Shown piece after piece: positions 1 through 64,000 of a stretch of DNA of 64,000 nt; positions within the stretch are counted from its first letter, which is position 1; each line of letters begins with the position of its first letter. Both the position numbers and the translations under genes were made by a program. Below the pieces are notes generated by a model, which made no database searches, was not told where the DNA came from, and saw nothing but the letters and a program-made list of their open reading frames with translations. Source of the DNA: Rhodothermales bacterium. Its GTDB lineage: Bacteria > Bacteroidota > Rhodothermia > Rhodothermales > VXPQ01. The stretch covers positions 2,414,965 to 2,478,964 of the forward strand of contig OX638295.1 in the NCBI GenBank assembly GCA_951812345.1. Reading direction: 5' to 3'.

Positions 1-1320
1 GTCTTCCACGAAAAGGCGGCTCCATACGATCTCGCCGGGTTTGCCGACCCCCTTTACCGTCCCTCCCCCCAGCCGGAAGTACATGGGCGGCTGGCGCTCG
101 CTCGATGCGCCCGCATATCCCCCGGCGAAATGCTTCGGCGGCGCGGCGCCGGAAATCTCGAACACCCACACATACCGGTCGCCGTACGGATCGCCCCACC
201 GGATATCGTGCAGCGTCGTTTCGGGGTCGTAGCCGAGGGCATTCCATACGCGGTGCGTCACGAGCGCATCCACGCCTGCGCATTCGTCCACTTCGTTGAA
301 ATGCGGAAGGGCGCAGCCCGCAAAGAGTTCGCGGCTGCCGTCGCGGGCATAGACCGGGGGGCGTTCCGTATTGTTGAGCAATCCTTCGGCCAGATCGGAG
401 GCCGGAAGCAAATCCTTCAGGCCCTGCTGGTACTGGATGCCGATCGCGTCGCACCCGAAATCGTCCGCAATGCGGAGCGCAGCGATATACATCTTGAGTT
501 GCAAGCGAATCTGCTCGTCGGTCAGGTCCGTGGCGGGATCGGGCCCGGTATGGAACGTCATGCCCCGCTCGTCGAGCCATGCCCGGCACCGGTCCGCCTC
601 GTCGTCCGGGGTTTGCAGGGTTTCGTAGTACAGGGCGCTCTGGCTCAGGCGTTCCTTGAAGATGCCCGTGGCGTTGAGGATATGATCCGGAATGATCGCA
701 TTGTACATCCCCATGCACCCCTCGTCGAACACGCCCATAATGGCTTTGCGGTGCGCGAGATCGCTGGCGATGCGCTTCCCGGCAGACACGGCGGCCTCCT
801 CTTCGGAAAGACCGGGGGCCGGGCGCACATGGCTCGTATCGTGGGCAATCGCGCCGTCCGCAAGCCAGGCCCGCAACCGGGCCGTGAAAGCGGGATCGGC
901 CACATCTTCCCCCCAGAGCGTCGAATACGGGACCCCCGCCTTGGTCAGACTGCCGTTGAGGTTCAGCATGCCCACCAGGCCGGGCCATTGCCCGCTCCAG
1001 TTGGCGACTGTCAGGATGGGGCCTTTGTGCGTGGTCAGACCCGGCAGCACGTGGTGGGAGTATTGCCAGGCGGCGCAGGCCACGATCAGCGGTCGATCCG
1101 GGTCGATTTTCGCAAACGTCTCCAGCCCCATCCGCTGGCTGTCGAGAAAGCCGTGCCCCTTGTCCGCATCGAGTGCGGGGCGCCGGTCCACCGTATACCC
1201 CATCCCCTCCACCGCCTGGATCAGCGCGGTTTCGAGCGCCTGTTGCGCGGGCCAGCACACCCGGTTGGCGGCAAGCCGCAAGTCCCCGCTTGCGGTCAGA
1301 TACACTGTTTCGTTAGGCAT
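1..1320 (-). CDS. L-fucose isomerase-like sugar isomerase, N-terminal 440 codons (C-terminus lies beyond window start)
   Basis: Manual minus-strand translation from ATG 1320..1318 is open to position 1: [19 protein letters not shown]...[16 protein letters not shown]...[12 protein letters not shown]. Layout resembles FucI-family isomerases. Absent from ORF track because it is open-ended. Confidence 0.6.
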
Positions 1321-1350
1321 GGAATCCGTGAGGCAACTGGAAACGGGAAA

Positions 1351-2544
1351 CTATCCGGTCCTTCCAAGGGATGCGTCCGCGCCGCCGTGTGCATCGCTGA
1401 GCGGCATATATAATTTGCCGGAATGCGGACCGCGCATGGCCTCGCCCAGAGCCCCGGCAAGCACGGTCAATGTCAGAGCCACATGTACGTTGCTCCGGAC
1501 CAGCACGATCGCTTCTTCAATGACCGACGCCATGGCTTCGATATCGGCTCCGGGAAGACGTTCCGTGAATCCCGCAATGGCTTCTACCTGATCCACATTG
1601 ATTAGCGGGGCCGCCTCGTCCATCGCCCGGTAGAGCATAAGGTCCCGAATCCACCGGAGGAGCAGTTCCAGCACATGCCCCACCTGATCGCGCCCGAAGC
1701 GCGCGGTCCGCTCCACGATATCGGCTATTTTATCGACATTGCGACTGTACGCCGCGCGGGAAAAATCCAGCACCAGTTCCCGCAGCGCACGCAAATCCTC
1801 GTTTTGCGCCAGATCGAGCCCTGCGGTGTACGACCCGTCCGCCATCCGGGCAAGCGTTGCGGCCAACTCCGGGGCTACGCCCTCCTTCCCGATGAGCGCC
1901 TGCTCGATAGCCTCGGGAGTCAATGGATCGAACCGCAGGCGGCGGCAACGGGAGAGGATGGTGGCGAGGATGCGGTCCGCACGGCTGGTCGTAAGAATGA
2001 AAACGGTCTTCGGCGGAGGCTCTTCCAGCATCTTGAGAAACATGTTGGCGGCGTCCGTACGCAGATGCTCCGCATCGCTGACCACGGCCACCTTGTAGCG
2101 GCCCTCTACCGGCTGGAAACTCATGGCCCGGCACATTTCCTCCTGAACACGCGCCACGGTGTAAAGGGCCTGTTTGTTGGAGGAGCGGGTGGGATCGTTC
2201 AGCGAAGGCCGGCGCACGAAGTCGACCGCCGCATACGGATTCTGTCCGATGAGCCGGGTGCGTTCGGCAATATCCGCAGGATCGGCGTCCGAAGGATGCG
2301 GCATCAGAATATGCAGGTCGGGATGCACCATCCGGTCCACTTTCCCGCAAGACGGACAGGCGCCGCAGGCTTCCTCCCCGCCCTGTTCGCAAAGCAGCGC
2401 CTTGCCGTACGCTATGGCGGCGGCCCGCTTGCCCACGCCCTCCGGCCCGTAGAACAGCCAGGCATGCGCTACCCGGTCGGCGGAGATGGTGAGCCGGAGC
2501 GCGTCCGAGACGCGCTGCTGATCGATGACGGAAATCCAGGACAT
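1351..2544 (-). CDS. holB: DNA polymerase III subunit delta-prime
   Basis: N-terminus AHAWLFYGPEGVGKRAAAIAYGKALLCE plus Cys cluster CGACPSCGKV and SRCRRLRF sensor, typical of HolB. Confidence 0.85.
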   Translation of the reverse strand: MSWISVIDQQRVSDALRLTISADRVAHAWLFYGPEGVGKRAAAIAYGKALLCEQGGEEACGACPSCGKVDRMVHPDLHILMPHPSDADPADIAERTRLIGQNPYAAVDFVRRPSLNDPTRSSNKQALYTVARVQEEMCRAMSFQPVEGRYKVAVVSDAEHLRTDAANMFLKMLEEPPPKTVFILTTSRADRILATILSRCRRLRFDPLTPEAIEQALIGKEGVAPELAATLARMADGSYTAGLDLAQNEDLRALRELVLDFSRAAYSRNVDKIADIVERTARFGRDQVGHVLELLLRWIRDLMLYRAMDEAAPLINVDQVEAIAGFTERLPGADIEAMASVIEEAIVLVRSNVHVALTLTVLAGALGEAMRGPHSGKLYMPLSDAHGGADASLGRTG

Positions 2545-2696
2545 TACTGCGAATCGAGAAACAGAAGCATAGCTTGCGGTCTTGCGGGCCGTACGCCCCG
2601 CTGCCCAAGCGGCAACGCATCCGCGCCAGCCTGACTCACGCAGCGATACGCTCCAAATGTACGAAGCCCACAGATGGCATATGCATGCGGAAGCGG

Positions 2697-2726
2697 TCGA
2701 ACTCTCTGCGGCGCGGCTCGTATAAT
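2697..2726 (+). promoter_or_regulatory. Possible sigma70-type promoter of the tRNA gene
   Basis: Perfect TATAAT at 2721..2726, 27 nt upstream of tRNA 5' end; weak -35 (TCGAAC, 18-nt spacer). Confidence 0.35.
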
Positions 2727-2752
2727 GCGCCCCCGGTCCGGTTTTCGGATCC

Positions 2753-2826
2753 GGCGCGGTAGCTCAGCAGGTTAGAGCGTACGACTCATAATCGTAAGGT
2801 CGAGAGTTCGAGTCTCTCCCGCGCCA
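2753..2826 (+). tRNA. tRNA-Met (anticodon CAT); could alternatively be lysidine-type tRNA-Ile2
   Basis: Manual cloverleaf: acceptor GGCGCGG/CCGCGCC, D arm GCTC..GAGC, anticodon stem TACGA/TCGTA with loop CTCATAA, T arm GAGAG-TTCGAGT-CTCTC, discriminator A; G1-C72 pair argues against initiator. Confidence 0.9.
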
Positions 2827-2899
2827 CTGTTTGGTTTGGGGGGGTAGGATCGGGATTTTATGCCTGCAAGAGGGGACATTTGCGAGTTGATGACATCGG

Positions 2900-4243
2900 T
2901 TACCTCCAGTTGCAATTGACCTGATCGGAGAACGGTCCGTTGCCCCATACAGAATCTTTGCCGGGAAAGCCCTGTGGGGGCTCCGGGCCATCATATTTCC
3001 ACTCATCGGGCGGTGGTCCGGCGGCTCCGATCGCAAAGCACCAGCCTGTCACAGTCCGCCGCCACGCATACCATGACTGGCCGTTTTTGGCGACATGTAG
3101 CGTGATCCCAGATTCCTGGGGCAACCCTTGGCGTATAAATTTATCGCCGAGGATCTTGAGCATATCATTGCGGTAGCGGTCGTCTCTTCGATACCATCCC
3201 ATCTGACAGGTTGCCAACCACTGTAGAGCATCAATCGTTTCAGCGAACTCCCGGCGGTCCAGCTGTCGGCCTTCGTCGTCTAAGTCTTGGGAGCCAGTGT
3301 AGCGCCTTAGCCCTTCCTTCTCATTGATCTTTTTCTGTTCCGCACGTTTCAGCCTATCGAACAATTCCCCGACCACGCCTCTTGCAGCAGAGAATGTCCG
3401 GGTTTCGCTGAGTTCCCGAGCCAAGTACAAGTAACCCGTAGTCTTTCGCACAATATCTGTACGGAAGTGCAGTACAGACAGTAGCGCTAACCGGGATCGC
3501 CAGCGTGACCGTCTATCTTTCGCCTCCCAGTTGATGCGGCGAAACGCCGAATCATAGACGAGATAGGTACTGAAGACGTAAAGGAACGGCAGCAAACCGA
3601 CTGTCAGCCAGATTGGCAGCATGAACTCAAGCAGCAGCCCCCGTGTGTCGAGCTGATGCCAGTCCAAGTAAATCTGCCTTACCGAAAAAATGATCAGCGC
3701 GAGCCCAATCACAACCAACACCCACTCGAGGAATACCTTTGCAGGCTTGTATTCCGGCTTCTGGTCGCCCACTGCCACCATCAGGCTTAGTGCAAGTACT
3801 ATAATCTGCACTATAAGCTCTAATGGCAGGCTCATGACATACAGATTCACAAAGAACTCAACGAAGACGGCAACGCGGACCGTCGCCACAATCGTTTGCC
3901 GAAAGAAGTGCAGGTCGGAGTCGATTTCCGTGCAGTTGAAGAACAGAACACCGGCAGAGCCAAGTGTCCACAGGATCGTGCTGTTGGCAAGGGTGGGGTT
4001 CCACAGCGCAAGCCGTGCGCCAACCCAAAGCTCCAAGCCGACCCAGGCCAACATTGCTATGAGGGGGATCAGTATCTGGAGCTTGAGAAACGCGGTGGCG
4101 ATCCCGACAAAACCTCTGCGTCCGCCTTTCGTCGAGAGAATCCACAGAGTAGCCACACCGAGCCAGATCACAGCGGCTAATTCACGGTTGTTAAGCATCC
4201 ACATGATAGAGTGACATGGAAAGCAGGTAGCCAGCCACCGCAA
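2900..4243 (-). CDS. Polytopic membrane protein of unknown function (about 8 hydrophobic helices, then a coiled-coil-like linker and a ~130-aa soluble C-terminal domain)
   Basis: 447-aa ORF; N-terminal 260 aa dominated by hydrophobic stretches (LAAVIWLGVATLWIL, ILIPLIAMLAWVGLELWVGA, LELIVQIIVLALSLMVAV, WVLVVIGLALIIF, LPIWLTVGLLPFLYVF); visibly AT-richer than flanks; start codon uncertain (M1, M14 or M16). Confidence 0.65.
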   Translation of the reverse strand: MRWLATCFPCHSIMWMLNNRELAAVIWLGVATLWILSTKGGRRGFVGIATAFLKLQILIPLIAMLAWVGLELWVGARLALWNPTLANSTILWTLGSAGVLFFNCTEIDSDLHFFRQTIVATVRVAVFVEFFVNLYVMSLPLELIVQIIVLALSLMVAVGDQKPEYKPAKVFLEWVLVVIGLALIIFSVRQIYLDWHQLDTRGLLLEFMLPIWLTVGLLPFLYVFSTYLVYDSAFRRINWEAKDRRSRWRSRLALLSVLHFRTDIVRKTTGYLYLARELSETRTFSAARGVVGELFDRLKRAEQKKINEKEGLRRYTGSQDLDDEGRQLDRREFAETIDALQWLATCQMGWYRRDDRYRNDMLKILGDKFIRQGLPQESGITLHVAKNGQSWYAWRRTVTGWCFAIGAAGPPPDEWKYDGPEPPQGFPGKDSVWGNGPFSDQVNCNWR

Positions 4244-4260
4244 TGGCGAAACATCCAGTC

Positions 4261-4365
4261 TTACACACGTGGCCCCGGAAGATTATGCGGATTGGAGAAT
4301 AATTTCCAGGCTTCTTCTATCGTAACGGGCAGTATATCCGTGCTCTCAAGCGTATAGATTTTCAT
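4261..4365 (-). pseudogene. 34-codon remnant resembling the N-terminus of an SRPBCC-fold protein
   Basis: Manual translation MKIYTLESTDILPVTIEEAWKLFSNPHNLPGPRV*; the xxLPVxIEEAWxxFSNPxNL pattern is typical of SRPBCC N-termini; too short to be functional. Confidence 0.3.
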
Positions 4366-4418
4366 GGGGGTTCAGTATCCTGCTTCACGTTGTAACGGAG
4401 GAACCCCTATAGAAAAAT

Positions 4419-7415
4419 CTACAGACCCGGATCGTACGTCAGCGCAAAAACTTTCTCGGATAGCCATTTCCGGAAAGAATCGTTGTCCTGAAACTGCCCG
4501 AACAATTGCGTGTCGTCCTGCAGCAAGGCGGTCATAACGCGCTCCAGCGCCTTATCGTGTTCGATGCGGGCGTTTTGCTTGTCCGAATTTTCCCGGGCGT
4601 TTCTGTAGGCCATATCCTTCGCAACCTGATCAGGAATTTCTTTCGTAATCAGTTTCCCGACCCGGTCCGTATCCTTCCAGGAAATGCCCCCGAACAGGTC
4701 GTTGAATTCCTGAATGATGACCGATAAGGGGTCCATATCCGGTTCATATCGAAGGCCGCCTCCCGATGCAGGAACCGGATCGATTTCTGCATCGTCGTCC
4801 TTGAGTCGTATGGCCTGAGTCGCCTGTTTCTCCGCACGGTAACTATCCATATCTATAGATGCCAGAACACCTTTGGAGAGGTCTTCTTCGACAGGCGCCG
4901 GTAATTTGGGGACAAGGAAATGCAGGAAAATGGAGCGTTTCTCCCACTCGGCATGTGTGTAGGGCAAAATGGAGACGAGAAATTCATAGGTCCGAAGGAA
5001 TCCTTTCGCCTTGCCCTTGAAATCGACTTGCCCGTCCTCGTCCAGTTCTTCCCGGTAGGTCGCCACACAACGGTCGAGAATCGGATCAAGCCGGTCGCGT
5101 TCCGCTCCGTCGAGATAGCGTTCGACCAAGTTGTCGATATCCTCCTGTCCGTATACCTGATACCCATCCAGCGCAGCTTGCAGGTCGTGGAGTTTGTTCG
5201 GATCCGTTTCGTCGGCAAGGATGGTAGTGCGGTAATAGTCCGAGAATGCCCACTCTATCGTATCGGTATCGTTGGCGAAGTCGAGCACGAAAGCGTCGTG
5301 TTTCTTCGGATGCGCCCGGTTCAGTCTTGAAAGCGTCTGCACCGCCTTGACGCCGGACAGCACCTTGTCCACGTACATGGTGTGTAGCAGCGGTTCGTCG
5401 TAGCCGGTCTGGAACTTGTCCGCACAGACCAGGAAACGATATGGGGCTTCCTTGATCTTATCCGCAATATGGTTCGACGAAAAACCGTTCAGAGAGGCTT
5501 CGGTGACGTTCTCGCCGTCGTACTCGTGTTCGCCGGAGAATGCGACGATGGCGCGGTGCGGGCTTTTGCGTTCCTGTAGATACGCTTCGATAGCGCGATA
5601 ATACCGGATGGCCCGCTTGATGCTGCCCGTCACGACCATGGCGCGGGCCTCTCCGCCTATCCTTCTACGGTCGATTACCTGTTCGTGGAAGTGATCCACC
5701 ATGATTTCGGCCTTGAGACGAATGGCGTGGTCATGGTTCTCGACGTACCGGCGCAGTTTTTTTCGGGCGCGCCGCGTGTCGAATTTCGGGTCGTCCTCTA
5801 TCGTTTTGACAAGGCGGTAATAACTGTTGACCGGGGTGTAGTGCCCAAGCACATCCACGATAAAACCCTCCTGGATGGCTTGCTTCATCGTGTAACTGTG
5901 GAAAGGCAGGTGTTTCACCGTTCCGTCAGGTTGAGAAGACGGCTTTCCGAATACCTCGAGGGTCTTGTTCTTGGGCGTAGCGGTAAAAGCGAAGTAACTG
6001 GCGTTGGTAAGGAGTTTTTTGGCCTCCATAATCCGGTTGATCTTGTCCTCGGTCGTCTCGTCCTCATCGGCGGCGTCGTGTTCGGAAAGTGACTGCGACA
6101 TGGCCGCAGCGGTCCGCCCTCCCTGACTGGAATGCGCCTCGTCAATGATGATAGCGAAACGGCGGCTTCGGTGTTCATCGCCGATCTCGTCCAGAATGAA
6201 GGGGAATTTCTGCACCGTGGAAATAATGATTTTCTTTCCCGATTCGATGAATTCCCGGAGGTTGCCGGATCGCTCGGCATGGCCTACGATGGCGCCGACC
6301 TGGGCAAACTGCTTGATGGTATCCCGAATCTGCCGGTCCAGAATGCGTCGGTCGGTTACGACGATGATCGAATGGAAAAGCGGGGCGTCATTGTTATGGA
6401 GTTCGGCGAGCTGGTGCGCCAGCCATGCTATGGAGTTCGACTTGCCGCTTCCGGCGGAGTGCTGAATGAGATAGCGCCGCCCCGCGCCGTTTTGCGCTAC
6501 GTCCTTCAGCAATCTGCGCACTACATCGAGTTGGTGGAAGCGGGGCCATATCTGCATGGTCTTCTTGCGCCCGGTCTTCCGGTTTCCTGTTTCGACGATC
6601 TGAGCGTAGTTCTCTATGATGTTGGTGAGGCTGTCGCGAGTGAATATCTCCTTCCACAGATAGTCTGTTTTCAGCCCATTGGGGTTGGGCGGATTGCCCG
6701 CGCCGTCGTTCCACCCCCTGTTGAAGGGAAGAAACCACGAGGATTTGCCCTTGAGGTGCGTACAAAATTGAACCTGGTGGTCGTCCACCGCGAAATGCGC
6801 CATGCAGCGCCCGAACGCAAAGAGTTTTTCGCGCGGATTGCGGTCTCGTTTGTACTGTTCGACCGCATCCTCCACGGTCTGCTTGGTCAAACTATTTTTC
6901 AGCTCGAAGGTGGCGATCGGCAGCCCGTTGACAAACAGGCACAGGTCCAGCGCCAACTGCGTGTTGTCGAGGCTGTAACGAAGCTGGCGGGTTACGCTGA
7001 AACGGTTTTTGCGATAACGTTCCTGCGCAGCAGCATTTTCCGGCGATGGAGCGCCGTAGAAAAGATCAATCCGGTTCGGGCCGTGCTTTACGCCATTGCG
7101 CAGCGCATGGATCGTTCCTTGCCCGGCGATGTAACCCTCGAGGCGGGCCAGAAATTTGCGCCGGGCTGGATTGTCGCTATGGAGATTCAGCGAAGAGGCT
7201 GTTTCGGGCTGTGTTTCCTCCAGGAAGGCGGACAACTGCGCCAGATCCACGCAGAATTCGCGGTCGTAGTCGCGGGGATCGCCGCAAATCCAGCCCACGC
7301 CGTAGGTTGCCGGACGCTCTCGCACCATGCCTTCCGGCGCCGGGTCGCACGACTCCCCCGTCAGCGCCGTGCAGATCAGGCGCTCAAGGCCGTGTTCGGA
7401 GGTATCGGTGGGCAT
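4419..7415 (-). CDS. hsdR: Type I restriction enzyme R subunit
   Basis: 998 aa; helicase motifs HSAGSGKSNSIAW (Walker A) and IIIDEAHSSQGG (DEAH), QTLSRLNR motif VI; sits in operon with hsdM/hsdS. Confidence 0.9.
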   Translation of the reverse strand: MPTDTSEHGLERLICTALTGESCDPAPEGMVRERPATYGVGWICGDPRDYDREFCVDLAQLSAFLEETQPETASSLNLHSDNPARRKFLARLEGYIAGQGTIHALRNGVKHGPNRIDLFYGAPSPENAAAQERYRKNRFSVTRQLRYSLDNTQLALDLCLFVNGLPIATFELKNSLTKQTVEDAVEQYKRDRNPREKLFAFGRCMAHFAVDDHQVQFCTHLKGKSSWFLPFNRGWNDGAGNPPNPNGLKTDYLWKEIFTRDSLTNIIENYAQIVETGNRKTGRKKTMQIWPRFHQLDVVRRLLKDVAQNGAGRRYLIQHSAGSGKSNSIAWLAHQLAELHNNDAPLFHSIIVVTDRRILDRQIRDTIKQFAQVGAIVGHAERSGNLREFIESGKKIIISTVQKFPFILDEIGDEHRSRRFAIIIDEAHSSQGGRTAAAMSQSLSEHDAADEDETTEDKINRIMEAKKLLTNASYFAFTATPKNKTLEVFGKPSSQPDGTVKHLPFHSYTMKQAIQEGFIVDVLGHYTPVNSYYRLVKTIEDDPKFDTRRARKKLRRYVENHDHAIRLKAEIMVDHFHEQVIDRRRIGGEARAMVVTGSIKRAIRYYRAIEAYLQERKSPHRAIVAFSGEHEYDGENVTEASLNGFSSNHIADKIKEAPYRFLVCADKFQTGYDEPLLHTMYVDKVLSGVKAVQTLSRLNRAHPKKHDAFVLDFANDTDTIEWAFSDYYRTTILADETDPNKLHDLQAALDGYQVYGQEDIDNLVERYLDGAERDRLDPILDRCVATYREELDEDGQVDFKGKAKGFLRTYEFLVSILPYTHAEWEKRSIFLHFLVPKLPAPVEEDLSKGVLASIDMDSYRAEKQATQAIRLKDDDAEIDPVPASGGGLRYEPDMDPLSVIIQEFNDLFGGISWKDTDRVGKLITKEIPDQVAKDMAYRNARENSDKQNARIEHDKALERVMTALLQDDTQLFGQFQDNDSFRKWLSEKVFALTYDPGL

Positions 7416-7528
7416 GGGGCATTATGGCCGGTCAGGCGTAGGTCATGGGTTGCGGTGCCCAAATTTATGGAATGCCCGGCGGAATTGCTGTTGGCCGACC
7501 AACAGGGATAGGCATCCATATGGCACCT

Positions 7529-8887
7529 TCATTGGCCTTCTTGCACTTCCTTCGGTTGTTCCGGTAGTTGCGCTACTGCCTCGCGCACATCAATCTTTCC
7601 GGTGACTACATCGGAAATCAGGCGGGTACGGTATTCTTCCATAAGTTCGATCTGGCGCCGGGTGCGGTCGATGGCGGTGTCGATGGAGGCGGTGGCTTTG
7701 TCGAGATACTCGACAATAACGTGTTGCTCGGAAAGAGAAGGGAACGCAACCGACAACCTTGAAACAACACCAGTATCAAGTATTGGAATTGTCGCTGTAG
7801 AAGCAGTTGCATGTAACCAGTCTTCTGCATTCCTAAGCTGACGTAGAATGAAAAGGGGATTTACGAGGGTAGTATTCAACTCAAAGGAAGTAATTTGCTG
7901 ATTCGTGGATCCATCCCGCATGAGTAATGCCATCCGCCCCGCAGTCGCACCTATTACCACAACCAATAATGCCGGTTTGCTTATTAGTCGAGCTTTTCCT
8001 TCTCTAAATGCATCCACTGTCAAGTGGCGTACTGGCGAATCAACTTCCTCTTGGTATCTGCAACTCGATGGCCCATACCAAGGGATAGTACCATTTTCAT
8101 AGTATCTCGGTTCGGCAGTGGGCGGAGTTATTCCGTTCTGAATACAACGGGAGAGATACTTGAGACCCATCACCTTCCAATGCTCAGGCACCTCTCCTAA
8201 CCATCCCACGCCAGAATCCTTGAGAGATACATCAGGATTGAGTCCGCGAGTGACAGCCCGTTGGATGATTGCCCGTCGGTGTTCCTCCAGCAAGCCGATC
8301 AATCTCTGCTTCGCATCGATGTAGCGCCGGATGTGATGACCGGCATGGTCGAGGAAACAGACGATGGCGTGTTGTTCGGGGAGGGGTGGGAGAGGAAGGC
8401 TTGAACGAGCAAGTTCCTCGTAGTCTATGTTCTGGCCTTGGCGAATACCAGTGACAAATAGCGATAAATTAGTTATATAGGACTTCGATTTGAAGACGTG
8501 AGATAGGTAGGCATGGTGTATTCGTTCAACCGGATACAGAATCGTATAAGCGGGGCTAATGATTCCAGAGTCGCGGGCATACTCAATACCCCCTTGGAAA
8601 GATCTCAGACTAATCACAAAATCACCACGATTTACAACTTTAAGCAAATGGAGATCCTTCATCGCCAAGACTGTGCGGCTCTCGTAATATTCTTTGCGCA
8701 CAACCCCTTTTGTTTGAGTCGCTGCTAGCAATGGCTTGTCAGGAAAGCCTTTTTTGCTTCGTTCGGCTAGAAGGGTTTTGGTTCTTCTGAGTTCCCAATG
8801 TGCTGGCACATTGCCCAGCCACTCCACCCCGGAGGATTTATATCGAGAATAAGGCTCGAATTTTTTGAATATATTGGAATCTATCAT
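7529..8887 (-). CDS. hsdS: Type I R-M specificity subunit
   Basis: 452 aa with two target-recognition halves, each followed by a conserved repeat ([16 protein letters not shown]... and [22 protein letters not shown]...[15 protein letters not shown]). Confidence 0.85.
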
Positions 8888-9333
8888 AATCTAATATATC
8901 GATATTGATTTCTGATATAGGCAATGAAATACGTACCATGTGAAGCCGCTCGCATCAAACCTTGCCACTCAAACTCAGGAACATCAAAATATTGATATAC
9001 TGCACCATTTTTAAATTCAATTTCGAGCGTTAATGAGTTAAGCTCATATCCGACCGATACAAGATTGGACGAAGTCACGGGTACTCTATTGAACGCGCCG
9101 GCGCCGCCGTTTCCGCGTACGTCCGCATGTCTGAACCGGTCGTATTGCTCGCGTTTCTGCGGATCGGACAACACCTCGTAGGCCTGGGCTACTTCCTTGA
9201 ACTTTTGTTCGGCCTCGGGATTGTCGGGATTCCGGTCGGGATGGTACTTGAGCGCCTGGGCCCGAAAGGCGCGCTTCAGCGTATCCACATCCGCGTTGCG
9301 CTCAATGCCGAGTATTTCGTAGTAATCGGTCAT
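8884..9333 (-). CDS. J-domain (DnaJ-like) protein fused to a KTSC domain
   Basis: N-terminus [35 protein letters not shown] (HPD motif); C-terminus [40 protein letters not shown] (KTSC-like); stop TGA overlaps hsdS ATG (ATGA at 8884..8887). Confidence 0.75.
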
Positions 9334-9446
9334 GGAAAGGAGACAGGATCGGACGCGAGCGGGATATATCGTGAAACAGGCAAGCGGCGCATGAAAAACG
9401 GACAGGATGTTATTATGGATAGTCTGATCAATCCGGTGTTTGGGGT

Positions 9447-9908
9447 TCAGATTGAAGGTATTGAAGATTTAGATGCGTAAAGGGGTTGATTTCTCGTTGA
9501 ATCCAACGTTAAATTGTCGATATTGTCGCGTTTTCGCGCCCCGAACGCCCCGAAATGCGGCGCTCGGTCGTACCTATCCAGCGACAGTTGCTCCTTGGAA
9601 AGATTACGTACAATGTCTTCTCCAACAATGGCTTGTAATCCTCGAACATGCGTGAGAACATCCTCAATAGTGGGCTCCTCGAACCCATCTCCCTTTAGAT
9701 TTGCAATTACAGTATGTAACTCTTCCGATTCATTCAGGAGTTCACATATTGATGTGGTAGCACCAACAATATCGAAAATCAGAGGATTGTCTTCTATCTT
9801 AACAGCCATTGGGCAGCCTGCACCCAGAAAAAGGCCTATGGGCCTCTTGGCATTTGATAAACACTGACGAAGGTACTCGATTTGTGTAACGGGATGATGT
9901 AGACTCAC
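9447..9908 (-). CDS. Hypothetical protein; N-terminal part weakly SIR2-like (GLFLGAG motif), probably a truncated remnant
   Basis: 153-aa ORF with GTG start overlapping hsdM stop (GTGA at 9905..9908); [14 protein letters not shown] resembles the SIR2_2 nucleotide-binding N-terminus; last ~45 codons look like read-through into non-coding sequence. Confidence 0.35.
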
Positions 9909-11869
9909 AATGCATGTCCTCCGATAATCTCCCTCACCAACCCCTCCGTCTCCTCCTCCAGCGCCACAATATCCGCCCGTATTTCCTCCAGTGATCGCAT
10001 GGGTTCCGGCTTGTAGAAATACCTTGTGAAACTGATTTCGTAGCCGATCTTGACCTTTGCCGGGTCATACCAGGCATCGGGGGCGTAGGGTAGCACCTCG
10101 CGGCGCAAGAATGCCTCGATTCCGCCGCTTTCCAATAACGGGATTTGCTCGGTATCGCGCAAGTCCGAATCCGGCTCATATTCCACGACGGCAGGCTTTC
10201 CGTTTACGGTCTCATTAAACAGCCCGTGAAGCGGATCCGGCCCAACGCCCTTGCGATGGATCTTCTTTATAATAGGCGGCGCTTCCTCGCTGCGTTCACC
10301 ATTTTCCTTCAGCGCTCTGATCTCCGAAGCCGTGTACTTCCGGCCCGCTTCCGCGCCTGCAATGCGCAAGGGCCGCTCGACGATCACTTTCCAGTAGCCA
10401 AATGCCTCGTTGGGAAAAATCTTCGACTCCTCTGTTTCCTCAAAGTCGAGAAAGGCCCGGCTGATGCGCTCAATGTCGGGTCCTGAAAGTTTGCAGTTCT
10501 TCTTGCCGAGATTTTTGCGCAACGGCTCGTGCCACTTCGTGGAGTCGATGAGCTGCACTTTGCCTCTTCGGTGCTCGGGCTTGCGATTGCTGAGTACCCA
10601 GATGTACGTCGCAATGCCCGTATTGTAAAACATATTGAGCGGCAGAGCTATGATCGCCTCCAGCCAGTCGTTCTCGATAATCCAGCGGCGAATGTTGCTT
10701 TCGCCTTGCCCGGCGTCCCCCGTGAACAGCGAACTCCCGTTATGCACCTCCGCAATACGGCTGCCCAACTTCGTTCCATGCTTCATTTTGCTGAGCATGT
10801 TGGCCAGAAACAACATCTGGCCGTCGCTCGAACGGGTAATGAGCGAATATTCCGAGTTACCGTCGTGCTCGATTACGAAGCGCGGATCGCGCATGCCCTT
10901 CTTGCCGCCCATCCGCTCCAGATCGTTCTTCCATGACTTACCGTACGGCGGATTCGACAGCATGAAATCGAACTCCATGTTCGGGAAAGCATCACTGGAC
11001 AGCGTAGAGCCGAATTTCATGTTGTCCGCTTCGCTGCCCTCGCCTTTCAAAATCAGATCGGCCTTGGTGATTGCATAGGTCTCGGCATTGATCTCCTGCC
11101 CGTACAGGTGAGTGGAAACGTTCTTGTCGTGCTCTTTGGCAAGTCTTTGCAGCGTGTCTTCGGCCACCGTGAGCATACCCCCAGTGCCGCAGGCGCCATC
11201 GTATACCAGATAGGGAGCATCCTGGATTTTGTCGGCGATGGGCAGGAAAATGAGGTGCGCCATGAGTTCCACGACATCGCGGGGCGTGAAGTGCTCGCCG
11301 GCTTCCTCGTTGTTTTCCTCGTTGAACCGCCGGATCAACTCCTCGAAAATCGTCCCCATCGCATGGTTATCAAGTCCCGGCAGGCGAACGCTACCGTCCG
11401 CATTCAGAACAGCCCGGGGACTCAGGTTGATAGACGGATCGAGAAACTTCCGGATCAGAAAACCGAGGGCGTCGGCCTCGACGAGTGTGGGAAGCTGGTT
11501 GTAGAACTTGAACTTGCTCAGTACTTCCTGCACGTTCGGCGAGAAACCTTCGAGATAATCCTGGAAATCATCCTTCAGTTGCTGCTGCCTGCCGCGATGA
11601 ATCAGATCCCGAAGCCGGAAGGGAGATGTATTGTAGAAAGCTTCGCCCGCCGCCTGACGCAAGGCCGCATCCTGGTTCGTAATGCGCGCGTCATCCAACT
11701 GCTGTTTCATACTGAGAACCGCCTCCTTCGTCGGTTCCAGCACTGCATCGAGCCGACGGATCACGACCATGGGCAAAATCACGTCGCGGTACTTCCCGCG
11801 AACGTAGACATCGCGCAGCACGTCGTCGGCAATCCCCCAAATAAAGTTGCTGATGTTAAGGTCGCTCAC
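9905..11869 (-). CDS. hsdM: Type I R-M N6-adenine DNA methyltransferase subunit
   Basis: 654 aa; AdoMet motif VYDGACGTGGML and catalytic FDFMLSNPPYGKSW (NPPY). Confidence 0.9.
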   Translation of the reverse strand: MSDLNISNFIWGIADDVLRDVYVRGKYRDVILPMVVIRRLDAVLEPTKEAVLSMKQQLDDARITNQDAALRQAAGEAFYNTSPFRLRDLIHRGRQQQLKDDFQDYLEGFSPNVQEVLSKFKFYNQLPTLVEADALGFLIRKFLDPSINLSPRAVLNADGSVRLPGLDNHAMGTIFEELIRRFNEENNEEAGEHFTPRDVVELMAHLIFLPIADKIQDAPYLVYDGACGTGGMLTVAEDTLQRLAKEHDKNVSTHLYGQEINAETYAITKADLILKGEGSEADNMKFGSTLSSDAFPNMEFDFMLSNPPYGKSWKNDLERMGGKKGMRDPRFVIEHDGNSEYSLITRSSDGQMLFLANMLSKMKHGTKLGSRIAEVHNGSSLFTGDAGQGESNIRRWIIENDWLEAIIALPLNMFYNTGIATYIWVLSNRKPEHRRGKVQLIDSTKWHEPLRKNLGKKNCKLSGPDIERISRAFLDFEETEESKIFPNEAFGYWKVIVERPLRIAGAEAGRKYTASEIRALKENGERSEEAPPIIKKIHRKGVGPDPLHGLFNETVNGKPAVVEYEPDSDLRDTEQIPLLESGGIEAFLRREVLPYAPDAWYDPAKVKIGYEISFTRYFYKPEPMRSLEEIRADIVALEEETEGLVREIIGGHAL

Positions 11870-11926
11870 GGTTGTTTATGCCGGAAAAGGACTTGAAACA
11901 GGATCAATGGCTATCAAGGATAATAA

Positions 11927-14506
11927 TTACGCTCTTGGCCGGATAACTAACTGGGCCCGAACCTCCTGATAAACAGGAATGTGTTCGCCAGCCTCGATCG
12001 TAACGATTAGTCCATATGAAATAGGGCTGTCGATCTTTCCTGCCGGTTCCTTACAAATTACATCAAACATCAGATACCCATCATCTGCAAACGTTTTCGC
12101 CTTTTCGCCAACCCACCTCTGGTGAAACAGCGATCCGCGCGGGATTGATGCATGGGATGGCTGTTTCTGCTCACGTCCAGTTACAATACCGTCCTTGAAT
12201 TTCCCCGTTACTTCGAGGTTGGCCATTCGATACGCCCTGTGACTGACGTTCACGGGTGAAAACCACGCCAGGGTGACGGTCACCGCACGCGGTTCTTTCA
12301 CCCGCTCAAGACTCCGCGGAAGAGGTACATGATAGGAGGCCATTTGATCTCTGGAGATATCTCCATACCCTATGAGTGTGGCCCGATTCGCGGTACACTC
12401 CATGGCCTCTGTTACTCGAGGTACCCCATAGCCTATCAGGCGAGTGACATTGTCCTTTCTGGCAATATGTTGGCGAGGGTCAGATGGACCGAAAATATCC
12501 CCCAGTTCAAAGACAGCATCGTGCCAATTGGTCCGATGTACAAGTAGCGCTCGTACGACAGAGGCGTAATATTTCGGATCGGCATTGTCGAGAATAGCCC
12601 CGTTGTCCGCCTGCATAAGCGCATCGAAGAGCCGATGAGCGGCTCGCGTGGCAAGAGCCGTGGCCACGCTCGTGCCACTCAAATTACGTTCTTGGTCGAT
12701 GCGCCCCTCTGCATCGGGCGCAGCGGCCCGTATCCCAAAATTTCGGCCCGGCAATGCTGGTTTAATTGTGAGTTGATCCCCACTTCTGATAAAACGCACA
12801 TGCTCCCGACCGCCCGGCATCAGGATATCAGGCTTGACCACCTTGCGATGCCCAAGTCCCATCGCAGAACTAACATTGGGTAACAGCGGATCATCGTACG
12901 GTCGTATGAAACTGTCCTGTGCGTCCTCTGCAGGATGCGCATCGTCATGGCACGCCCCAACGGTTATCACATTCATGGCTTCGCCGGGCGACAATAAAGT
13001 CCTGTGGGGACGCTCTTCAGCCAAACCCTCAATTACTGCATGTTCACGATCTGACGGCGATGCATCTTCAAAATCACTCCAACGGCTGAATCCGGAAATA
13101 TCAAGCGGGGCGGTTATATTGCCTGCACTCACCAAAAAAAGAATGTTGTACTTGTAGGCCAGGTGGTCCAGCAGCCTCGCCCACGGGCTCACTGGCCCCG
13201 CGAATGGTCTTCGAGTATCGCCCAGAGACAAGTTTATGAGAAACACCTCGGAAGCCACGGGCGGTTCGTTGCTTTCGCCCTCCTTGAGGCGCAATACGGC
13301 ACGATAAATGGTGTCGATAAGCAACCGGTCGGGCTGGAAACACTCTTGTTGTTCGTCAGGTGGTGCGTAGAGTACCGGTCGGAGATAAAGAGCGCGCGTA
13401 ATAGGCAATTCGCCAAGATTGCGGTCCCCATGTATAATCAACGAGGCCATCCCGGTACCATGACTACGACGCGCAACCACACTGTTTTGATCAAGAGTAT
13501 CCGGATCGTCAATCATAAGCCGACCGTCGAGTAAACGATGGCGTTGGACAGGAACGCCATCAAAAAGCGCCGCTATCGGAACAGTGTCGGGCGGTAGCGG
13601 GGGTAATTCATCAGTATCTTCACCAATCTCCAATTCTTCGCTTGCGGGAAGCGGAGATACGAAAGCCTGAGGTCGAACGAACATAATATCGTCGCATAGG
13701 GCAAGAGCCACTTCTTCCCGGCGAATGAGCCGTTTCATTTCACGAATCGGTATTTCAACGAGGGCGGCGTCATAGGCTATCTCAGGAATGGATGCAGTGG
13801 TGATTACAGAGCCACCCGCCTCGTTTATCACTGTATTCAAACGATTGAGCGCCCTGTGATCCCGATCACGCCAAAGTTCAATTTCCGCTCGAATCAGTTC
13901 ATTTGGACTACTCGCCACGATATCCTGAAAGAACCGAATGTCTTGCTTAGAAAGACGATCTTCGGGGCCCCATGCCCGGATATCCTTAAGTTGATTAAAC
14001 AAATTGAGCCAGGATTTATAACCATAACCAAGGTCCTGACCGGCCTGATAGCGCTTCCATAGAGACAATATCTCTTTTAGTGCTCGCACATCGGGCATTA
14101 CCAGGTACAGACGCCCTCCAATTTGTTTGTCCAGGCGCCGCTGCCCTTCCCGGCCTTCGCGGGTATCAGAAATCCAAAAGTCATCGTCCGGATCAAACTC
14201 AATCTCATCTTCCCCAAGATATTCGAGACCGGATATCCGTTGCGTCGCAGCGGCAAAATTATCCAGCGATCCCGCAATTTCAAAAACGAGAGCGCGTTCG
14301 GGCGCCAGCCCCATCGGATCGTTACGAAGCGTTAGCGGATCCTGATCGGAATCCAGCACATTCGCCAATCGCTGAAAAACAGGCCCGAAACGCTCGCCCT
14401 GGCGCTCATGGGACGGATGCTCTGGTGGAGGCACGTATACGGGCGACCCCGTGAGACGGGGCCCCACCCGTGGAACCGGAAGGGGAAGAAGGGGAAACTC
14501 AGCCAT
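11927..14506 (-). CDS. S8 (subtilisin-like) serine peptidase, IetS-like
   Basis: 859 aa; catalytic elements AALFDGVP (Asp), SHGTGMASLIIHGD (His), VSAGN (oxyanion Asn), LSGTSVATALATRAAH (Ser); directly downstream of an AAA+ ATPase gene. Confidence 0.75.
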   Translation of the reverse strand: MAEFPLLPLPVPRVGPRLTGSPVYVPPPEHPSHERQGERFGPVFQRLANVLDSDQDPLTLRNDPMGLAPERALVFEIAGSLDNFAAATQRISGLEYLGEDEIEFDPDDDFWISDTREGREGQRRLDKQIGGRLYLVMPDVRALKEILSLWKRYQAGQDLGYGYKSWLNLFNQLKDIRAWGPEDRLSKQDIRFFQDIVASSPNELIRAEIELWRDRDHRALNRLNTVINEAGGSVITTASIPEIAYDAALVEIPIREMKRLIRREEVALALCDDIMFVRPQAFVSPLPASEELEIGEDTDELPPLPPDTVPIAALFDGVPVQRHRLLDGRLMIDDPDTLDQNSVVARRSHGTGMASLIIHGDRNLGELPITRALYLRPVLYAPPDEQQECFQPDRLLIDTIYRAVLRLKEGESNEPPVASEVFLINLSLGDTRRPFAGPVSPWARLLDHLAYKYNILFLVSAGNITAPLDISGFSRWSDFEDASPSDREHAVIEGLAEERPHRTLLSPGEAMNVITVGACHDDAHPAEDAQDSFIRPYDDPLLPNVSSAMGLGHRKVVKPDILMPGGREHVRFIRSGDQLTIKPALPGRNFGIRAAAPDAEGRIDQERNLSGTSVATALATRAAHRLFDALMQADNGAILDNADPKYYASVVRALLVHRTNWHDAVFELGDIFGPSDPRQHIARKDNVTRLIGYGVPRVTEAMECTANRATLIGYGDISRDQMASYHVPLPRSLERVKEPRAVTVTLAWFSPVNVSHRAYRMANLEVTGKFKDGIVTGREQKQPSHASIPRGSLFHQRWVGEKAKTFADDGYLMFDVICKEPAGKIDSPISYGLIVTIEAGEHIPVYQEVRAQLVIRPRA

Positions 14507-14518
14507 CAGTCGGGTTAC

Positions 14519-15493
14519 TTATTCTTCTGAGGCTTTACCTCGTTCCTTCCAGAGTTTTAGTGCATCTCCTACTTCTTTCTTCAGGCTGTTGCGCCCCATC
14601 CCGAGCACGATGCGGCGTCGAACATCCAGGCAAAACTCCTCGGCTTCAGCGTAACTCACATCACCCAAATGAGAAGCCAGCGTAGCCGCTGAATATCCCA
14701 GCGGCCGATCAAACTTTTTCACAAACGTGTCGAAGTACCTTGTCAATTCGCGCTCACTGGGAGCCTTGAGTTCAAGGCGCACCTGGAACCGGCGCCATAC
14801 GGCGCGATCCAGTAATTCGGCATGATTCGTTGCCGCTACCGTAACCGTGTAGCTCGGCAAGGCATCCACCTGCATGAGGAGTGACGTAACCACGCGCTTG
14901 ATTTCGCCAGTCTCATGGGTGTCCCCACGCTCTTTTGCAATAGCGTCGAACTCATCGAAAAAGAGGACGCACGGCGTGGTGCGCGCATAATCGAACACAT
15001 GTTTCAGACGCGATGCCGTTTCCCCAAGGTAGCTTCCAATCACCGCCTCGTAACGGACAATGATGAAGGGAACAGCAAGCGATTCGGCAATAGCCTCGGC
15101 AAGCGAGGTCTTCCCGTTTCCCGGGGGACCAATCAGGAGCACTCGATGGCGCGGTTCCAGTGAATGGGCGCGCAATACGGAAGCGCGATGCTGCTCTTCA
15201 ATAAGTTCGCGGCAGGCCCTGCGCGTAATGTCCGGCAGGACGATATCCTCTAATCTCCTGCGAGGAATAAACTCGATTGCGTAATCTCTCCAACGCTGTC
15301 GCGAACCGCCCGCAAATTCCATCTTCCGAAGGTGGTTCCCGTTAGCCATCGCCCGCGTCAGCCGATCAGCGAGGATGTGATGGTTCTTTACACGCTCGTC
15401 GGCGATGATAGCCTCGGCAGTGGAACGCACCTTCTTGAGATCACCTTCCGTGCTGGCCTGCAAAAGCGAAACCAGTAGGTCGCCGCGTGCCAT
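14519..15493 (-). CDS. Classical AAA+ ATPase, IetA-like
   Basis: 324 aa; Walker A LLIGPPGNGKTS, Walker B VLFFDEFDAI, sensor ATNHAELLD, arginine RRF; 12-nt gap to the S8 peptidase gene. Confidence 0.8.
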   Translation of the reverse strand: MARGDLLVSLLQASTEGDLKKVRSTAEAIIADERVKNHHILADRLTRAMANGNHLRKMEFAGGSRQRWRDYAIEFIPRRRLEDIVLPDITRRACRELIEEQHRASVLRAHSLEPRHRVLLIGPPGNGKTSLAEAIAESLAVPFIIVRYEAVIGSYLGETASRLKHVFDYARTTPCVLFFDEFDAIAKERGDTHETGEIKRVVTSLLMQVDALPSYTVTVAATNHAELLDRAVWRRFQVRLELKAPSERELTRYFDTFVKKFDRPLGYSAATLASHLGDVSYAEAEEFCLDVRRRIVLGMGRNSLKKEVGDALKLWKERGKASEE

Positions 15494-15761
15494 CTCTATA
15501 GCCTCAAGAGATTAAGAAAGTGACTTTTCTCCTGTGCTGTCAACACGATATAATCCCGTGCCGTCGGTTGTATTATACCCCGTTGAATCCCCGCTCAGCC
15601 CAAGCACGGAGCCGCTCGACTTGCTATAGTTCGTAGCGCAGCGGACAACGCACAAGGAATACAGAAGCATCCCTTTTCAACGGTTCATGGCTGTGAAGAT
15701 AGCCAAATTTGCCCGATTTCGCAACGGAAAACAAGCAGATAACACAAGACCAAATCCCCCC

Positions 15762-16064
15762 TCACCCCGCCTCACACACCGGCATCCGATCAAATATGTC
15801 GGCCAGCAACTTACCGTCTTCCTCGACAGGTTTCTGGCACCAGCGAAAGGTGTCGTGGCCATCCTTGTTTCCCAGCCGCTTCATCAGGTCAAGAGCCTCC
15901 TGTGAAGCCGAGTCGAGCTGAAGCAGTTCGGCTTGCTTCGAGGACGGAACCGTCTCCTCACAGCGGAGAATGTATACCCGTTTCTTAAGGCGATTCAGTT
16001 GATCCACAAGGCGCAGCACCGCATTACAGGCGGCATACACCTGCACGTTCATCGCTAATTCCAT
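15762..16064 (-). CDS. Hypothetical small protein (100 aa)
   Basis: ORF only; no recognisable motif; 270 bp upstream of the AAA+ gene. Confidence 0.25.
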   Translation of the reverse strand: MELAMNVQVYAACNAVLRLVDQLNRLKKRVYILRCEETVPSSKQAELLQLDSASQEALDLMKRLGNKDGHDTFRWCQKPVEEDGKLLADIFDRMPVCEAG

Positions 16065-16274
16065 GACGCGGATGCCGCTTCGCCATTCCGCAACACCCTG
16101 ATCGAGATTTTCCGGCGGGAGCGTCCCCGAGGGAGGAGGACAGGTTTCATACTCCTAACAGGTTCGGACTGCCTCGATGCATGCTTGAGGATTCAGGTAT
16201 CGGGTACCATAGAAAGCCCGCGCGCGTTGCTGACGGAGGTCTATTACAGGCTCGCCCAACGAGCATGGCGAATT

Positions 16275-16290
16275 ATAGGATACTCTTCAG
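16275..16290 (+). repeat. Partial copy of dispersed motif AAGGATACTCTGATTA
   Basis: ATAGGATACTCTTCAG; 112 nt upstream of the DUF1761 gene, at the distal edge of the defence island. Confidence 0.4.
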
Positions 16291-16401
16291 GAATCGTCAA
16301 GTCCCCAGACCATTTCCCCTGTGCACCCTCGCTTTAATATGAGGTTTTTGTTAGGTTAATTACCTGAACCACTGCCTCGCCCACCAATTCCTTGCAGTAT
16401 C

Positions 16402-16803
16402 ATGGATTTCGCTTCAATAAACTACCTTTCCATCGTCGTGGCGGCCCTGTCCAGCTTCGTCGTAGGCATGCTCTGGTATTCCCCCGTCCTTTTCGGTAAG
16501 GCCTGGATGGCGGAAAACGGCTTTTCGGACGAAGACGTGCAGGGGGGCAATATGCTGCGCACCTACGGCACCGCCTTCATTCTGGGGCTGATCATTGCCT
16601 TTAATCTGGACATGTTCCTCGGAGCGGAAGCCACGTTTTCCTGGGGCCTGACCGCCGGCGCGCTTGCCGGGGTGGGATGGGTAGCCGCCGCCATGGGCAC
16701 TTCGTACCTGTTCGAGCAAAAATCCCTGAAACTGTTTCTCATCAATGCGGGATACCATGCCGTCACCTTCACCGTGATGGGCGGCATCCTCGGCGCCTGG
16801 TAG
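16402..16803 (+). CDS. DUF1761-family membrane protein
   Basis: N-terminus INYLSIVVAALSSFVVGMLWYSPVLFGKAWM typical of DUF1761; 4 hydrophobic helices. Confidence 0.7.
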   Translation: MDFASINYLSIVVAALSSFVVGMLWYSPVLFGKAWMAENGFSDEDVQGGNMLRTYGTAFILGLIIAFNLDMFLGAEATFSWGLTAGALAGVGWVAAAMGTSYLFEQKSLKLFLINAGYHAVTFTVMGGILGAW

Positions 16804-16879
16804 CTCCCGGCCCGCATCTGCAAGGGGGGCACAGGATACCCGCCGCCGGAACCGGCAACGGCTTCCTTCCCCGAGGCCG

Positions 16880-18115
16880 TCAAAGCAGTATGCCGGCCAC
16901 GCACGCCGTCATCATCATGGCGAGCGTGCCGCCGATCATGGCCCGTATGCCAAGCCGCGCCAGATCCGCGCGGCGCCTGGGCGCGATCCCCCCGATCCCG
17001 CCGATCTGAATGCCTATGCTCCCGAAATTGGCGAAGCCGCACAGGGCATAGGTAAGAATAAGCGTACTGCGCTCGCTGAGCACGATCCCCGAATCCGGTT
17101 GCTGCCACTCGATCATCTGCGTGTAGGCGATAAACTCGTTGAACACCATCTTCATGCCCATCAATTCGCCGGCATGGAGCGCATCGGTCCAGGGAATCCC
17201 CATCAACCAGGCGAGCGGAGCGAAAGCGTACCCGAAAACATTGGACATCGACCAGTCCCAGTTGTCGTACCCGAAAAGCCCGCCTACCCATCCGCCCGTT
17301 GCGGACAACACGGCGTTGACCAGCGCCACCAGCGCCAGCACGGCGATAAGCATGGCCGCCACGTTCAGGGTCAGTTTCAATCCTTCGAGAGCGCCTTCCG
17401 ACGCCGCGTGTACGACATTCGCATGCTTCTTCTCCACCTGCACGGAAACATGCCCCATGGTAGGCGATCGTTCCGTTTCGGGGATCATCAATTTGGCGAC
17501 CAGCAGAGCAGCCGGCGCGGAAATCACCGAGGCGGCAAGCAGATGCACCGCATCCACGCCCAGACTCACATAGGCCGCCATCACGCCTCCGGCAATGGTG
17601 GCGAACCCTCCCACCATCAGCGCCATCAGTTCGGATCTGGTCATGCTTTCCACATAGGGTCCCACAATCAGCGGAGCCTCCGTCTGGCCCACGAAAATGT
17701 TCGCCGCAGCGGACACCGTTTCCGATCCCGACGTACCCAACGTGCGCCGCATCACCCATGCGAACGCCCCGACCACTTTCTGAAACAGGCCGAGATAATA
17801 CAGAATGAACATGAGCGACGAAAAGAAGATGATGGTCGGCAGCACCTTGAAAGCAAAGAAGTGATGCACGTACTCCTCGCCGAACACAAGACTCGTCCCG
17901 GCGTCGACAAACCCCAGAAGGGATTCGAAAAAATAGCCCACCGTCTGGAATACGGCGGCCCCGACCGGCGTTTTGAAAATGAAAAGGGCCAGCCCGAATT
18001 GCAGTACAAGGCCGCCCAGCACAATGCGCAGGTCTATCGACTTCCTGCGCTCGCCGACCAGCCATGCCAGCGCCACGAAGACAAAAAGACCCAGCAGACT
18101 GATCAGGCGCTCCAT
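16880..18115 (-). CDS. Concentrative nucleoside transporter (NupC/CNT family)
   Basis: 411 aa polytopic protein; overall pattern and length fit the CNT family (FAFKVLPTIIFFSSLMFILYYLG, GFANFGSIGIQIGGIG). Confidence 0.8.
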   Translation of the reverse strand: MERLISLLGLFVFVALAWLVGERRKSIDLRIVLGGLVLQFGLALFIFKTPVGAAVFQTVGYFFESLLGFVDAGTSLVFGEEYVHHFFAFKVLPTIIFFSSLMFILYYLGLFQKVVGAFAWVMRRTLGTSGSETVSAAANIFVGQTEAPLIVGPYVESMTRSELMALMVGGFATIAGGVMAAYVSLGVDAVHLLAASVISAPAALLVAKLMIPETERSPTMGHVSVQVEKKHANVVHAASEGALEGLKLTLNVAAMLIAVLALVALVNAVLSATGGWVGGLFGYDNWDWSMSNVFGYAFAPLAWLMGIPWTDALHAGELMGMKMVFNEFIAYTQMIEWQQPDSGIVLSERSTLILTYALCGFANFGSIGIQIGGIGGIAPRRRADLARLGIRAMIGGTLAMMMTACVAGILL

Positions 18116-18257
18116 GGCGTATCTACGGCAAACATACCGGCAGGGTCCCGCCGGAACAGCACAACAAAACCCGCGGACGCATTACTCCGAAAGCGCCCGC
18201 AGTATACACCTGCAAGGATGCGCGGATGCGAACGCGCACCGCCTCAGCAGATGAGTT

Positions 18258-18662
18258 TTACTCGTCGTCCGAGGTGACCCGCATACCCGTCAGGGGCGCT
18301 TCCATGCCGTAGGAGACTACGTTCAGGTTCCCCGAAAACGAGTCGCCGTCCACCTGGGCGCTGATCTGCATTCTGCCGAAATCGGGCGTGCTGAACTCGC
18401 ACTCGAGCATGGATTCCGCGAACGTAATGCCCGCCAGCGGAAGAGCTTCCGAAAAACCGTCCCCGACAATCGAACCCATGAGCCCTTCCTCGCCTTCGGT
18501 GAAGGTAAGCGTACCCTCGTAGGTGGCGTCGGGCGTTTCGACGGCGTAGTTCCAGTCGCCGACAAGAGGGTGGGGCATTTGGCCCGAACCGGCGCAACCG
18601 CTCAGAATCAGCACAACGGCCGCAAGGCTCCAAAGAGAAACAGAACGCATGCCTGTGGTCAT
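18258..18662 (-). CDS. Small lipoprotein, unknown function
   Basis: Signal peptide with lipobox VLILSGC. Confidence 0.55.
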   Translation of the reverse strand: MTTGMRSVSLWSLAAVVLILSGCAGSGQMPHPLVGDWNYAVETPDATYEGTLTFTEGEEGLMGSIVGDGFSEALPLAGITFAESMLECEFSTPDFGRMQISAQVDGDSFSGNLNVVSYGMEAPLTGMRVTSDDE

Positions 18663-18772
18663 GATATCCTAAAAAGATTGGGTGAAAAGGCTGGATGAAG
18701 CCATAATGGCTCGTTGCAATGTAGGGCAATGCAGGGACTGGCGCAAAAACAAATGTGGTGCCGTACCGGTCC

Positions 18773-19858
18773 TCAAACGCGATGGAGCTTGACAGGGTAC
18801 GTCCCGGAGGCGTTCCATTGGCATACGTACAGATTCTTGTCGTCGTCCACGCAGACGTCGTGGCAATGCTTGAACACAGGCGCCGCCTGCACCATCAATT
18901 GCAAAACCTCGTCATGGTAGACCGGCGCCGTGCCGCCGGGATTGGACACGACGCGGTTGTCGCGATCCAGGATCGTGACGAAACCCGAATCCGGCGTCTG
19001 GTTCAGGTACCGGAGCCGCGACCAGCATACGCCCGCATACACATGATCCCCGTCTGGAACGGCACGGCACACATAGGCGCCCGGCAGAAAAATGGTTTCG
19101 AGGTATTCGCCGTCGAGCGTAAACCGCTTGAAGCTGTTGTGGGCGCGGGACGTGCACAGGAGCGTCGGCGTGCCGGAACGCGCATCGACCGCCACGCCGT
19201 GGGCTGTGGCGAACTGATCGTCTCCATCGCCTGCGCCGCCGAATTTGCGGATAAATTCTCCCGCCGGGGAATACTGCAGGATGTACTGCGAGCCGTACCC
19301 GTCTGCCACGTAAATATCCCCATTCGGGCCGACTGCGGTTTCGGTGGGTTTGAACGGCGCCCCCGCATCGTAGGCGTCCACGGTCGCCGGATGTTCGATG
19401 GTGAGCAACACCCGGCCGTCCAGCGTGGTCTTGTCAATGATGCCCCGGTCGAAATCGCAGATAAACAAAAACTCTTCCCCGCCGGCGTCCCACAGCGTGA
19501 GGCCATGCCCCCCTGGATAGTCCGTGCCCCACGTACCGAGCAAGCCCCCCGACTTGTCGAACACGATGACGTTGTTGCGCACCTCGTCGGTCACCATGAA
19601 AAGCCGCCCGTCGCGGGACATGACCATCTCGTGGCAATTCTTGACCGGCGTGTTCGCGGGATCCAGATCGCTCCAGTCCGCCTCGACCCGGTACCGGAAA
19701 TCCCCGTGTCCGAGGATATCGTCCGAAAGACGCGGCCGCGTCATGATCTGCGGAGCGGTCCGGAACGAAGCCGCCGCAGGGACCGCCCCGCCCAGCGAAA
19801 CGGCGCCGACCGCCGATGCGGCGGCTTTCAAAAAATGTCTGCGGGAAGAAAGGGACAT
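18773..19858 (-). CDS. TAT-exported NHL-repeat / six-bladed beta-propeller protein
   Basis: Start taken at MSLSSRRHFLKAAASAVGAVSLGG (twin-arginine signal); repeated GDIYVADGYGS / NLYVCQW type propeller blades; the ORF-track 5' extension to 20026 overlaps the upstream gene. Confidence 0.7.
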   Translation of the reverse strand: MSLSSRRHFLKAAASAVGAVSLGGAVPAAASFRTAPQIMTRPRLSDDILGHGDFRYRVEADWSDLDPANTPVKNCHEMVMSRDGRLFMVTDEVRNNVIVFDKSGGLLGTWGTDYPGGHGLTLWDAGGEEFLFICDFDRGIIDKTTLDGRVLLTIEHPATVDAYDAGAPFKPTETAVGPNGDIYVADGYGSQYILQYSPAGEFIRKFGGAGDGDDQFATAHGVAVDARSGTPTLLCTSRAHNSFKRFTLDGEYLETIFLPGAYVCRAVPDGDHVYAGVCWSRLRYLNQTPDSGFVTILDRDNRVVSNPGGTAPVYHDEVLQLMVQAAPVFKHCHDVCVDDDKNLYVCQWNASGTYPVKLHRV

Positions 19859-19862
19859 ATTC

Positions 19863-19882
19863 AAGAATACTCTGATTACGTC
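19863..19882 (+). repeat. Copy of dispersed motif AAGGATACTCTGATTA
   Basis: AAGAATACTCTGATTACGTC; 4 nt from the NHL-protein start codon. Confidence 0.5.
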
Positions 19883-20006
19883 AGCATATCGCGGACGAGG
19901 AAAGGAAATCGGGAGGGGGGGTCGATAGTACGCACCGAAGACCCGCCGGACCATGCGCCCCCGCCGCACCATTACGCGCAGCGGGAGCGGCATAGTCCCG
20001 GGACCG

Positions 20007-21230
20007 TCAAGCCGCCGGGGCGGCATCCTCCGTATCCACCTTGTCGTTGAACATCAGGAAGAAAAAGGCGGAGAACACGAGCATCGCGGCGGCGAAGATG
20101 CCCCAGAACGAGCGCCAGTGTTCTGCGGAGGCAAGTACGTCGGCGCCGGAAACCGATTGCACGACGAACCCCGAAATCTGCGCTCCGAGGAACATGCCGA
20201 GCCCGAAGGTCAGCAGCACGAGCAGCCCCTGTATCTGGCCGCGTATGGCGGGAGGCGTTTTCTTGTCCACGTAGATCTGCGCGGTGACGAAGAAGAAATC
20301 GTAGCACAGGCCGTGAATCAGGATGCCGAACAGAATCATCCAGTAGACGCCGTCGACTGCCGCTCCGGCAAACAGCCCGAAACGCACGAACCAGGCCGCA
20401 ATACCGATAAACAGCATCCACTTCACGCCCAGCCGCCGGAAGAAGAACGGAATCATCAGCATGAAGAAGATCTCGGACATCTGGCCGTACGTCATCGTGC
20501 CCGCCACCTTCTCGATACCCGCATCCGCCAGATACACGGGAGCGTAGGGGAAATACGTCCCGAACCCGATGTACGCCAGCGTAGCCGAAATAAGCAGCAC
20601 GATGAGCGGCTTCGAACGAACCTGCTTCAGGGCGTCCAGCCCGGAAATCTGCCGCCAGGACGTACGCTCACCCCTCGAAGGCGGGGGCGTCCTGGGCAGG
20701 GTAAAGCAATAGAGACCCAGCAGAAGCGATGCGCCGCCGCCCAGGTACATGGGCGTGGGGGACCCATCCGCCGCAAGCACCCAGCTGATAACCAGGCCCG
20801 TCACGATCCACCCGATGGTTCCGAAAACGCGAATGACCGGAAATTCCTTTTCCTGGTTTTCGATGTGGTGGAAGGCCAGCGAAGAAGTCAGGCCAAGCGT
20901 CGGGAAATAGCACAGCGTGTGTACGGCAAGCAAGATCAAAAAGAACGGCGTGCCCGCAACAGCCGGCATAAAGACCATGGCGATCCCGGCCAGCAGAAAC
21001 AACACGGCCAGCACCTTCTCCGTGTTGAAGAACCGGTCCGCCACCATGCCTACGAAGAAAGGCGCCACGATGCAGGCAATGGGGCCGAACGAAAACGCCA
21101 GCGGGATATAGCCCCCCATACTGACATCCGCGGTATTCATGTAGTTGCTGAGCGTAGTAGCCCACGATCCCCAAATGAAAAACTGCACAAACATCATCAG
21201 GGCAAGGCGAAGGGTACGAAATACATTCAT
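20007..21230 (-). CDS. NupG/XapB-type nucleoside:H+ symporter (MFS)
   Basis: N-terminus LMMFVQFFIWGSWATTLSNYM parallels E. coli NupG FLQFCLWGSWLTTLGSYM; 12-TM layout. Confidence 0.75.
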   Translation of the reverse strand: MNVFRTLRLALMMFVQFFIWGSWATTLSNYMNTADVSMGGYIPLAFSFGPIACIVAPFFVGMVADRFFNTEKVLAVLFLLAGIAMVFMPAVAGTPFFLILLAVHTLCYFPTLGLTSSLAFHHIENQEKEFPVIRVFGTIGWIVTGLVISWVLAADGSPTPMYLGGGASLLLGLYCFTLPRTPPPSRGERTSWRQISGLDALKQVRSKPLIVLLISATLAYIGFGTYFPYAPVYLADAGIEKVAGTMTYGQMSEIFFMLMIPFFFRRLGVKWMLFIGIAAWFVRFGLFAGAAVDGVYWMILFGILIHGLCYDFFFVTAQIYVDKKTPPAIRGQIQGLLVLLTFGLGMFLGAQISGFVVQSVSGADVLASAEHWRSFWGIFAAAMLVFSAFFFLMFNDKVDTEDAAPAA

Positions 21231-21237
21231 GGAGCCG

Positions 21238-21888
21238 TCAGGTTGAATTCATGGATGTTGCCCGGCGCATTTTCCGGTGTACGACCAGCCAGAACGCCGC
21301 GGGCAAAAGAGCGCTCAGCAAAAAGGTCAGGGCGGGACGCTCCACGCCCAGATGACCGACAATGGCAAAAGTAAAGGCAGGCGGCAAAACTCCGCAAGCG
21401 AGCGCGCCCGTAAACAGGCGCCGAGGCATGGACACGATCCCCGCCATGCACGAAACCGCTTCGGGAATGATCGGAAGCCAGCGCGAAAGCACGATAATCC
21501 ACGCGCCCCATCGCTCGAACAGCGCCTCTCCCCGGACAAGTTCGGCGTCGCTCACCAAATGACGCGCTGCCGGGCGGCCCCACTTCGCGCAGGCCAGAAA
21601 AGCGATCATGCCTCCCAGAAAAGATCCTCCGGCGCCGATCAGGCCGCCGACCACCGGCCCGTACAGCATGCCCAGTGCGGTCATGACCAGCGTGGCGGGA
21701 ATGGGTAGCAGGATGTCGGAGGCCAGCAACAGCACGGCGACCGCTACGCTCCACGCCCCGAAACTGCGCAGCCAGGAAATCGTGCCGTCAATGGTAAACA
21801 CTTCCTCCACGCCGCGCCCCCACAGCAAAAAGGGCAGCAGCAACAGGATAACCAGACCGATCGCAAGTTTGACAAGCCGCATACCCAA
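21238..21888 (-). CDS. DedA/TVP38-TMEM64 (VTT domain) membrane protein
   Basis: LLPIPATLVMTALGMLYGPVVGGLIGAGGSFLGGMIAF and RWLPIIPEAVSCMAG motifs. Confidence 0.7.
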   Translation of the reverse strand: MGMRLVKLAIGLVILLLLPFLLWGRGVEEVFTIDGTISWLRSFGAWSVAVAVLLLASDILLPIPATLVMTALGMLYGPVVGGLIGAGGSFLGGMIAFLACAKWGRPAARHLVSDAELVRGEALFERWGAWIIVLSRWLPIIPEAVSCMAGIVSMPRRLFTGALACGVLPPAFTFAIVGHLGVERPALTFLLSALLPAAFWLVVHRKMRRATSMNST

Positions 21889-21891
21889 CGC

Positions 21892-22383
21892 TCACTGCAA
21901 TTCGATCAGAAACCGTCCCTCTATCATAAAATGCTCCCCGTACGGGATATTATCGAAATCACCGAGCGCCGTCGCGTCAAACGAAAACGTTCCCTGAACG
22001 ACGCCGGAATTGTTGAAACGGTCGATCCGAACGTTGTCGTCCCTGTGTCCGGTGGAAGCCGCAAGCCGGTGCGTCCGCTCCCTGTTGTCTATCATGCCGT
22101 AGGAACCCACGAATTGCCCCAGCGAGTATGTCCCTGTTTTTCCGAAATTCGCTATGGAAAACTGGATGAACCGGAACGAACTGTCCGGATAGACGAATTG
22201 CCCCCAGAACTGGAATACATGCTCCTGCTCCATCCGACCCGCGCCCACGCCCTCCACGCGGACATCGGCAACGGTAACCTCGAAAAACGGCACATCTTCC
22301 TCATCGACCGAAACCAGACGGCATCCCGCGCAGGCTAACGCCAGCACGCACAGCACGCAATACCAACTGGAACGATTGCTCAT
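21892..22383 (-). CDS. Lipoprotein, unknown function
   Basis: Start taken at MSNRSSWYCVLCVLALACAGC (lipobox). Confidence 0.5.
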   Translation of the reverse strand: MSNRSSWYCVLCVLALACAGCRLVSVDEEDVPFFEVTVADVRVEGVGAGRMEQEHVFQFWGQFVYPDSSFRFIQFSIANFGKTGTYSLGQFVGSYGMIDNRERTHRLAASTGHRDDNVRIDRFNNSGVVQGTFSFDATALGDFDNIPYGEHFMIEGRFLIELQ

Positions 22384-22406
22384 GAACCGGAAAGAAGGAA
22401 AAAATA

Positions 22407-23273
22407 TCAAACGAACACGACCGTCTTGTTTTCATGTACGATCAAACGGTCCTCAAGGTGCCAGTGGACGGCGCGCGAAAGCACGCTGCGCTCGATGTCC
22501 CGGCCAAGACGCCTCAGGTCCTCCGGGCTCTGCCGGTGGTTTACGCGCACCACATCCTGGTCGATAATAGCCCCCCTGTCCAGTTCCTCGGTAACGTAAT
22601 GCGCCGTCGCCCCGATGAGTTTCACCCCGCGGTCGGAGGCCTGCCGGTACGGATCCGCTCCGGCGAAGGCGGGCAGAAAAGAATGGTGAATGTTGATGAT
22701 CCGATTGACGTAATGATCGACGAACGATCCGGACAAAATCTGCATGTAACGGGCCAGCACGATCACATCGACGCCGTTGCCCATGATCTCCAGCATATGC
22801 GCTTCCCCGATGTGCTTTTGTCCCTTCACCATCGGAACATGGTAATAGGGAATGCCGAAACGGGCCACTTCGTGCTCCAGATCGGGATGATTGCTGATCA
22901 CCATCGGCACTACGGCAAACAAATCTCCTCTGTGCAGCCGCCATAGCAAGTCCATCAGGACATGGTCGTGCTTCGATACGAAAATAGCCATTCTCGGCGC
23001 ATCGGTGGCGTAACTCAATCGCCATTTCATGTCGAATTTTTCGGCAACCTCCCCGGCGAACGCTTCCTCCAGCAGCGCGCGCGGCACATCGAGGCGCGGC
23101 GTCTGAAATTCCAGCCGCATGAACAGGACGCCGCCCTCCCTTTCGGTGGCATGCTGGTCAAGCGCCGTACAATTCGCCCCGTGACGGTACATAAAACCGG
23201 TCACAGCCGCTATGATGCCGGGACGATCCGGGCAGCTGATAATAAGTCGGGCCGTGGTTTCGCGGGGGGTCAT
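22407..23273 (-). CDS. purU: Formyltetrahydrofolate deformylase
   Basis: N-terminal ACT-like domain (LIISCPDRPGIIAAVTGF) plus formyltransferase core (IINIHHSFLPAFAGADPY). Confidence 0.85.
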   Translation of the reverse strand: MTPRETTARLIISCPDRPGIIAAVTGFMYRHGANCTALDQHATEREGGVLFMRLEFQTPRLDVPRALLEEAFAGEVAEKFDMKWRLSYATDAPRMAIFVSKHDHVLMDLLWRLHRGDLFAVVPMVISNHPDLEHEVARFGIPYYHVPMVKGQKHIGEAHMLEIMGNGVDVIVLARYMQILSGSFVDHYVNRIINIHHSFLPAFAGADPYRQASDRGVKLIGATAHYVTEELDRGAIIDQDVVRVNHRQSPEDLRRLGRDIERSVLSRAVHWHLEDRLIVHENKTVVFV

Positions 23274-23401
23274 GCCTGAGAGGTATTATGGATGCTATCT
23301 GCCGCGGCCGCGAAAAAGAACGGCAAAAATAAACGCGAACGGGACAAGAAAAGGAAAATCGACGGAAAAGGCGAAATAATCGGCAGGAGTTTTACAGCGG
23401 T

Positions 23402-24820
23402 TTACGCGAGCCATGCCGCAAGCCGGCGGCCATGCTCCTCGAGATCGTCAAGCAACGCCACCTTGTCGGGCGCATCCGCATGCTCCCTGCGCAGCTCGTC
23501 GATGCATGCATAGTACTTGTCCAGCTCGGTGCGCCCGTCTTCTCCGGGCGTCAGGTGGCGGGCCCGGCAATGCGCGCGCCAGCGATCCTGCTCCGCAGCC
23601 CCGAGATCGTCAAGGAAATTCCGGGCGCGGTACCGGAATACGAGTTTTTTGATGCGCCGATCCTCAAATTCGACGTCGCCGGCAGCAGCAAGAGTCCGGT
23701 CCTGGTCCAGCAAACGCCGTAGGGTATCCCGGTCCTGATCCGGCATGAATCCCGCGTACAGGGCTTCGTCCACATCCGGAGCCTCCCGGGCGCGCTCGGG
23801 GGCCTCTTCCGGAGGACGCACATACGCCGCCCGAACCCTTTGCCCCAGCAACGCATCGTCCCGGAGCAAACGCTCGTGTTTCTTCAGAGTATCCGGATCA
23901 AGACCCAGCCGGTCCATGACCTCGTCCGTCAGTACGCTGAACGGGGCCACGAACGGGCACTGGTTCGTCTTCACGACAAAGATCGGCGAACGGCTGCCGG
24001 GGCTGAATATCCGCTCGTGCAACGCATCGACGGAAAGACCGATAAATTCGGACGGATCGTGCGATATATCGAACACGATTGCGGCGTTCGGATTCCCCGA
24101 CTGATTCGCAAGGCGAACGACCGGCGCGGCGCATCCCCTGCCCTGAAAAAGCGCCGCCACCCATACGAACCGGTCCTGCATGACGGCGGCCGCCTCGTTT
24201 TTATACCGCATGCGCAGGGACCATTCGAACAATTTCGGCTGCCGGTCGCGAACGAGGCGGGCCATATCGATGGTGGTCATCACGTCGGCGAGCGCCTCGT
24301 GGGCCGCCCCGTGCCCCCCAATCCCATTCTCCGAGGCAAGATGCTGAAGACGAAACGACGGCTTCCCGTCCTCCCGCATCGGCCACGCGACGCCATCCGG
24401 CCGCAGCGCATACGCGGCGCGGAACAGGTCGATCAGGTCCCAGCGCGTATTGCCGTCACGCCAGTGCCATGCATACGGATCGAGCAGATTCCGGTAGAAC
24501 AGGAAACGGGTATGCTCGTGGTCGAACCGGATCGCATTGTACCCCACCGAACAGGTGCCGGGCCGCGCAAGCTCCCGGTGAATCCGGTGGGCGAATTCCG
24601 CCTCGGAAAGGCCATGCTCTTCGAGGTACGACGGGGCAAGGCCATGCACCAGAGACGCTTCGGGCTGCGGCAACTGATCCGGAGCAGGGCGACAGTAGCA
24701 CATGACCGGATCGCCCATGACCTGCAGGTCCCCGTCGGTCCGCACGCCCGCAAATTGCACCGGACGATACTTCCTCGGCTTGTCGCCGGATGTCTCGTAG
24801 TCGTACCAGAGAAATTCCAT
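23402..24820 (-). CDS. sbcB: Exodeoxyribonuclease I
   Basis: FLWYDYETSGDKPRKYRPVQFAGVRTD DEDDh exonuclease N-terminus; 472 aa. Confidence 0.8.
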   Translation of the reverse strand: MEFLWYDYETSGDKPRKYRPVQFAGVRTDGDLQVMGDPVMCYCRPAPDQLPQPEASLVHGLAPSYLEEHGLSEAEFAHRIHRELARPGTCSVGYNAIRFDHEHTRFLFYRNLLDPYAWHWRDGNTRWDLIDLFRAAYALRPDGVAWPMREDGKPSFRLQHLASENGIGGHGAAHEALADVMTTIDMARLVRDRQPKLFEWSLRMRYKNEAAAVMQDRFVWVAALFQGRGCAAPVVRLANQSGNPNAAIVFDISHDPSEFIGLSVDALHERIFSPGSRSPIFVVKTNQCPFVAPFSVLTDEVMDRLGLDPDTLKKHERLLRDDALLGQRVRAAYVRPPEEAPERAREAPDVDEALYAGFMPDQDRDTLRRLLDQDRTLAAAGDVEFEDRRIKKLVFRYRARNFLDDLGAAEQDRWRAHCRARHLTPGEDGRTELDKYYACIDELRREHADAPDKVALLDDLEEHGRRLAAWLA

Positions 24821-24837
24821 TTCCTCAGGAGAAATTA

Positions 24838-24891
24838 CATCTATGCGTTTTTTGCATAGATGCCGGGTGGTCTATGCAATAAACGCATAGA
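24838..24891. promoter_or_regulatory. Two copies of palindrome TCTATGC-N7-GCATAGA (candidate operator pair)
   Basis: CATCTATGC-GTTTTTT-GCATAGATG (24838..24862) and TCTATGC-AATAAAC-GCATAGA (24871..24891); centres 31 bp apart; between Fic stop and sbcB start. Confidence 0.45.
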
Positions 24892-24913
24892 ACGAATCGG
24901 GTGTCGAAATTTC

Positions 24914-26170
24914 TTATGTATTCTCATTTTTCCTGCCTGAGGAAGGAGCTGAAAGCAAAAGAGGGATTATTCGCTCCGGTTCCAGATTGCAAAACGCCCT
25001 CATGATCCCGATGTTTGCTATCCATGCCTTGCCTGTCCGGCCGATCAGTTTTTTTCCCGCCAGCCAATTCAGATCCCTGGTCAACGTCTTGTCCGTCTTG
25101 TCCGCATAATACCTTGCTATGGATGGACTCAGGTCTACGATATCCGCTTTGGAAACAAATTCTCTTTTGCGACCAAGTTCAATTACCAGTTGCCGGCGGC
25201 GTTGCATAGACGGGGAATGCTGCTTTTGTGCAAACACATCATAGATAAAATGCTCCCAAGCGATCCCGAGTTGGTATCCTTGAATCTCATCACACTGCCC
25301 TTGTAATCCATCCACAAATCCCTGCAAGGCATATTGCAGGAATCCGAAAGCGTCTCCCTTGCCGTCATGGATATGACTTGACCGATCCAGTTCCCGGTAG
25401 TATTGGGTCCGGGTCATATTGTAATGATCGCTGAGCAGGTGCGCCGAAGGAAACGGAACGCCCGCACGAGCCTGCACCATAAACTCCAGGAGCCGCGCCG
25501 TCCGCCCGTTGCCGTCCCCGAAGGGATGAATCCAGGCGATGTACAGGTGGACAAGAACGGCATGCAGAATACCCGCCGCGACCCGGCGATCGTCTTCATC
25601 CGCAAAAAACGGGATCTCGGTTTCCTCTTCCAGCCACTCGCAAAGACGTTCCAGCAGGTAATCGCAATCTTCCGGAGGCGCAGCCCTGTAACCGCCTACA
25701 CCCACCGAGTGGGTGCGAATCTCGCCGGGAACCACGCCTTCGGCAAGATGCTCCCCAAGCTCTTCGAGCACCCACCCATTGTATTCCCGAATCAGGCCCA
25801 CACCCAGTTGGGGCGGATTATCCGCGTCCATGGCCGACTCGATCATCCCGCAGGCGCGCAGGATATTCGCCACTTCCTGTTGCAGATATTCCTGCGATGG
25901 AGGAAGATCGAGCTTCCCTTCGATTTGGGCCTGCACCTGTTCTTCGGTCAGCGTATTCCCCTCAATAGCTGTCGTAGCCCGAACCCCCTTACTGAGGTAC
26001 AGCGTCTTGAATGTTTTGGCGATATCAGGGGGCAGGGCTGCTTGAGACACTTGCCTGCAAAAGGTCACCGCCTGTCCAAGCAATGTCCATAGATTGGGAT
26101 GCGCCCGGGTCAAATCCAGCCGGAACGTGATCCAGGGATGCGTCTGCTCGTATTTACGCCGGGTGGTCAT
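24914..26170 (-). CDS. Fic-domain protein (AMPylase-type), with N-terminal inhibitory-helix motif
   Basis: Fic motif HPFGDGNGRTARLL; TTAIEGN matches the [S/T]xxxE[G/N] inhibitory motif; start taken at MTTRRKYEQTHPW. Confidence 0.85.
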   Translation of the reverse strand: MTTRRKYEQTHPWITFRLDLTRAHPNLWTLLGQAVTFCRQVSQAALPPDIAKTFKTLYLSKGVRATTAIEGNTLTEEQVQAQIEGKLDLPPSQEYLQQEVANILRACGMIESAMDADNPPQLGVGLIREYNGWVLEELGEHLAEGVVPGEIRTHSVGVGGYRAAPPEDCDYLLERLCEWLEEETEIPFFADEDDRRVAAGILHAVLVHLYIAWIHPFGDGNGRTARLLEFMVQARAGVPFPSAHLLSDHYNMTRTQYYRELDRSSHIHDGKGDAFGFLQYALQGFVDGLQGQCDEIQGYQLGIAWEHFIYDVFAQKQHSPSMQRRRQLVIELGRKREFVSKADIVDLSPSIARYYADKTDKTLTRDLNWLAGKKLIGRTGKAWIANIGIMRAFCNLEPERIIPLLLSAPSSGRKNENT

Positions 26171-26342
26171 GATATGAAGTCCTGTACAGGACGTATTGTT
26201 CGGAAGTGCAAGAGGCCCGACAGGAGTCGAAAAATTCTGGCGCACCGGGGGAAAACATGAGCGCCGCCTGATGCGGGGAACCGCCGCACAGCGTCAAATA
26301 TAAACGCATGAACACTGGATTACAAGATTTATTATACCTGAA

Positions 26343-26385
26343 ATGTCCATTTTTATGTCCAAAATAATGTCCCGATATATGTCCA
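26343..26385. promoter_or_regulatory. Four direct ATGTCC(A) repeats at exact 12-bp spacing
   Basis: ATGTCCAtttttATGTCCAaaataATGTCCcgatatATGTCCA; repeats begin at 26343, 26355, 26367, 26379; upstream of the Fic gene. Confidence 0.45.
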
Positions 26386-26470
26386 CTTCCTGTTCACTAT
26401 GAGATACTCCTTGCCTCGCCCAACCCGGTTACACCGGAATAAACCCGTCATGAAGCGCGGCGCCCGGGCG

Positions 26471-28567
26471 CTACTCCTCAGCCTCCTTCACCACCTCGTC
26501 CTGCACGTGGCGGGGCATCGCCTCGTAATGGCTGAACGTGGCGTGGTGAATCCCGCGCCCCTGCGTCATGGACCGGAGCGACGTGGAATAGCGATACAAC
26601 TCCGCTTCCGGCACCTGCACGAGAATCTTCTGAAACACGCCTTCCGCCTCGATGCCCTGTATGCGGCCCCGGCGGGTGTTCATATCCCCCATCACTTCCC
26701 CGACGAAGCTTTCGGGCACGGTAATCGTCACATCGTAGATCGGCTCGAGAATAACCGGCGAAGCCGACCGAAACGCTTCGCGGAAACACATCCGTCCCGC
26801 CGTCTTGAACGCCGCATCGTTGGAATCGACCGGGTGCATTCCGCCGTCGTACACCACCACCCGGCAGTGCCCCACCGGATAACGCGCGATGGGACCGTCC
26901 TGCGTGGCTTCGAGGACCCCCTTCTGGATGGCGCCGAAGAACCGCCGCATGTCGATGACGCCCCCGACGATCCCATCTATGAAGTGAATTTTCGATCCCC
27001 AGTCCGTTTCGACCTCGGATTGGCCGCGCACGGAAATATCCGACGGCGGATTGAACTCCCCCTCGATCGGCTCGACCAGAATCGAAATGTCCGCGAACTG
27101 TCCGGCGCCGCCCGTCTGCTTCTTGTGCCGGTAGCTCGACCGGGCCTGCTTCGTGATCGTTTCGCGGTACGCCACGCGCGGCCTGGAAAAGACAATGCCC
27201 ACGCCGAAGCGGTTCTCCAGACGGTACCGCGCCACCTGCAAATGCATTTCTCCCTGCCCGCCCAGCGTCATCTGCCGCAGATGCGGATCGTGCACCACAA
27301 TCAGGGACGGGTCCTCTTCGCGAAGCTGGTGAAGGCCCTGAGCAAGACGATCCTCTTCGCCCTCGTTTTCGGAGCTGATCGCAGCCCGGTAGCGGGGTTC
27401 GGGAAAGGCGATCGGCTCGATGATCACCTTCGATCCTTTAGGCCGCAACGTGTTGTTCGTGTGCGAATTCTTGAGCTTCACGAGCGCGCCGATATCTCCG
27501 GCCACCATCTTCTGCACCGGATCCCGCTCGCGCCCATTGATGGCGAACAGTTGCCCCAACCGCTCGGTCGTCCCTGTCTGCGCATTCTCGAGGTCCATGC
27601 CCTGGGAAAGCGTGCCCGAATACACGCGCAGGAACGAATAATCGCCCACATGCTGTTCGGCCATCGTCTTGTAGATGAGCGCCACGGGCGACCCGGACGG
27701 ATCAGCCTGCACGGATTCGCCCGAATCGCTTTCCGCCGGAGAAGGCAGCACATTATCGATAAAACTCATCAGACGGGAAACGCCCACCGCACCGGGGGCG
27801 GACGTCACGAAAATCGGGAAAAGCTGCCGGTTCAACATGGCTTGGCGCAAACCTGCCCGCATTTCATCTTCGCTGAGCTCGCCCTTCTCGAAATAGAGGT
27901 CCATGAGCCCCTCGTCGTTCTCCGCAATATCCTCGATGAGCGTCGTGTGCAACTCCTCGGCTTCGTCGCGGAACGCTTCGTCGATGTCGCCGACTACAGG
28001 CTCCGTTTTTCCTTCCGGGTAGGTAAGCTGCTTCATGAGCAGCACATCGATGATCGCCCGCGTACCGCCTCCCACAGGAAGTTGCACCACGGTGGCGCCG
28101 TTCCCGAAGCGCTCCTTCATTTGCGCAATGAGCATCCGGAAATCCGCATCCCCCTTGTCCAGATGATTGATCACAAACATGGACGGCTTGCCGATCTGCT
28201 CCGCATAATTCCAGGCCAGTTCCGTCCCCACCTGCACACCCTCGACGGCATTCATCACGAAGATGGCGGTATCAGCCACCTTCAACGAGGAGATTACTTC
28301 GCCCACGAAATCAGGATAGCCGGGCGTATCGATGACATTGATCTTGTGCCCTTCCCACTCGGCATGCAGGAGCGAGGCGAAGATCGACATTTGCCGCTCG
28401 TGCTCGCTGGGATGAAAATCGGAAACCGTACTGTGGGCTTCGATCCCGCCCATGCGCCGCAGGGCGCCGCTTGCGAGCAACATGGCCTCGGCCAGCATCG
28501 TTTTACCGCTGCCCTGGTGTCCAACCAGCGCCACATTACGAATATGATCGGCGTCGTAGATGTTCAT
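26471..28567 (-). CDS. Elongation factor G paralogue (stand-alone, not in a str operon)
   Basis: G1 VALVGHQGSGKT, DTPGYPDF, full five-domain length; start at MNIYDADHIRN (alternative 28582). Confidence 0.85.
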   Translation of the reverse strand: MNIYDADHIRNVALVGHQGSGKTMLAEAMLLASGALRRMGGIEAHSTVSDFHPSEHERQMSIFASLLHAEWEGHKINVIDTPGYPDFVGEVISSLKVADTAIFVMNAVEGVQVGTELAWNYAEQIGKPSMFVINHLDKGDADFRMLIAQMKERFGNGATVVQLPVGGGTRAIIDVLLMKQLTYPEGKTEPVVGDIDEAFRDEAEELHTTLIEDIAENDEGLMDLYFEKGELSEDEMRAGLRQAMLNRQLFPIFVTSAPGAVGVSRLMSFIDNVLPSPAESDSGESVQADPSGSPVALIYKTMAEQHVGDYSFLRVYSGTLSQGMDLENAQTGTTERLGQLFAINGRERDPVQKMVAGDIGALVKLKNSHTNNTLRPKGSKVIIEPIAFPEPRYRAAISSENEGEEDRLAQGLHQLREEDPSLIVVHDPHLRQMTLGGQGEMHLQVARYRLENRFGVGIVFSRPRVAYRETITKQARSSYRHKKQTGGAGQFADISILVEPIEGEFNPPSDISVRGQSEVETDWGSKIHFIDGIVGGVIDMRRFFGAIQKGVLEATQDGPIARYPVGHCRVVVYDGGMHPVDSNDAAFKTAGRMCFREAFRSASPVILEPIYDVTITVPESFVGEVMGDMNTRRGRIQGIEAEGVFQKILVQVPEAELYRYSTSLRSMTQGRGIHHATFSHYEAMPRHVQDEVVKEAEE

Positions 28568-28729
28568 AAGTGCTTCTTTCAACGTCTCAGGAAAACAAAA
28601 AACCGCCGTATCCCCGCCGCGCCCGCAAGAGGCGCTGAGGGGCAGGTCGGAGACGGCGCCACAGGACCGGCAGCGTCCGCCTCAGAACCCATACGGCGCA
28701 CATTCGTCTAAAATACGTTTGTATGCGTT

Positions 28730-29494
28730 ATGATCCACAACGGTAATGCATTGAATATTCTTGCCCTCGAAACGGCTACGAACGCATGCAGCGTCGCCGT
28801 ATGGCGCAATGGAAAGATTGCGGCCCAGCTGACCTTGCGGCGTACTCGTATGCATGATGCCCAGCTGGTTCCGATGATCGGCGATGCACTGCGATATGCC
28901 GGTATTGCGGCTGCGGATCTGGCGGCCGTGGCCGTATCGAGCGGCCCCGGATCGTACACCGGATTACGGATCGGTACAGCCACCGCAAAAGGGCTGGCCG
29001 AGGCAACGGGGGCGCAACTCGTATCCGTGCCGGGTCCGGAAGCATGGGCGCACCTTGCGCTTCCGTTGGCCGTGCCGGACGACCACATTGTCGCCGCGTT
29101 CGACGCCCGGAGGAACGAGGCGTACGCAGCGGCTTTCCTGGTTACTCCGGGCAGCGCGCTCAAAACGCTGCGCGAGACCTCGGTTATCCAGGTCGAGGAG
29201 GCAGCCGAATGGCTGGGCAACCCAGCGAAAGGTCGTCTGTATATCGTGGGAGATGGGCAGACGAAGCTATACGCGCAGTTGGCTCAGCGGCACGGGGCGA
29301 ACGGGCATGCACCCGAGATACTCGCCCCGGACGACGAACGCATTGCCCCTGCCTCCGTAGCGGTGGCGCGCCTCGGCGCTGCCAAATTCGAGCGAGGCGA
29401 AGTCGAGGACATCGCTTCCTTCGAACCGCATTATCTGAAGGAGTTCGCTGCCGCAGTCCCTGAAAAAACAGCGTTCCAAAAATTGGCCATCTGA
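28730..29494 (+). CDS. tsaB: tRNA t6A37 biosynthesis protein TsaB
   Basis: ILALETATNACSVAV N-terminus and SGPGSYTGLRIGTATAKGLA motif. Confidence 0.8.
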   Translation: MIHNGNALNILALETATNACSVAVWRNGKIAAQLTLRRTRMHDAQLVPMIGDALRYAGIAAADLAAVAVSSGPGSYTGLRIGTATAKGLAEATGAQLVSVPGPEAWAHLALPLAVPDDHIVAAFDARRNEAYAAAFLVTPGSALKTLRETSVIQVEEAAEWLGNPAKGRLYIVGDGQTKLYAQLAQRHGANGHAPEILAPDDERIAPASVAVARLGAAKFERGEVEDIASFEPHYLKEFAAAVPEKTAFQKLAI

Positions 29495-29495
29495 T

Positions 29496-30350
29496 ATGAC
29501 GTGGTTCAAGCGACAGAAGGCGGGTATCCTGACCGAACTGGCGGAAAAGAACGAGATCCCCGATGGGCAGTGGGCGAAATGCCCCAAAACCGGCGAGATC
29601 GTCAACCGGCGCGAGATCGAGGACAACGCCATGGTCGTACCCGCCTCCGGGTATCACTTTTTCATGGACAGCCTCGGGTATTTCCGCCTCCTCTACGACG
29701 ACGGAGATTTCGAGCTGTTCGACGAAAATCTGTATTCGACCGACCCGCTCGAATTCGCCGACCGCAAGCGTTACGCGGACCGCCTTGACGCCGCCAAACA
29801 AAAAACCGGCCTGAACGATGCGGCGCGTGCTGCGCTGGGCAAGGTCGGCGGACACCTCCTATCTGCGGCTGCCATGGATTTTGCGTTCATCGGCGGATCC
29901 ATGGGATCCGTAGTGGGCGAAGTCGTTGCGCGCGCCATCAAGCGGGCCGAAGAAAAGCAGACGGCCCTGCTCATTATTTCGCAAAGCGGCGGAGCACGCA
30001 TGATGGAGGGCGCCCTCAGTCTCATGCAAATGGCGAAAACGAGCGCCCTGCTAAGCAGGCTGGATGCGGCGGGCCTCCCCTTCATCTCCCTTATGACCAA
30101 CCCGACCACCGGCGGCGTTACCGCTTCGTTCGCCATGCTGGGGGATTTCAATCTTGCCGAGCCGGGCGCCCTGATCGGCTTCGCAGGGCCGCGGGTGATC
30201 CGGGAAACGATCGGGGCGGACCTGCCGGACGGCTTCCAGAGTTCCGAATTTCTTCAGGAGCACGGCTTCGTGGATTTCGTGGTGGACCGGCGCCACCTGC
30301 GTGAACAGCTCATCCGGCTGCTGGATCACACGATGCAGGGACAAAGCTGA
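29496..30350 (+). CDS. accD: Acetyl-CoA carboxylase carboxyltransferase beta subunit
   Basis: FAFIGGSMGSVVGE and LISQSGGARMMEG motifs. Confidence 0.85.
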   Translation: MTWFKRQKAGILTELAEKNEIPDGQWAKCPKTGEIVNRREIEDNAMVVPASGYHFFMDSLGYFRLLYDDGDFELFDENLYSTDPLEFADRKRYADRLDAAKQKTGLNDAARAALGKVGGHLLSAAAMDFAFIGGSMGSVVGEVVARAIKRAEEKQTALLIISQSGGARMMEGALSLMQMAKTSALLSRLDAAGLPFISLMTNPTTGGVTASFAMLGDFNLAEPGALIGFAGPRVIRETIGADLPDGFQSSEFLQEHGFVDFVVDRRHLREQLIRLLDHTMQGQS

Positions 30351-30386
30351 CGAACCGGGGGCATACCCCCTGCGCGGTTCCCGCGA

Positions 30387-30686
30387 CTACTCCTGCACGT
30401 CGTATATCTTCACGTCTTCCCAGAGGTGATTGCATTCGTTGCGGAAGCGGTCGTGTACGGGATCGTCCTGGTAAAAATCATGCCCCGCCTTGTCGTCGAA
30501 AACAACCACGAGGCCGCAGGAATAGTCGCGGTATACGACCGGGCGGTGGGTATCGGCAGGCGCTCCGACGAACCCGTGGCGGACCGTTTCAATTCCGAGC
30601 AGGGACCGGACCCCCTCATCGAATTCCTGGCGGCCTTCGGCGGTCAAATCGTCCCGAAGCCGGAAAAACACGCAATGAATAAACAT
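30387..30686 (-). CDS. Dabb (stress-responsive A/B barrel) protein
   Basis: MFIHCVFFRL...GFVGAPADT...VVVFDDKAGHDFYQDDPVH pattern. Confidence 0.7.
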   Translation of the reverse strand: MFIHCVFFRLRDDLTAEGRQEFDEGVRSLLGIETVRHGFVGAPADTHRPVVYRDYSCGLVVVFDDKAGHDFYQDDPVHDRFRNECNHLWEDVKIYDVQE

Positions 30687-30776
30687 GGCAGGCTGTAAAT
30701 GAATCAGTGAGCGAATGGCGATGCGGAGCCGTAAAGTACGGCGCGAAACGGATCGGCGTCAGAGTGAAGCGGTTTT

Positions 30777-30793
30777 GATCAGAGTATCCTTTA
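30777..30793 (-). repeat. Copy of dispersed motif (forward form on the minus strand)
   Basis: Plus strand GATCAGAGTATCCTTTA; overlaps the MOSC gene TAA stop. Confidence 0.5.
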
Positions 30794-31636
30794 CCGGCGT
30801 AATGTCGGCTGTACGATGTCACCCCGGCGGATGGTTCCGGGGTGCAGCGGAATAAGATTCTGGCCAAAAAACACTTTCCCGTCCTCGCCCCGGCGAAACG
30901 TCTCCAGGGTCCGCAGCGGTTCCTTGCCCTGTACGCCTGTCTCCTGATCGACCGTTGTCACGATGCAGCGGGCGCATGCCTTGGCCACAAGAAAATCCAT
31001 CTCCCCGATGCGCACGCGATCCCAGGTGTCCTCGGCGAATGCCTCGACCCCCGACACGACGAGATTCGGCCGGAAACGATGTATGGGCACCGGCTCGTCC
31101 AGCCGCGCATTGAGCGCCTCCAGAGATGCTTCGGAAATAAGCAGCGCCGGAAAAGAATCCGCAAAACTCACGACGTCCCCGGGCTTGCCGTACCCGGTCT
31201 CGACCGGTCGGCTGGCCGGATCGTCCAGGTACACAAGCCGGCATTCGGTTCCGAGAAACCGGCTGAACCATTCGTGCGCCCTGCTGTCCGCCTCGGCGGC
31301 GGGAATACTATCGCCCCATACCTCCACGGATGCCCGCGCTGCCCCGTCCGGCTGCGCCACAACCAGATCCTCCTGCCCCGGCGCCTGCACCCGCAGCCCC
31401 TCCGGAGACGCCGCCGCCCGGATCAGCGCCAGCCTGGGCGCCGTGCGCTGCGACATGAATTTGCCGTCCGGATCGGCCACCATCCACCGGCGGTCCATAC
31501 GGAGACCCTGCGGCTCGACTACCGACGCTTCCAGCGCTACCCGCCGCGTCGATTTGACAGGATAAATGTAGATGGCGGTAAGGCGACCCGTCGCCGATGC
31601 TTCCGCTTCCTTCGCAGGCATGTCCCTTGAGCTCAT
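30791..31636 (-). CDS. MOSC-domain protein (MOSC_N beta-barrel plus MOSC)
   Basis: IYIYPVKS N-terminus, FADSFPALLISEASL, conserved Cys in KACARCIVTTVDQETG. Confidence 0.8.
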   Translation of the reverse strand: MSSRDMPAKEAEASATGRLTAIYIYPVKSTRRVALEASVVEPQGLRMDRRWMVADPDGKFMSQRTAPRLALIRAAASPEGLRVQAPGQEDLVVAQPDGAARASVEVWGDSIPAAEADSRAHEWFSRFLGTECRLVYLDDPASRPVETGYGKPGDVVSFADSFPALLISEASLEALNARLDEPVPIHRFRPNLVVSGVEAFAEDTWDRVRIGEMDFLVAKACARCIVTTVDQETGVQGKEPLRTLETFRRGEDGKVFFGQNLIPLHPGTIRRGDIVQPTLRR

Positions 31637-31645
31637 GAATAATCT

Positions 31646-31662
31646 TTAAGGATACTCTGACC
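31646..31662 (+). repeat. Copy of dispersed motif
   Basis: TTAAGGATACTCTGACC; 10 nt from the MOSC start codon; inverted relative to the copy at 30777..30793. Confidence 0.5.
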
Positions 31663-31860
31663 GAAACCGCTTCGCTCAGCGCTTCACGTTCGTGCGTAAA
31701 AGATATGGAAACATGACATACGGATCGGTTCTGGATACAGCCCTGCACGGGAAATCGCACGAAAGAAAGTGGCGCATACCCGATCCGGTGGCCTATCTTT
31801 CCCGCGAAACGCGCCGGTACGTCCGGCGCGCCTATTCATCGCCCTCCTTCCCGCAAGATC

Positions 31861-33210
31861 ATGAAACGCAGGCACTTTCTGAAAACCGGCGCCATGCTCG
31901 CCGCAGCCTCCGCGCTCCCCGGCATGGCCATGACCCCCTGGGGCCGGAACGCCCCCCGCGTAGGTCTCATCGGGTGCGGCTGGTACGGCAAAACGGACCT
32001 GCTCCGGCTGATCCAGGTGGCCCCCGTAGAGGTTACGTCGCTGTGCGATGTGGACCGGAACATGCTGAACGGGGCAGTGGACATCGTCGCCGGACGGCAG
32101 GCTTCCGGAAACCGTCCGCGCGCGTTCGCCGACTACCGGGAAATGCTCCAGGCGGGCGACCTCGACCTCGTGCTGATCGACACGCCGGATCACTGGCACG
32201 CGCTGCCCATGATCGACGCCTGCCGCGCCGGGCTGGACGTGTGGGTGCAAAAGCCTGTCGGCGTGGACGTGGTGGAAGGGCAGGCGATGGTTGCCGCCGC
32301 CCGCAAGTACGGGCGCGTCGTGCAGGTAGGGATGCAGCGGCGCAGCACGCCCCACCTCATAGAGGCCCGCGATCGGTATGTGCGCTCGGGGCGGCTCGGA
32401 AAAATCCGGCTTTCGGAAACGTACTGCTATTACCATATGCGCACGCGCCGGAATCCTCCGGCCATCGCGCCCCCGGACGAACTGGACTACGAAATGTGGG
32501 CAGGCCCGGCGCCCAAAATACCGTTCAACGAGATCGTCCACCCGCGCGGATGGCGCAATTTCATGGAATACAGCAACGGCATCATCGGCGACATGTGCGT
32601 ACACATGCTGGATACGGTGCGCTGGATGCTCGACCTCGGGTGGCCGAAGCGGATCACATCCACCGGGGGGATTCTCGTGGATACCGACAGCATCGCCACC
32701 ACGCCGGACACGCAGACGGCCACCTTCGAGTACGACGATCTACCGATCCTGTGGCAGCACAGGGCCTGGGGGCACGCCGCCGATCCGGATTATCCCTGGG
32801 GGGCGACCCTGTACGGCGAACACGGCACGCTCAAGATGAGCGTACATTCGTACGATTTCATTCCGCGCGGGGACGAAGAACCGGAACGCGGCGAGGCCCT
32901 CTACGAATACGACCGCTACCCGGAGGACCGCACCGAGCAGGACCTCGAACGGCATGTGGCGTCCGCGATCCGGGGGCACATGGTCGACTTTCTGGATGCG
33001 ATCGAACAACGATCCCGGCCGGTAGCGGATATCGAGGAAGGCCATATCTCGGCAGCCTCCTGCATTCTCGCGAACATTTCCATGGCCCTGGGCCGGAGCC
33101 TCGAATGGGACGCCGCCGCAGGCCGGGTCGCGGGCGACGAGGAGGCCAACGCCCTGCTGGCCCGGCCCTACCGCGCCCCGTGGGCGCATCCGGATCCGGA
33201 GAAGGTGTAA
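31861..33210 (+). CDS. TAT-exported Gfo/Idh/MocA-family oxidoreductase
   Basis: MKRRHFLKTGAMLAAASALPGMA twin-arginine signal; GLIGCGWYGK Rossmann motif; DTPDHWHA. Confidence 0.85.
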   Translation: MKRRHFLKTGAMLAAASALPGMAMTPWGRNAPRVGLIGCGWYGKTDLLRLIQVAPVEVTSLCDVDRNMLNGAVDIVAGRQASGNRPRAFADYREMLQAGDLDLVLIDTPDHWHALPMIDACRAGLDVWVQKPVGVDVVEGQAMVAAARKYGRVVQVGMQRRSTPHLIEARDRYVRSGRLGKIRLSETYCYYHMRTRRNPPAIAPPDELDYEMWAGPAPKIPFNEIVHPRGWRNFMEYSNGIIGDMCVHMLDTVRWMLDLGWPKRITSTGGILVDTDSIATTPDTQTATFEYDDLPILWQHRAWGHAADPDYPWGATLYGEHGTLKMSVHSYDFIPRGDEEPERGEALYEYDRYPEDRTEQDLERHVASAIRGHMVDFLDAIEQRSRPVADIEEGHISAASCILANISMALGRSLEWDAAAGRVAGDEEANALLARPYRAPWAHPDPEKV

Positions 33211-33253
33211 CCCGCCCGTACGCAATGCCTCACGCACCCGCTCGCAACGCATC

Positions 33254-34303
33254 ATGACCGAACCCGCCTGGGACCTGCCCAAAGACCTCGATGCCGCGTC
33301 GTGGGAACGGATGGCGGATATCGTCCCCCGGCACTACGTGTGTCATTATGTCGAGGATGCCCCGAGGATAGACGGCAAACTGGATAAAAAACTCTGGCAA
33401 GAGGCGCCCTGGAGCGAACTCTTCACGGACATCGAGGGAGACCGGAAACCCGCGCCGAGGCAGGAAACGCGCATGGCGATGCGCTGGGACAACGCCTGTC
33501 TGTACATCGCTGCGCGCCTCGAAGAAACGCATGTGTGGGGATCGCTCACCGAGCCGAACAGCGTGATCTTCCAGGACAACGATTTCGAGGTGTTCATCGA
33601 TCCGGACGGCGACCACCACCGGTACTGGGAAATGGAGGTCAACGCGCTGAACACCCTCTGGCAACTGGCGCTGGAAAAACCGTACCGGGACGGGGGGCCT
33701 CCCATATCTCCGGCGCCCATTGCGGGGCTACGGTCGGCGGTATATGTAGAGGGCACCCTCAATGCCCCGCACGACACGGATACGTACTGGTCCGTGGAAA
33801 TCGCCATCCCGTGGCGCGGCCTGGCGCCCTACGCTCCGCAGGGAGGCGCGCCTCCCGAAGAAGGCGCACAGTGGCGAATGAACTTCTCCCGGGTCCAGTG
33901 GCAGCACGAAATCCGCGAAGGCGTCTACCGAAAAAAACCCGACACGCCGGAGGACAACTGGGTCTGGTCCCCGCAGGGCGTGGTGGACATGCACCGCCCC
34001 GAGCGATGGGGCTTCGTGCAGTTCACGCGGGCGCGGCCCGGAGAAACGGCGTTCCGACCGGATCCGACCTTTCCGGCGCGCGAGGCGCTCATGGCCGTGT
34101 ACTATGCACAGCGGGCCTTCTTCAAGACGCACGGACGCTGGGCGAAATCCCTGCAGGACCTGCCGGATTCCCTGTCGGAAAACATCCGCCTGACGTCCGA
34201 CGGCGAAGGCTGGATCGCGGAAATGCCCACCGAAACCGCCGACGGGAGCCCGTGCACGGTGCGGGTGGACGAGGCGTCGCGGATGACGGTGGAGGAGGAA
34301 TAG
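33254..34303 (+). CDS. Carbohydrate-binding family 9-like (DOMON-like) protein
   Basis: WQEAPWSELFTDIEGD...RMAMRWDNACLYIAARLEE...DNDFEVFIDPDGDHHRYWEMEVNALN pattern. Confidence 0.6.
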   Translation: MTEPAWDLPKDLDAASWERMADIVPRHYVCHYVEDAPRIDGKLDKKLWQEAPWSELFTDIEGDRKPAPRQETRMAMRWDNACLYIAARLEETHVWGSLTEPNSVIFQDNDFEVFIDPDGDHHRYWEMEVNALNTLWQLALEKPYRDGGPPISPAPIAGLRSAVYVEGTLNAPHDTDTYWSVEIAIPWRGLAPYAPQGGAPPEEGAQWRMNFSRVQWQHEIREGVYRKKPDTPEDNWVWSPQGVVDMHRPERWGFVQFTRARPGETAFRPDPTFPAREALMAVYYAQRAFFKTHGRWAKSLQDLPDSLSENIRLTSDGEGWIAEMPTETADGSPCTVRVDEASRMTVEEE

Positions 34304-34334
34304 AATGGACGCAGACAAACAGTGATCCGGGCGT

Positions 34335-36245
34335 CTAATACACCTCCGTCACCCCCTGTTCCTCGGCGAGGGCCGGTTCCAGCGCAAAGCGGATGTACAG
34401 CGCATCGGGGCCGTACACCGTATCGTCCTGCGCCTGCTCCATGACGCGCCGCATCGCTGCTGCGGCAGGGGCCGCCTTGTCGCCCAGCAATTGCAGGGCG
34501 CGAGCCGCCCGGAGCACATCCAGCGGATCGCCGGTCTCCAGCACCTCCTCAAGCACGGCAAGAGCTTCCGAAGAACCGTCCAGCGCAACCAGCGCTGCCG
34601 CCGCCTCCGCGCGCACGGCGGGAACCGCATCGCCCAAGGCGTTCCGCAGCGCATCCCGGCTCAGGGGATCCCTGGCCCCGGTCACATGCAGCCCCAAGGC
34701 GGCCCAGTACCGCACCGCATCGTCCGGGTCCCTCAAAAGCGTGGCCTGCCTGTTCACAGCGCGCGGCTGCCCCACAAGGGTGGCCGTATCCAGCACGCGC
34801 GTAAGCGGGTAGACGGACGGATCTGCCGTAAATTCGAGGGGCGTTTGTCCCGTCCGGTCGGCCAGCCGCAACACTTCGGCTTCATCCATAAAGCCGATAT
34901 CCCGCGTCTCCACCTCCCATTGGGTCAGCCGGGCCCGCATCCGGTCCAGTACGTCGAGATACGCGGAAGAGGCGGCCAGATTGCGCAACTGGTGCGGGTC
35001 GGTCACGGTATCGAACAGTTCTTCCGGCGGCTTCGAGGGACCGGCGTAGGTCCTCTGCTCGGCATTCAGGGCGCCCGCCTCGGCCAACCGCGTAATGGCC
35101 TGGCGGATCGGCGCCTGATCCGAAAAGAATTCCGGCTGGTTCCAGGACAGGTGCGGGTGGTAATGGCGAATGTACAGAAAACGTTCGTCGCGCACGGAAC
35201 GCGCAATGTCGTACGCCTCGTCCACCCGGTCCCGCGCACCGAATACGAACTCCCGTTCCGTCGCCGAATCCTCGCCCAGAAACGGCATGCCCTGCATATG
35301 CTCCGGCGCATCGCGGCCGACCAGGCGGAGCATCGTGGGCGCGAAATCCACGAAACTCACCAGTCGATCCGTGGACGAACCAGGGGGAACCGGCGCCAGA
35401 TGTTGCCATTGCTCGGGAAAATAGATAACCAGCGGCACATGCAAACCGGAGTCGTAGAGCACCCGCTTGCCGCGCGGCAGGCCCGTCCCGTGATCCCCGT
35501 AGAAAAACACGATGGTGTTGTCCGCTACGCCGTCCTCCTCCAGTTCGGCCAGCAGGCGCCCCACATGGGCGTCCATGGCGGTAACGGCGTCATAGTAGCG
35601 GGCCACCGTCTCGCGCACATCCGGGTCGTCCGGGTAATACGGGGGCAACGGCGCAAGGGCAGGGTCGTGCCGCCCCAGCGCATCGGCCAACTCGGGGAAC
35701 TCCGTATCCAGAAAGGAGATACGGCTCTGATGGGTGTGCATATGGTTGAAGACGGCAAAGAACGGCTGCCCGTCCTCGCGCCCCCGCCAGTGCGCCTGGG
35801 CGCTGCTCTCGTCCCAGGATTCGGCGATGAGGCGCGGCTCGGCGGCCGTGTTGTAGTCGGTCTTGACGTTGTTCGTCGTGTAATAGCCAAGCCCGCGCAG
35901 ATACGCCGGGAACCCTGTGACGTCGTCCGGAATGGGCGCCTGCGAGCGCAGACCCTGCGTACCCGCCGTCGTGGCGTATATGCCCGTAAGCAGCGTAAAC
36001 CGCGCCGGGGAACAGACAGGCGCGGTAGCGAACGCATTCGTGTACGTGACCCCTTGCCGCGCCAACCCGTCGATGTGGGGCGTTTCCGCATAGGCGTCGC
36101 CGTATGCGCCCAGATCGGCGCTCATGTCCTCCGACGTGAGCCACAGAATGTTCGGCAGATCGGAAGCGGACTCGGCGGCGTTTTCCGCCGATCCGCATCC
36201 CTGGAGCGCTGCGCAAAGAATCAGCAGCCCGGCAATCCGGGCCAT
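34335..36245 (-). CDS. Cys-type sulfatase lipoprotein with C-terminal HEAT-like repeats
   Basis: Start at MARIAGLLILCAALQGC (lipobox); active-site CSPARFTLLTG; C-terminal repeats (DDAVRYWAALGL, AVPAVRAEAAAALVAL, PLDVLRAARALQLLG). Confidence 0.8.
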   Translation of the reverse strand: MARIAGLLILCAALQGCGSAENAAESASDLPNILWLTSEDMSADLGAYGDAYAETPHIDGLARQGVTYTNAFATAPVCSPARFTLLTGIYATTAGTQGLRSQAPIPDDVTGFPAYLRGLGYYTTNNVKTDYNTAAEPRLIAESWDESSAQAHWRGREDGQPFFAVFNHMHTHQSRISFLDTEFPELADALGRHDPALAPLPPYYPDDPDVRETVARYYDAVTAMDAHVGRLLAELEEDGVADNTIVFFYGDHGTGLPRGKRVLYDSGLHVPLVIYFPEQWQHLAPVPPGSSTDRLVSFVDFAPTMLRLVGRDAPEHMQGMPFLGEDSATEREFVFGARDRVDEAYDIARSVRDERFLYIRHYHPHLSWNQPEFFSDQAPIRQAITRLAEAGALNAEQRTYAGPSKPPEELFDTVTDPHQLRNLAASSAYLDVLDRMRARLTQWEVETRDIGFMDEAEVLRLADRTGQTPLEFTADPSVYPLTRVLDTATLVGQPRAVNRQATLLRDPDDAVRYWAALGLHVTGARDPLSRDALRNALGDAVPAVRAEAAAALVALDGSSEALAVLEEVLETGDPLDVLRAARALQLLGDKAAPAAAAMRRVMEQAQDDTVYGPDALYIRFALEPALAEEQGVTEVY

Positions 36246-36448
36246 CGTCGTCGTTTTGAGAATTTCAGGAAATGGCACGATTATCGTCTCGCGATGTGAA
36301 TCCGGGAAAGATCGTATGATACGGACAGGCTGCGTGGAATCGCAATGAAGAAGCATCGGGGTAAAACCGCGATCGCGCGCGCTCGTTCACTGCATACGCA
36401 ATCCTGCCGAACCATCTCTCAAGGTCGGCAATCACCTCATGTGTCCAA

Positions 36449-37954
36449 ATGCCTGCAAGCAAACAACATCCCGACAAAGACGGCAACCAACCGGTCCTCA
36501 TGTGGTTTCGCCGCGATCTGCGACTGACGGACAATCCCGCGCTGTCATGGGCAAGCCGAACCGCGCGACCGGTCATCCCGGTTTTTATTCTGGACGAAGA
36601 TTTCGGAAGCCGTCCTGTTGGGGGCGCATCCCGCTGGTGGCTGCACGGCAGCCTCTATGCCCTGCACGCTGCCCTGAGAAAGATGGGCAGTCGCCTCATC
36701 CTTCGCCGGGGACCTGCCGGGGCAGCAATTGCCGCACTGGCCCGCGAAACCCGCGCATCGTCGATCGTATGGAACCGGCTTTACGATCCCGCAATCATTC
36801 GGCAGGACACGGACATCGAGGCGCAATGCGAAGCAGCAGGAATGGCCACGCACTCTTTCAACGCCGCGCTGCTGTTCGAACCCTGGACCATCCGGACAGG
36901 CAACGGTTCGCCCTACCGGGTATTCACGCCGTTCTGGCGCCGGTGCCTCCAACAGGATTTTGCGTTTCCGGGGACCGAAAGGCCGGCGCTGGTCTCACCC
37001 GCATCATGGCCAGCCACCGAAGCGCTTGAAACCTGGAACCTGCGATGCCATGATCCGGACTGGGCGGCAGGCTTCCGGGAAGTGTGGCGGCCCGGAGAAG
37101 AAGGCGCCCGGCAACGGCTCGAAGGCTTCCTGCGTAACAGCGTCGGCACATATGCAATCAACCGAAACGAGCCGGGCGAGCAAGGCACGAGCAGGCTGTC
37201 GCCCCATCTGCATTTCGGCGAGATCGGACCGCGCCAGATCGTTGCTGCGCTTGATGAAATCGAACCGGGAGCGGGCAAAGACGCCTTTCTGCGCGAGATC
37301 GGCTGGCGGGAGTTCAGTCATCACTTGCTGTTTAACAACCCGGATATGGGAAGGGTCGATATGCGGCCGGAATTCGACCGCATGCCCTGGCGAAACGACC
37401 CGGTAGGCTTGCGGCGCTGGCAACGCGGGCTAACGGGATACCCGCTGGTCGATGCGGGAATGCGCGAGCTTTGGGCTGTCGGCTGGATGCACAACCGGGT
37501 CCGCATGATCGTCGCGTCGTTCCTGACGAAGCACCTGCTGATCGACTGGCGGCACGGCGCGGACTGGTTTTGGGATACCCTGGTCGATGCGGATTGGGCC
37601 AACAACAGCGCTGGCTGGCAATGGACTGCCGGCTGCGGCGTCGACGCCGCCCCGTATTTCCGGATATTCAATCCCGTGGCGCAGTCACAGCGTTTCGACG
37701 CTGCCGGGCAATACCTCCGGACCTGGGCGCCGGAACTCCGGCGACTGACCGACAAGGCAATCCATGCCCCGTGGCAGGCGCCGCAAGCCGTTCTGACCGA
37801 AGCCGGAATTCGACTCGGCGAGAATTACCCGCATCCCATCGTCGACCATGCCGAGGCGCGCCAGCGGGCACTGGACATCTATCGGACGCGTATCCGGGGC
37901 GCCCCGACCCATTCCTCGTACAGAAACAAAGGCCAATCAGGCGCAAGCACATGA
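36449..37954 (+). CDS. phr: Deoxyribodipyrimidine photolyase / cryptochrome family
   Basis: LMWFRRDLRLTDNPAL, GWREFSHHLL, TGYPLVDAGMRELWAVGWMHNRVRMIVASFL. Confidence 0.85.
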   Translation: MPASKQHPDKDGNQPVLMWFRRDLRLTDNPALSWASRTARPVIPVFILDEDFGSRPVGGASRWWLHGSLYALHAALRKMGSRLILRRGPAGAAIAALARETRASSIVWNRLYDPAIIRQDTDIEAQCEAAGMATHSFNAALLFEPWTIRTGNGSPYRVFTPFWRRCLQQDFAFPGTERPALVSPASWPATEALETWNLRCHDPDWAAGFREVWRPGEEGARQRLEGFLRNSVGTYAINRNEPGEQGTSRLSPHLHFGEIGPRQIVAALDEIEPGAGKDAFLREIGWREFSHHLLFNNPDMGRVDMRPEFDRMPWRNDPVGLRRWQRGLTGYPLVDAGMRELWAVGWMHNRVRMIVASFLTKHLLIDWRHGADWFWDTLVDADWANNSAGWQWTAGCGVDAAPYFRIFNPVAQSQRFDAAGQYLRTWAPELRRLTDKAIHAPWQAPQAVLTEAGIRLGENYPHPIVDHAEARQRALDIYRTRIRGAPTHSSYRNKGQSGAST

Positions 37955-38147
37955 CATTGACCTTTCATCCCGTTCAAGCGCATCATGTCGGCAAATTGCA
38001 GGCCATAAAAAAGCGCGGCAACCCCCGACTGTGCGAAAAAAGATCGCCAGCCCGGCACCCTTGCAACCACCGGTTTCTGCAGAACGTATCCGAAGAATCG
38101 TCGAATCGGCCTTGCGCTGCAAAGCATCCGCAAAGTCGCCCGGCATA

Positions 38148-39617
38148 TCAGGTATGAAACGATTTCCGTTCCGTAAGCGTGACAGGAAGACCTTGCTTGA
38201 ACGCGTAGAATCCCAACGTTCTGACTTCAGGGAATTCTTTGGAGACGGGATCGATCCGCCAACGTTGGCCGATTACTGCAAGAGCGAAAACCACTTGCAA
38301 CTTGGCGAATCCCATACCAATACAATTACGGGTGCCCCCACCGAACGGAACATACGCGTACTTGGGACGCTCCAGAGATTGTTTCTCCAGCCACCGCTCC
38401 GGTTTGAATTTCAGGGGTTCGGGCCAATACTTTTCATCCCTCTGAGGCGCCCGCCAGAAGGGTTGCACAATCGTTCCCTTCGGGATGAAATAATCTCCGA
38501 TCGTGCAATCTTCAATCGCTTCTCTACCAACAACGTACGTTGGAGGAGTAATGCGTAGCGTTTCACTTAATACGGCTCGCGTATAAAGGAGGTCATTATA
38601 ATCCTCAGGCGACGGTATGCGCCCTCCTAATACCTCGTCAATTTCCTGCTCCATTCTAACGCGTACGTCTGGATTCAGGCCCAGATAAAAGAAACACCAT
38701 GCCATGGCATTTGCCGATGTTTCATGACTGGCCAAAATCTGGATACACGTTTCGTCCCTTACCTCCTCATAGCTCAAGGGGCGTTCTATCCCGTCCTCGT
38801 CGGTAGCGTGAACCAGGGAAGATATGAGATCAACGCGCTTCTCATCGCGGCGGGCTTTGTCCACCATCTGATAAATCAGGCGATCCAGGGCCTCATGCGT
38901 ATTCTTTCTAAAACGATTGTTGCGTAAGGGTAATTTGGCTATCAGGCTAGCCATGGGCAGCATGGTTAGTTTCATGCTCCAGGTCAATGTATACAAAACA
39001 TCTTCAATGAGAGAGGACGAAATGTGCATATCCCTTCCAAAAAACACTGGAGATGCAATGTTCAGCGTCAGTTTACGCGTAACGGCGGTCATATCGAACG
39101 CCTCCCCTTCCTTCCAGTCCTCCTGCAACTTGACGGTTGCTTCAATCATTATTTTGGCATATTCGTCGAGATTTTTTCTCTTGAAGCACGGTTGGATGAG
39201 TTTGCGCAGTCTCCTGTGATCGTCCCCGTCTCCTGTCAGCGTGGTGGGGTTATGTACAATCAGGGTTTTCTTGAAAGCCGGGCCCTTATGGAACGAATCT
39301 CGTTTGGTAACAAGGACCTGTTCGATCAACTCAGGCGAGTATACAACACAGAACCTGCGATTCAGAAGCCTGAAATAAACGGCGTCTCCATATTGTTCGT
39401 GCATCGCCTCGAAGAATCCGGCGGCGTCGCGGATTCGCTGCTGGAAGAGTTTTATTCCCAAGCCTGCTTTCGGACCGGGGGGGAGTTTTTTTATTTCTTG
39501 GGCATTTACCAAAACAATAATTCCTGATTCAGTTTGATCGGGGAGAAATATTTTTGTGATTCGTAAACAGAAAGTCCCCTTCCATGTCGGCTGCATACCC
39601 GCGGGCGGCCTCTCCAT
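38148..39617 (-). CDS. Cytochrome P450
   Basis: Heme loop FGGGTRNCIGMGFA, ExxR (ETLR), N-terminal KKLPPGP; true start uncertain (ATG 39617 or 39596, or TTG 39512; the 39480..39560 stretch is AT-rich and may be non-coding). Confidence 0.8.
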   Translation of the reverse strand: MERPPAGMQPTWKGTFCLRITKIFLPDQTESGIIVLVNAQEIKKLPPGPKAGLGIKLFQQRIRDAAGFFEAMHEQYGDAVYFRLLNRRFCVVYSPELIEQVLVTKRDSFHKGPAFKKTLIVHNPTTLTGDGDDHRRLRKLIQPCFKRKNLDEYAKIMIEATVKLQEDWKEGEAFDMTAVTRKLTLNIASPVFFGRDMHISSSLIEDVLYTLTWSMKLTMLPMASLIAKLPLRNNRFRKNTHEALDRLIYQMVDKARRDEKRVDLISSLVHATDEDGIERPLSYEEVRDETCIQILASHETSANAMAWCFFYLGLNPDVRVRMEQEIDEVLGGRIPSPEDYNDLLYTRAVLSETLRITPPTYVVGREAIEDCTIGDYFIPKGTIVQPFWRAPQRDEKYWPEPLKFKPERWLEKQSLERPKYAYVPFGGGTRNCIGMGFAKLQVVFALAVIGQRWRIDPVSKEFPEVRTLGFYAFKQGLPVTLTERKSFHT

Positions 39618-39666
39618 CAAAAAAGTACACCATTCCGAGTGTTTTACCAAACCTCGACAGCACGAC

Positions 39667-40548
39667 CTATCCCACCCCGTACAGCCTCGCCGCATTACCC
39701 CAAAAAATCTGCTCTTTCACTTCGGGGTCGAGATCGAGCCCCGCTATTTTCCAGTATTCGGCGGGGAAATATCCCCATGGCGAATCGGTGGCGAACAGGA
39801 TCCGCCCGAAACCCAGATTGCGCCGGTCCAGCTCGCTCAGCAGCCATCTCGGCGCAAAGCCCGGTACGATAGACGTATCCGTGTACACATCGAAGCCCTG
39901 CTCGATCCAGTCCGGAAAACGCGGCACGAACTTGAACGCCGGCGCAATGGCCTCCCCGCAGTGCACCAACTGGTAGGTGGCCCGGTTCCCGTACCGTTGC
40001 ATGAAAAGCTCGAATTCCAGGGGATCCGCGCCGGACAAGTACCCCGTGTGAAAATGAATGACCAGCCCATGGCCGCCGGCGGCCTCAAGGATACACTCCA
40101 TATTGCGTTGCACAGACCGATCCCAACCGGATGGATCGATGCCGTAGGGCGCCCAGGTATTCGATGCGATCTTGAGCGCACGCACCTTGGGGTGCGGGAG
40201 ACGGGCCAGGGTAGCATGGAGCAGCGATTCGACCTGCGGGAGCGGGGAAACCCATAACCCGCCGTACAGATTCTCATGCCGCTCCACGGCCTCAATGAGC
40301 AGCGCGTTGTATTCGAACGCCGCTTCCTGACGGTCAAGATAGGTCGGCACGATGACCCCCGCCTGGATACCGTGCCGGTCGAGATACGCCGCACAATCGG
40401 CGCCCGAAGCATGATCGAGGGTTTCGGGAATGGGCGCGATGCGGCGCCCGGCGAATGCCTGCGTTCCGTAGGGACCGATATGAAAATGCGTGTCGAACAC
40501 CGGATGGGCGCCATCCGGAACACCCGATCCGGACGCAGGGCCGGTCAT
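39667..40548 (-). CDS. Amidohydrolase-2 (metal-dependent hydrolase/decarboxylase) family protein
   Basis: Start taken at MTGPASGSG; HxH metal motif VFDTHFHIGPYG; ATG shares one base with the upstream stop (TGATG). Confidence 0.7.
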   Translation of the reverse strand: MTGPASGSGVPDGAHPVFDTHFHIGPYGTQAFAGRRIAPIPETLDHASGADCAAYLDRHGIQAGVIVPTYLDRQEAAFEYNALLIEAVERHENLYGGLWVSPLPQVESLLHATLARLPHPKVRALKIASNTWAPYGIDPSGWDRSVQRNMECILEAAGGHGLVIHFHTGYLSGADPLEFELFMQRYGNRATYQLVHCGEAIAPAFKFVPRFPDWIEQGFDVYTDTSIVPGFAPRWLLSELDRRNLGFGRILFATDSPWGYFPAEYWKIAGLDLDPEVKEQIFWGNAARLYGVG

Positions 40549-40688
40549 CAATCTTCCAGCTGCTTCGTAAAGTGCTTGTAGAGCAGCCACGTAACGGCGA
40601 AGGCTACGATAAAAATCGCGCCGGGAATCACAACGCCCACCCACGTGATCTGCGGTGTGGCGGCTTGCATGAGCAGAGACAAGGACAT
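40548..40688 (-). CDS. 46-aa single-TM peptide (hypothetical)
   Basis: MSLSLLMQAATPQITWVGVVIPGAIFIVAFAVTWLLYKHFTKQLED; the ORF-track entry 40548..40862 is a 5' over-extension. Confidence 0.4.
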   Translation of the reverse strand: MSLSLLMQAATPQITWVGVVIPGAIFIVAFAVTWLLYKHFTKQLED

Positions 40689-40693
40689 GGCAG

Positions 40694-40801
40694 TCACTTC
40701 TTGTGATGCTTGCGCCAGGAACGCCACGCCAGCAGCAGCCCCAGCAGCGAGGCCGCGTACGCAATGGTCATTCCGATAACCGTAGTCAGACTTTCCGTCA
40801 T
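40694..40801 (-). CDS. 35-aa single-TM peptide (hypothetical; below ORF-track size cut-off)
   Basis: Manual translation MTESLTTVIGMTIAYAASLLGLLLAWRSWRKHHKK*; its ATG overlaps the TGA of the upstream 102-aa gene (ATGA at 40798..40801). Confidence 0.4.
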   Translation of the reverse strand: MTESLTTVIGMTIAYAASLLGLLLAWRSWRKHHKK

Positions 40802-41106
40802 GGCGCAGCCTGTTCGTGTTGTTTCCAGCGGACGGCATCTTCCAGTTCGCGCAGGTACTCATGCTGGTTCTTCTCGTACTCCTCCGAAATGGCCTTCAGC
40901 TTCGGATCGATGATCCAGTGCATCCATACGACGAGAACTATGCTGACGGCAGTGATCGCGAACCCTTCCCAAATCAAGAGAAAGGACAAGGCCACGCCCA
41001 GGGTCAGCGCAAAGTAGCATATCGGCGAGAGAACGATGACGAACCAGTCTTCCCTGGTCCATTTGTCGGCTTCTGCAGCCGTCCATGTACGTCGAATGAG
41101 GGGCAT
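40798..41106 (-). CDS. Small two-TM membrane protein (102 aa)
   Basis: WFVIVLSPICYFALTLGVALSFLLIWEGFAITAVSIVLVVWMHWII; follows the SSS transporter gene. Confidence 0.5.
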   Translation of the reverse strand: MPLIRRTWTAAEADKWTREDWFVIVLSPICYFALTLGVALSFLLIWEGFAITAVSIVLVVWMHWIIDPKLKAISEEYEKNQHEYLRELEDAVRWKQHEQAAP

Positions 41107-41136
41107 GATGCAACGAGAAGGTTAGCGGTCAGTATC

Positions 41137-42738
41137 TCAAACAACCTTGGGAGGTTTGGGGGAGTCCTCTTGAATCAGCCCGCGCCGCTCGGCTTCGCGG
41201 CGGACCGGCCCCCACCATCCGAGGGGCCGCGCCTGCACATAGTACTTGACGAGATGATCCATGCTTTCCGGCTTCGTCAAAAACGTGGTGGGAATGAACA
41301 CGCAGGCGCCCAGCAGCATGAGCAACCAGAACTGCTGGTAATCGGCCAGGTCCGGAATCACGCCGAACTCGGGCAATACCCACACCACCAGCCAGCTGAA
41401 GCCCAGGTTGGCGATCCAGGCCGACAAATATCCCCATGCATTGAACCGCCACCACACCACCTGGAGGATGTTCGGCAACCATATCCCGGCGGTCATGATC
41501 CAGAGCGCAAAAATGAGCCACTCCGTAATGTTCTCCATCATCAGTCCGTACACGAACGAGCCGAGAAGCAGAATCAGCGTGGACCAGCGCCCCACCCACA
41601 CCAACGTACGTTCGGACGCCTCGGGATTCCAGTAGTGCTGGTACAGATCGCGGGTAGCGTATAACGCACCGAGGTTCAGGTGCGACGAAATGGTCGAGAG
41701 ATGGATGGCGAGGATGGCGGCAAAAAAGAACCCTACCATACCCACCGGCAGATAGTCGAAGCCCAGCCGAAACCATCCCATCTCATACTCGGACGTTTCG
41801 GTCATGCCCGGAAAAAGCACGAAAAAGCCGAGAATGGCTATGGCCCATACCGAATTGCGCACCAGACCGATCAGCGTCCCCCACCAGATGCTGTAGGTGG
41901 AATCGCGTACGGTGCGCGCCGACTGGATACGCTGCGCCTCGGGATACCAGTCGATACTCGTCCCCATACCGAATCCCCCGAGAATGGCGATCACCATCAT
42001 CGTGACGAACCAGGCAGCGGGAAATTCTCCGGTCCACCACCCGGTGAACGCAAACGGATTCATACGGTCCGTCTCGCCCAGTATCATGAGTTTTTCGACA
42101 ATACCCGTTGGACCGCCCGCCACCATGATCCCCCAGATCGACACGATCATGATGACCAGAAAGGCGATGACTCCCTGTTGAAAATCGGCCATGACGACGC
42201 CCCAGTACCCCGCCGCCAGGACATAAATGGCGCACCCGGACGAGAACGACACGAGCCCCACCCACAGCGGCCAGCCGAACAGGAAGGCGCACACCTTGCC
42301 CATCGCAATGCCCACCCAGCCCAGCACGAACATGTTCATGAAGACCTGCCATCCGGCCATCCAGCCGCGCAGCATTTCCGCGCCGAGGCCGGTGAACCGC
42401 ACCACGTTCCATTCAGCCTGGGTGTAGGCCAGCGACCGGCGGAAAATGCGCGTCGAAACAAAGGCGCTGATAGCGGCCCATGCCGAGAAGAAGGTGTACC
42501 AGATACCTGCCAGCCCGTATTTGTAGATGACCCCCGTAATCCACATGGGGGTGTCGGTGGCTGTGTGGGTGGCATACACCGAAGAGGCGGGCAACCACCA
42601 GGGCAACCCCCGCCCCGCCAGGAAGAAATCAGACTGGGAACGCTTGCCGAGACGGTAGAACAGCACGCCGCTGCCAATCATCAGCAGCAGAAACGCCGCC
42701 ACCCAGAGCCAGTCGAGCCAGGTAAAGAGGACGTTCAT
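41137..42738 (-). CDS. Sodium:solute symporter (SSS family)
   Basis: 533 aa, about 13 TM helices, DFFLAGRGLPWW N-terminal signature. Confidence 0.8.
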   Translation of the reverse strand: MNVLFTWLDWLWVAAFLLLMIGSGVLFYRLGKRSQSDFFLAGRGLPWWLPASSVYATHTATDTPMWITGVIYKYGLAGIWYTFFSAWAAISAFVSTRIFRRSLAYTQAEWNVVRFTGLGAEMLRGWMAGWQVFMNMFVLGWVGIAMGKVCAFLFGWPLWVGLVSFSSGCAIYVLAAGYWGVVMADFQQGVIAFLVIMIVSIWGIMVAGGPTGIVEKLMILGETDRMNPFAFTGWWTGEFPAAWFVTMMVIAILGGFGMGTSIDWYPEAQRIQSARTVRDSTYSIWWGTLIGLVRNSVWAIAILGFFVLFPGMTETSEYEMGWFRLGFDYLPVGMVGFFFAAILAIHLSTISSHLNLGALYATRDLYQHYWNPEASERTLVWVGRWSTLILLLGSFVYGLMMENITEWLIFALWIMTAGIWLPNILQVVWWRFNAWGYLSAWIANLGFSWLVVWVLPEFGVIPDLADYQQFWLLMLLGACVFIPTTFLTKPESMDHLVKYYVQARPLGWWGPVRREAERRGLIQEDSPKPPKVV

Positions 42739-42850
42739 TAAGACCGGAAAAAAACTGCGAAACGGCGAAGCGCTTCCACGATACGCCCTTTCATGGGCAA
42801 AGGCAAGGCCCGCCCGAAATTACGGGCGGGATAGCAACGCACCTGCGTCG

Positions 42851-44053
42851 TCAGGATTGCCAGACAGGTTGTTCGTCCAGCAGGCGCAGACACAGCCACA
42901 AGGCGCGGGGCACATGGAAACACCCCTTGTACGGGGCGCCCTTGAATCGGTGCGTCACGGCGCCCTGCCGGTCCAGATACCCGAACCATTCCCCGTATTC
43001 AGGATCGGCGAACCGCTCGAAACTATACCGATCGACAGCCTCGAAAGCGGCAAGGTCACCGGCATCGCCGGTCAGAAAATAATCCAGGAGATGAGCGTAG
43101 AGCGCCTCGCAATGCGGCCACCACAACTTCATGGACCATTCGAGCGGAACGGGAGAATACCCTTCCGCATCCACAAAATAGAACAGCCCCTCGTGCTCCT
43201 TGTCCCAGCCGTTTTCGAAAGACCAGCGCACCATATCGAGGGCCTGCTGCTGCACATCCGGGAGGCCCAATCGCTGCGCCCAGTGCTGCAAAAACCACCC
43301 TGCCTCGATGGCATGCCCCGGCGTCATCAAACGGCCTTCCGGGCCGTTCAGGCAACTGCCATCCGGGGCCACGATCTCGTACACACGCTGCGTATCGGCA
43401 TGTACATGCAGAGCCGTTCGGCGGATACAGTCATCCACCTCGGCTCGGCACGTTCCGAAATCGTCGCCGGCCACTTCCTCGATCAGGTTAAGCATCAGCA
43501 TCGGCACAGCCAGCGCTTGCGAAGGAACTTGCCCCTCGTGGGTCGGGCGATCCACCTTCGTCCAGTCCCAGGCCCATTCCCACATCGTTTCGAGCAATTC
43601 ATACGCCTCGCGAAGGAGTTCCGGCTCTTCTGCCGCCCGGGCATATTCCGCAAGGGCCATGATGTAAAAACACTCCGTGAATATCTTGCGCTGGAGATAC
43701 ACGGGTCGGCCATCCGCCGTCACCGAAAAACAGACCCTGTCGTCCGGCCGTACGGCATGCTTGCGCATGAAGTCCATGCCGCTGCGAGCCATGGCAAGCC
43801 AGGAAGGTCTGGCCTCGATCATGCGATAGAATTTGCTGAACATCCATACCAGGCGCCCCTGCATCCACAGGTGCTTGGTCGTGTCGTATACGGTCCCGTC
43901 CCGGTCCAGATTGTTGAAATGGCCGCCGTGTTCGGGGTCCGGGGCATGGCGTTCCCAGAACGGGATCACGCGTTCGAACAGTTCGTGCTCGTACCGGTCG
44001 CGGTAACGGGTACGGAGCGCGGCGAAATCGGCGCCAGAATGGGCGGAGGACAT
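42851..44053 (-). CDS. AGE-family epimerase/isomerase (N-acylglucosamine 2-epimerase-like)
   Basis: Start at MSSAHSGADFAAL; (alpha/alpha)6-barrel family pattern ELFERVIPFWERH...LWMQGRLVWMFS...HAIEAGWFLQHW...KLWWPHCEALYA. Confidence 0.75.
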   Translation of the reverse strand: MSSAHSGADFAALRTRYRDRYEHELFERVIPFWERHAPDPEHGGHFNNLDRDGTVYDTTKHLWMQGRLVWMFSKFYRMIEARPSWLAMARSGMDFMRKHAVRPDDRVCFSVTADGRPVYLQRKIFTECFYIMALAEYARAAEEPELLREAYELLETMWEWAWDWTKVDRPTHEGQVPSQALAVPMLMLNLIEEVAGDDFGTCRAEVDDCIRRTALHVHADTQRVYEIVAPDGSCLNGPEGRLMTPGHAIEAGWFLQHWAQRLGLPDVQQQALDMVRWSFENGWDKEHEGLFYFVDAEGYSPVPLEWSMKLWWPHCEALYAHLLDYFLTGDAGDLAAFEAVDRYSFERFADPEYGEWFGYLDRQGAVTHRFKGAPYKGCFHVPRALWLCLRLLDEQPVWQS

Positions 44054-44245
44054 GTTGCAGGCTATCGTTTCAGGGAGTATGCAGTGCGGAACGGGGTTCC
44101 AAAATCGCATTCGGAAGATACGGACCTGCCCGGAAACCGGAAACAAGGCCCTCGGAGTCGCAAAACCGCGTCGCAGATCGAACGTTTCGATGCATCGTGG
44201 CGTATTTTCAAGCGCATTCGGCCGCACGAACCGCTACGCAGTACG

Positions 44246-44908
44246 ATGCCCGACCCTTTCCGGCCATCCGGTCCACTCCCGCAACCGCTCCTTTCATTCC
44301 CGGCGCGCTGTGCCACGGCAGCCCCCGCACTCCTTGTGGCGCTCGCTATAATCGGTGTGTGCACATCTGCCCGCCCAGGTAGTGCGCAACCACTCAACCG
44401 GGTCCTGTTCGAAGAAATGGCGGTGGATTGCCTCGGAACGCTTCCCGAAACGGAAGGCGACCTGATCCTGCACGCTCCCGAGGAAATGCCGTACGTCCGT
44501 GCCGTCCTTGTAGCCGCATGGCAAGCCGATGGGCGCACGATATTTCTCCCGGACTCGACAAAGGCCGGCCTTCGAATTGCCTACGCCATCGAAGAAACCG
44601 GCGTACGCTACGAAAAAAGACGCCGGAAACAACTTGCCCGCGAAGTGCGCCTCGTACTCCGCTACGACATCGCGGACCAGGACGGCCGCGTAATTGCCGA
44701 CGAACGCTGCGCCCTCGTGCGGTCGGACGTCATCACACGTGCGCAACGCGCCGCCGTGGAAACCGAAGCCTGGCCCGAAACACAGGGTGCGCCTCCGCGC
44801 AGGAGCCGGGTCCGTCGTATGCTGGAACCTGTCGTCCTGACCGCGGCCATGACCGTCACGGCCTGGCTGTTTTTCTCGCTCCGTTCTTCCGGAGAAGATT
44901 CTTCATGA
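44246..44908 (+). CDS. Hypothetical secreted or membrane-anchored protein (220 aa)
   Basis: C-terminal 220 codons of ORF 42857..44908 (the rest is an antisense shadow of the AGE gene); signal-like APALLVALAIIGVCTSA and C-terminal TM VVLTAAMTVTAWLFF; stop overlaps the next ATG. Confidence 0.45.
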   Translation: MPDPFRPSGPLPQPLLSFPARCATAAPALLVALAIIGVCTSARPGSAQPLNRVLFEEMAVDCLGTLPETEGDLILHAPEEMPYVRAVLVAAWQADGRTIFLPDSTKAGLRIAYAIEETGVRYEKRRRKQLAREVRLVLRYDIADQDGRVIADERCALVRSDVITRAQRAAVETEAWPETQGAPPRRSRVRRMLEPVVLTAAMTVTAWLFFSLRSSGEDSS

Positions 44909-46131
44909 GCGCCCGCATCAAGGCATGGCGGCGCATCCCTGTAAAGCGATGCACACCGACCGGACAGCGCATGAGGCAGGGGACGCGATGGGCTGCCCCG
45001 CTATGGTGCGCTACGCTGTGGGCCGCCTGCGCCACCCCCCTTCCGCCCGGGGGAGGCCCACCGGACGATACCCCGCCCCACATTGTTGAGAGTATCCCCG
45101 CCGCCGGCGCAACGAACGTATCCGAGGCTTCCCTCCGCATCGTCTTTTCCGAATACATCAACGAGGGCTCCCTCCGAAGAGCCCTGTCCATCATCCCGGA
45201 ACCGGAAACGCCCCCGGAACTGGATTGGCGAGGCCCCCGCGTCGATATCCGGCTTGCCGGACCATTGCGAGACAGCACCACCTACGTTTTTACCCTCGAT
45301 ACCGGTTTGCGGGACGTGCGCGGCGTCGCGCTTACCGCACCCCTTGTCCTTGCTTTTTCGACGGGGCCGACCCTGAACGCCGGCATCCTCGCCGGACGTG
45401 TGGTACAAGGCCACGACGGCTCCCCCGCCCCCGGCGTAGACGTGCTGGCGTATGCAGCGCACGACGGCGCTCCGCCTGACTCCCTGCCCGCTCGTCCGGC
45501 GTACCGCACCCAAACCGATTCCGACGGGGTATTCCGGTTCGAATATATGACGGAGCGGCACTGGTTCGTGGCAGCGCTCGAAGATGCAAATTACAATACC
45601 CGCCCCGATCCGGGAGAATCCTTTGCGCCACCGCCGCTCCCCGCGCTGCTCGCGGATACATCACGGGCGTCGCTGGAAATCCCCTGGATGCTGACCCGGA
45701 TCGACACCATGCGCGCCGATTCCCTGCGTGTGCCTGCAGCCGATCCGGAAACGGAAGACGATACCGCCCCCGAACCCGGTCCCCTCGAAGAAACCGGAGA
45801 AATCCAGGGCATTGTCGTATCCGGCGAGCCGCACCCTGTCGTCGTCGAAACCTGGCCGGACACCCTGGATGTCCAGGATGCAGCCCCGCCCTATCGGGCC
45901 ACCGCGGACTCTGCCGGCTTCTTTCTATTGCCGCGGTTGCCCGCCGGGACGTACCAGCTCCGCGCCTGGCTTGACCGGAACGAAAACGATCAATGGGACA
46001 AGGGCACGCTGATTCCGTACCGCTCGCCGGAACCGGCGTATTTTCCGGCGGAACCGGTACGCGTCCGCGCCCGATGGGAAACAACCTTGCCGGACACGCT
46101 TCGTATTCCAGCGGCTGTTTCCATTCCATGA
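44905..46131 (+). CDS. Ig-like (SbsA_Ig/Big_5-type) domain lipoprotein
   Basis: Lipobox LWAAC; PPHIVESIPAAGATNVSEASLRIVFSEYI Ig-like N-domain; start at 44905 (ATGA coupling) or 44971. Confidence 0.55.
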   Translation: MSARIKAWRRIPVKRCTPTGQRMRQGTRWAAPLWCATLWAACATPLPPGGGPPDDTPPHIVESIPAAGATNVSEASLRIVFSEYINEGSLRRALSIIPEPETPPELDWRGPRVDIRLAGPLRDSTTYVFTLDTGLRDVRGVALTAPLVLAFSTGPTLNAGILAGRVVQGHDGSPAPGVDVLAYAAHDGAPPDSLPARPAYRTQTDSDGVFRFEYMTERHWFVAALEDANYNTRPDPGESFAPPPLPALLADTSRASLEIPWMLTRIDTMRADSLRVPAADPETEDDTAPEPGPLEETGEIQGIVVSGEPHPVVVETWPDTLDVQDAAPPYRATADSAGFFLLPRLPAGTYQLRAWLDRNENDQWDKGTLIPYRSPEPAYFPAEPVRVRARWETTLPDTLRIPAAVSIP

Positions 46132-47756
46132 CCATGCCTGCCATGCGCCCCGAACCGGTTTTGAGCGCCGCGGCCATGCGCCGCGCCGACGAACGCACCA
46201 TCCATGATTTCGGCATACCGGCCCACACCCTCATGGAGTCAGCCGGAAAAGGCGCCGCCATGCGCCTCCTGCAGGAAATACAGCCGGGAAGCGCCGACGG
46301 CGCATGGCGCGTATACTGCGGAAAAGGACACAACGGAGGAGACGGATTCGTACTTGCAAGATACCTCTATGAGGCAGGCGCCACGGTACAGGTGCTCCAT
46401 CTGCACGGTAGCGGAAACAAATCGACCGGCGGGTCGCTGGCCGGGAATGTCGCCGCACACTTTGCCACCCTCCGGAAGATGGAAGAAGCAGATCCCGACG
46501 ACCGGCTCCATATTTTCCCGTACGATCCGGATGCCGCATGGCCCCATGCAGCCGTTCATGTGGACGCCCTGCTGGGCATTGGACTGGAGCGTGACCTGCG
46601 TGAGCCGGTGCGCACGCTGGTCGAGCGGCTCAATGCAGCACCCGGCCTGAAAATGGCCGTAGACATTCCAACCGGCCTCCACGCCGACCTCGGCAAACCG
46701 CTGGGAGCCGCTTTCCGGGCCGACCTGACCTGCGCCATGGGTGCGCTCAAAACAGGGCTCTGCCTGCACGAAGGGCCTGCATACGCAGGACAGTGCGCGG
46801 TTATCGACATCGGCATCCCGGGTGTCGTGCTCCGTGACGCTGCAGACGGAGATCCGGTCAGGTCCGGGTACCGCCCCTCCGACGACCTCGTACGCGGCTG
46901 GATGCCCGTACGCAACGCCAAGGCGCACAAATACTCCGTGGGACTGGCTGTGATCGTAGCGGGCTCGGAAGAAATGACCGGCGCAGCAGTCATGGCCGCA
47001 GAGGGAGCCGCGCGCGCCGGAGCCGGCTATGTAGTATGCGGATGCGATCACCGCATCCGGGATTCACTGGAAATTCAACTCCCGGATGTCGCTACCATTC
47101 CGCTCCCGGCTTCCGGCGACGGTATAGAGGCCGAAGGTGCGCTGGACGCGCTTTCGGAACGACTGGATAAATCCGGGGTTGTCGTCACAGGATGCGGACT
47201 GGGTCGAGCGCCGGGCACCCGGGCGTTTGTTCTCCGACTGCTGGAAACCGCGGCAACCCCAGTCGTCGTGGACGCCGATGCGCTCCACGCCCTGATCGGG
47301 CGGACAGACCTTCTGCGAAGCCGGGCAGGAGGGCGCTGGATACTGACGCCCCATGAGGGAGAATTCCGGCGATTGTTCGGCAGTGAACTCGACGAGGCGG
47401 GCATCGATCCGGCCGACCGGATGGCGGCAGCCCGGTATGTCGCGGACGCATACGACTGTGTACTGGTGCTCAAAGGATATCCCGCCCTTGCGGCGGCGCC
47501 TGGCGGCAGAACCTGGATCAATGCCGGCGGCGGACCGGCTTTGGCGACAGCGGGCACGGGGGACGTGCTGGCCGGCATATGCGGCGGCCTCCTGGCACAG
47601 GGATTGTCGGCGGAACAGGCTGCCGTAGCAGGTCTGCACCTTGGAGGCGCCGCTGCAGACCGGTACACCGCAAAACGAGCGGGGCACTCGCTGCGAGCAA
47701 CCGACCTCCTCGACGAATTGCCGTTCGCGATGAAAGAACGCTTCGGCGTGGGATAG
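46128..47756 (+). CDS. nnr: Bifunctional NAD(P)H-hydrate repair enzyme (epimerase/dehydratase)
   Basis: YjeF_N (YCGKGHNGGDGFVLARYL) plus carbohydrate-kinase-like C domain (GTGDVLAG); start MTMPAMRPEP overlaps the upstream stop. Confidence 0.85.
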   Translation: MTMPAMRPEPVLSAAAMRRADERTIHDFGIPAHTLMESAGKGAAMRLLQEIQPGSADGAWRVYCGKGHNGGDGFVLARYLYEAGATVQVLHLHGSGNKSTGGSLAGNVAAHFATLRKMEEADPDDRLHIFPYDPDAAWPHAAVHVDALLGIGLERDLREPVRTLVERLNAAPGLKMAVDIPTGLHADLGKPLGAAFRADLTCAMGALKTGLCLHEGPAYAGQCAVIDIGIPGVVLRDAADGDPVRSGYRPSDDLVRGWMPVRNAKAHKYSVGLAVIVAGSEEMTGAAVMAAEGAARAGAGYVVCGCDHRIRDSLEIQLPDVATIPLPASGDGIEAEGALDALSERLDKSGVVVTGCGLGRAPGTRAFVLRLLETAATPVVVDADALHALIGRTDLLRSRAGGRWILTPHEGEFRRLFGSELDEAGIDPADRMAAARYVADAYDCVLVLKGYPALAAAPGGRTWINAGGGPALATAGTGDVLAGICGGLLAQGLSAEQAAVAGLHLGGAAADRYTAKRAGHSLRATDLLDELPFAMKERFGVG

Positions 47757-47982
47757 CACGCCCGTTTGAAAAAAATTGCCGGAATTCACAATACGAATTC
47801 GCGGAACCGGGCATTTTTACGTACGTTAGGAAATAATGCGGGTTTGTTTTCGGGCCGGATTTATGCGAATTGCCACCCCGAAAAACGCATCGAACGCACT
47901 TGAAACCATTGTATGGGCGCCTCAGGCACGGTAATTTTTCCGACACCCTGATACGTATTCCAAACTATCCGGGAGCAGCGAC

Positions 47983-48642
47983 ATGGCTTTGCACAAGGAA
48001 GACAAATTCAACCTGAAGAACAAATACACGCTTTATATGGAGGCGGGTCTGATCGTCACGCTGGGCATTCTCATCGTTGCCTTCCGTGCTGACTGGACCA
48101 ACAGGAGCGATTTCGAGATCGTGCTTCCGGAACAGGAGCAGATCACCATGGAGGAAATCCAGCAGACGGAGCAAATCGAACAACCGCCTCCGCCGCCCAA
48201 GCCGCCCGTACCCGTAGAGGTGCCGAACGATGAAATCCTGGAGGATGATCTCCTCGACCTCGATGCTTCGTTGGACCTTGATGCCCCCGCGGCTGCCCTG
48301 CCCCCTCCCCCGCCCCCACCGGAGGAAGAAGATGATGAACCCGAGATCTTTGTGATCGTGGAGCAAATGCCTGAACTGATCGGGGGTATGGCTGCTATCA
48401 GCAACGAGATAAAGTACCCCGAGATTGCTCGCAAGGCCGGCGTGGAAGGACGTGTATTCCTGCAATTCGTCGTCGATGAACAGGGCAACGTACGGGATGT
48501 AACGGTCACCCGGGGTATTGGCGCAGGCTGTGACGAGGAAGCCGAACGGGTGGTGAGCCAGATGAAATTTACGCCCGGCAAGCAGCGTGGCAAAGCGGTC
48601 CAGGTGCGGATGTCGCTGCCGGTTACCTTCAAGCTGAAATAA
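47983..48642 (+). CDS. tonB: TonB-family energy transducer
   Basis: N-terminal TM, Pro-rich linker (PPPPPKPPVPVEVP), C-terminal GRVFLQFVVDEQGNVRDVTVTRG...KFTPGKQRGKAV. Confidence 0.8.
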   Translation: MALHKEDKFNLKNKYTLYMEAGLIVTLGILIVAFRADWTNRSDFEIVLPEQEQITMEEIQQTEQIEQPPPPPKPPVPVEVPNDEILEDDLLDLDASLDLDAPAAALPPPPPPPEEEDDEPEIFVIVEQMPELIGGMAAISNEIKYPEIARKAGVEGRVFLQFVVDEQGNVRDVTVTRGIGAGCDEEAERVVSQMKFTPGKQRGKAVQVRMSLPVTFKLK

Positions 48643-48691
48643 GCGCAGCGAGCGGCGGCCTGACGACAAAACGTGCGTGCAGGCAACCGCT

Positions 48692-49390
48692 TCACGTGCT
48701 TCTTGCCAGCGTACGCACACCCCCTTCCTCATCTCCGACGAGCACATCGGTGGTGTATCCTGCAAAAATACCATGATCGAGAACACCCGGTATGTTCTTG
48801 ATCGCTCGTCCGAGTGCTTCCGGGTTTTCGATACCCCCCTCAAACAATGCGTCCAGGATGTGAAAGTCCTGATCGGTGTGCACCGGCGTCCCGCCCTCAT
48901 CGGTGCGTAGTTTCGTCACCGAGGCGCCGAGACGTCTCAGCGCCTCGGTGACGGGATGCACTGCAAGAGGCACCACTTCCACAGGTACAGGAAAGGCAGA
49001 GCCGAGCCGACGCACGACCTTGGATTCGTCCACCAGCACCACGAAGCGGTCGGCTTGCGCCGCCACAATCTTTTCGCGTGTATGCGCTCCACCGCCGCCT
49101 TTGATAAGGCACCACTGCGGATCAATTTCATCCGCGCCGTCCATCGCCATATCCAGCCGATCCGCCTCCGCAAGTGTAACGAGCGGCAAGCCAAGCCTGC
49201 GAGCCGCCTGCTCTGTGGCCATCGAGGTCGCAACGCCCGAAAAAGACAACCCTTCTTCGCGCACGCGGCGACCTAATGCTTCCAGCGCGTATGCCATCGT
49301 GGACCCCGTGCCCAAACCGACACGCATGCCTTTTTGCACCCATGAAGCCGCATGTTCTCCTGCGGCCCGTTTTGAATGATCCCGATTCAC
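48692..49390 (-). CDS. rpiA: Ribose-5-phosphate isomerase A
   Basis: GLGTGSTMAY, DGADEIDP, IKGGGGAHTREK. Confidence 0.9.
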   Translation of the reverse strand: MNRDHSKRAAGEHAASWVQKGMRVGLGTGSTMAYALEALGRRVREEGLSFSGVATSMATEQAARRLGLPLVTLAEADRLDMAMDGADEIDPQWCLIKGGGGAHTREKIVAAQADRFVVLVDESKVVRRLGSAFPVPVEVVPLAVHPVTEALRRLGASVTKLRTDEGGTPVHTDQDFHILDALFEGGIENPEALGRAIKNIPGVLDHGIFAGYTTDVLVGDEEGGVRTLARST

Positions 49391-49520
49391 TTCGTTTGGT
49401 TGAAAAGTATCTGAGGCCGTCGGAAAAGATAAAACCGCTCGTCGATCCGGAACACGGCACGATCCAGTGAATATCGAAGATACGAATCTCTAACCGGGCA
49501 CTACGACCCTGACCGCATTT

Positions 49521-50354
49521 ATGGGAAAATTTATTTCGGTTGCGAACCAGAAAGGCGGCGTGGGCAAAACAACGACGGCTATCAATCTTGCTGCCTCGCT
49601 GGCCGCCATGGAGCATTCTGTCCTGCTTGTGGACATTGATCCCCAGGCTAACACCACCTCCGGAACCGGCATACAGGACGGAACACGCGGCCATTCCATC
49701 TACGAGGTGCTTATCGAAAGTATCGATATCCGCACGATCATACAAAAGACGGAGATTGCATCGCTCCATGTCGTGCCGAGCCACATCAACCTTGTCGGCG
49801 CCGAAATCGAAATTGCGGACCTCCCCAGACGGGAATACCGTCTCAAACAGGCCTTCGATGCCATCCGGCAGGACTACGCCTTCATCGTGATCGACTGCCC
49901 GCCTTCTCTCGGCCTGCTCACGGTCAATGCGCTCACTGCGTCCGACTCGGTAGTAATCCCTCTGCAAACCGAATATTTTGCCCTCGAGGGGCTGGGACAA
50001 CTCCTGAATACCATCCGGATCGTCCAGCAGCGCCTCAATCCGACCCTTGAAATAGAGGGGGTGCTGCTGACAATGTTCGACACCCGACTCCGCCTTGCAA
50101 ACCAGGTAGTGAACGAGGTGCGGCAATACTTCGGCGACAAAGTGTTCAAAACGATCGTCCAGCGAAACGTGCGACTTTCCGAAGCGCCCGGTTTTGGAAA
50201 ACCCGTGTTGCTCTACGACGCGGTTTCCACAGGTGCGCGCAACTATATCGCCCTGGCCCGCGAGATTGCCCAAAACAATCCTGTCGCCGCACCGGAAGAA
50301 AACGACGAAAACGTTGCCAGTTCGGATACGCCGTCGGTCGAATACGCACAATAA
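49521..50354 (+). CDS. parA: Chromosome partitioning ATPase ParA/Soj
   Basis: Deviant Walker A NQKGGVGKTTTAINLA; FIVIDCPPSLG. Confidence 0.9.
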   Translation: MGKFISVANQKGGVGKTTTAINLAASLAAMEHSVLLVDIDPQANTTSGTGIQDGTRGHSIYEVLIESIDIRTIIQKTEIASLHVVPSHINLVGAEIEIADLPRREYRLKQAFDAIRQDYAFIVIDCPPSLGLLTVNALTASDSVVIPLQTEYFALEGLGQLLNTIRIVQQRLNPTLEIEGVLLTMFDTRLRLANQVVNEVRQYFGDKVFKTIVQRNVRLSEAPGFGKPVLLYDAVSTGARNYIALAREIAQNNPVAAPEENDENVASSDTPSVEYAQ

Positions 50355-50382
50355 GCCCCCCTCACGTATCCCCTATTACATC

Positions 50383-51282
50383 ATGGCACCACGGAAAGAA
50401 GCGTTGGGACGCGGGCTGAGCGCCATTCTGGAATCGAACGAGGAGCCCCTTGCGCCCGACCGGCCGGCCGAACGGATCCGTCAGATCAGCGAGATCGACA
50501 TTGCTCTGATTCGGCCGAACCCCTTTCAGCCCCGCAAGGATTTCGATGAAGAGACACTAATCGCATTGGCGCATTCGATCGAACAACTCGGGCTTATTCA
50601 GCCCGTCACGGTGCGAACGGGGGGAGACGGTTATGAACTCATCTCCGGAGAACGACGGCTGCGCGCGGCGCGGCGCGCCGGTCTCGAACGCATACCTGCC
50701 TACGTTCGGGAGGTGGATGCGGATAGCATGTTGCAAATGGCTATCGTCGAAAACATCCAGCGAGAGAACCTCAATCCGATCGAGGAAGCGCTTGCCTACC
50801 GGCGCCTGATGGAAGAATGTGAGATGACCCACGAAGATGTTGCGCACAGCGTCGCCAAAAGCCGGTCCGCCGTAACCAACATGCTGCGCCTGCTCCGGCT
50901 GCCGCCGATCATCCAGGCGGGCCTTCGCGACGGGGACGTGTCGGTTGGACATGCCCGCGTCCTGATCAACATAGAGAACGAAAAAACGCAGATAGCGCTC
51001 TTCAAAGCGATCAAGGCGGAGGGGCTGTCCGTACGGGAAATCGAGCGAAGGGTACGGGAAACCCGCCGGGCGGATAGTAGAAAAAACAAAAAAGCGGGCA
51101 GCCCCGAAACGGGCGTACCGAAACGCGACGCCCTGCAACTCGAGCAATACACGGTGCAACTGCGCAATCACCTGGGCACCCGGGTCGGTATCCGGCGCCA
51201 GGGCGATGGCGGCCGGATCGAAATCGATTATTATTCCGGCGATGATCTGGAGCGTCTTCTCGAATTGATAACAGGAAAATAA
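50383..51282 (+). CDS. parB: Chromosome partitioning protein ParB/Spo0J
   Basis: Start MAPRKEALGRGLSAIL; GERRLRAARRAGL; NPIEEALAY. Confidence 0.9.
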   Translation: MAPRKEALGRGLSAILESNEEPLAPDRPAERIRQISEIDIALIRPNPFQPRKDFDEETLIALAHSIEQLGLIQPVTVRTGGDGYELISGERRLRAARRAGLERIPAYVREVDADSMLQMAIVENIQRENLNPIEEALAYRRLMEECEMTHEDVAHSVAKSRSAVTNMLRLLRLPPIIQAGLRDGDVSVGHARVLINIENEKTQIALFKAIKAEGLSVREIERRVRETRRADSRKNKKAGSPETGVPKRDALQLEQYTVQLRNHLGTRVGIRRQGDGGRIEIDYYSGDDLERLLELITGK

Positions 51283-51284
51283 TC

Positions 51285-51950
51285 GTGGATAGCCGGATTG
51301 GTTACGGCGCGGTCGTCCTGATGGCATGCATGGCCGGCTTCCCGGCGACACGCCCCGTAGCGGCACAACCTGATACAACCGTTGCGGCGCATGACCTTGC
51401 CCCCCGCACTGTACTTTGGCGGGCCGCCGTACCCGGCTGGGGCCAACTCCGCAATCGCCAATACGTTAAGGCAGCCGTTGTCTGGGGCGGTCTGGCAGGT
51501 TTTACCGGAGCAATCATCCATGCTAATCGGCGATACCGGACGTATGGCCACGGCTACCTGTGGATTGTCCGGGATATCTCCACGGTTAACGTTCCCGCAA
51601 GCTACGAGCAAGACTACCTGAGCCTGCTCAGCGAACTGGGGGTCTCTCCCGAAGAAGCTGCGTCGGACGCCTTCCAGAACAGACTGTCCGGCCTGTTCCG
51701 CCAGCAACGCGATGCCCTTCGCAGAAATCGCGACATGCTGTATATCGGCGCCGGCGTATTCTACGGGCTTTCGATCCTTGATGCGTACGTCCACGCACAA
51801 TTGCTCGACTTCGATGTCGGCGAAAATCTGGCATTTTCCCTGCAGCCCGCGGGCATCTCGGCCACATGGCGATTCAGGCGCCGGAACACCGCTGCCGATC
51901 CGGCGCAAGGCCCGGGATGCCAAACGAAAAAGAAACCATGCGGATATTAA
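51285..51950 (+). CDS. DUF5683-family protein
   Basis: WRAAVPGWGQLRNRQYVKAAVVWGGLAGF pattern and position immediately after parB, as in Bacteroidota. Confidence 0.6.
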   Translation: MDSRIGYGAVVLMACMAGFPATRPVAAQPDTTVAAHDLAPRTVLWRAAVPGWGQLRNRQYVKAAVVWGGLAGFTGAIIHANRRYRTYGHGYLWIVRDISTVNVPASYEQDYLSLLSELGVSPEEAASDAFQNRLSGLFRQQRDALRRNRDMLYIGAGVFYGLSILDAYVHAQLLDFDVGENLAFSLQPAGISATWRFRRRNTAADPAQGPGCQTKKKPCGY

Positions 51951-52083
51951 TATCGAAAATTGCTTATTTTACCCCGTTAATGCGTTAACGCCACGTTGTG
52001 GGGACATTTTCCACGCATTCCGTCTGCTTGCTTCAACAGGGGCCCGTTCCCTGGCCATACCGCCCGAGACGAATCACGACAAT

Positions 52084-53433
52084 ATGACGACGCCCCTTGA
52101 TTCCCAGTCAGAGCGCCATGACGGTGCGTCAGTGGATACCTGTGCGGCGAAAGAACTGACACTGTTCGAAAAATGCCACCGATTTTTTGACGAATCGACA
52201 GATTATGGACGGGCCAAAAAAGCCGGCCTGTACCCGTACTTCCGCATGATCGAACGGAACGAGGGCACCCGCGCCATGCTGAACGGGCGCGAGGTCATTA
52301 TGGCCGGCTCGAATAATTACCTGGGACTCACGTCCGATCTCCGCGTACAGGAAGCCGCCGCCAGGGCCATCAAGAAGTACGGCACCGGGTGCACCGGGAG
52401 CCGGTTCCTGAATGGCACGCTCGATCTGCACATCCAATTGGAAGAGCGGCTTGCCACTTTCATGAAAGCGCCGGGCTGTGTGGTGTTTTCAACAGGGTAT
52501 ATGGCGAATGAGGGGGTGATTCAGGCTCTTGCCTGCAAGGGGGATTTCATCTTCTCCGACAAGGATAACCATGCCTCCATCACCGCGGGTACGCGCGCCA
52601 GCATGGGGGAAACGATCCGTTTTCGGCACAACGACATGGATCACCTGCGGAGATTGCTTGCCAAAACCTCCAGAACCCATCCGGAAGCAGGCAAGTTGAT
52701 CGTTACGGACGGGGTGTTCTCCATGAGCGGCGTCATTGCAAAGGTGCCGGAACTGGTTGAACTCGCCGAAGAATTCGGAGCAGCGCTATTGCTTGACGAC
52801 GCGCATGCCTGCGGGGTCATTGGACCGGGCGGACGCGGATCGGCAGCGCATTTCGGCCTCAGCAAACGGGTGCCCCTGACCACGGGGACGTTCTCGAAGA
52901 GCTTCGCCTCAATAGGGGGATTCTGTGTGGCGACCAGGGACATCGTCGAGTTTGTTCGCCATCGCAGTTCCACGCACATGTTCAGCGCCTCCATGCCGCC
53001 GCCCAGTGTGGCTACAGTGCTTAAGTGCCTGGACATCCTGGAGGACGAACCCGAACGCCTCCAGCGCCTCTGGGAAATCTCGGACTACATGCGCAACGGC
53101 TTCCGGAATTTCGGATTCAATATCTGGACCAGCCAGTCCCCGGTCATTCCGGTCGTTATCGGCGACATGCTGACCTGTTTCAAGTTCTGGCACGACCTGC
53201 TCGAAGAAGGCGTCTTCGCCAATGCAGTCGCCCCTCCCGCCGTGCCGCAGGGCCAATCCCTCATGCGCACATCCTTCATGGCGACGCACTCAAACGACGA
53301 ACTGGATTTTATCCTTGAAAAATTCACCCGCGTAGGAATAAAACACGGTATCGTCAACAGAAATGGCACGGCAACTTCGGAAGAAGACGAAAAATACCTA
53401 ACGGAGGCGGTACAGGCTGACGCCCAGCCATAA
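52084..53433 (+). CDS. alpha-Oxoamine synthase family PLP enzyme (BioF/Kbl/serine palmitoyltransferase-like)
   Basis: Start MTTPLDSQ; SNNYLGL, DDAHACG, PLP-lysine context GTFSKSFASIGG. Confidence 0.75.
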   Translation: MTTPLDSQSERHDGASVDTCAAKELTLFEKCHRFFDESTDYGRAKKAGLYPYFRMIERNEGTRAMLNGREVIMAGSNNYLGLTSDLRVQEAAARAIKKYGTGCTGSRFLNGTLDLHIQLEERLATFMKAPGCVVFSTGYMANEGVIQALACKGDFIFSDKDNHASITAGTRASMGETIRFRHNDMDHLRRLLAKTSRTHPEAGKLIVTDGVFSMSGVIAKVPELVELAEEFGAALLLDDAHACGVIGPGGRGSAAHFGLSKRVPLTTGTFSKSFASIGGFCVATRDIVEFVRHRSSTHMFSASMPPPSVATVLKCLDILEDEPERLQRLWEISDYMRNGFRNFGFNIWTSQSPVIPVVIGDMLTCFKFWHDLLEEGVFANAVAPPAVPQGQSLMRTSFMATHSNDELDFILEKFTRVGIKHGIVNRNGTATSEEDEKYLTEAVQADAQP

Positions 53434-53474
53434 AGCCATGCGGCCATACCCGTGCCTGCCATCTCTTTGCTCGC

Positions 53475-54617
53475 ATGACTACACGCTCCGTGACCATTCG
53501 TCCCGTCCGCTCCCGGAGCGATCTCAAGGCATTCATTGATTTTCCGTACCGCCTGTACTGCGACTATCCTGCCTGGGTACCCCTGCTCCGACAGGATATT
53601 CGCCACACGCTGCATCCGAAGAAGAATGCTTTCTTCGAGCACGGCGCTATTTATCCGCTTCTTGCCCGCGACGCCTCTGGAACCGTCACAGGACGCATTG
53701 CCGCCATCGTAAACGGCATGCATCTCAAGACCTACGGGGATAACCTGGGCTATTTCGGGTTCTTCGAAACGATCGAGGATTATGCGGTAGCGGAGGCGCT
53801 CCTCGACGCCGCTTCCGCTCGCCTCCGGGAAGAGGGCCTGACGGGCGCGCGTGGACCCACGAATCCCTCTATCAACGATACCTGCGGCCTGCTGGTGAAT
53901 GGGTTCGATAAGGAGCCGGGGGTTCTCATGCCGTATAACCCCCCGTACTACGAGTCCTTTCTGGAGCGGTACGGCTTCGAGCGCGTGATGACCATGTGGG
54001 GGTATTATCTCCACAAGAAGTACCTGAAGATCGCCAAACTTGAACGCGGCGTCGAGATCGTCAAAAAGCGCAATCCGGGTGTTACGCTACGCACGCTGGA
54101 CATGAAGCGATTTGACGAAGAAGTGCAGACTATCCTCGATATATACAACGATGCCTGGGAAAATAACTGGGGGCATGTTCCGATGACAGAGGGGGAAATT
54201 GTCCAGCTTGGCCGACAGATGAAGCAGATCATCGATCCAGGCATCATCTATTTTTTGGAGGACAACGGAGTACCCGTGGGATTCTCCGTATCGTTGCCCA
54301 ACATCAACCAGTTGCTCCGGCATGTACGCAATGGGCGGCTGTTTCCGTTCGGCGTGTTCCAGTTGCTGATCCGGGAAAAACTCGGCGGAATCACAGAAAT
54401 TCGCACCCCCATCCTCGGCGTCCGGAAAAAATATCACGGACGCGGCCTGGATGCTATCATGAACCTTGCAGCGATCCAGGAGGGCCAGAAGCGCGGCTAC
54501 GATGCGGGCGAATTCAGCTGGGTTCTCGACTCCAATGTGCGCCAGCGGAATGCGCTCGTTTCTTTCGGCAGCGTCATCGACAAGGAATATGCGATGATGG
54601 AGAAGGCCTTGACGTAG
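53475..54617 (+). CDS. GNAT-like acyl/acetyltransferase family protein
   Basis: 380 aa; FIDFPYRLYCDYPAWVPLL N-terminus typical of a large uncharacterised GNAT-related family; YHGRGLDA. Confidence 0.5.
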   Translation: MTTRSVTIRPVRSRSDLKAFIDFPYRLYCDYPAWVPLLRQDIRHTLHPKKNAFFEHGAIYPLLARDASGTVTGRIAAIVNGMHLKTYGDNLGYFGFFETIEDYAVAEALLDAASARLREEGLTGARGPTNPSINDTCGLLVNGFDKEPGVLMPYNPPYYESFLERYGFERVMTMWGYYLHKKYLKIAKLERGVEIVKKRNPGVTLRTLDMKRFDEEVQTILDIYNDAWENNWGHVPMTEGEIVQLGRQMKQIIDPGIIYFLEDNGVPVGFSVSLPNINQLLRHVRNGRLFPFGVFQLLIREKLGGITEIRTPILGVRKKYHGRGLDAIMNLAAIQEGQKRGYDAGEFSWVLDSNVRQRNALVSFGSVIDKEYAMMEKALT

Positions 54618-54683
54618 GGCGACCCTGCAGATCGGACGGGATGGCCGTACCGTTCCGGCGCCTGCGTACGCGATCTCCACAGA

Positions 54684-54703
54684 TAAGGGATACTCTGATT
54701 AAG
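54684..54703 (+). repeat. Copy of dispersed motif
   Basis: TAAGGGATACTCTGATTAAG; ends 10 nt before the DUF1801 ATG. Confidence 0.5.
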
Positions 54704-54712
54704 CAGCAAGAC

Positions 54713-55102
54713 ATGTCCAAAGCCAGAACCGGAACGTTCGACGACTTGCTCCAAATCACGGAGGAGCCCCTGCGTCCCATTGCGCAAGCGCTGCGAGAGC
54801 TTGTTTTCGAGATCGACCCCGGCGCCTGCGAGGTGGTCCGCCTTGGCTACCGCTCTGCAACCTATGGCGTAGGATCAAGGCAAATGATTGACGGCTATGT
54901 CTACATTCTGCCTTATGAAAGATGGGTGAACCTCGGTTTCTATCAGGGCGCCAGTCTGACGGACCCGGAGGCCTTGCTTGAGGGAACCGGCGCAAAGATG
55001 CGCCATGTGAAGATGCATTCCCCGGAGGATGTGCATCGTTCGGCAATTCGAGGGCTAATTGAAAGCGCTCTCGCCGAGCGAAGGACGGCGCCCGGTCGCT
55101 GA
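54713..55102 (+). CDS. DUF1801 (YdhG-like) protein
   Basis: Start MSKARTGTFDD; EPLRPIAQALRELV...YRSATYGV...WVNLGFYQG pattern. Confidence 0.65.
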   Translation: MSKARTGTFDDLLQITEEPLRPIAQALRELVFEIDPGACEVVRLGYRSATYGVGSRQMIDGYVYILPYERWVNLGFYQGASLTDPEALLEGTGAKMRHVKMHSPEDVHRSAIRGLIESALAERRTAPGR

Positions 55103-55112
55103 TCTTTGCGGA

Positions 55113-55129
55113 TTTAATCAGAGTATTCC
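55113..55129 (-). repeat. Copy of dispersed motif (forward form on the minus strand)
   Basis: Plus strand TTTAATCAGAGTATTCC; 11 nt after the DUF1801 stop. Confidence 0.5.
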
Positions 55130-55141
55130 AGGGCGGAGCGG

Positions 55142-55165
55142 AGCGTATTGCTACGCTGTTTTTTT
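55142..55165 (+). terminator. Intrinsic terminator after the DUF1801 gene
   Basis: AGCGTA-TTGC-TACGCT stem-loop followed by G plus T7. Confidence 0.5.
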
Positions 55166-55189
55166 GTAGAATTTCCGGCGAATGAGTAG

Positions 55190-55279
55190 AAAAGGTATAA
55201 AAAAGGAGTAAAAAAGGCACCTTAATGGGATAAAAGGCCCGGATAGCATACAAAGCGAAAACGCCGGATCCCGGAAAAA
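55190..55279 (+). other. Phased A-tract array (predicted intrinsically bent DNA)
   Basis: A4-A6 runs starting at 55190, 55199, 55210, 55232, 55252, 55258, 55275; ends in AAAACGCCGG. Confidence 0.5.
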
Positions 55280-55414
55280 CGTTATGGTTAGTACCCTCTA
55301 TTTCTTGCCATGGCAGCCTTGGAAAAGTTGCATTTGACCGTGGCAGGCGCTACAATAAAGAATGACCGATTTCGTTGTAAACCAGACCCCGACCGTATAC
55401 AAGCGGAGGCGAAC

Positions 55415-55945
55415 ATGCACAGAGAGCGATCTATAGCGCAAAGGTTAACGGCCCTGACAGCAGCAGTAGTCATACTTGGGGGGTGGTGCCCCGAAGCGCT
55501 GGGGCAGATACAACCATTGGAAGGCGCACCTCTGGCGGTGCTGCAGCAAGGGCATGTAGAACAGGAACTGGTGCCGTACCGTCCGGCGATGGCCCAGGAT
55601 AGCCCACTTCCCGCATCGTCCGTCTTTGCGGAGGCCACAACGACAGAAATAGAGATGCTATACGAGAAAGACCCACAGCGGGCGGAATTTAACTACCGCG
55701 GTCGGGTTATGGTAATCACGGGCATTGTGTACAGGGTAGAGGGCGATTATATCAGATTCGCCAGCTACGATGGAGCCCGGTCCAATGCTGTCCACGCAAA
55801 GGGCGTAAAGTGCTACTTTTTCGAGCGTCAGAGATCGCTTGTAAATAACCTCAAAAGGGGAGACAGGATCGCTATGGAAGGGACTGTTTTGGGGTATGGC
55901 CCGCTCCGGAGAAACGTCGAGATAGCCCCCTGCACCATATTGTGA
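55415..55945 (+). CDS. Secreted OB-fold protein (tRNA_anti-like family)
   Basis: Start MHRERSIAQRLTALTAAVVILGG preceded by GGAGG; YRGRVMVITGIVYRVEGDYIRF...GVKCYF...GDRIAMEGTV pattern. Confidence 0.55.
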   Translation: MHRERSIAQRLTALTAAVVILGGWCPEALGQIQPLEGAPLAVLQQGHVEQELVPYRPAMAQDSPLPASSVFAEATTTEIEMLYEKDPQRAEFNYRGRVMVITGIVYRVEGDYIRFASYDGARSNAVHAKGVKCYFFERQRSLVNNLKRGDRIAMEGTVLGYGPLRRNVEIAPCTIL

Positions 55946-56019
55946 TCGGCTGTCGGGCCTGGGGCTATCCGATATAAGCTTCCCAAAAGGGCCAAATTGA
56001 GCTGAAAACGGGGAATTAT

Positions 56020-56064
56020 GGGGATTTATATACCAAACAAAGTTGCCTTACGGGTCTATGTATC
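56020..56064 (+). repeat. Left inverted repeat (45 nt)
   Basis: GGGGATTTATATACCAAACAAAGTTGCCTTACGGGTCTATGTATC; identical to the reverse complement of 59321..59361 except for a 4-nt CAAA duplication. Confidence 0.9.
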
Positions 56065-56271
56065 CCCTGGAAAGGCTATATTGGACGGACCATCGCCAGC
56101 GGAGCGCCTACCTAAAGGTCGGGTCGCCTGCTGAATACAAGAGCCATCGAAAAGTGCGGAGCTGATCACTTCGCGCTGGTGAATAGGCAGGACATCCAGC
56201 AGCTCTGGCTGGCGGTGGTACATGACTCGGCGCCCTCTTTGCGCCCATATCACCAAAACTTTCCCGGAGCT

Positions 56272-56685
56272 ATGCAGCGGCTTATACCTCTCTTTCTCGT
56301 CTTCCTCTTCGCTTGCGAAGGACCTGTCGGCCCCGAAGGTCCCGCGGGGGCCGCTGGCCCGGAGGGTCCCGCTGGCCCGGAGGGGGCCGCAGCCGAGGTA
56401 ATCATAAGAACGGCTTTCGGAGTCCTCGACGAAAGGGGCAGAGCCGCTAATAGCTTCAGTAACTTCTGGATAGACGAAGGTGTTCTGCAATGCTGGCAGC
56501 GGAGCAACTCCCAGGACGTATGGTATCTCATCACTTCCGATGCCATCCTTATCGATACGGATACGGGAGAAGAGATCTTTCTTGTGACCTCCTGCGTTGC
56601 GGAGGAGACGAGTAGCGGGATGGCTGTTGCCGTAAAGGGGTTTCCAGGTTGGGAATACCTCATCGTCGCCATAAGCGGGCGATGA
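56272..56685 (+). CDS. Lipoprotein with a short collagen-like Gly-X-Y tract
   Basis: MQRLIPLFLVFLFAC lipobox, then 8 triplets GPVGPEGPAGAAGPEGPAGPEGAA, then a ~95-aa unknown domain. Confidence 0.55.
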   Translation: MQRLIPLFLVFLFACEGPVGPEGPAGAAGPEGPAGPEGAAAEVIIRTAFGVLDERGRAANSFSNFWIDEGVLQCWQRSNSQDVWYLITSDAILIDTDTGEEIFLVTSCVAEETSSGMAVAVKGFPGWEYLIVAISGR

Positions 56686-58670
56686 CGATGGCCGTGATGC
56701 GTGTGCCGGCGCCTTCGCTCTCCGGTATACGGGCGCTGCGTTTCGCTGGCTTCCTCGAGGCCGACGGACAGACACTGCAGTTCAACCCGCTCGATATGGG
56801 ATACATGGGCGGTGCGGACCTCGACATCGACAGCGCCTATGTCATGCAGGAGATGCCGGACGACTATATGCTCGCGCTTGAAAAATATCGCTACGAGTGG
56901 CACGAGAACGAGGACAGCTCAAAGGGTTTCCGCGAGGTGAAGGAAGACAAGCGCTTCATAAAAGACGAGGCCGTCGAGAATACGACTATAAGCTCTGTCT
57001 ACGACACGAACGAGCTCCTGAAGACGGGCATTAATGCGTACCGGGGCAAGACACTCCTCTCCGCCGGCATCTCATACGGCAACAGGTTCGTGCCCTGGTA
57101 CACCAACGTGGTTTCGAAGCTCGAGACGTTCGGCGACGCGACGCCGGAAAGAAAGCCGGGTCGCGAGGCGACGTGGATCAACGAGGCCGAGGGCATCTAC
57201 TGGACGGCGAAGGTGCGCAAGGATGCGATGAGCCGCAAGGACGGGCTGCCCTACCTTGTGCGTGAGCTTGTCAACTACGCTGCCGACAGCGCGGACTACG
57301 GCCGCCTGATCGACGTGCAAGCTTTTCGCCGCCTCATTATGGAGCGTTTCTTCGAGGATGTCACCGTATGGAGAGGCAAGAGAAATATTACCTCGGAAAC
57401 CGACATGTAGGGGTTCAACTATCCTTTCGGCGATCCGAAGTTCGAAGCGCTGCGCGACGTTATCAGCGCCACGAAGGACCGTGTGCCGGTTACGAAGGAG
57501 ACCGTCGTAAGAGGCCGCAGACACGTCGAGCGCGAGTACAAGAACGACATGACGCTCAAGAATACGGCCGCATGGATAATGCGAAAACTGCGGTCCGTCA
57601 GCGAACTGCGGCATCCCGGCCTCGAGCTACTTCGTTACCTCGAGGAGCTCGACGTCGCCGTACAGGAGTTCAGGGAAGTCAAGTTCGAGGGGCTGCCTTT
57701 CACGTCCGGGGAGCTCGTCGACTATCTGCCCTTCCATGTGAAGATGGGCGAGATACATAACATGGACATGCACGATCGCGAGGTAGGCACGGGTACGGCC
57801 GCTGCTGCCGGTCATCGCAATCATCCCGTCTTTACGAAAGACCCGACAAACCAGGATGACTTCAACGCTCGCGTGGCTCGCTTCAGGGTGAATACGTCGA
57901 CGTACAAGATACGCGATCGTACGGGCGATGCACGCCTGCTCGAAAGAGCGAAGATGAAGAAGATAGACTTCTGGCGACGCGAGTATGCGAACGATCCGGA
58001 GTATTTTCGCAACCTCGAGGAGGACCACCGTATAGGTCGCTGGTGACAGGACGCGGCGGACCGCGCCAGCCAGTACATTGCAGTCGTCGAGGCCATACGC
58101 GCGGAGGATGGCGCCGCCGACACCGACTATGTACGTTGGCATGAGCGTAATCTTGGCGAGGTGCCGGACCGCCCGCTCACCGTCGACGAGCGCCGGCAGG
58201 CTCTCTATGCGGAGATCAACCGGCAGGCCGAGGAGCTGCGTGTACTCGACACGATACGCGACCGTATCCTTGCGCTCGATCCGGATACGCATGACAAGGT
58301 GGAAAAGCTGCGGCGCGAGAAGGAAGCTTATGAAGAGGGTAAGCCGAAAAGCGCGAAGAGGGCCGGCCTTGTCGCCGAGAAGATAGAAGCGCTCATAGGC
58401 GACGCGAGGCCTGACAACGAGCAGATACGATTTCGAATCCGGAAGTCCGACGAGATATTCGACAGCGAGGTCAGCCGCAAGTGGCGTCTGCGCGCCGCCG
58501 AACTGAAGGAAGCGAACGCATCGTTCGGCGACTACTTGCGCGGCTTCGAGCGTTTCGAGGAAGAAACGATGCAGGCTTTTGAGGAGCCTCTCCTTGCGGA
58601 CTACCGGCAGGCCTACTATCTCGATTCGCTTTATCCGCAGTCGATCAGCCCGCAGGAGTTTACGCGAAGC
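56682..58670 (+). pseudogene. Large unknown ORF, ATGA-coupled to the lipoprotein gene, with in-frame TAG (57408) and TGA (58044), 3'-truncated at the IS remnant
   Basis: ORF-track entries 56649..57410, 57483..58046 and 58161..58796 share one frame; manual reading shows the frame is open across both gaps apart from the two stop codons. Confidence 0.6.
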
Positions 58671-59222
58671 ACGTGGGCCAGAATACGACCGGTCCTTCGA
58701 TCGCGGATACCGACGACAGGGACCTTCTTCGTACAGCCCTGTCTCTTTCTGTATTTCTTGTTGTCGTGCTTGTTCTTCTCAGTACCTCCGATATAGGTCT
58801 CGTCGACCTCCACGGGCCCGGTGAACACGATTGCATCGCTGCCGAAGAACTCGCGGATCCGATGAAGCAGGAACCAGGCGGTCTTCTGCGTCATGCCGAG
58901 CTCGCGCGCTATGCGCAGGCTCGAGACGCCCTTCGGGTTCGTCGCGACCATGTACACGGTTACGACCCATTTTCTGAGCGACACCTTGCTCGATTGCATC
59001 ACTGTGCCTTTGCGTACGGAGAAGTACGATCGGCAGCTTTGGCAGCGATACGGCATCGAGCCGTGACGGGGCGTTTCCTAATAGTGCTGCGACTTGCATG
59101 AAGGACACACCGGGGCCATCCGGCCAGCGTATATCCTCGAGCCATTGCCGGGCGGCTTCCTCGTTCGGAAACTTCTCCATTATGTCGAAGAGCGTCAGCT
59201 CTTTACTCTCGTGCTTTTGCAT
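58631..59222 (-). pseudogene. IS1595-family (ISXO2-like) transposase, frameshifted and C-terminally truncated
   Basis: MQKHESKELTLFDIMEKFPNEEAARQWLEDIRWPDG (frame 1), then YRCQSCRSYFSVRKGTVMQSSKVSLRKWVVTVYM...VEVDETYIGGTEKNKH (frame 2); the DDE C-terminal half is missing. Confidence 0.75.
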
Positions 59223-59320
59223 TTTTCCCTCCGGAACAAGTGATTTTTCCCTCTGAGCCCATAGAGGGAATTACAGAGTCCGGAGAAAAAAATAAAGATG
59301 TGCATTCGCACACTGTACAA

Positions 59321-59361
59321 GATACATAGACCCGTAAGGCAACTTTGGTATATAAATCCCC
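59321..59361 (-). repeat. Right inverted repeat (41 nt)
   Basis: GATACATAGACCCGTAAGGCAACTTTGGTATATAAATCCCC. Confidence 0.9.
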
Positions 59362-59459
59362 AAAAATCGCCAATAAATGCCCATTTTAGGCTAAAAAAAG
59401 CACAAAATGAATGAAAAATGACCAAAAATTGGGAAAAATAACCCAAAAATAACAAAAAA
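59362..59459 (+). other. Phased A-tract array (predicted strongly bent DNA)
   Basis: A4-A7 runs starting at 59362, 59393, 59404, 59414, 59424, 59434, 59445, 59454 (spacing 9-11 bp in the last seven); ends in AAAACGCCGG like the array at 55190..55279. Confidence 0.6.
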
Positions 59460-59488
59460 CGCCGGCTGTAATAACAACCGGCGTTTTT
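59458..59488. terminator. Bidirectional intrinsic-terminator-like hairpin
   Basis: AACGCCGG-12 nt loop-CCGGCGTT, A-run before and T-run after, so a U-tract follows the stem on either strand. Confidence 0.55.
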
Positions 59489-59998
59489 CCTGCCTGGATG
59501 TGGGGTAAACCCCACAAATATACATGTTCACTGGTATTCCTATCCGCGACCGGCCTCCCGCATTTCCGACGCATCGCCGAAGCGACATTCCGAAAACGGT
59601 ATTCGGGAGGCCTGACTCCCGCGTCGCCGCTCACCGACCGAAGTCCGTGCCGACGCCGACGTGGTGACGCATGCCCTGCTATCGGTTTCCCGATTGCTGG
59701 ACAGCTGAACCGCATGGGCAGACGGTTCAAGCGCCACAGACCTTCTGGTTACCCACGCTTCCTGTATCCATACACCCTCCACAGCCAACTCCCCCCGGCC
59801 TCCTTCGCCACGCTTACAGACTCCACGTCGGCATTTCTGCCGCCGCTTCACCGTGTGCTTGCGCTCCGGAAAGCCGGCTTTGTCAACCGCTTCATCAAGC
59901 CTATGCATACCCCGCACCGAAGTGAGGGGGACGGACGCACGGGCGCCTCATGCAGCCAGAGTACTCAGTCGCTTCAAGGAACGGTGCCCGAAAGCACT
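59489..59998 (-). ncRNA. Candidate ~0.5-kb structured RNA of unknown family
   Basis: Bounded by promoter 60005..60033 and terminator 59458..59488. Minus-strand hairpins capped by UUCG (plus coords 59984..59998, 59910..59930, 59632..59649, 59573..59586) and GAAA (59681..59694). Further helices at 59500..59515, 59707..59728 and 59552..59612. No protein-like ORF. Confidence 0.45.
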
Positions 59999-60004
59999 GA
60001 ATGC

Positions 60005-60033
60005 ATTATAAGCGCCCGTATCAGCCGCGTCAA
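60005..60033 (-). promoter_or_regulatory. Near-consensus sigma70-type promoter (minus strand)
   Basis: -35 TTGACG (60033..60028), 17-nt spacer, -10 TATAAT (60010..60005); A/T-rich block (GAAATAAATTTTGTT) just upstream of the -35. Confidence 0.55.
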
Positions 60034-60187
60034 GACCCTGAACAAAATTTATTTCACAAGTTGTTAACAAAGTGTACACCGTTTGAAAAAGGGGTGTGTA
60101 TAAAGCTGCCGAAAACAAGCATCTGTGGCGCCAGTGCGGTTTTCCCGTCATGTACGCCTCCACCTGTAGTCAGGGCCCAATTCTTCT

Positions 60188-60224
60188 GAAAACGAAAAGC
60201 CCGACCTGACGTGCAGGCCGGGCT
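60188..60224 (-). terminator. Intrinsic terminator (minus strand)
   Basis: Minus-strand RNA AGCCCGGCC-UGCACGUCA-GGUCGGGCU (9 bp including one G-U that would be an A-C mismatch on the plus strand), followed by UUUUCGUUUUC. Confidence 0.6.
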
Positions 60225-60386
60225 CCCGGTGCCCACTAAAACGCGACTGATACCCCGCCGGTCCCGTTAACAGGAGGAAATAACCGGACCGGATGAGGCC
60301 TCCAGCGCATGAGGTAAGGGTAAGATAACGGATTGCAATGAATAAAGCAAACAATAACGGATATTTTTTGAAATACTGGAAAGATA
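60225..60386 (-). ncRNA. Possible ~200-nt small RNA, or the 3' UTR of the rhomboid gene
   Basis: Putative promoter TTACAT-N16-TATATA (60420..60393) and terminator at 60188..60224; contains an 11/12-bp hairpin (60258..60292). Confidence 0.25.
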
Positions 60387-60416
60387 CCCCTCTATATAGT
60401 CTCAGAAATAACGGAT
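60325..60416 (+). repeat. Three direct copies of ATAACGGAT
   Basis: Copies at 60325..60333, 60354..60362 and 60408..60416 in an AT-rich stretch; the third lies in the spacer of the putative small-RNA promoter. Confidence 0.5.
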
Positions 60417-60527
60417 GTAATTCACAGTACCCAAGCCGTAAGGCACAACATGGAGTCGGGTATATTCAGGGAACGAGCCGGAGGACGACCGCAAACATGC
60501 AGCAGCACAGCGCACGTTTACGTTGCA

Positions 60528-60549
60528 TAAAGGATACTCTGATTACGTC
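60528..60549 (+). repeat. Copy of dispersed motif
   Basis: TAAAGGATACTCTGATTACGTC; shares 16 nt (ATACTCTGATTACGTC) with the copy at 19863..19882; 30 nt beyond the rhomboid stop. Confidence 0.5.
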
Positions 60550-60579
60550 CGCAAAGCTCAGAGGCTGAAAGGGGCAATA

Positions 60580-61212
60580 CTACCCCCCGATCATTCCCAA
60601 CTGCCGCAGAAATACTTCCACGGCCCGCGGCTCCAGCAAAATTGTGAGCATCAGCCCGCCTAAAGCGCCGCCGAGATGCGCCTCGTGCGCAATGCCGCCC
60701 CCTGCACTGCCATGCGAACGCCGCATCGCATACATCGAGACCACGACATACCCTACCGCAAAGAGCGCTGCGGGAATACCTATCGGTACAAAGAAAATGT
60801 GGATAGGCTGGAGCGGCGCAAACAGACAGTAGCCGAACAGCACGCCGCTGATTGCACCGGAAGCCCCTACCGCCGCATACGTGACGGAATGCCTGTGCAA
60901 CGCCAGCGAAAGTCCGTGCGCCGCCAGTTCGGACCCGAAGTACAGCACCAGAAAAGAACCCGGCCCCAGTGCATATTCCATCGGTGGGCCGAAGAAGTAC
61001 AGCGTAATCATATTGAACAGCAGATGCGCCCCGCTCACATGCACGAACCCTGCCGTGATCAGCCGAGCGTACTGCCGATGGCGCAGCACCAGATACGGTT
61101 TGAACGCCAGTCGATCTATGAACGAACGATCAAAGAATAACGCATAGCCGCTCGTCAACAGGATGACGACAAGCAGAAACAGCGTAATCGGCGAAGCGGA
61201 AAGAGCGGACAT
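60580..61212 (-). CDS. Rhomboid-family intramembrane serine protease
   Basis: Six TM helices; GASGAISGVLFG catalytic Ser motif and AHLGGALGG His motif. Confidence 0.85.
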   Translation of the reverse strand: MSALSASPITLFLLVVILLTSGYALFFDRSFIDRLAFKPYLVLRHRQYARLITAGFVHVSGAHLLFNMITLYFFGPPMEYALGPGSFLVLYFGSELAAHGLSLALHRHSVTYAAVGASGAISGVLFGYCLFAPLQPIHIFFVPIGIPAALFAVGYVVVSMYAMRRSHGSAGGGIAHEAHLGGALGGLMLTILLEPRAVEVFLRQLGMIGG

Positions 61213-61217
61213 GCGTG

Positions 61218-61925
61218 CTACGCCGGTACCGCCGCGATGTGGTCCATGATGGATTCGAACAGATACCTTCCGTCGGCGCTCCCAAGAACCCCTTCCGCAC
61301 AGCGGTCGGGATGCGGCATCATGCCCAGCACATTGCGCCCCTCGTTCACGATGCCCGCAATGTGGCGGGCCGACCCGTTCGGGTTCGCCTCCGGCGCAAG
61401 TTGCCCCGCTTCGTCACAATACCGGAACACGATCCGACCCTCGCCTTCAAGCCGGTCCAGCACTTCGTCCGAGGCGAAATAATTTCCCTCGCCATGCGAA
61501 ATCGGAATGCGAACAACCTGCCCCTGCTCCAAACGGGTCGTATACGGCGTACGGGCATTTTCGACCAGCAAGTGAACCTGCTTGCATACGAAACGAAGCG
61601 AAGCGTTTCGCATCAGAGCGCCCGGCAACAAGCCTATCTCGCAAAGCATCTGGAATCCGTTGCATATACCGAACACCAGCCCGCCGCCTGCGGCAAAGCG
61701 CACCACATCCTGCATAACTGGCGAAAATCGGGCAATGGCTCCGGAGCGCAGGTAATCTCCGTACGAAAAGCCGCCGGGCAAAATGACCACATCCACATCA
61801 CCTACACTGCTTTCCTTGTGCCAGATAAAGCGAACCTCTTGTCCAAACACATGCTTCGCGGCATGATAGGCATCATGATCGCAGTTGGACCCCGGAAAAA
61901 CGATAACGCCGAATCGAACGGCCAT
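61218..61925 (-). CDS. purQ: Phosphoribosylformylglycinamidine synthase, glutaminase subunit
   Basis: [23 protein letters not shown] (catalytic Cys), MMPHPDR. Confidence 0.9.
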
Positions 61926-62137
61926 GGAATGTGCAGAAAAGGTTTTGTAAAGAATGACCCGCGAGCGTCACAGCAAGTCGCACCGGGGAACGAATATCCG
62001 GCAAGGCGTTCGAATATCTGCCGAATACAGGCGCAGGAAAACATCCGTGCCGAACGGGGACGCCGTGTAGGGCTACAATATACTAAAGGATACGCGCCGC
62101 ACGTAGCGCCTTCCACGCAAACCAGCAAGAACCGCTT

Positions 62138-63109
62138 ATGAATTATCGTCGTTTCGGACGCCTCGACTGGAAAGTCAGCGACATCGGATACGGGATGTGG
62201 GGCATGGGAGAATGGTCGGATTCCGATGATAATGAATCCATGAACTCCATGAACCGGGCCGTTGCATTGGGATGCACCTTCTTTGACACGGCGCTGGCCT
62301 ATGGAGAAGGTCACAGCGAAAAGTTACTGGCCAGGCTGGTAGCGGCACACCCGGATAAAACCTTGTACACCGCTTCCAAGGTGCCGCCGAAGAATCGCCA
62401 GTGGCCCAGTCGGCGGGGATACACACTGGACGAAGTGTTTCCGCCCGACTATGTGAAGGCGTCTATCGAGAAAAGCCTCGAAAATACGGGCCTTGCCCAT
62501 ATTGACCTCATGCAACTGCATGTATGGGAAGACGACTGGCTCGACGACGACCGGTGGATCGGCACGCTGGAGAATTTCCGGCGACAGGGCCTGATCCGGG
62601 GTATTGGTATCAGCCTGAACCGGTGGGAACCCTGGAACGGGGTGAAAGCTGTCCGGAGTGGCCTGGTAGATGCCGTGCAGGTCATCTACAACATCTTCGA
62701 TCAGGCGCCCGAAGACGAATTATTCGCGGCCTGTATGGAAATGGATGTCGCTGTTATTGCCCGGGTCCCGTTCGACGAGGGCGGATTGACGGGAAACCTC
62801 GCCAAAGACGCCACCTGGCCGGAAGGCGACTGGCGCAACATCTACTTCGGTCCGGAGAATCTCGCCCGGACCGTCGAGCGCGCCGACGCGTTGAAAAGAA
62901 TACTGCCCGAAGGCATGAATCTGCCGGAAATGGCATTGCGGTTCATCCTATCGCACGAGGCCGTATCGACCATTATCCCCGGCATGAGAAAACTCCGCCA
63001 CGTTGAGGCCAATATCGCCGCGAGCGACAAGGGTGCGCTGGACGCCGATCTCCTTGACGCACTCCAGTCGCACCGCTGGGACCGGGAGCCCACAGACTGG
63101 TCACATTAA
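62138..63109 (+). CDS. Aldo/keto reductase
   Basis: GYGMWGMG, FFDTALAYGEGHSE, IDLMQLH, IIPGMRKLRHVEANI. Confidence 0.85.
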   Translation: MNYRRFGRLDWKVSDIGYGMWGMGEWSDSDDNESMNSMNRAVALGCTFFDTALAYGEGHSEKLLARLVAAHPDKTLYTASKVPPKNRQWPSRRGYTLDEVFPPDYVKASIEKSLENTGLAHIDLMQLHVWEDDWLDDDRWIGTLENFRRQGLIRGIGISLNRWEPWNGVKAVRSGLVDAVQVIYNIFDQAPEDELFAACMEMDVAVIARVPFDEGGLTGNLAKDATWPEGDWRNIYFGPENLARTVERADALKRILPEGMNLPEMALRFILSHEAVSTIIPGMRKLRHVEANIAASDKGALDADLLDALQSHRWDREPTDWSH

Positions 63110-63131
63110 CGCCTGCCATGTACGCCGCAAC

Positions 63132-64000
63132 ATGATTCCGCGGGAACTGTTCAGGAAAATTCGGCGGATCGAAATCCGCACGAAAGGGCTTGTCAATAAT
63201 TTCTTCGGAGGCGAATACCACTCGGCCTTCAAGGGGCTGGGTATCGAATTTTCGGAAGTGCGCCCGTACCAGGTGGGAGACGATATCCGTTCGATCGACT
63301 GGAACGTCTCTGCGCGAACCGGAGAGACCTATGTGAAGGTGTTCGAGGAGGAACGCGAGCAAACGCTCATGCTGGTAGTGGACGTATCCGGGTCGGAGGA
63401 TTTTGGATCGCAAGCGCAGTTCAAACGAGAGGGTGCAGCAGAGATCTGTGCGATCATCGGGTTCAGCGCCATTTCCAACAACGACAAGGTGGGGCTCCTG
63501 CTGACCTCGGACCGGGTCGAACTCTTCGTGCCCCCGAAAAAGGGGCGCCGGCATGTACTACGCCTGCTCCGGGACCTGTTTGCCCACGAACCGGAATCCC
63601 GGAAAACCGACCTTGCAGCAGCTCTGAATTATCTGCCCCGTATGCTCAATCGCCGCTCCATCGTGCTCGTCATCAGCGATTTTATGGACGAGGGGTTCGA
63701 GAAGGCGTTGCGGGTTGTGGCCCGGCGTCACGACACCATCGGCGTGCGGCTCGAGGATCCTCGCGAACAGACGTTGCCGCGGATGGGACTGGTCGAGTTG
63801 ACCGATGCTGAAACCGGCGAAACGGTCATCGTGGACACGAGCGACCGGCGGGTACGCGAAGCATTCGCCGCCTCCGCAAGGACGCGCCGGGCGCAACTCG
63901 ACGACCTGTTCCGGCGCATCGGGATGGATCATGTGACCATCCGCATGGACGAAGGGTATGTGGAACCCCTGATCCGGTTCTTCCGCCAACGAAACAGGAG
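63132..64000 (+). CDS. DUF58 (vWA-like, MoxR-associated) protein, runs off window end
   Basis: Manual translation from ATG 63132: MIPRELFRKIRRIEIRTKGLVNNFFGGEYHSAFKGLGIEFSEVRPYQVGDDIRSIDWNVSART...; open to position 64000; not in ORF track. Confidence 0.75.
   Translation, partial: MIPRELFRKIRRIEIRTKGLVNNFFGGEYHSAFKGLGIEFSEVRPYQVGDDIRSIDWNVSARTGETYVKVFEEEREQTLMLVVDVSGSEDFGSQAQFKREGAAEICAIIGFSAISNNDKVGLLLTSDRVELFVPPKKGRRHVLRLLRDLFAHEPESRKTDLAAALNYLPRMLNRRSIVLVISDFMDEGFEKALRVVARRHDTIGVRLEDPREQTLPRMGLVELTDAETGETVIVDTSDRRVREAFAASARTRRAQLDDLFRRIGMDHVTIRMDEGYVEPLIRFFRQRNR

Follow-up and report, generated by a model that had tools for sequence, protein, structure and literature searches.

The 149-aa open reading frame (ORF) at 8884..9333 (minus strand) in the type I restriction-modification (R-M) operon of a Rhodothermales bacterium is probably a chimeric relic of a decayed SIR2-HerA cassette. 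Comparison with related loci located the breakpoints and identified both parental sequences; HerA and the catalytic part of SIR2 have been lost, and the chimera occurs in a single lineage. The ORF, which joins a J domain to a KTSC domain, is most likely an evolutionary by-product, rather than a chaperone that partners the restriction enzyme, because a piece of the host dnaJ gene replaced most of the cassette and was fused to its last small gene. All positions refer to the 64,000-nucleotide stretch of DNA that was analyzed, hereafter the window.

Three intact type I genes accompany the chimera on the minus strand. hsdM encodes a 654-aa methyltransferase (9905..11869; Pfam HsdM_N and N6_Mtase; PADLOC MTase_I, E = 5e-242) with 89% nucleotide identity to positions 9..2295 of a related locus, L002; hsdS encodes a 452-aa specificity subunit (7529..8887; Pfam Methylase_S; PADLOC Specificity_I, E = 3e-108); and hsdR encodes a 998-aa restriction subunit (4419..7415; Pfam HSDR_N, SWI2_SNF2, ResIII and T1R_D3-like) whose L002 orthologue also comprises 998 aa. 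Profile searches confirmed both domains that an earlier note on this DNA had recognized in the chimera, namely a DnaJ domain at residues 3-65 (Pfam PF00226, E = 7.9e-29, profile positions 1-63 of 63), with the HPD motif at residues 31-33, and a KTSC domain at residues 87-144 (Pfam PF13619, E = 1.8e-23, profile positions 1-58 of 58). The KTSC half keeps the conserved central YxY (VYQYF) and 11/11 invariant residues of its subfamily. The TGA of the chimera overlaps the ATG of hsdS as ATGA at 8884..8887, as the earlier note had reported. GC content is 57-62% over 9050..9349 compared with 31-43% over 8850..9099; alignment to L002 placed this step (~60% to ~35%) at 9090/9091, inside the 9075..9110 interval in which the note had predicted the recombination junction of a compositional chimera. 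Its placement of the gene between hsdM and hsdS also held, but the gene is not alone there. A second ORF, which the note had missed, occupies 9447..9908 (minus strand), and its GTG start overlaps the hsdM stop.

This second ORF contains the 5' stump of a SIR2 gene (codons 1-107; 9588..9908, minus strand), identified by PADLOC, tblastn and HMMER, and its reading frame continues into inserted DNA as far as a stop at 9447. The stump matched the PADLOC SIR2 profile PDLC04093 (E = 2.3e-22) over profile positions 1-111 of 395 only. A word-indexed protein search returned just two close fragments; an exhaustive HMMER search revealed the full-length relatives, SIR2 proteins of ~380-420 aa, to which homology stops at residue ~109. 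When the L002 SIR2 was used as a tblastn query, residues 1-109 matched the window (87%). No match to the L002 HerA was detected by tblastn anywhere in the 64 kb. Relocation of the SIR2-HerA system elsewhere in the window was ruled out, since tblastn found the stump and the KTSC half and nothing else. The window therefore contains neither an intact SIR2 NADase gene nor an adjacent HerA (DUF87) ATPase gene; the module that HerA carries at its C-terminus in fused or split form, KTSC, is present.

The ancestral arrangement is represented by L002, in which the gene order is hsdM-SIR2 (385 aa)-HerA (620 aa)-KTSC (69 aa)-hsdS-hsdR. L002 is syntenic with the window and shares ~89% nucleotide identity with it through hsdM, hsdS, hsdR and the flanks. 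The alignment breaks at 9588/9587 and at 9091/9090, and between these points 497 bp of the window (9091..9587) stand in place of 2,715 bp of the L002 cassette. The DNA absent from the window comprises SIR2 from codon 108 to its end, the whole of HerA, and the ATG of the KTSC gene; beyond the second break, window 9090..8792 aligns to L002 5011..5309, beginning at KTSC codon 2. The 4-bp overlaps hsdM/SIR2, HerA/KTSC and KTSC/hsdS, as seen in L002, are ancestral, and the stand-alone KTSC gene there overlaps hsdS by the same 4 bp as the chimera. Coupling to hsdS, which the earlier note had treated as a trait of the fusion, is not a property of it, because the ATGA was inherited from the ancestral KTSC gene. 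The cassette is intact in L002, L003 and L004, HerA is also present in L087, and in L004 and L087 the cassette occurs without hsd genes. These data support the conclusion that whole SIR2-HerA-KTSC cassettes can nest between hsdM and hsdS by means of 4-bp overlaps, and the general expectation that type I loci host embedded accessory genes was borne out by L002.

To trace the other parent, the dnaJ genes of two other Rhodothermales genomes were used as proxies for the host's own. The N-terminal half of the chimera consists of codons 1-81 of a dnaJ copy, that is, the J domain and the start of the G/F region (9091..9333, minus strand; Pfam DnaJ, E = 8e-29). It is preceded by 80 bp of leader sequence from upstream of dnaJ, which came with the insert (9334..9413, minus strand; alignment to L005), and by a distal segment (9414..9587, minus strand) that, from the length of the insert upstream of the ATG, is probably host-specific grpE-dnaJ spacer. 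Window 9095..9413 showed 87.5% nucleotide identity to L005 10239..9919, which covers dnaJ and ~80 bp before its ATG. At the protein level the J half shared 86% and 85% identity with the genuine Rhodothermales sequences, compared with 65% for the next best match. The genuine L005 gene encodes 386 aa including a zinc finger and lies downstream of grpE, from which it is separated by a 259-bp spacer; the insert reaches 254 bp upstream of the chimera ATG. No match to the 174 bp of 9414..9587 was found in the window, L002, L005, L006, 180 fetched loci or Rfam, and the insert can form a hairpin at its 5' end that was only weakly better than shuffled sequences (z = -2.0).

Residues 1-81 of the chimera are thus a near-copy, HPD included, of the N-terminus of a bacterial DnaJ (type I Hsp40) of the host lineage. 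In contrast to a complete DnaJ, with its J, G/F, zinc-finger and C-terminal domains, the chimera has just the start of the G/F region and neither the zinc finger nor the C-terminal substrate-binding domains, and the glycine of its FGH motif is mutated. It matched the NCBIfam profile DnaJ_bact (TIGR02349) at positions 1-79 of 354 only, scoring 117.8 bits against a cutoff of 377.2. Related chimeras retain 12 more G/F codons (dnaJ codons 1-92 versus 1-81 in the window) and carry the DnaJ G/F sequence ...TGFHDVNDIFSAF as far as the junction; the window has lost 36 bp, in frame, between GCGCG direct repeats. The right junction shows 1-nt microhomology. Both breakpoints are defined, and both parents (dnaJ and the KTSC gene) are identifiable and truncated, as in a chimeric relic. 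The J half is a truncated copy of the start of the host lineage's housekeeping dnaJ with its upstream region. The earlier proposal of a J-domain partner coupling the type I system to DnaK is not supported by this origin or by the confinement of the J+KTSC architecture to one lineage.

The C-terminal half of the chimera corresponds to the ancestral stand-alone KTSC gene over codons 2-69 and the stop (8884..9090, minus strand; Pfam KTSC, E = 2e-23), with up to 84% full-length identity to free-standing 69-aa KTSC proteins. It is also 55% identical to residues 630-696 of the Paenibacillus HerA (PDB 8wiv), a protein validated by experiment. The KTSC sequence matched residues 628-696 of the 8wiv chain, its C-terminal 69 aa (profile match, E = 3e-29), and the L002 HerA matched 8wiv_A over chain residues 7-603 (E = 7e-209). 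On these alignments the KTSC gene is the split-off C-terminal module of HerA. The data support KTSC as an unrecognized, detachable part of SIR2-HerA systems of the Paenibacillus type; the solved structure has it fused to HerA, and the present cassette has it split.

A survey of neighbourhoods revealed HerA directly upstream of the KTSC gene in 37 of 45 loci, and hsd genes near KTSC subfamily genes in 3 of 80; the usual neighbours are SIR2 and HerA. KTSC genes also follow OLD-family nucleases, and in-frame fused HerA-KTSC forms exist as well. This distribution rules out KTSC as a gene specific to type I R-M systems; the recurrent hsd linkage across lineages expected of a dedicated accessory subunit was not seen. 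No J domain was present among 150 KTSC hits (0/150), and the J+KTSC architecture formed 2 clusters among 5.8 billion proteins, both from one lineage. The suggestion of a separate defence module in the earlier note fits the KTSC half, which is part of a SIR2-HerA cassette.

Divergence between the two chimera lineages was then compared within a recently shared block. This 1.5-kb block, which includes the chimera and target-recognition domain 1 of hsdS, is 95-98.7% identical between the lineages, versus ~90% for their hsdM and hsdR genes; because the block is more similar than its flanks, the chimera allele appears to have spread recently by recombination. Within it, dN was 0.033 for the chimera, 0.042 for the SIR2 stump and 0.009 for hsdS, so that the chimera value is ~3.6 times that of hsdS and close to that of the stump. 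The corresponding omega values were 0.51, 1.56 (consistent with a dead gene) and 0.17. The chimera estimate comes from 17 substitutions and differs marginally from 0.2 (P = 0.045) and not significantly from 1 (P = 0.15). Nucleotide identity of the chimera between lineages was 96%, compared with 96-98% for flanking non-functional DNA. A glycine invariant in 118 DnaJ N-termini is replaced in both chimera lineages (FGH to FRH), and further substitutions fall at DnaJ positions conserved at 96% and 78%. We infer that the chimera drifts nearly neutrally, changing roughly as fast as the dead DNA beside it.

Several observations count against a relic. The frame is open in 4/4 assemblies (window, ERZ25067264, ERZ23495150 and ERZ6103875); L001, L085 and L086, from three metagenome assemblies independent of that of the window, contain an intact 161-aa version of the chimera. 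HPD, the core helices of the J domain and every invariant KTSC residue have been preserved, and omega is about 0.5 and not 1. The 36-bp deletion is in frame, but one such deletion in three would be so by chance, and divergence is just ~4%. The closer similarity of the chimera block than of its flanks could reflect selection for the allele. DnaJ N-terminal fragments comprising J plus G/F stimulate DnaK in E. coli, and the chimera protein could therefore, by analogy, be biochemically active.

The relic would have arisen as follows. The ancestor is proposed to have carried a Paenibacillus-type SIR2-HerA abortive-infection cassette within an hsdM-SIR2-HerA-KTSC-hsdS-hsdR operon joined by 4-bp overlaps, with the C-terminal KTSC module of HerA encoded as its own 69-aa gene. 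A single illegitimate recombination would have swapped 2,715 bp for ~0.5 kb from the grpE-dnaJ region of the host lineage, joining dnaJ codon 92 in frame to KTSC codon 2, and the lineage of the window would later have dropped another 36 bp, again in frame. Translation of the ORF probably continues, beginning at the dnaJ start and finishing at ATGA like that of the old KTSC gene. The protein would not be under selection for any part in restriction-modification, and HerA, with which KTSC naturally works, is gone; the SIR2-HerA defence is presumably dead and the type I system remains, by all appearances, intact.

An unlikely alternative casts the ORF as a translational leader whose frame stays open because initiation at hsdS needs ribosomes that terminate at ATGA, as it would have done with the ancestral KTSC gene. 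After loss of the cassette, only an in-frame fusion would have restored a translated ORF delivering ribosomes to hsdS; the ORF would have its own upstream region, ribosome-binding site and start from dnaJ, and selection would act on the open frame and not on the protein. The ancestral overlaps at hsdM/SIR2, HerA/KTSC and KTSC/hsdS agree with this, as do the dnaJ upstream region and start codon brought by the insert, the frame kept in four assemblies even through the 36-bp in-frame deletion while amino-acid constraint looks weak, and an hsdS gene that is intact and constrained. However, an open frame is expected by chance at ~4% divergence, and read-through transcription from hsdM could suffice. 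A scan of 8800..10000 for sigma-70-type promoters and terminators gave background-level hits, none of them on the coding (minus) strand, although the promoter types of this phylum may differ.

A neo-functional fusion, in which the J domain brings DnaK to the KTSC target (DNA, HsdS/HsdM or a phage factor), comes close to the idea in the earlier note and is improbable. Such a protein would influence how the type I R-M enzyme assembles or how restriction is alleviated, or would serve as a new adaptor in defence or anti-defence. Retention of HPD and of every invariant KTSC residue in an ORF intact in four assemblies, the recent spread of the allele by recombination, and the standing of KTSC as a bona fide defence-complex module are in its favour. 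However, the architecture is confined to one lineage and the junction looks accidental, with 1-nt microhomology, a break midway through the DnaJ G/F region and resumption at KTSC codon 2. The KTSC partner HerA is deleted, dN is near that of the dead SIR2 stump, DnaJ-invariant positions are mutated, and exchange of hsdS target-recognition domain 1 is an ordinary explanation for the high-identity block. Just as doubtful is co-option of the fusion as a chaperone-linked regulator or sensor that delivers DnaK to the former target of the HerA KTSC (DNA, or a phage or R-M protein), its allele having spread because it was advantageous. Joining of a dnaJ read to the R-M locus by misassembly or binning, as a metagenome-derived source genome and the abrupt composition change at the junction might suggest, is effectively refuted: four assemblies made independently and from different samples (those of the window, ERZ25067264, ERZ23495150 and ERZ6103875) share identical left and right junctions, and the divergence between them is lineage-specific.

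The chimeric relic and its parent cassette can be set against known systems. prrC sits between hsdS and hsdR of EcoprrI. The two loci are alike in placing a second defence function within an hsd operon, co-transcribed with it; they differ in that the module embedded here is SIR2-HerA-KTSC and not an anticodon nuclease, and that the window keeps a scar only. Regulation by the R-M proteins is a feature of PrrC. The SIR2-HerA anti-phage system was described in Paenibacillus sp. 453MF (Garb et al. 2022; 8wiv and other structures, PMC11472057), where HerA residues 628-696 form part of a 'C-terminal arm domain' (PMC11472057). As in that system, a SIR2_2 NADase gene precedes a HerA/DUF87 ATPase gene in the cassettes of L002, L003 and L004. 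In contrast, the KTSC of the ancestral cassette is a separate 69-aa gene and the cassette lies nested inside an hsd operon, with hsdM on one side and hsdS on the other, while in the window the system is destroyed, with a SIR2 stump, no HerA, and KTSC fused to a dnaJ fragment. HerA-KTSC-endoDNase neighbourhoods were mentioned by Iyer et al. 2022 as an unpublished observation (PMC9503650); in these predicted defence systems, too, a small KTSC gene is linked with a HerA-like ATPase. There an endoDNase replaces the sirtuin; here sirtuin and KTSC occur together, and KTSC also follows OLD-family genes. Beyond that one sentence in PMC9503650, neither J-KTSC proteins nor a KTSC domain in SIR2-HerA systems were described in the literature searched, and PMC11514479 and PMC13434337 contained nothing relevant.

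The idea of J-KTSC as a chaperone partner of restriction enzymes fails, and the protein is not worth pursuing as a new R-M component. The locus is instead a cleanly resolved natural case of gene birth by illegitimate recombination, in which both parents and both breakpoints can be seen, as can a subsequent in-frame deletion. It also documents a SIR2-HerA abortive-infection cassette nested in a type I R-M operon by overlapping stop and start codons, which decays while the R-M system persists. Defence systems based on HerA, and some based on OLD, recurrently include the small KTSC gene or domain as a module, and the presence of this domain, unnamed, in the Paenibacillus HerA structure provides a handle on the function of the "arm" domain.

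The 149-aa chimera (8884..9333(-)) was analyzed using Pfam profiles, which identified a complete J domain at residues 3-65 (E 7.9e-29; HPD at residues 31-33) and a complete KTSC domain at residues 87-144 (E 1.8e-23). Its stop codon overlaps the hsdS start (ATGA, 8884..8887), and the GC content was 57-62% in the J half versus 31-43% in the KTSC half. On each of these points the description in the earlier note was accurate. The surrounding type I system is complete, comprising hsdM (9905..11869), hsdS (7529..8887) and hsdR (4419..7415). The chimera does lie between hsdM and hsdS as described, but a second ORF in this interval (9447..9908(-)), with a GTG start overlapping the hsdM stop, had been overlooked. 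Immediately upstream of hsdM is a complete IetA/IetS anti-phage pair (11927..15493(-); PADLOC; IetA, 324 aa, E 1.7e-145; IetS, 859 aa, E 2.3e-286), and thus the region represents a defence island. A tRNA-Met gene (2753..2827(+)) is located at its far edge. Downstream of hsdR is a gene for a 447-aa predicted membrane protein (2900..4243(-)) that had no match in Pfam, PADLOC or NCBIfam and may also belong to the island.

Among 5.8 billion proteins searched, only two clusters had the DnaJ+KTSC architecture, the window protein and a 161-aa protein (P0002, 86% identical); the remaining matches were N-termini of ordinary DnaJ proteins. P0002 retains 12 additional residues (TGFHDVNDIFSA) corresponding to DnaJ G/F-region sequence. 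When the KTSC half was used as the query (68 aa), 150 proteins were matched, nearly all free-standing 69-aa KTSC proteins, and no J domain was present on any of them. Alignments between the query and the free-standing proteins ran from end to end and reached 84% identity; the C-terminal half of the chimera is thus a complete small gene that lacks only the initial Met.

Contig L002, which encodes the closest stand-alone KTSC, shares synteny with the window. Its gene order is hsdM-SIR2 (385 aa)-HerA/DUF87 (620 aa)-KTSC (69 aa; 5008..5217)-hsdS-hsdR (998 aa), then an uncharacterized 436-aa gene, in the same position as the 447-aa membrane protein gene of the window, and a DNA polymerase III delta' gene. 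Overlaps of 4 bp join hsdM/SIR2, HerA/KTSC and KTSC/hsdS, and therefore the ATGA coupling was inherited from the ancestral KTSC gene. Analysis by blastn aligned window 11874..9588 with L002 9..2295 (89%) and window 9090..8792 with L002 5011..5309 (81%), with hsdS and hsdR aligning beyond. Window 9091..9587 (497 bp) thus stands in place of 2,715 bp of L002; the absent DNA comprises SIR2 codons 108-385, the whole of HerA and the KTSC ATG. No HerA and no additional SIR2 sequence was detected in the 64-kb window by tblastn. The overlooked ORF is the 5' remnant of the SIR2 gene, in which 109 SIR2 residues precede 44 residues specified by the inserted DNA. The 109-residue part resembles the N-terminus of SIR2 proteins of about 395 aa (PADLOC PDLC04093, E 2.3e-22, profile positions 1-111 of 395), and in an exhaustive HMMER search the homology always stopped at residue ~109, with full-length relatives of 380-420 aa.

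We also examined the source of the insert. When a single genome of each species was scanned, the genuine dnaJ genes of two Rhodothermales chromosomes matched residues 1-80 at 86% and 85%, and the next best genome matched at 65%. The matching segment in one of these chromosomes (L005) opens a full-length dnaJ whose product has a zinc-finger domain; this gene lies 259 bp downstream of grpE. Window 9095..9413 aligned at 87.5% nucleotide identity to L005 dnaJ codons 1-80 and ~80 bp upstream; the other 174 bp of inserted sequence (9414..9587) had no detectable match. At 254 bp, the part of the insert upstream of the dnaJ start matches the L005 grpE-dnaJ spacer in size, so it probably represents the host's own version of that spacer, which would be less conserved. 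At the right junction the dnaJ parent reads ...GCGTTCA before the break and GCG after it, the KTSC parent reads ...GAATGA and then ATAGAG, and the chimera reads GCGTTCAATAGAG, joining dnaJ codon 92 to KTSC codon 2 with one nucleotide of microhomology. Loss of 36 bp between GCGCG repeats shortened the 161-aa version to the 149 aa of the window protein. Identical junctions were identified in three further independent assemblies (L001, L085 and L086), which excludes an assembly artefact. In L001 (3x coverage) the hsdM and hsdR calls are split (4137..6100 and 9121..12119), and these may be sequencing errors or pseudogenes. Taken together, a deletion-insertion gutted an ancestral nested SIR2-HerA-KTSC cassette, about 0.5 kb was copied into it from the host's grpE-dnaJ region, and dnaJ codons 1-92 were fused in frame to KTSC; we regard this structural history as secure.

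Analysis of 80 metagenome KTSC loci did not bear out the linkage to hsd genes raised in the earlier note. Genes of the hsd type were present in only 3 of the 80 loci (nested hsdM...hsdS in two, L101 and L133), and HerA lay directly before KTSC in 37 of the 45 in which the upstream sequence extended for 1.9 kb or more (tblastn). HerA/DUF87 accounted for 39/47 sizeable upstream ORFs, and SIR2_2 for 24/29 genes one step further upstream. The chimera is not a member of a type I R-M accessory family. SIR2-HerA-KTSC was also identified inside hsd genes at locus L003 and without hsd genes at L004 and L087-L094; at L095-L100, KTSC directly follows an OLD-family ATPase-TOPRIM nuclease (KTSC at L095 6001..6216) that is GajA/Old-like in PADLOC. 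KTSC is likewise linked to an OLD-family nuclease at L123, L128, L166 and L178, and at some loci precedes it. KTSC could serve as an accessory module of defence ATPases that target nucleic acids in general. At L171 (1399..1917), the 172-aa ORF before KTSC contains 138 aa of HerA homology, a sign of decay.

At three complete loci (L130, L140 and L142), a single reading frame covers both HerA and KTSC, and at L134 the same frame is open up to the contig start. A KTSC-subfamily profile matched residues 628-696 of the 696-aa HerA of Paenibacillus sp. 453MF (PDB 8wiv chain A, E 3e-29), the experimentally validated SIR2-HerA prototype, in which residues 576-696 were termed the 'C-terminal arm domain' stabilising the hexamer, with KTSC not mentioned (PMC11472057). 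The L002 HerA matched residues 7-603 of this chain (E 7e-209) and the window KTSC half was 55% identical to residues 630-696, so the 69-aa KTSC gene is a split-off C-terminal HerA module. It is a separate gene in most related loci. The sole literature hint of this relationship is one sentence on HerA-KTSC-endoDNase neighbourhoods (Iyer et al. 2022; PMC9503650). A total of 116 phage genomes, many of them from jumbo phages, also encode KTSC homologues (40-54% identity) as small proteins annotated as hypothetical (e.g. KT001914.1 64420..64623, Caulobacter phage Seuss; ON453904.1 13903..14091); one adjoins a Lar-like restriction alleviation gene, and these homologues are possible decoys of the KTSC module in HerA.

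Selection was analyzed by comparison with the L001/L085 lineage, which carries the 161-aa chimera. A 1.5-kb block from the SIR2 remnant through the first hsdS target-recognition domain (TRD1; ~8460..9925) was 95-98.7% identical; outside it, hsdM and hsdR were ~85-92% identical and the second domain (TRD2, about 7750..8160) was unrelated (~50%). This pattern indicates that the block was recently exchanged by recombination as a TRD1-containing cassette, with the chimera carried along. Within the block, omega was 0.17 for hsdS codons 1-142 (Sd 5, Nd 3, dN 0.009), 0.51 for the chimera (Sd 6, Nd 11, dN 0.033; J half 0.65, KTSC half 0.37) and 1.56 for the SIR2 remnant (Sd 2, Nd 10, dN 0.042), which on these counts, with L085 as the comparator, evolves neutrally. 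Nucleotide identity was 95.9% in the J half and 96.6% in the KTSC half, compared with 96.3% in the remnant and 97.7% and 96.2% in non-coding insert DNA. The 17 substitutions in the chimera did not reject neutrality (P = 0.15) and marginally rejected omega = 0.2 (P = 0.045). An Arg replaces the Gly of FGH in both chimera lineages, a residue invariant in 118 DnaJ N-termini and both Rhodothermales dnaJ genes; a 96%-conserved Lys is changed in one lineage and a 78%-conserved Gly in the other.

With the HerA partner gone, a single lineage and a rate close to that of neighbouring dead DNA, the fusion protein is most likely a by-product without a selected role, a reading we hold with reasonable confidence. 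All four copies retain an open frame, and conceivably only this openness matters, with ribosomes ending at the ATGA feeding hsdS initiation as in the ancestral operon; we consider this rather unlikely. The HPD motif, the J-domain core and every invariant KTSC residue are still present, and the idea of a DnaK-recruiting R-M partner, as the earlier note proposed, or of a new defence adaptor lacks comparative support and is quite improbable. The chimera is a J-domain protein by sequence, not a DnaJ chaperone.

With SIR2 truncated and HerA absent, the window locus is not an active SIR2-HerA system but a decayed derivative of the Paenibacillus type. Two features set its undamaged relatives apart from described systems: a separate KTSC gene, split from HerA, and nesting of the cassette between hsdM and hsdS. 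The architecture of the chimera, though striking, is ordinary in origin. The by-products, namely the relationship of KTSC to HerA as a module, the cassette nesting in type I operons and a chimeric gene birth resolved in detail, deserve a note in preference to a project founded on the J-domain hypothesis.

Follow-up and report, generated by a model that had tools for sequence, protein, structure and literature searches.

A probable dead insertion sequence of the IS1595 family, uncatalogued and rearranged inside, in a sponge-associated Rhodothermales bacterium

Background

Insertion sequences of the IS1595 family generate 8-bp target duplications and encode a transposase with a zinc finger and a DDE domain (PMC8101967), and a passage in PMC11891212, citing Siguier et al. 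2009, describes passenger-carrying members of this family under the name "transporter IS". The family, including transporter IS such as ISNha5 (ISfinder; Siguier, Gagnevin & Chandler 2009), resembles the unit reported here in the pairing of an N-terminal Zn_ribbon_IS1595 with DDE_Tnp_IS1595 and in terminal repeats that start with GG. This 3.3-kb unit occupies positions 56020-59361 (3,342 nt) of the window, by which we mean the whole 64,000-nt stretch of DNA analysed, is bounded at both ends by inverted repeats, and lies on the chromosome of an uncultured sponge-associated Rhodothermales bacterium. Its close relatives with the same ends share further traits of the family, namely passenger genes and AT-rich target duplications of 8 bp. 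The unit itself, in contrast, lacks two thirds of the catalytic domain as well as a target duplication, is present as a single copy, and has a "cargo" that is largely a gene fragment.

A second system of comparison is ISWpi1 of Wolbachia, in which inversions have arisen by recombination between 23-bp terminal repeats (Ling & Cordaux 2010, PMC3004938). In this way identical ends and an inverted interior are known to arise without a dedicated recombinase. However, the ISWpi1 inversion was proven by strain comparison and a diagnostic mismatch between the ends, whereas for our unit, with one orientation and no canonical copy, the same route may only be considered.

Results and discussion

Ends and transposase remnant

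On the whole, the data are best read as one copy, dead and rearranged in its interior, of an IS1595-family insertion sequence that is uncatalogued, with a probability of about 0.8. The word "uncatalogued" rests on the genome and metagenome collections searched, ISfinder not being among them, in which the 41-nt repeat has no match and no transposase exceeds 64% identity; the inner 22 nt of the repeat have no match in 185,579 species genomes or in the JGI metagenomes. The features of the unit are collected in Table 1.

Table 1. Coordinates of the features of the unit and its borders in the window
Feature	Position	Strand	Remark
Native left flank GGGGAATTAT	56010..56019	.	9/10 positions match the IS terminus GGGGATTTAT; orthologues at insertion-free sister sites
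Left terminal inverted repeat	56020..56064	+	45 nt; CAAA 4-nt tandem duplication relative to the right repeat
Conserved ~100-120-nt element upstream of the collagen-like lipoprotein module	56077..56200	+	not IS-derived; nhmmer and alignments
Intact lipoprotein gene, 137 aa	56272..56685	+	lipobox LFAC; short collagen-like Gly-X-Y run
2.0-kb internal fragment of a phage-like giant gene	56670..58674	+	two in-frame stop codons
Transposase remnant, ~185-190 codons	58667..59222	-	Zn_ribbon_IS1595 and the first third of DDE_Tnp_IS1595 only
IS leader, right repeat to transposase start	59223..59320	-	holds the GGAGGG ribosome-binding site
Right terminal inverted repeat	59321..59361	-	41 nt; end adjoining the transposase start (conventional IRL)
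Native right flank AAAAATCGCC	59362..59371	.	reverse complement matches the IS terminus 8/10

The two repeats are reverse complements of each other, the sole difference being the tandem duplication in ACCAAACAAAGTT. They begin with GGGG and so have the GG start of IS1595 terminal repeats, and the outer 24 nt of the left one fit a family of IS and MITE ends, GGGGAyTTATATACmAAAGTTrCC; for a 24-nt piece of the repeat, shuffles of the window give a chance expectation of zero matches. The transposase starts at an ATG at 59222, 98 nt inside the right repeat. Near 59110-59117, in the run GGCCCCGG, its frame is shifted by 1 nt, a TAG follows at 59078-59080, and its homology stops at about codon 190 (58664-58667), where the 3' part is gone at the junction with the phage-like fragment. 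When the protein is read through frameshift and TAG, Zn_ribbon_IS1595 (PF12760) scores 38.9 bits against a cut-off of 25.4 over profile positions 1-44 of 46, and DDE_Tnp_IS1595 (PF12762) scores 40 bits, above its cut-off, over positions 3-57 of 153 only, so that a complete catalytic domain with its DDE triad is absent. Homologous transposases carry both domains, the best intact one being 64% identical, and around the closest of them (metagenome contigs L017 and L018) no convincing ends of their own are found. The transposase is a remnant, not a working IS1595 member.

These results bear out what an earlier note on this DNA had described, that is, near-identical inverted repeats with a CAAA duplication, a transposase start about 100 bp from the right repeat behind GGAGGG, a frameshifted and truncated gene, and a lipoprotein gene about 210 bp from the left repeat (we place its ATG at 56272, 208 nt inside). 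The same note had taken the unit for an IS1595-type element bounded by inverted repeats, with a dead transposase, to which the zinc-ribbon and partial DDE scores, the GGGG ends, and the combined frameshift, TAG and loss of the 3' part all conform. A partial third match to the repeat, also pointed out there (60436-60445), is at chance level, since about 3.9 ten-letter matches are expected in 64 kb and 2 are seen.

Captured interior

What remains of the IS is the two ends and the first ~190 transposase codons only, and the other interior is 2.6 kb of unrelated DNA, comprising a gene for a collagen-like lipoprotein, which has an upstream element of its own, and, joined to it, a random internal piece of a phage-like giant gene. 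On contig L022, the counterpart of this piece takes in residues 408-1047 of P0121, a protein of 1055 aa, and the first ~32 codons of the gene that follows; the piece is absent from 40 relatives and has no match in IMG/VR or among GenBank phages. Its long plus-strand frame is interrupted by TAG at 57408-57410 and TGA at 58044-58046, so that the two nonsense codons noticed before are real, while the large passenger ORF is not a decayed gene of the element, being a foreign phage-like fragment cut at both ends. Recoding of the frame (TGA as W, or TAG) was rejected, since the 2 kb contain a single TAG and a single TGA, P0121 as the homologue is free of stops under the standard code, and the TGA aligns with a TGG tryptophan codon.

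The lipoprotein gene takes its last 3 codons and stop from the adjoining phage-like fragment, and it ends in ...IVAISGR as against ...IVAIVEE in the homologues of G005 and G006. Its upstream element also precedes homologous operons in G005 (L019), G006 (L020), L017 and L117, with a further copy in the same genome at 1742187-1742288. The element has no Rfam match, and a 76-100-nt structured RNA was rejected here, as there is almost no covariation among five sequences. Scans of the unit and flanks for tRNA, tmRNA and Rfam families gave nothing. Conserved sequence of the lipoprotein module begins by about 56077-56080, and IS sequence at the left end amounts to 45 nt only, which does not agree with a composite transposon of two IS copies around a cargo.

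Relatives and mobility

One relative with the same 24-nt end is a 2,764-bp element of the sister species G006 (locus L023, 1081-3844), which encodes an intact 313-aa transposase, carries two passenger ORFs and is flanked by the 8-bp duplication AATCAAGA. In addition, 345-bp MITEs with the same 24-nt end (L026 and L018; MITE sizes range from 340 to 345 bp) are flanked by 8-bp duplications, and the duplications of the same-end relatives read AATCAAGA, ATAATTCG and GAATATCG/GGATATCG. The G006 element and the MITEs are like the unit in the 24-nt terminus, the transposase clade and an association with genes for small secreted or membrane proteins. They are unlike it in having repeats of 24-27 nt, 8-bp duplications and, in L023, an intact transposase; moreover, the relatives' transposases are only ~51% identical to that of the unit, and their passenger genes are unrelated to the lipoprotein. 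The canonical ends, natural repeat length and original cargo of the IS are accordingly estimates from relatives with 51-64% identical transposases, no intact copy having been found in the collections searched.

From these comparisons we suggest that the ancestral element may have been similar to the 2.76-kb cargo-carrying relative in a sister species, and that the part from the middle of the transposase to near the far end was probably replaced by illegitimate recombination. Such a replacement would have killed the transposase, and a few point lesions would have piled up afterwards. As regards a transporter IS, whose passenger genes move with it, non-IS DNA including one intact gene does lie between the ends of the unit, but this DNA is mostly a gene fragment, the transposase is dead, and there is no second copy to show joint movement. 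The unit does not belong to the MITEs or other non-autonomous elements, given its 3,342 bp, the transposase remnant inside and its single copy.

The empty sister sites point to one insertion, the 2.82-Mb genome holds one copy, and none is known elsewhere; since insertion the unit has apparently been immobile, and it is fixed in every sampled strain. A different account is that of a non-autonomous cargo cassette, in which the chimera would have formed elsewhere and come here in one piece when a related IS1595 transposase acted in trans on its intact ends; it could then also move again. The insertion limits coincide exactly with the repeat ends, relatives with cargo exist, and same-end MITEs without a transposase gene carry 8-bp duplications, which indicates that trans-mobilisation occurs in the family. 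We nevertheless regard the account as rather unlikely, because the target duplication is missing, the copy is the only one, and the only active-looking IS1595 of the same genome (1,237 bp, 8-bp duplications, six full copies and one truncated) is a poor helper. The latter was rejected for this role, as its 23-nt ends GGGAATTACCGGTTTAACTTGAC agree with those of the unit over no more than the first ~8 nt and the transposases are only 51% identical. As a transposon, the dead copy is now inert, and contributes at most one possibly functional lipoprotein gene.

Age of the unit and identity of its ends

Perfect ends beside decayed genes had suggested to the earlier note three explanations: very recent decay, gene conversion between the repeats, or selection on the repeats themselves, for example as recombination or inversion sites. 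Under a neutral model, a divergence of 1-2% gives 1.2-2.3 expected nonsense codons in 2.56 kb, and the probability of no substitution in the 82 nt of repeat is 0.44-0.19. The lasting identity of the repeats is thus probably due to their small size, 82 nt in all, and to the youth of the unit, at ~1-2% neutral divergence. Being a very small mutational target, perfect repeats beside broken genes do not by themselves indicate selection, and the contrast requires no special explanation. Of the three, recent decay is the one backed by the data; selection is not, as the neutral model suffices for intact repeats.

Youth alone does not account for the length of the identity, which reaches 17 nt further inward than the ~25-27 nt seen in the two related elements whose ends can both be compared. 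These extra 17 nt may be native to the element, or may have come about by gene conversion from end to end or by duplication of one end. Along the second line, homologous recombination between the terminal repeats may have flipped the interior one or more times and given one end the sequence of the other, hence the 41-nt identity. The extra 17 nt would fit, as would the direction of the lipoprotein module, which is opposite to that of the passenger genes that follow the transposase gene in L023 and L017, and the 23-bp repeats of ISWpi1 set a precedent. We hold this to be unlikely, however, as there is no intact copy of this IS to show that the ends ever differed, the assemblies of four runs have a single orientation, and a natively long repeat fits the same data.

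Insertion site and missing target duplication

The genomes of sister species align up to 56019/56020 and resume at 59361/59362, so that the limits of the insertion are those of the repeats, to the nucleotide, and the unit is absent from the site in those sister species whose flanks can be aligned. In place of the 3,342 nt, G011 has 26 nt and G010 ~39 nt. The insertion postdates the split from the sister species and was made into an intergenic spacer, where a large non-coding RNA gene has its terminator ~95 nt upstream of the unit. The spacer varies among relatives, in which it is often interrupted. Between conserved flanks, G005 has a segment of 451 nt and G006 one of 714 nt, in neither of which an IS-end motif is found; in run X7, a relative carries ~0.9 kb within the spacer, and ~2 kb are inserted in its adjoining RNA-gene region (60105-60189). 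A loose end ...ATATAAGTCCCCC of run X7, a sponge metagenome, was rejected as an IS end, being the orthologue of the native motif TATAAGCTTCCC common to all relatives.

An 8-bp target-site duplication is absent, as had been noticed before: the flanks are GGAATTAT and AAAAATCG, and a one-base shift of the boundary is of no help. The simplest account would be a normal insertion at AAAAATCG, which is plausible as the original 8-bp target, followed by a slippage deletion between GGGGATTT of the IS terminus and a native GGGGATTT ~14-45 nt upstream. Some sister species still carry the native upstream GGGGATTT, and similar decamers are present at the empty sites of G010 and G005; the decamer is missing in G011 and G002, and the sister-species sequences under this explanation differ among themselves. 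A more elaborate possibility is a fusion, in which two same-end elements would have inserted a few tens of nt apart in a hotspot spacer, and a deletion would have taken the inner ends, the spacer between and the inner duplication copies. This would account at once for the chimeric interior, for the lack of a duplication and for the loss of 26-40 nt of spacer, and it suits a spacer as often interrupted as that of G005, G006 and the X7 relative. It seems improbable to us all the same, as more events are needed than one insertion and a short slippage deletion, the two-element intermediate is seen in no strain, and the genome holds no further copies of this IS.

Strains, orientation and meaning

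In runs X1, X2 and X3, contigs cover the whole unit with both flanks in the same place and orientation and with the same lesions, differing by 2-3 SNPs, and in X4 pieces cover the unit without differences. No inverted orientation is seen in these assembled contigs of four runs, which may hide rare variants. The genes nearby (GNAT-like, DUF1801, OB-fold, rhomboid, PurQ and aldo-keto reductase) include no recombinase or invertase. The special readings proposed earlier, including the repeats as inversion or recombination sites, find no support, as far as assembled contigs can tell, with neither heterogeneity of orientation nor further copies.

It is very unlikely, in our judgement, that the unit is more than a fossil, with 41-nt ends kept identical by recurrent recombination or conversion, a cassette that can still flip or be moved in trans by related IS1595 transposases, and a lineage that with its MITEs shuttles secreted and lipoprotein genes among sponge-symbiont Rhodothermales. 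Hardly any credence is left for a programmed switch, in which the repeats would be selected as recombinase sites and a 3.3-kb flip would control the lipoprotein or the neighbouring RNA gene, as it has only the perfect 41-nt repeats and one intact internal gene in its favour, and has against it the lack of a nearby recombinase, the lipoprotein gene's own conserved upstream region, repeats that are standard IS-family ends, one orientation in every assembly, and the absence of the unit from sister species.

Apart from annotation, the importance of this dead copy is small. It adds to the record a lineage of IS1595 that is uncatalogued and that, in one genus of sponge-associated Rhodothermales, includes a form with cargo as well as MITEs of 345 bp, and it is an instance of a dead IS serving as a container for captured DNA, here a lipoprotein gene and a phage-like gene fragment. 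If the lipoprotein is expressed in the host, a symbiont would here have gained a surface protein in association with an IS, as a minor example of such gain. In runs X5 and X6 the depth is highest over 56250-57300, which we rejected as evidence of transcription. Loose ends in these runs often start with GATC, contigs stop at GATC sites (57312, 57919), and the organism's own variable 16S regions are not over-represented, so the two runs behave like Hi-C DNA libraries, in which uneven depth is expected. In run X2, the lipoprotein gene occurs in a variant form that is 18 nt longer in frame.

Structure of the unit

Our analysis shows that the unit bounded by the two inverted repeats is a new IS1595-family element, both dead and chimeric; its features are collected in the table. 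The 41-bp inverted repeats described in the earlier note are indeed near-perfect, the sole difference between the arms being a tandem CAAA duplication in the left one, and for a 24-nt piece of the repeat zero chance matches are expected in shuffled windows. The partial third match reported for the repeat, at 60436-60445, is at chance level, as about 3.9 ten-letter matches to any portion of the repeat are expected in 64 kb and 2 are seen. The frameshifted and truncated IS1595-type transposase with its GGAGGG, placed about 100 bp from the right repeat, is confirmed; read through its lesions, it clears the Pfam thresholds for Zn_ribbon_IS1595 and for a partial DDE_Tnp_IS1595 match that covers the first third of the domain (positions 3-57 of the 153 in the profile), and stops at about codon 190. 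On the whole, IS-derived sequence in the unit comprises only the two ends, the leader of 98 nt and the transposase gene up to about codon 190, and the transposase remnant abuts a phage-like fragment of opposite orientation at 58664-58674.

Features of the unit, its surroundings and the second IS1595 element of the genome
Feature	Position	Strand	Remark
Left inverted repeat	56020-56064		reverse complement of right arm over 41 nt
Conserved ~100-120-nt element	56077-56200		TATATT box at its start; upstream of lipoprotein gene
Lipoprotein start ATG	56272	plus	208 nt inside left arm
Phage-like fragment	56670-~58674	plus	collinear with P0121 residues 408-1047 and first ~32 codons of next gene
Stop codon TAG	57408-57410	plus	long frame
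Stop codon TGA	58044-58046	plus	long frame
TAG in transposase	59078-59080	minus	transposase lesion
Frameshift, 1 nt, in GGCCCCGG run	near 59110-59117	minus	transposase lesion
Transposase start ATG	59222	minus	98 nt inside right arm, GGAGGG ahead
Right inverted repeat	59321-59361		partner of left arm
Conserved non-coding region	59458-60033	minus	terminator hairpin 59455-59488
Second IS1595 element, six full copies	C1 591xxx, 1489xxx, 1695xxx, 1748xxx, 2546xxx, 2550xxx		
Second IS1595 element, one truncated copy	C1 2547835-2548410		

The large passenger ORF does carry the two nonsense codons noted earlier, but both of its ends fall within genes, so that it is a randomly cut piece rather than a passenger gene in decay. 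Its sole homologue among 5.8 billion proteins, in a search considering only proteins of 0.55-1.75 times the query length, is the 1055-aa protein P0121, and no homologue is found in 40 relatives or in phage collections. As the contig of P0121 also has genes for a holin and for a collagen/fn3 tail-fibre-like protein, a phage origin of the fragment is likely rather than proven. Where the lipoprotein stop codon is overlapped (ATGA), the methionine codons reused are ones that P0121 has too. In the only homologous contig (L022 13100-13200, 2x coverage), P0121 and the next gene of 1054 aa overlap out of frame, and the window copy reads straight across the junction matching this overlap; they may represent a single giant gene, over 2,100 codons long, that an assembly indel has divided.

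Relatives sharing the ends

The outer 24 nt of the arms, GGGGAyTTATATACmAAAGTTrCC, are found again in sister species. Among these relatives, an element of 2,764 bp in the G006 genome (C1:1128580-1131343, locus L023) has the same ends, an 8-bp duplication AATCAAGA, an intact transposase of 313 aa, and ORFs for a membrane protein (200 aa) and a secreted protein (203 aa). The same ends bound MITEs of 340-345 bp (L026 1015-1359, L024, L025 and L018 937-1276), some 345-bp copies being flanked by 8-bp duplications and two copies being interrupted by IS3- and IS256-type elements; the G006 element is uncatalogued. The secreted-protein passenger of the G006 element has a homologue in L017, in the ORF downstream of the closest homologous transposase; the clade is thus an IS lineage that carries cargo. 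Elsewhere in the own genome, a solo end of the 24-nt family lies beside small secreted-protein ORFs. All this fits descriptions of the IS1595 family, with 8-bp duplications, a zinc finger and a DDE domain (PMC8101967), and with passenger-carrying members, for which PMC11891212 cites Siguier et al. 2009.

The own genome has a second IS1595 element of 1,237 bp with 23-nt ends GGGAATTACCGGTTTAACTTGAC, which looks active; its copies are 98.6-100% identical and have AT-rich 8-bp duplications (ATCACTAA, CTATCTTT, CTTTTTTG, ATTAAATA). It is unlikely to be a helper for the unit, as its ends differ and its transposase shares only 51% identity.

Insertion and age

Sister-species alignments follow the left flank to window 56019/56020 and continue from 59361/59362; since they break exactly at the repeat ends, the unit is an insertion bounded by these ends. 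The empty sites measure 26 nt in G011 and about 39 nt in G010, against 3,342 nt here. The unit is present once in its genome (2.82 Mb, 58.5% G+C, single contig), of which the closest named relatives are the uncultured Rhodothermales MAGs OZ244993.1 and OX638293.1, and no match to the repeat's inner 22 nt occurs in 185,579 species genomes or JGI metagenomes. Contigs of three sequencing runs (X1, X2, X3) span the whole unit with its flanks, and pieces from X4, which has a second host label, cover the unit with zero differences. Site, orientation and lesions are identical across the four runs; the variation amounts to 2-3 substitutions plus an in-frame insertion of 18 nt within the collagen-like repeat. 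We conclude that the insertion post-dates speciation and was fixed before the sampled strains split. Host labels of the runs containing the locus are coded; a sponge metagenome contains a more distantly related version of it, and one of these runs comes from the same study as a seawater metagenome.

The contrast between perfect ends and broken genes is weaker than it appears, with a single indel across the 82 nt of repeats, against four point lesions across an interior of about 2.6 kb. At 1-2% divergence, a neutral model expects 1.2-2.3 nonsense codons in 2.56 kb and leaves the repeats without substitution with a probability of 0.44-0.19. Furthermore, the phage-like fragment has stayed in its original frame over 2 kb; in it there are two stop codons but zero frameshifts, which argues for a young unit. 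Given the few lesions, these expectations and the preserved frame, very recent decay, one of the options proposed earlier, is sufficient; the main lesson is that terminal repeats, being short, outlive genes without selection. Arm identity extends 17 nt further inward than in two related elements with both ends comparable (about 25-27 nt shared). The extra 17 nt may be native to the IS species, or may come from duplication of one end or from end-to-end gene conversion like that shown for ISWpi1 (PMC3004938). Selection on the repeats, or their use as inversion or recombination sites, is unsupported, as no assembly has a second orientation at the level of contigs, where rare variants would be hidden, no neighbour is a recombinase gene, the lipoprotein gene has its own upstream region, and the repeats are ordinary IS ends.

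The missing target duplication

No 8-bp target-site duplication is present, as observed before, the flanks GGAATTAT and AAAAATCG being different. The flanking decamers (56010-56019 and 59362-59371) are similar to the IS terminus GGGGATTTAT: the left one agrees with it at 9 of 10 positions and the right one, when reverse-complemented, at 8 of 10, with a joint chance of about 2e-8 for these positions. Both flanks are native, as seen from orthologous sequence in sister species; the empty sites read ...ATTATATGGGGATTTTTGTGCAAAAATCG in G010 and GGGGGGATTATGGGTATTAT... in G005. With roughly even odds, the element would have inserted normally at the AT-rich target AAAAATCG, and slippage between the native GGGGATTT and the IS terminus, identical to it in sequence, would then have deleted one duplication copy and the intervening 14-45 nt. 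Alternatively, two neighbouring elements may have fused; in relatives the spacer is variable and often interrupted. The terminus-like flanks may reflect a preference of the IS for targets resembling its own ends. The G010 site is a small palindrome, GGGGATTTTT-GTGC-AAAAATCG.

The lipoprotein module

The inward-pointing lipoprotein gene lies about 210 bp from the left repeat, as reported, and is intact, encoding 137 aa with a short Gly-X-Y run. Its family is small (about 8 homologues), with members in variable islands beside HEPN/SIR2 genes or an integrase. The last three codons depart from the family ending ...IVAIVEE because of a junction at ~56669. The conserved element upstream is found again in the own genome (1742187-1742288) and in L019 3855-3983, L020 2097-2224, L017 4661-4789 and L117 4265-4377, preceding operons of collagen-like lipoproteins or secreted proteins in several Rhodothermales (including G005 and G006) and in metagenome contigs. 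No IS ends surround it in G005, G006, L017 or L117; it has no Rfam match, and covariation among five sequences is almost nil, so it may be either a promoter region or an RNA leader.

Within the unit, strain differences cluster in the collagen-like repeat of this gene. The insertion in X2 (window 56367) adds two Gly-X-Y triplets, and in X2 and X3 (window 56367/56386) an Ala39-to-Pro change makes the Gly-Pro-X run longer. As to expression or usefulness of the gene, the in-frame repeat-length variant of X2 is only suggestive, and survival of a 137-codon frame is expected by chance at the age of the unit. A depth peak over the gene in runs X5 and X6 was rejected as expression, since both runs, examined over window 46000-64000 and L119, behave like Hi-C DNA libraries, with GATC-initiated chimeric loose ends, contig breaks at GATC sites and no enrichment of the organism's own variable 16S regions; their uneven depth is unusable as expression evidence anywhere in this genome.

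Neighbouring features

An abundant MITE-like repeat with the terminal sequence GGATACTCTGAT(T/C)AAGTCCGCAAAGCTCAGAGGCTGAGAGGGGT occurs at window 54683-55129 and 60527-60561 and genome-wide, its 14-mer having 279 matches at up to one mismatch, many of them arranged as inverted pairs with a spacing of about 253 bp. The inverted motif pair at 55099-55126 and 60534-60561, which gives the impression of framing a 5.4-kb segment, is explained by ends of this repeat. The conserved non-coding region, with its terminator about 95 nt from the IS lying downstream, matches no Rfam family, yet stretches of 40-75 nt in it are 77-92% identical to sequence from other families of the order. In a relative from sponge metagenome X7, an insertion of about 2 kb interrupts 60105-60189.

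Follow-up and report, generated by a model that had tools for sequence, protein, structure and literature searches.

Genomic setting of the RNA gene

The window, a stretch of 64,000 nucleotides from an uncultured Rhodothermales bacterium, holds an ORF-poor gap between the end of an IS1595 remnant at 59222 and the end of a rhomboid gene at 60580. The original prediction was right about the gap and wrong about its size, which is ~1.36 kb rather than ~1.1 kb. Within it, on the minus strand, lies an RNA gene of ~0.5 kb with its own promoter and terminator (Table 1). Homologs of the transcript region found with nhmmer occupy the syntenic position and range from 462 to >1140 nt, and the window carries the smallest form of the family.

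Around the RNA, purQ, the rhomboid gene and the RNA gene follow one another in one direction and are met by an acyltransferase-like gene, an aminotransferase gene and the ParB gene running in the other. Every genomic member shows this fixed synteny, even where rhomboid identity falls to 56%. Of the 18 Rhodothermales-type reference-genome loci (L008-L025), 14 have the RNA at the syntenic site, as do all metagenome contigs long enough to display flanking genes; no copy was found among 2.9 million viral contigs. The RNA gene belongs to the core genome and is inherited vertically. In L018 (OZ220686.1), a related species with a complete chromosome, the syntenic site holds a 1138-aa ORF and neither the RNA nor a diverged copy, so the RNA may be dispensable or may have moved.

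The conserved neighbours, the rhomboid protease and a GNAT-like protein, have no evident link to RNA, and no partner protein was found among the neighbours. Because the rhomboid gene sits within a long conserved syntenic block, its adjacency to the RNA is little informative. The protein p375 has no match in Pfam, NCBIfam or PDB, and from its HGRGLD motif it looks like a GNAT-type acyltransferase. A 175-aa OB-fold-like gene and a DUF1801 gene were considered as partners and set aside, both being confined to the window's clade.

Table 1. Features of the RNA gene and its upstream region in the window
Feature	Position	Strand	Details
Conserved block upstream of promoter	60040..60105	minus	A/T-rich; TGTG repeats ~11 bp apart
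DnaA-box-like 9-mer TTATACACA	60103..60095	minus	inside conserved upstream block
Sigma-70-type promoter	60005..60033	minus	-35 TTGACG 60033..60028; 17-nt spacer; -10 TATAAT 60010..60005
Primary transcript, ~545 nt	59454..59998	minus	from A at 59998 (predicted start, 7 nt past -10) to end of terminator T-run
Structured core, inferred mature RNA, ~464 nt	59535..59998	minus	5' end to helices joining 5' and 3' ends
P1, 5' hairpin GUGCU-UUCG-GGCAC	59984..59997	minus	sequence varies, pairing kept
Universal 5' motif GUUCCUUGAAGCGACUGAGUACUCUGGCUGCAUGAGG	59946..59982	minus	holds 5' strands of P2, P3 and P4
P2 5' strand UUCCU	59981..59977	minus	pairs in 97.6% of cells
P3 5' strand GCGAC	59972..59968	minus	pairs in 97.8% of cells
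P4 5' strand ACUCU	59962..59958	minus	pairs in 98.4% of cells; U-A in place of A-U in 5 sequences
UUCG-capped hairpin CCCCCUCAC-UUCG-GUGCGGGG	59930..59910	minus	from sequence
Putative kink-turn 1, bulged strand	59887..59902	minus	C-stem, bulge GAU, GAA, NC-stem GCGG; partner CUGU-GGA-GGGUG 59773..59784
Putative kink-turn 2, bulged strand	59843..59858	minus	GCACAC, bulge GGU, GAA, GCGG; from consensus structure and motif scan
Putative kink-turn 3, bulged strand (3' side)	59800..59815	minus	bulge GCG, GAA, GGAG; partner UUCC-GGA-GCGCA 59860..59871
Universal hairpin GAACCG-UCUGCCCAUG-CGGUUC	59707..59728	minus	stem paired in 89% of cells; compensatory changes at 3 of 6 pairs
Loop UGCCCAUGCG of universal hairpin	59720..59711	minus	(nearly) invariant, 28/28 members
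GAAA-capped hairpin AUCGG-GAAA-CCGAU	59694..59681	minus	from sequence
UUCG-capped hairpin CACGGAC-UUCG-GUCGGUG	59649..59632	minus	from sequence
3' module, GGCCUCCCG (59612..59604) with CGGGAGGCC (59560..59552)	59552..59612	minus	encloses nested stem and UUCG hairpin 59586..59573
UUCG-capped hairpin GUCGC-UUCG-GCGAU	59586..59573	minus	from sequence
Closing helices, 3' strands of P3 (GUCGC 59550..59546) and P2 (AGGAA 59541..59537)	59537..59550	minus	from consensus structure
3' tail	59454..59534	minus	GUGGGG-UUUA-CCCCAC hairpin 59515..59500 and intrinsic terminator 59489..59454

A probable independent transcription unit and its predicted ends

The promoter matches 11 of 12 consensus positions, and a promoter scan found no other promoter-like site across 58500..61500. 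Divergent lineages keep both hexamers, the 17-nt spacing and a distance of 23 nt to the conserved 5' motif, while the sequence of the spacer is free to vary. At the other end, the GC hairpin and U-run that had been read as a terminator were recovered by a terminator scan as 16 pairs followed by a T-run. Conservation is ~92% in the transcript body versus ~65-70% downstream of the terminator. The locus thus has the layout of an independent transcription unit, with a promoter of its own at a conserved position and a terminator. The conserved geometry of these two elements, together with a kink-turn signature found 67 times on this strand and 7 times on the complement, confirms the earlier assignment of the RNA to the minus strand.

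Contigs from relatives bear on the ends of the RNA. Nine of them, 1.09-1.17 kb long, open at the predicted 5' end, 1-24 nt ahead of the 5' motif; one of the nine, the chimeric contig L102, starts 63 nt ahead of the motif and is fused to a fragment of eukaryotic 7SL RNA. Seven of the nine stop 0-6 nt from the closing helix and carry neither promoter nor terminator, and a tenth contig, L108, also stops at the closing helix. The 3' tail is found in genomic loci and missing from the seven contigs. Since fusions such as that in L102 occur in metatranscriptome assemblies, and judging also from the contig boundaries, these short JGI contigs are apparently metatranscriptomic. Their start at the 5' end and stop at the terminal helix suggest an abundant RNA trimmed at its 3' end, from which the tail is probably lost during maturation.

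The block upstream of the promoter is kept in close relatives, and the homology with L002 begins at this block. Of 22 lineage representatives, 17 have a DnaA-box-like 9-mer within 173 nt upstream of the RNA, defined by at most one mismatch to TTATCCACA (a consensus assumed for this clade), compared with 0.69 in shuffles. Only one of the 22 lineages has such a 9-mer in the next 410 nt further upstream. There are one or two sites per locus, and their orientation and position vary between lineages. DnaA-regulated promoters include those of dnaA, nrdAB and mioC in E. coli and of sda in B. subtilis. The RNA gene resembles them in having boxes at its promoter, here 1-2 TTATCCACA-type 9-mers ~30-110 bp upstream of, or beside, the -35 element; it differs in that the target is a non-coding RNA gene and that the boxes are candidates predicted from sequence.

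Secondary structure is conserved through compensatory change

The hairpins and helices listed in the original prediction are all present where it had placed them. The minimum free energy of the 541-nt transcript is -244.7 kcal/mol, compared with -218.5 ± 6.6 in shuffles (z = -3.96), and none of 100 shuffles folds as well. The three occurrences of CUUCGG exceed chance, as had been claimed, although the expectation given as ~0.1 becomes 0.17 in dinucleotide shuffles (P ~0.0015).

Homologous loci are rich in compensatory changes within the predicted helices. In a 12-sequence alignment, 25 of 160 predicted pairs keep pairing through two-sided changes. Across 28 non-redundant members and 141 projected pairs, 76.5% of cells are paired, versus 39-43% when partners are slid. 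The covariation score in the same set is 0.224 against ~0.085 in the control, with 0 of 500 shuffles reaching the observed values, and double changes occur at 87 pairs against 61-69 in controls. These compensatory substitutions beyond controls mark the locus as a structured RNA, and we regard a genuine structured non-coding RNA gene on the minus strand as almost certain.

Three long-range helices, P2 to P4, join the conserved 5' strand to the 3' end and give the RNA a closed multi-domain architecture. P1, ahead of them, illustrates free sequence under kept pairing: GUGCC/GGCAC in some members corresponds to GCGUC/GAUGC in others, with four of five pairs changed on both sides. The 5' motif is (nearly) invariant in every member, including synteny-derived ones chosen without it, although among the metagenome members, which were picked by this motif, the invariance is partly by construction. 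Between the closing-helix strands of P3 and P2 lies a tandem-GA internal loop, UGAA/GGAU; other lineages have a continuous Watson-Crick helix, CCUUGACGCGAC/GUCGCGUCAAGG, in its place. At 59719..59713 the loop of the universal hairpin is complementary to CAUG(A)GGC (59952..59945) of the 5' motif, so that the two may form a pseudoknot. In the 3' module, the GGCCUCCCG/CGGGAGGCC helix is paired in 94.4% of cells family-wide, in L091 with both sides of a GC pair changed to give AU, and the inner helices carry many compensatory changes.

The universal core consists of the 5' strand, the hairpin with the invariant loop UGCCCAUGCG and a GGCCUCCC/GGGAGGCC module. On this core, peripheral domains rich in UUCG and GNRA hairpins and in Kt-7-type signatures grow from the ~460-nt form of the window to >1140 nt.

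Recurrent kink-turn signatures

A first kink-turn finder with 3-bp stems had too high a background (273 versus 191) and missed true sites with one mismatch, and a stricter Kt-7-type pattern was used instead. The strict pattern matches 67 times in 28 RNAs, compared with 9.8 ± 3.2 in shuffles and with 0.1 per chunk in genomic control DNA. We further note that the hexamers UGAAGC (29 observed, 4.8 expected) and GUGGAG (28 versus 6.0) are both over-represented. Five members (L090, L091, L106-L108) have no match to the strict pattern.

Three such modules are placed in the window. The pattern of the first occurs in all ten small-form members (462-501 nt; the window's clade and the group of L013, L014 and L016), and its stems covary (CG to UA, UG to CG). 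The second pairs with GACGU-GGA-GUCUGU at ~59816..59829, encloses a hairpin capped by GAAA and has one C.C mismatch in its C-stem in the window. The third is matched in the window and in L005, L006, L007 and L011.

In Kt-7 of H. marismortui the two strands read NNN-GAA and GGA. The modules described here likewise combine a C-stem of Watson-Crick pairs with a 3-nt bulge, tandem G.A/A.G pairs, a 3b.3n A.G pair and an NC-stem, and by this pattern the RNA carries recurring putative kink-turns. They differ from Kt-7 in being known from sequence pattern and secondary-structure context, with some lineages devoid of a strict match.

Comparison with known RNA families

With Rfam 15, cmscan of the whole window returned only a tRNA (2753..2826) at gathering score. 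At E ≤10, the region 59200..60600 gave only sub-threshold matches centred on the terminator and 3' tail, of which the best was Thr_leader (28 bits versus a threshold of 55). In sixteen contigs of other lineages, nine long-form ones searched at E ≤1 and seven further loci at E ≤0.1, nothing fell on the RNA. The RNA therefore has no match among the Rfam 15 families, which include RNaseP_bact_a/b, tmRNA, 6S, SRP, OLE, GOLLD, ROOL, HEARO, raiA and the group I and II introns, and the original claim of a ~0.5-kb minus-strand RNA gene outside the classical families withstood every test that could be run. Nor does the literature that was searched, including the full text of large surveys for new RNAs, describe anything of this kind. 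We therefore consider it very probable that the family has no earlier description.

One close parallel is OLE RNA of Bacillota, which acts as a ribonucleoprotein and contains a kink-turn that its partner protein OapC requires to recognise it (PMC9723947). Both RNAs are chromosomal, clade-restricted, ~0.5-0.6 kb long (in the small form) and highly structured, with invariant blocks and an enigmatic function. They belong to different phyla and are not homologous in sequence or structure, the OLE covariance model giving no match here. OLE lies inside an operon beside partner genes, whereas the Rhodothermales RNA has its own promoter and terminator and no partner genes were found beside it. Its size range is also 2.5-fold, and it has several reiterated kink-turn signatures, compared with the single functional kink-turn that is characterised for OLE.

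ROOL and GOLLD are likewise large (~0.6-0.8 kb), ornate, hairpin-rich bacterial RNAs of enigmatic function. They usually occur in prophage or mobile contexts, whereas the Rhodothermales RNA is a syntenic core gene with no copy in the viral contigs searched, and it does not match either of their Rfam models. ROOL, GOLLD and OLE assemble as RNA-only homo-oligomers (PMC12286853). By analogy, an RNA-only homo-oligomer is a possible mode of action for the Rhodothermales RNA as well.

Alternative explanations

The explanations that we weighed differ in what they take the locus to be. Two ORFs are open in the window, one of 125 aa on the minus strand (59540..59917) and one of 189 aa on the plus strand (59498..60067), the latter called as a gene in public assemblies, so that the locus might simply encode a protein. 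Neither ORF belongs to a Pfam family. In every close relative the minus-strand ORF is broken by 1-2-nt indels that shift the frame and by premature stops at codons 23-91, and its variable sites number 32, 25 and 27 by codon position, without periodicity or third-position excess, which bears out its original reading as non-coding. The plus-strand ORF extends across both promoter and terminator and has only three homologs in 5.8 billion proteins, with inconsistent lengths and coverage. With no conserved frame, codon bias or consistent set of homologs, both ORFs are judged spurious, and we give a protein product practically no credence. The original prediction had also drawn attention to a decayed mobile element next to the RNA, and a guide, antitoxin or regulator of IS1595, or of an ATPase + DUF4276 (HEC-01/PARIS-like) system, would fit the remnant 230 nt downstream in the window as well as the HEC-01-type gene pairs between rhomboid gene and RNA in L002, L009 and L013 and their remnants in L014 and L016. 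That link did not survive strain comparison: the remnant and the surrounding 3.4 kb (~55969..59361) are an insertion specific to the strain lineage, and insertions occur on either side of the RNA, always outside a constant promoter-to-terminator unit. The RNA follows host phylogeny and stands with neither IS1595 nor HEC-01 genes in L004, L005, L008, L011 and many more, so there is no obligate co-occurrence with these protein genes. The nearby IS1595 remnant is incidental, and an origin of the RNA in a mobile element or defence island is very improbable. A giant cis-acting leader or attenuator of a downstream gene has a better-defined candidate target, a family-2 glycosyltransferase (GT2) gene that is co-oriented and directly downstream in L010, L015, L017, L019/L103 and L088 and in some lineages starts 40-80 nt past the terminator on the same strand; the terminator at the end of the unit could then serve as an attenuator. 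This adjacency is limited to a subset of lineages. GT2 is missing downstream in most lineages with enough sequence, among them the window, L002, L004-L009, L011-L014, L016, L020, L024, L100, L104, L106 and L111, it lies in the opposite orientation in L095, and the next gene is convergent in the window's clade, as the downstream gene is in most lineages. Moreover, the terminator is strong and constitutive-looking, and the transcript-like contigs stop before it and carry no mRNA. A cis-acting leader is therefore hardly likely.

A highly divergent RNase P RNA, tmRNA, 6S RNA or SRP RNA missed by covariance models would share with the Rhodothermales RNA its paired termini, its strong promoter of its own, its single copy and vertical inheritance, the apparent 3' trimming of a terminator-bearing precursor, and a conserved core with variable, lineage-specific peripheral expansions. 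Against this, the defining motifs of these RNAs are missing according to the covariance models, which at permissive thresholds gave not even a weak match to the RNA body in any lineage, and a multi-branched RNA of 460-1140 nt is unlike 6S or SRP RNA. RNase P RNA and tmRNA of ordinary type are known from cultured Rhodothermales. The distribution of the RNA covers only part of one order, and the RNA is absent from the syntenic site of a related complete genome and from other Rhodothermales loci, and we see only a small chance that it is a disguised housekeeping RNA. We give a similarly small chance to a locus that is primarily a DnaA-binding site, whether oriC or a site of DnaA titration or reactivation, with the transcript as a by-product or as an activator of the origin. 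The upstream DnaA-box-like sites in most lineages, phased T-tracts after the terminator and parAB at 5-8 kb from the locus are in keeping with such a site. The sites are too few per locus to form a cluster, however, gene orientation does not diverge at the locus, and in each of the 10 loci with full-length flanks the two sides share the sign of their GC skew (four more, among them the window and L088, are uninformative, with flanks that are short or contain islands). These observations led us to reject oriC. Neither an origin nor titration accounts for a covarying RNA of 460-1140 nt with an invariant core.

Proposed role and significance

We favour a structured RNA with a function of its own. 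In the model that we propose, the primary transcript would be cut back at its 3' end to the closing helix, giving an abundant, stable RNA with paired termini that would act in trans. It may serve as a ribonucleoprotein scaffold whose kink-turns and invariant single-stranded core are recognised by proteins, as in OLE RNA. This role, proposed by analogy, is the likeliest that we can name, but it is held tentatively, at slightly less than an even chance; an RNA-only assembly or a ribozyme is less likely. We see about an even chance that the putative DnaA boxes couple synthesis of the RNA to DnaA status, and hence would tie it to replication or growth state. Taken as a whole, the reading of the locus as a gene in its own right, whose product is a large structured non-coding RNA of an undescribed family confined to a subset of Rhodothermales and acts in trans as a trimmed scaffold, is probably correct.

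Once rRNA, RNase P RNA, tmRNA and self-splicing introns are set aside, few large (>400 nt), highly structured bacterial RNAs are known to us, among them OLE, GOLLD, ROOL, HEARO and raiA. Each of these started a new line of research, whether into RNP biology, RNA-only cages or RNA-guided nucleases. That the Rhodothermales RNA is the founding member of another large class, an abundant, kink-turn-studded core-genome RNA with an invariant pseudoknotted core, a biochemical function new to bacterial RNA and DnaA-wired synthesis, is conceivable but rather unlikely in this full form. If it were so, the novel function might lie in ribozyme activity of a new type or in a new kind of RNP or RNA-only machine. 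The DnaA boxes at the promoter, if functional, would link such a non-coding RNA to the replication initiator, for which we know of no precedent.

The family is unusually tractable, with a clear promoter, clear ends and apparent abundance in environmental transcriptomes. The 460-nt minimal form alongside the 1.1-kb forms provides a natural deletion series that marks the core, and the reiterated kink-turn signatures suggest L7Ae-like protein binding and Mg-dependent folding as testable properties. More broadly, the finding indicates that core-genome RNAs are still concealed in order-level clades represented mainly by metagenome-assembled genomes, where gene callers mis-annotate them as hypothetical proteins.

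The RNA gene and its boundaries

Our analysis demonstrates a minus-strand gene for a non-coding RNA, with its signals, its fold and its conservation. The near-consensus promoter and the GC hairpin with a U-run that the original prediction placed at its two ends are both present (see the table), and a promoter scan finds TTGACG-17-TATAAT as the sole promoter-like site in 3 kb. Among lineages the −35 element reads TTGACG, TTGACC or TTGACA and the −10 element TATAAT, TATACT, TATTAT or TATCAT; a 17-nt spacer of freely differing sequence is kept throughout, and exactly 23 nt separate the −10 end from the conserved 5' motif. Conserved hexamers and spacing around a variable spacer sequence are the footprint of a functional promoter. 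In some lineages (e.g. the reference-genome loci L020 and L021 and the metagenome contigs L093 and L104) it lies farther upstream, with additional 5' hairpins. An intrinsic terminator ends every genomic member examined whose contig reaches far enough, and the unit that is constant among strains spans positions ~60105 to ~59362.

We further note two features at the margins of this unit. Phased T-tracts, recurring every 10-11 bp, lie directly 3' of the terminator (GTTATTTTTGG GTTATTTTTCC CAATTTTTGG TCATTTTTCA ..., 59362..59453); in close relatives the phasing persists while the exact sequence differs, and the stretch may be intrinsically curved DNA. On the other side, the ~390 nt past the rhomboid stop codon (60190..60579) hold no convincing ORF and no Rfam match and close with a terminator-like hairpin (about 60225..60190); they may represent either an extended 3' UTR or a further small element.

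A protein-coding locus was considered and ruled out. The 125-aa minus-strand ORF 59540..59917, whose coding potential the original prediction had left to be checked, has no Pfam family, is broken by 1-2-nt indels in every close relative (premature stops at codons 23-91) and has variable sites spread 32/25/27 over the codon positions. The 189-aa plus-strand ORF annotated by gene callers (59498..60067) likewise has no Pfam family and matched only three inconsistent 'proteins' among 5.8 billion. The cmscan search against Rfam 15 placed no family on the RNA at gathering score, the only match in the window being a tRNA (2753..2826, 74.9 bits); a permissive scan of the local region gave only sub-threshold matches centred on the terminator and 3' tail.

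Distribution and genomic context

Related contigs were gathered through the three spurious plus-strand-ORF proteins and the neighbouring rhomboid protein. A nhmmer profile locates the RNA on the downstream side of rhomboid in reference-genome loci L008-L017, L019, L020, L021 and L024. A degenerate version of the conserved 5' segment, used as a search pattern, added 29 metagenome contigs and matched no viral contig. All genomic members share the order purQ > rhomboid > RNA > < p375 < aminotransferase < DUF5683 < ParB, which holds down to 56% rhomboid identity; given this fixed order, the RNA, single-copy within the window, is a vertically inherited core gene. The genome survey covered syntenic sites, with cultured Rhodothermus and Salinibacter and non-syntenic copies outside its scope, and within it the RNA is absent from L022, L023, L025 and all non-Rhodothermales loci examined. 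It is also absent from the syntenic site of L018, a related complete chromosome (OZ220686.1) in which a 1138-aa ORF of leucine-rich-repeat-like sequence fills the rhomboid-p375 site; here the RNA seems to have been lost naturally or to have moved elsewhere. The convergent gene p375 has homologs in all genomic loci and no match in Pfam, NCBIfam or PDB, and its HGRGLD motif recalls GNAT acyl-CoA N-acyltransferases. A subset of lineages carries a family-2 glycosyltransferase (GT2) gene of 216-220 aa on the same strand, starting 40-80 nt past the RNA terminator; it is missing in most other lineages and inverted in the metagenome contig L095.

The original prediction placed the RNA beside a decayed mobile element, a setting in which large ornate RNAs have been reported; this context proves incidental. 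The IS1595 transposase belongs to a strain-specific 3.4-kb segment (about 55969..59361) inserted downstream of the RNA unit, whose plus-strand ORFs (e.g. 57483..58046, 58161..58796) have no Pfam or PADLOC match. A tie between RNA and mobile element is rejected, as this insertion lies outside the constant unit and in the related loci L004 and L005 the RNA has a 175-aa gene and rhomboid as its immediate neighbours. Either flank of the unit behaves as an insertion hotspot. Between rhomboid and the RNA promoter, loci L002, L009 and L013 carry an ATPase (AAA_15/AAA_21) + DUF4276 pair, decayed or absent in other lineages, which PADLOC assigns to HEC-01 (E = 4.7e-161), a system related to PARIS AriA/AriB.

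Features of the RNA, its helices and its surroundings (window numbering for the window, locus numbering elsewhere)
Feature	Locus	Position	Strand	Remarks
Promoter TTGACG-17-TATAAT	window	60033..60005	minus	11/12 consensus positions
Intrinsic terminator	window	59489..59454	minus	16 pairs + T-run
DnaA-box-like 9-mer TTATACACA	window	60103..60095		
Frameshifted IS1595 transposase	window	58631..59222		within 3.4-kb insertion
P2 (UUCCU/AGGAA)				97.6% of cells paired
P3 (GCGAC/GUCGC)				97.8% of cells paired
P4 (ACUCU/GGAGU)				98.4% of cells paired; A-U to U-A in five sequences
Stem of UGCCCAUGCG hairpin				89% of cells paired
Helix GGCCUCCC/GGGAGGCC				94% of cells paired; one GC to AU double change
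GT2 gene downstream of RNA	L010	11787..12437		
GT2 gene downstream of RNA	L015	12101..12751		
GT2 gene downstream of RNA	L017	3578..4225		
GT2 gene downstream of RNA	L019	11928..12590		
GT2 gene downstream of RNA	L088	3546..4196		
ATPase + DUF4276 pair	L002	1653..3427		
ATPase + DUF4276 pair	L009	3248..5064		
ATPase + DUF4276 pair	L013	3040..4880		
Remnants of ATPase + DUF4276 pair	L014	10720..11481		
Remnants of ATPase + DUF4276 pair	L016	1992..2930		
p375	L004	5464..6591		
1138-aa ORF	L018	10670..14086		

Fold, covariation and predicted kink-turns

On the minus strand of 60033..59454 all the predicted hairpins with UUCG or GAAA caps are found, as is the 9-bp helix GGCCUCCCG/CGGGAGGCC, and the three CUUCGG words exceed chance much as originally estimated (about 0.1 expected then, 0.17 here; P about 0.0015). 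The 541-nt transcript folds at -244.7 kcal/mol against -218.5 +/- 6.6 in dinucleotide shuffles (z = -3.96). From 12 sequences in two diverged groups RNAalifold predicts 160 pairs, 25 of which show double-sided changes with pairing kept, few being broken. This structure was then carried over to 28 aligned non-redundant cores (462-1142 nt). Over 141 projected pairs, 76.5% of cells are paired versus 39-43% with the 3' partners slid by 1-3 columns, and the covariation score is 0.224 versus about 0.085; these figures are too low relative to true pairing because lineage-specific insertions make the alignment centre unalignable. None of 500 shuffles attains any of the observed measures, and the covariation test named in the original prediction comes out in its favour.

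The long-range helices P2-P4 pair the 5' motif with the 3' end; together with the stem of the UGCCCAUGCG hairpin and the GGCCUCCC/GGGAGGCC helix they are the universal helices, paired in nearly all members (see the table). The motif belonged to the metagenome search pattern, so that its invariance in L088-L116 is to some extent built in; the synteny-derived members show it to be invariant as well. C47-C54 of the motif and an invariant loop, G280-G286, are complementary over 7 bp with one bulged A and could form a core pseudoknot.

When 15 representatives were scanned for 6-mers without bias, three words beyond the core k-mers proved strongly enriched: CUUCGG (29 vs 3.8), UGAAGC (29 vs 4.8) and GUGGAG (28 vs 6.0). 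On the consensus structure the latter two are opposite strands of a Kt-7-type kink-turn pattern (C-stem, 3-nt bulge, tandem G.A/A.G, 3b.3n = A.G, NC-stem). The strict pattern matches 67 times in the 28 RNAs, against 9.8 +/- 3.2 (maximum 18) in shuffles, and 0.1 times per 464-nt chunk of window genomic DNA (maximum 1); five of the 28 members have no match. The reverse complement gives only seven matches, which independently confirms the minus strand assigned originally. The window RNA has three strict sites, and kink-turn 1, whose flanking stems covary, occurs in all ten small-form members (462-501 nt). The predicted kink-turns suggest either protein recognition, in the manner of the OLE kink-turn recognised by OapC (PMC9723947), or a compact architecture that folds by itself.

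Size range and probable maturation

The window holds the smallest form, with a 464-nt core; other lineages exceed 1140 nt. Nine contigs of 1.09-1.17 kb start 1-24 nt upstream of the 5' motif (L102: 63 nt), and seven of them (L089, L096-L098, L112, L113, L116), lacking promoter and terminator, stop within a few nt of the closing helix (3' strand). A tenth, L108, shares this end point but begins with unrelated AT-rich sequence. In L102 a eukaryotic (metazoan-type) SRP/7SL RNA fragment (969..1097, 60.4 bits) is joined to the 5' part of the RNA. Fusion to 7SL RNA is typical of metatranscriptome assemblies, and L102 is probably a chimeric assembly of two abundant RNAs. We infer that the short contigs are assemblies of an abundant RNA with 3' tail and terminator trimmed.

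DnaA-box-like sites

DnaA-box-like 9-mers, often the perfect TTATCCACA, lie upstream of the RNA promoter in 17 of 22 lineage representatives (0.69 expected in shuffles, maximum 4), whereas the next 410 nt hold one in a single representative. Their position and orientation vary from lineage to lineage. An origin of replication (oriC) at this locus is ruled out: in the 10 loci whose flanks are full-length, GC skew keeps its sign across the RNA (the test is uninformative for the window, L088 and two others, where flanks are short or contain islands), and the boxes form no cluster. We read the putative boxes as an operator or titration site, and consider a link between transcription of the RNA and DnaA about an even call. 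A similar sequence, TGTGGATAC, occurs within the transcribed region of several small-form members (RNA positions about 228-240; e.g. L005, L012, L013, L016); the window counterpart (about 59760..59771), TATGGATAC, is two mismatches from consensus, and this may be coincidence.

Discussion

Trimming at the 3' end would leave a stable RNA with paired termini, a likeness to other stable RNAs. The RNA would act in trans because the downstream genes differ and are mostly convergent, with GT2 found only in a subset. We favour, with slightly less than even confidence, an RNP scaffold built on the kink-turns and the invariant core. Less favoured are an assembly of RNA alone and a ribozyme. The closest analogues are OLE, ROOL and GOLLD, which are large, ornate and of unknown function and assemble into an RNP or RNA-only oligomers (PMC9723947, PMC12286853). 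In representatives of all lineages, neither their covariance models nor those of the classical stable RNAs, which are also comparable, are matched. We found no description of such an RNA in the literature, including the largest genome-by-genome discovery surveys. We rate this vertically inherited RNA of the Rhodothermales as a new family, with the proviso that its function could yet prove analogous to a known one.
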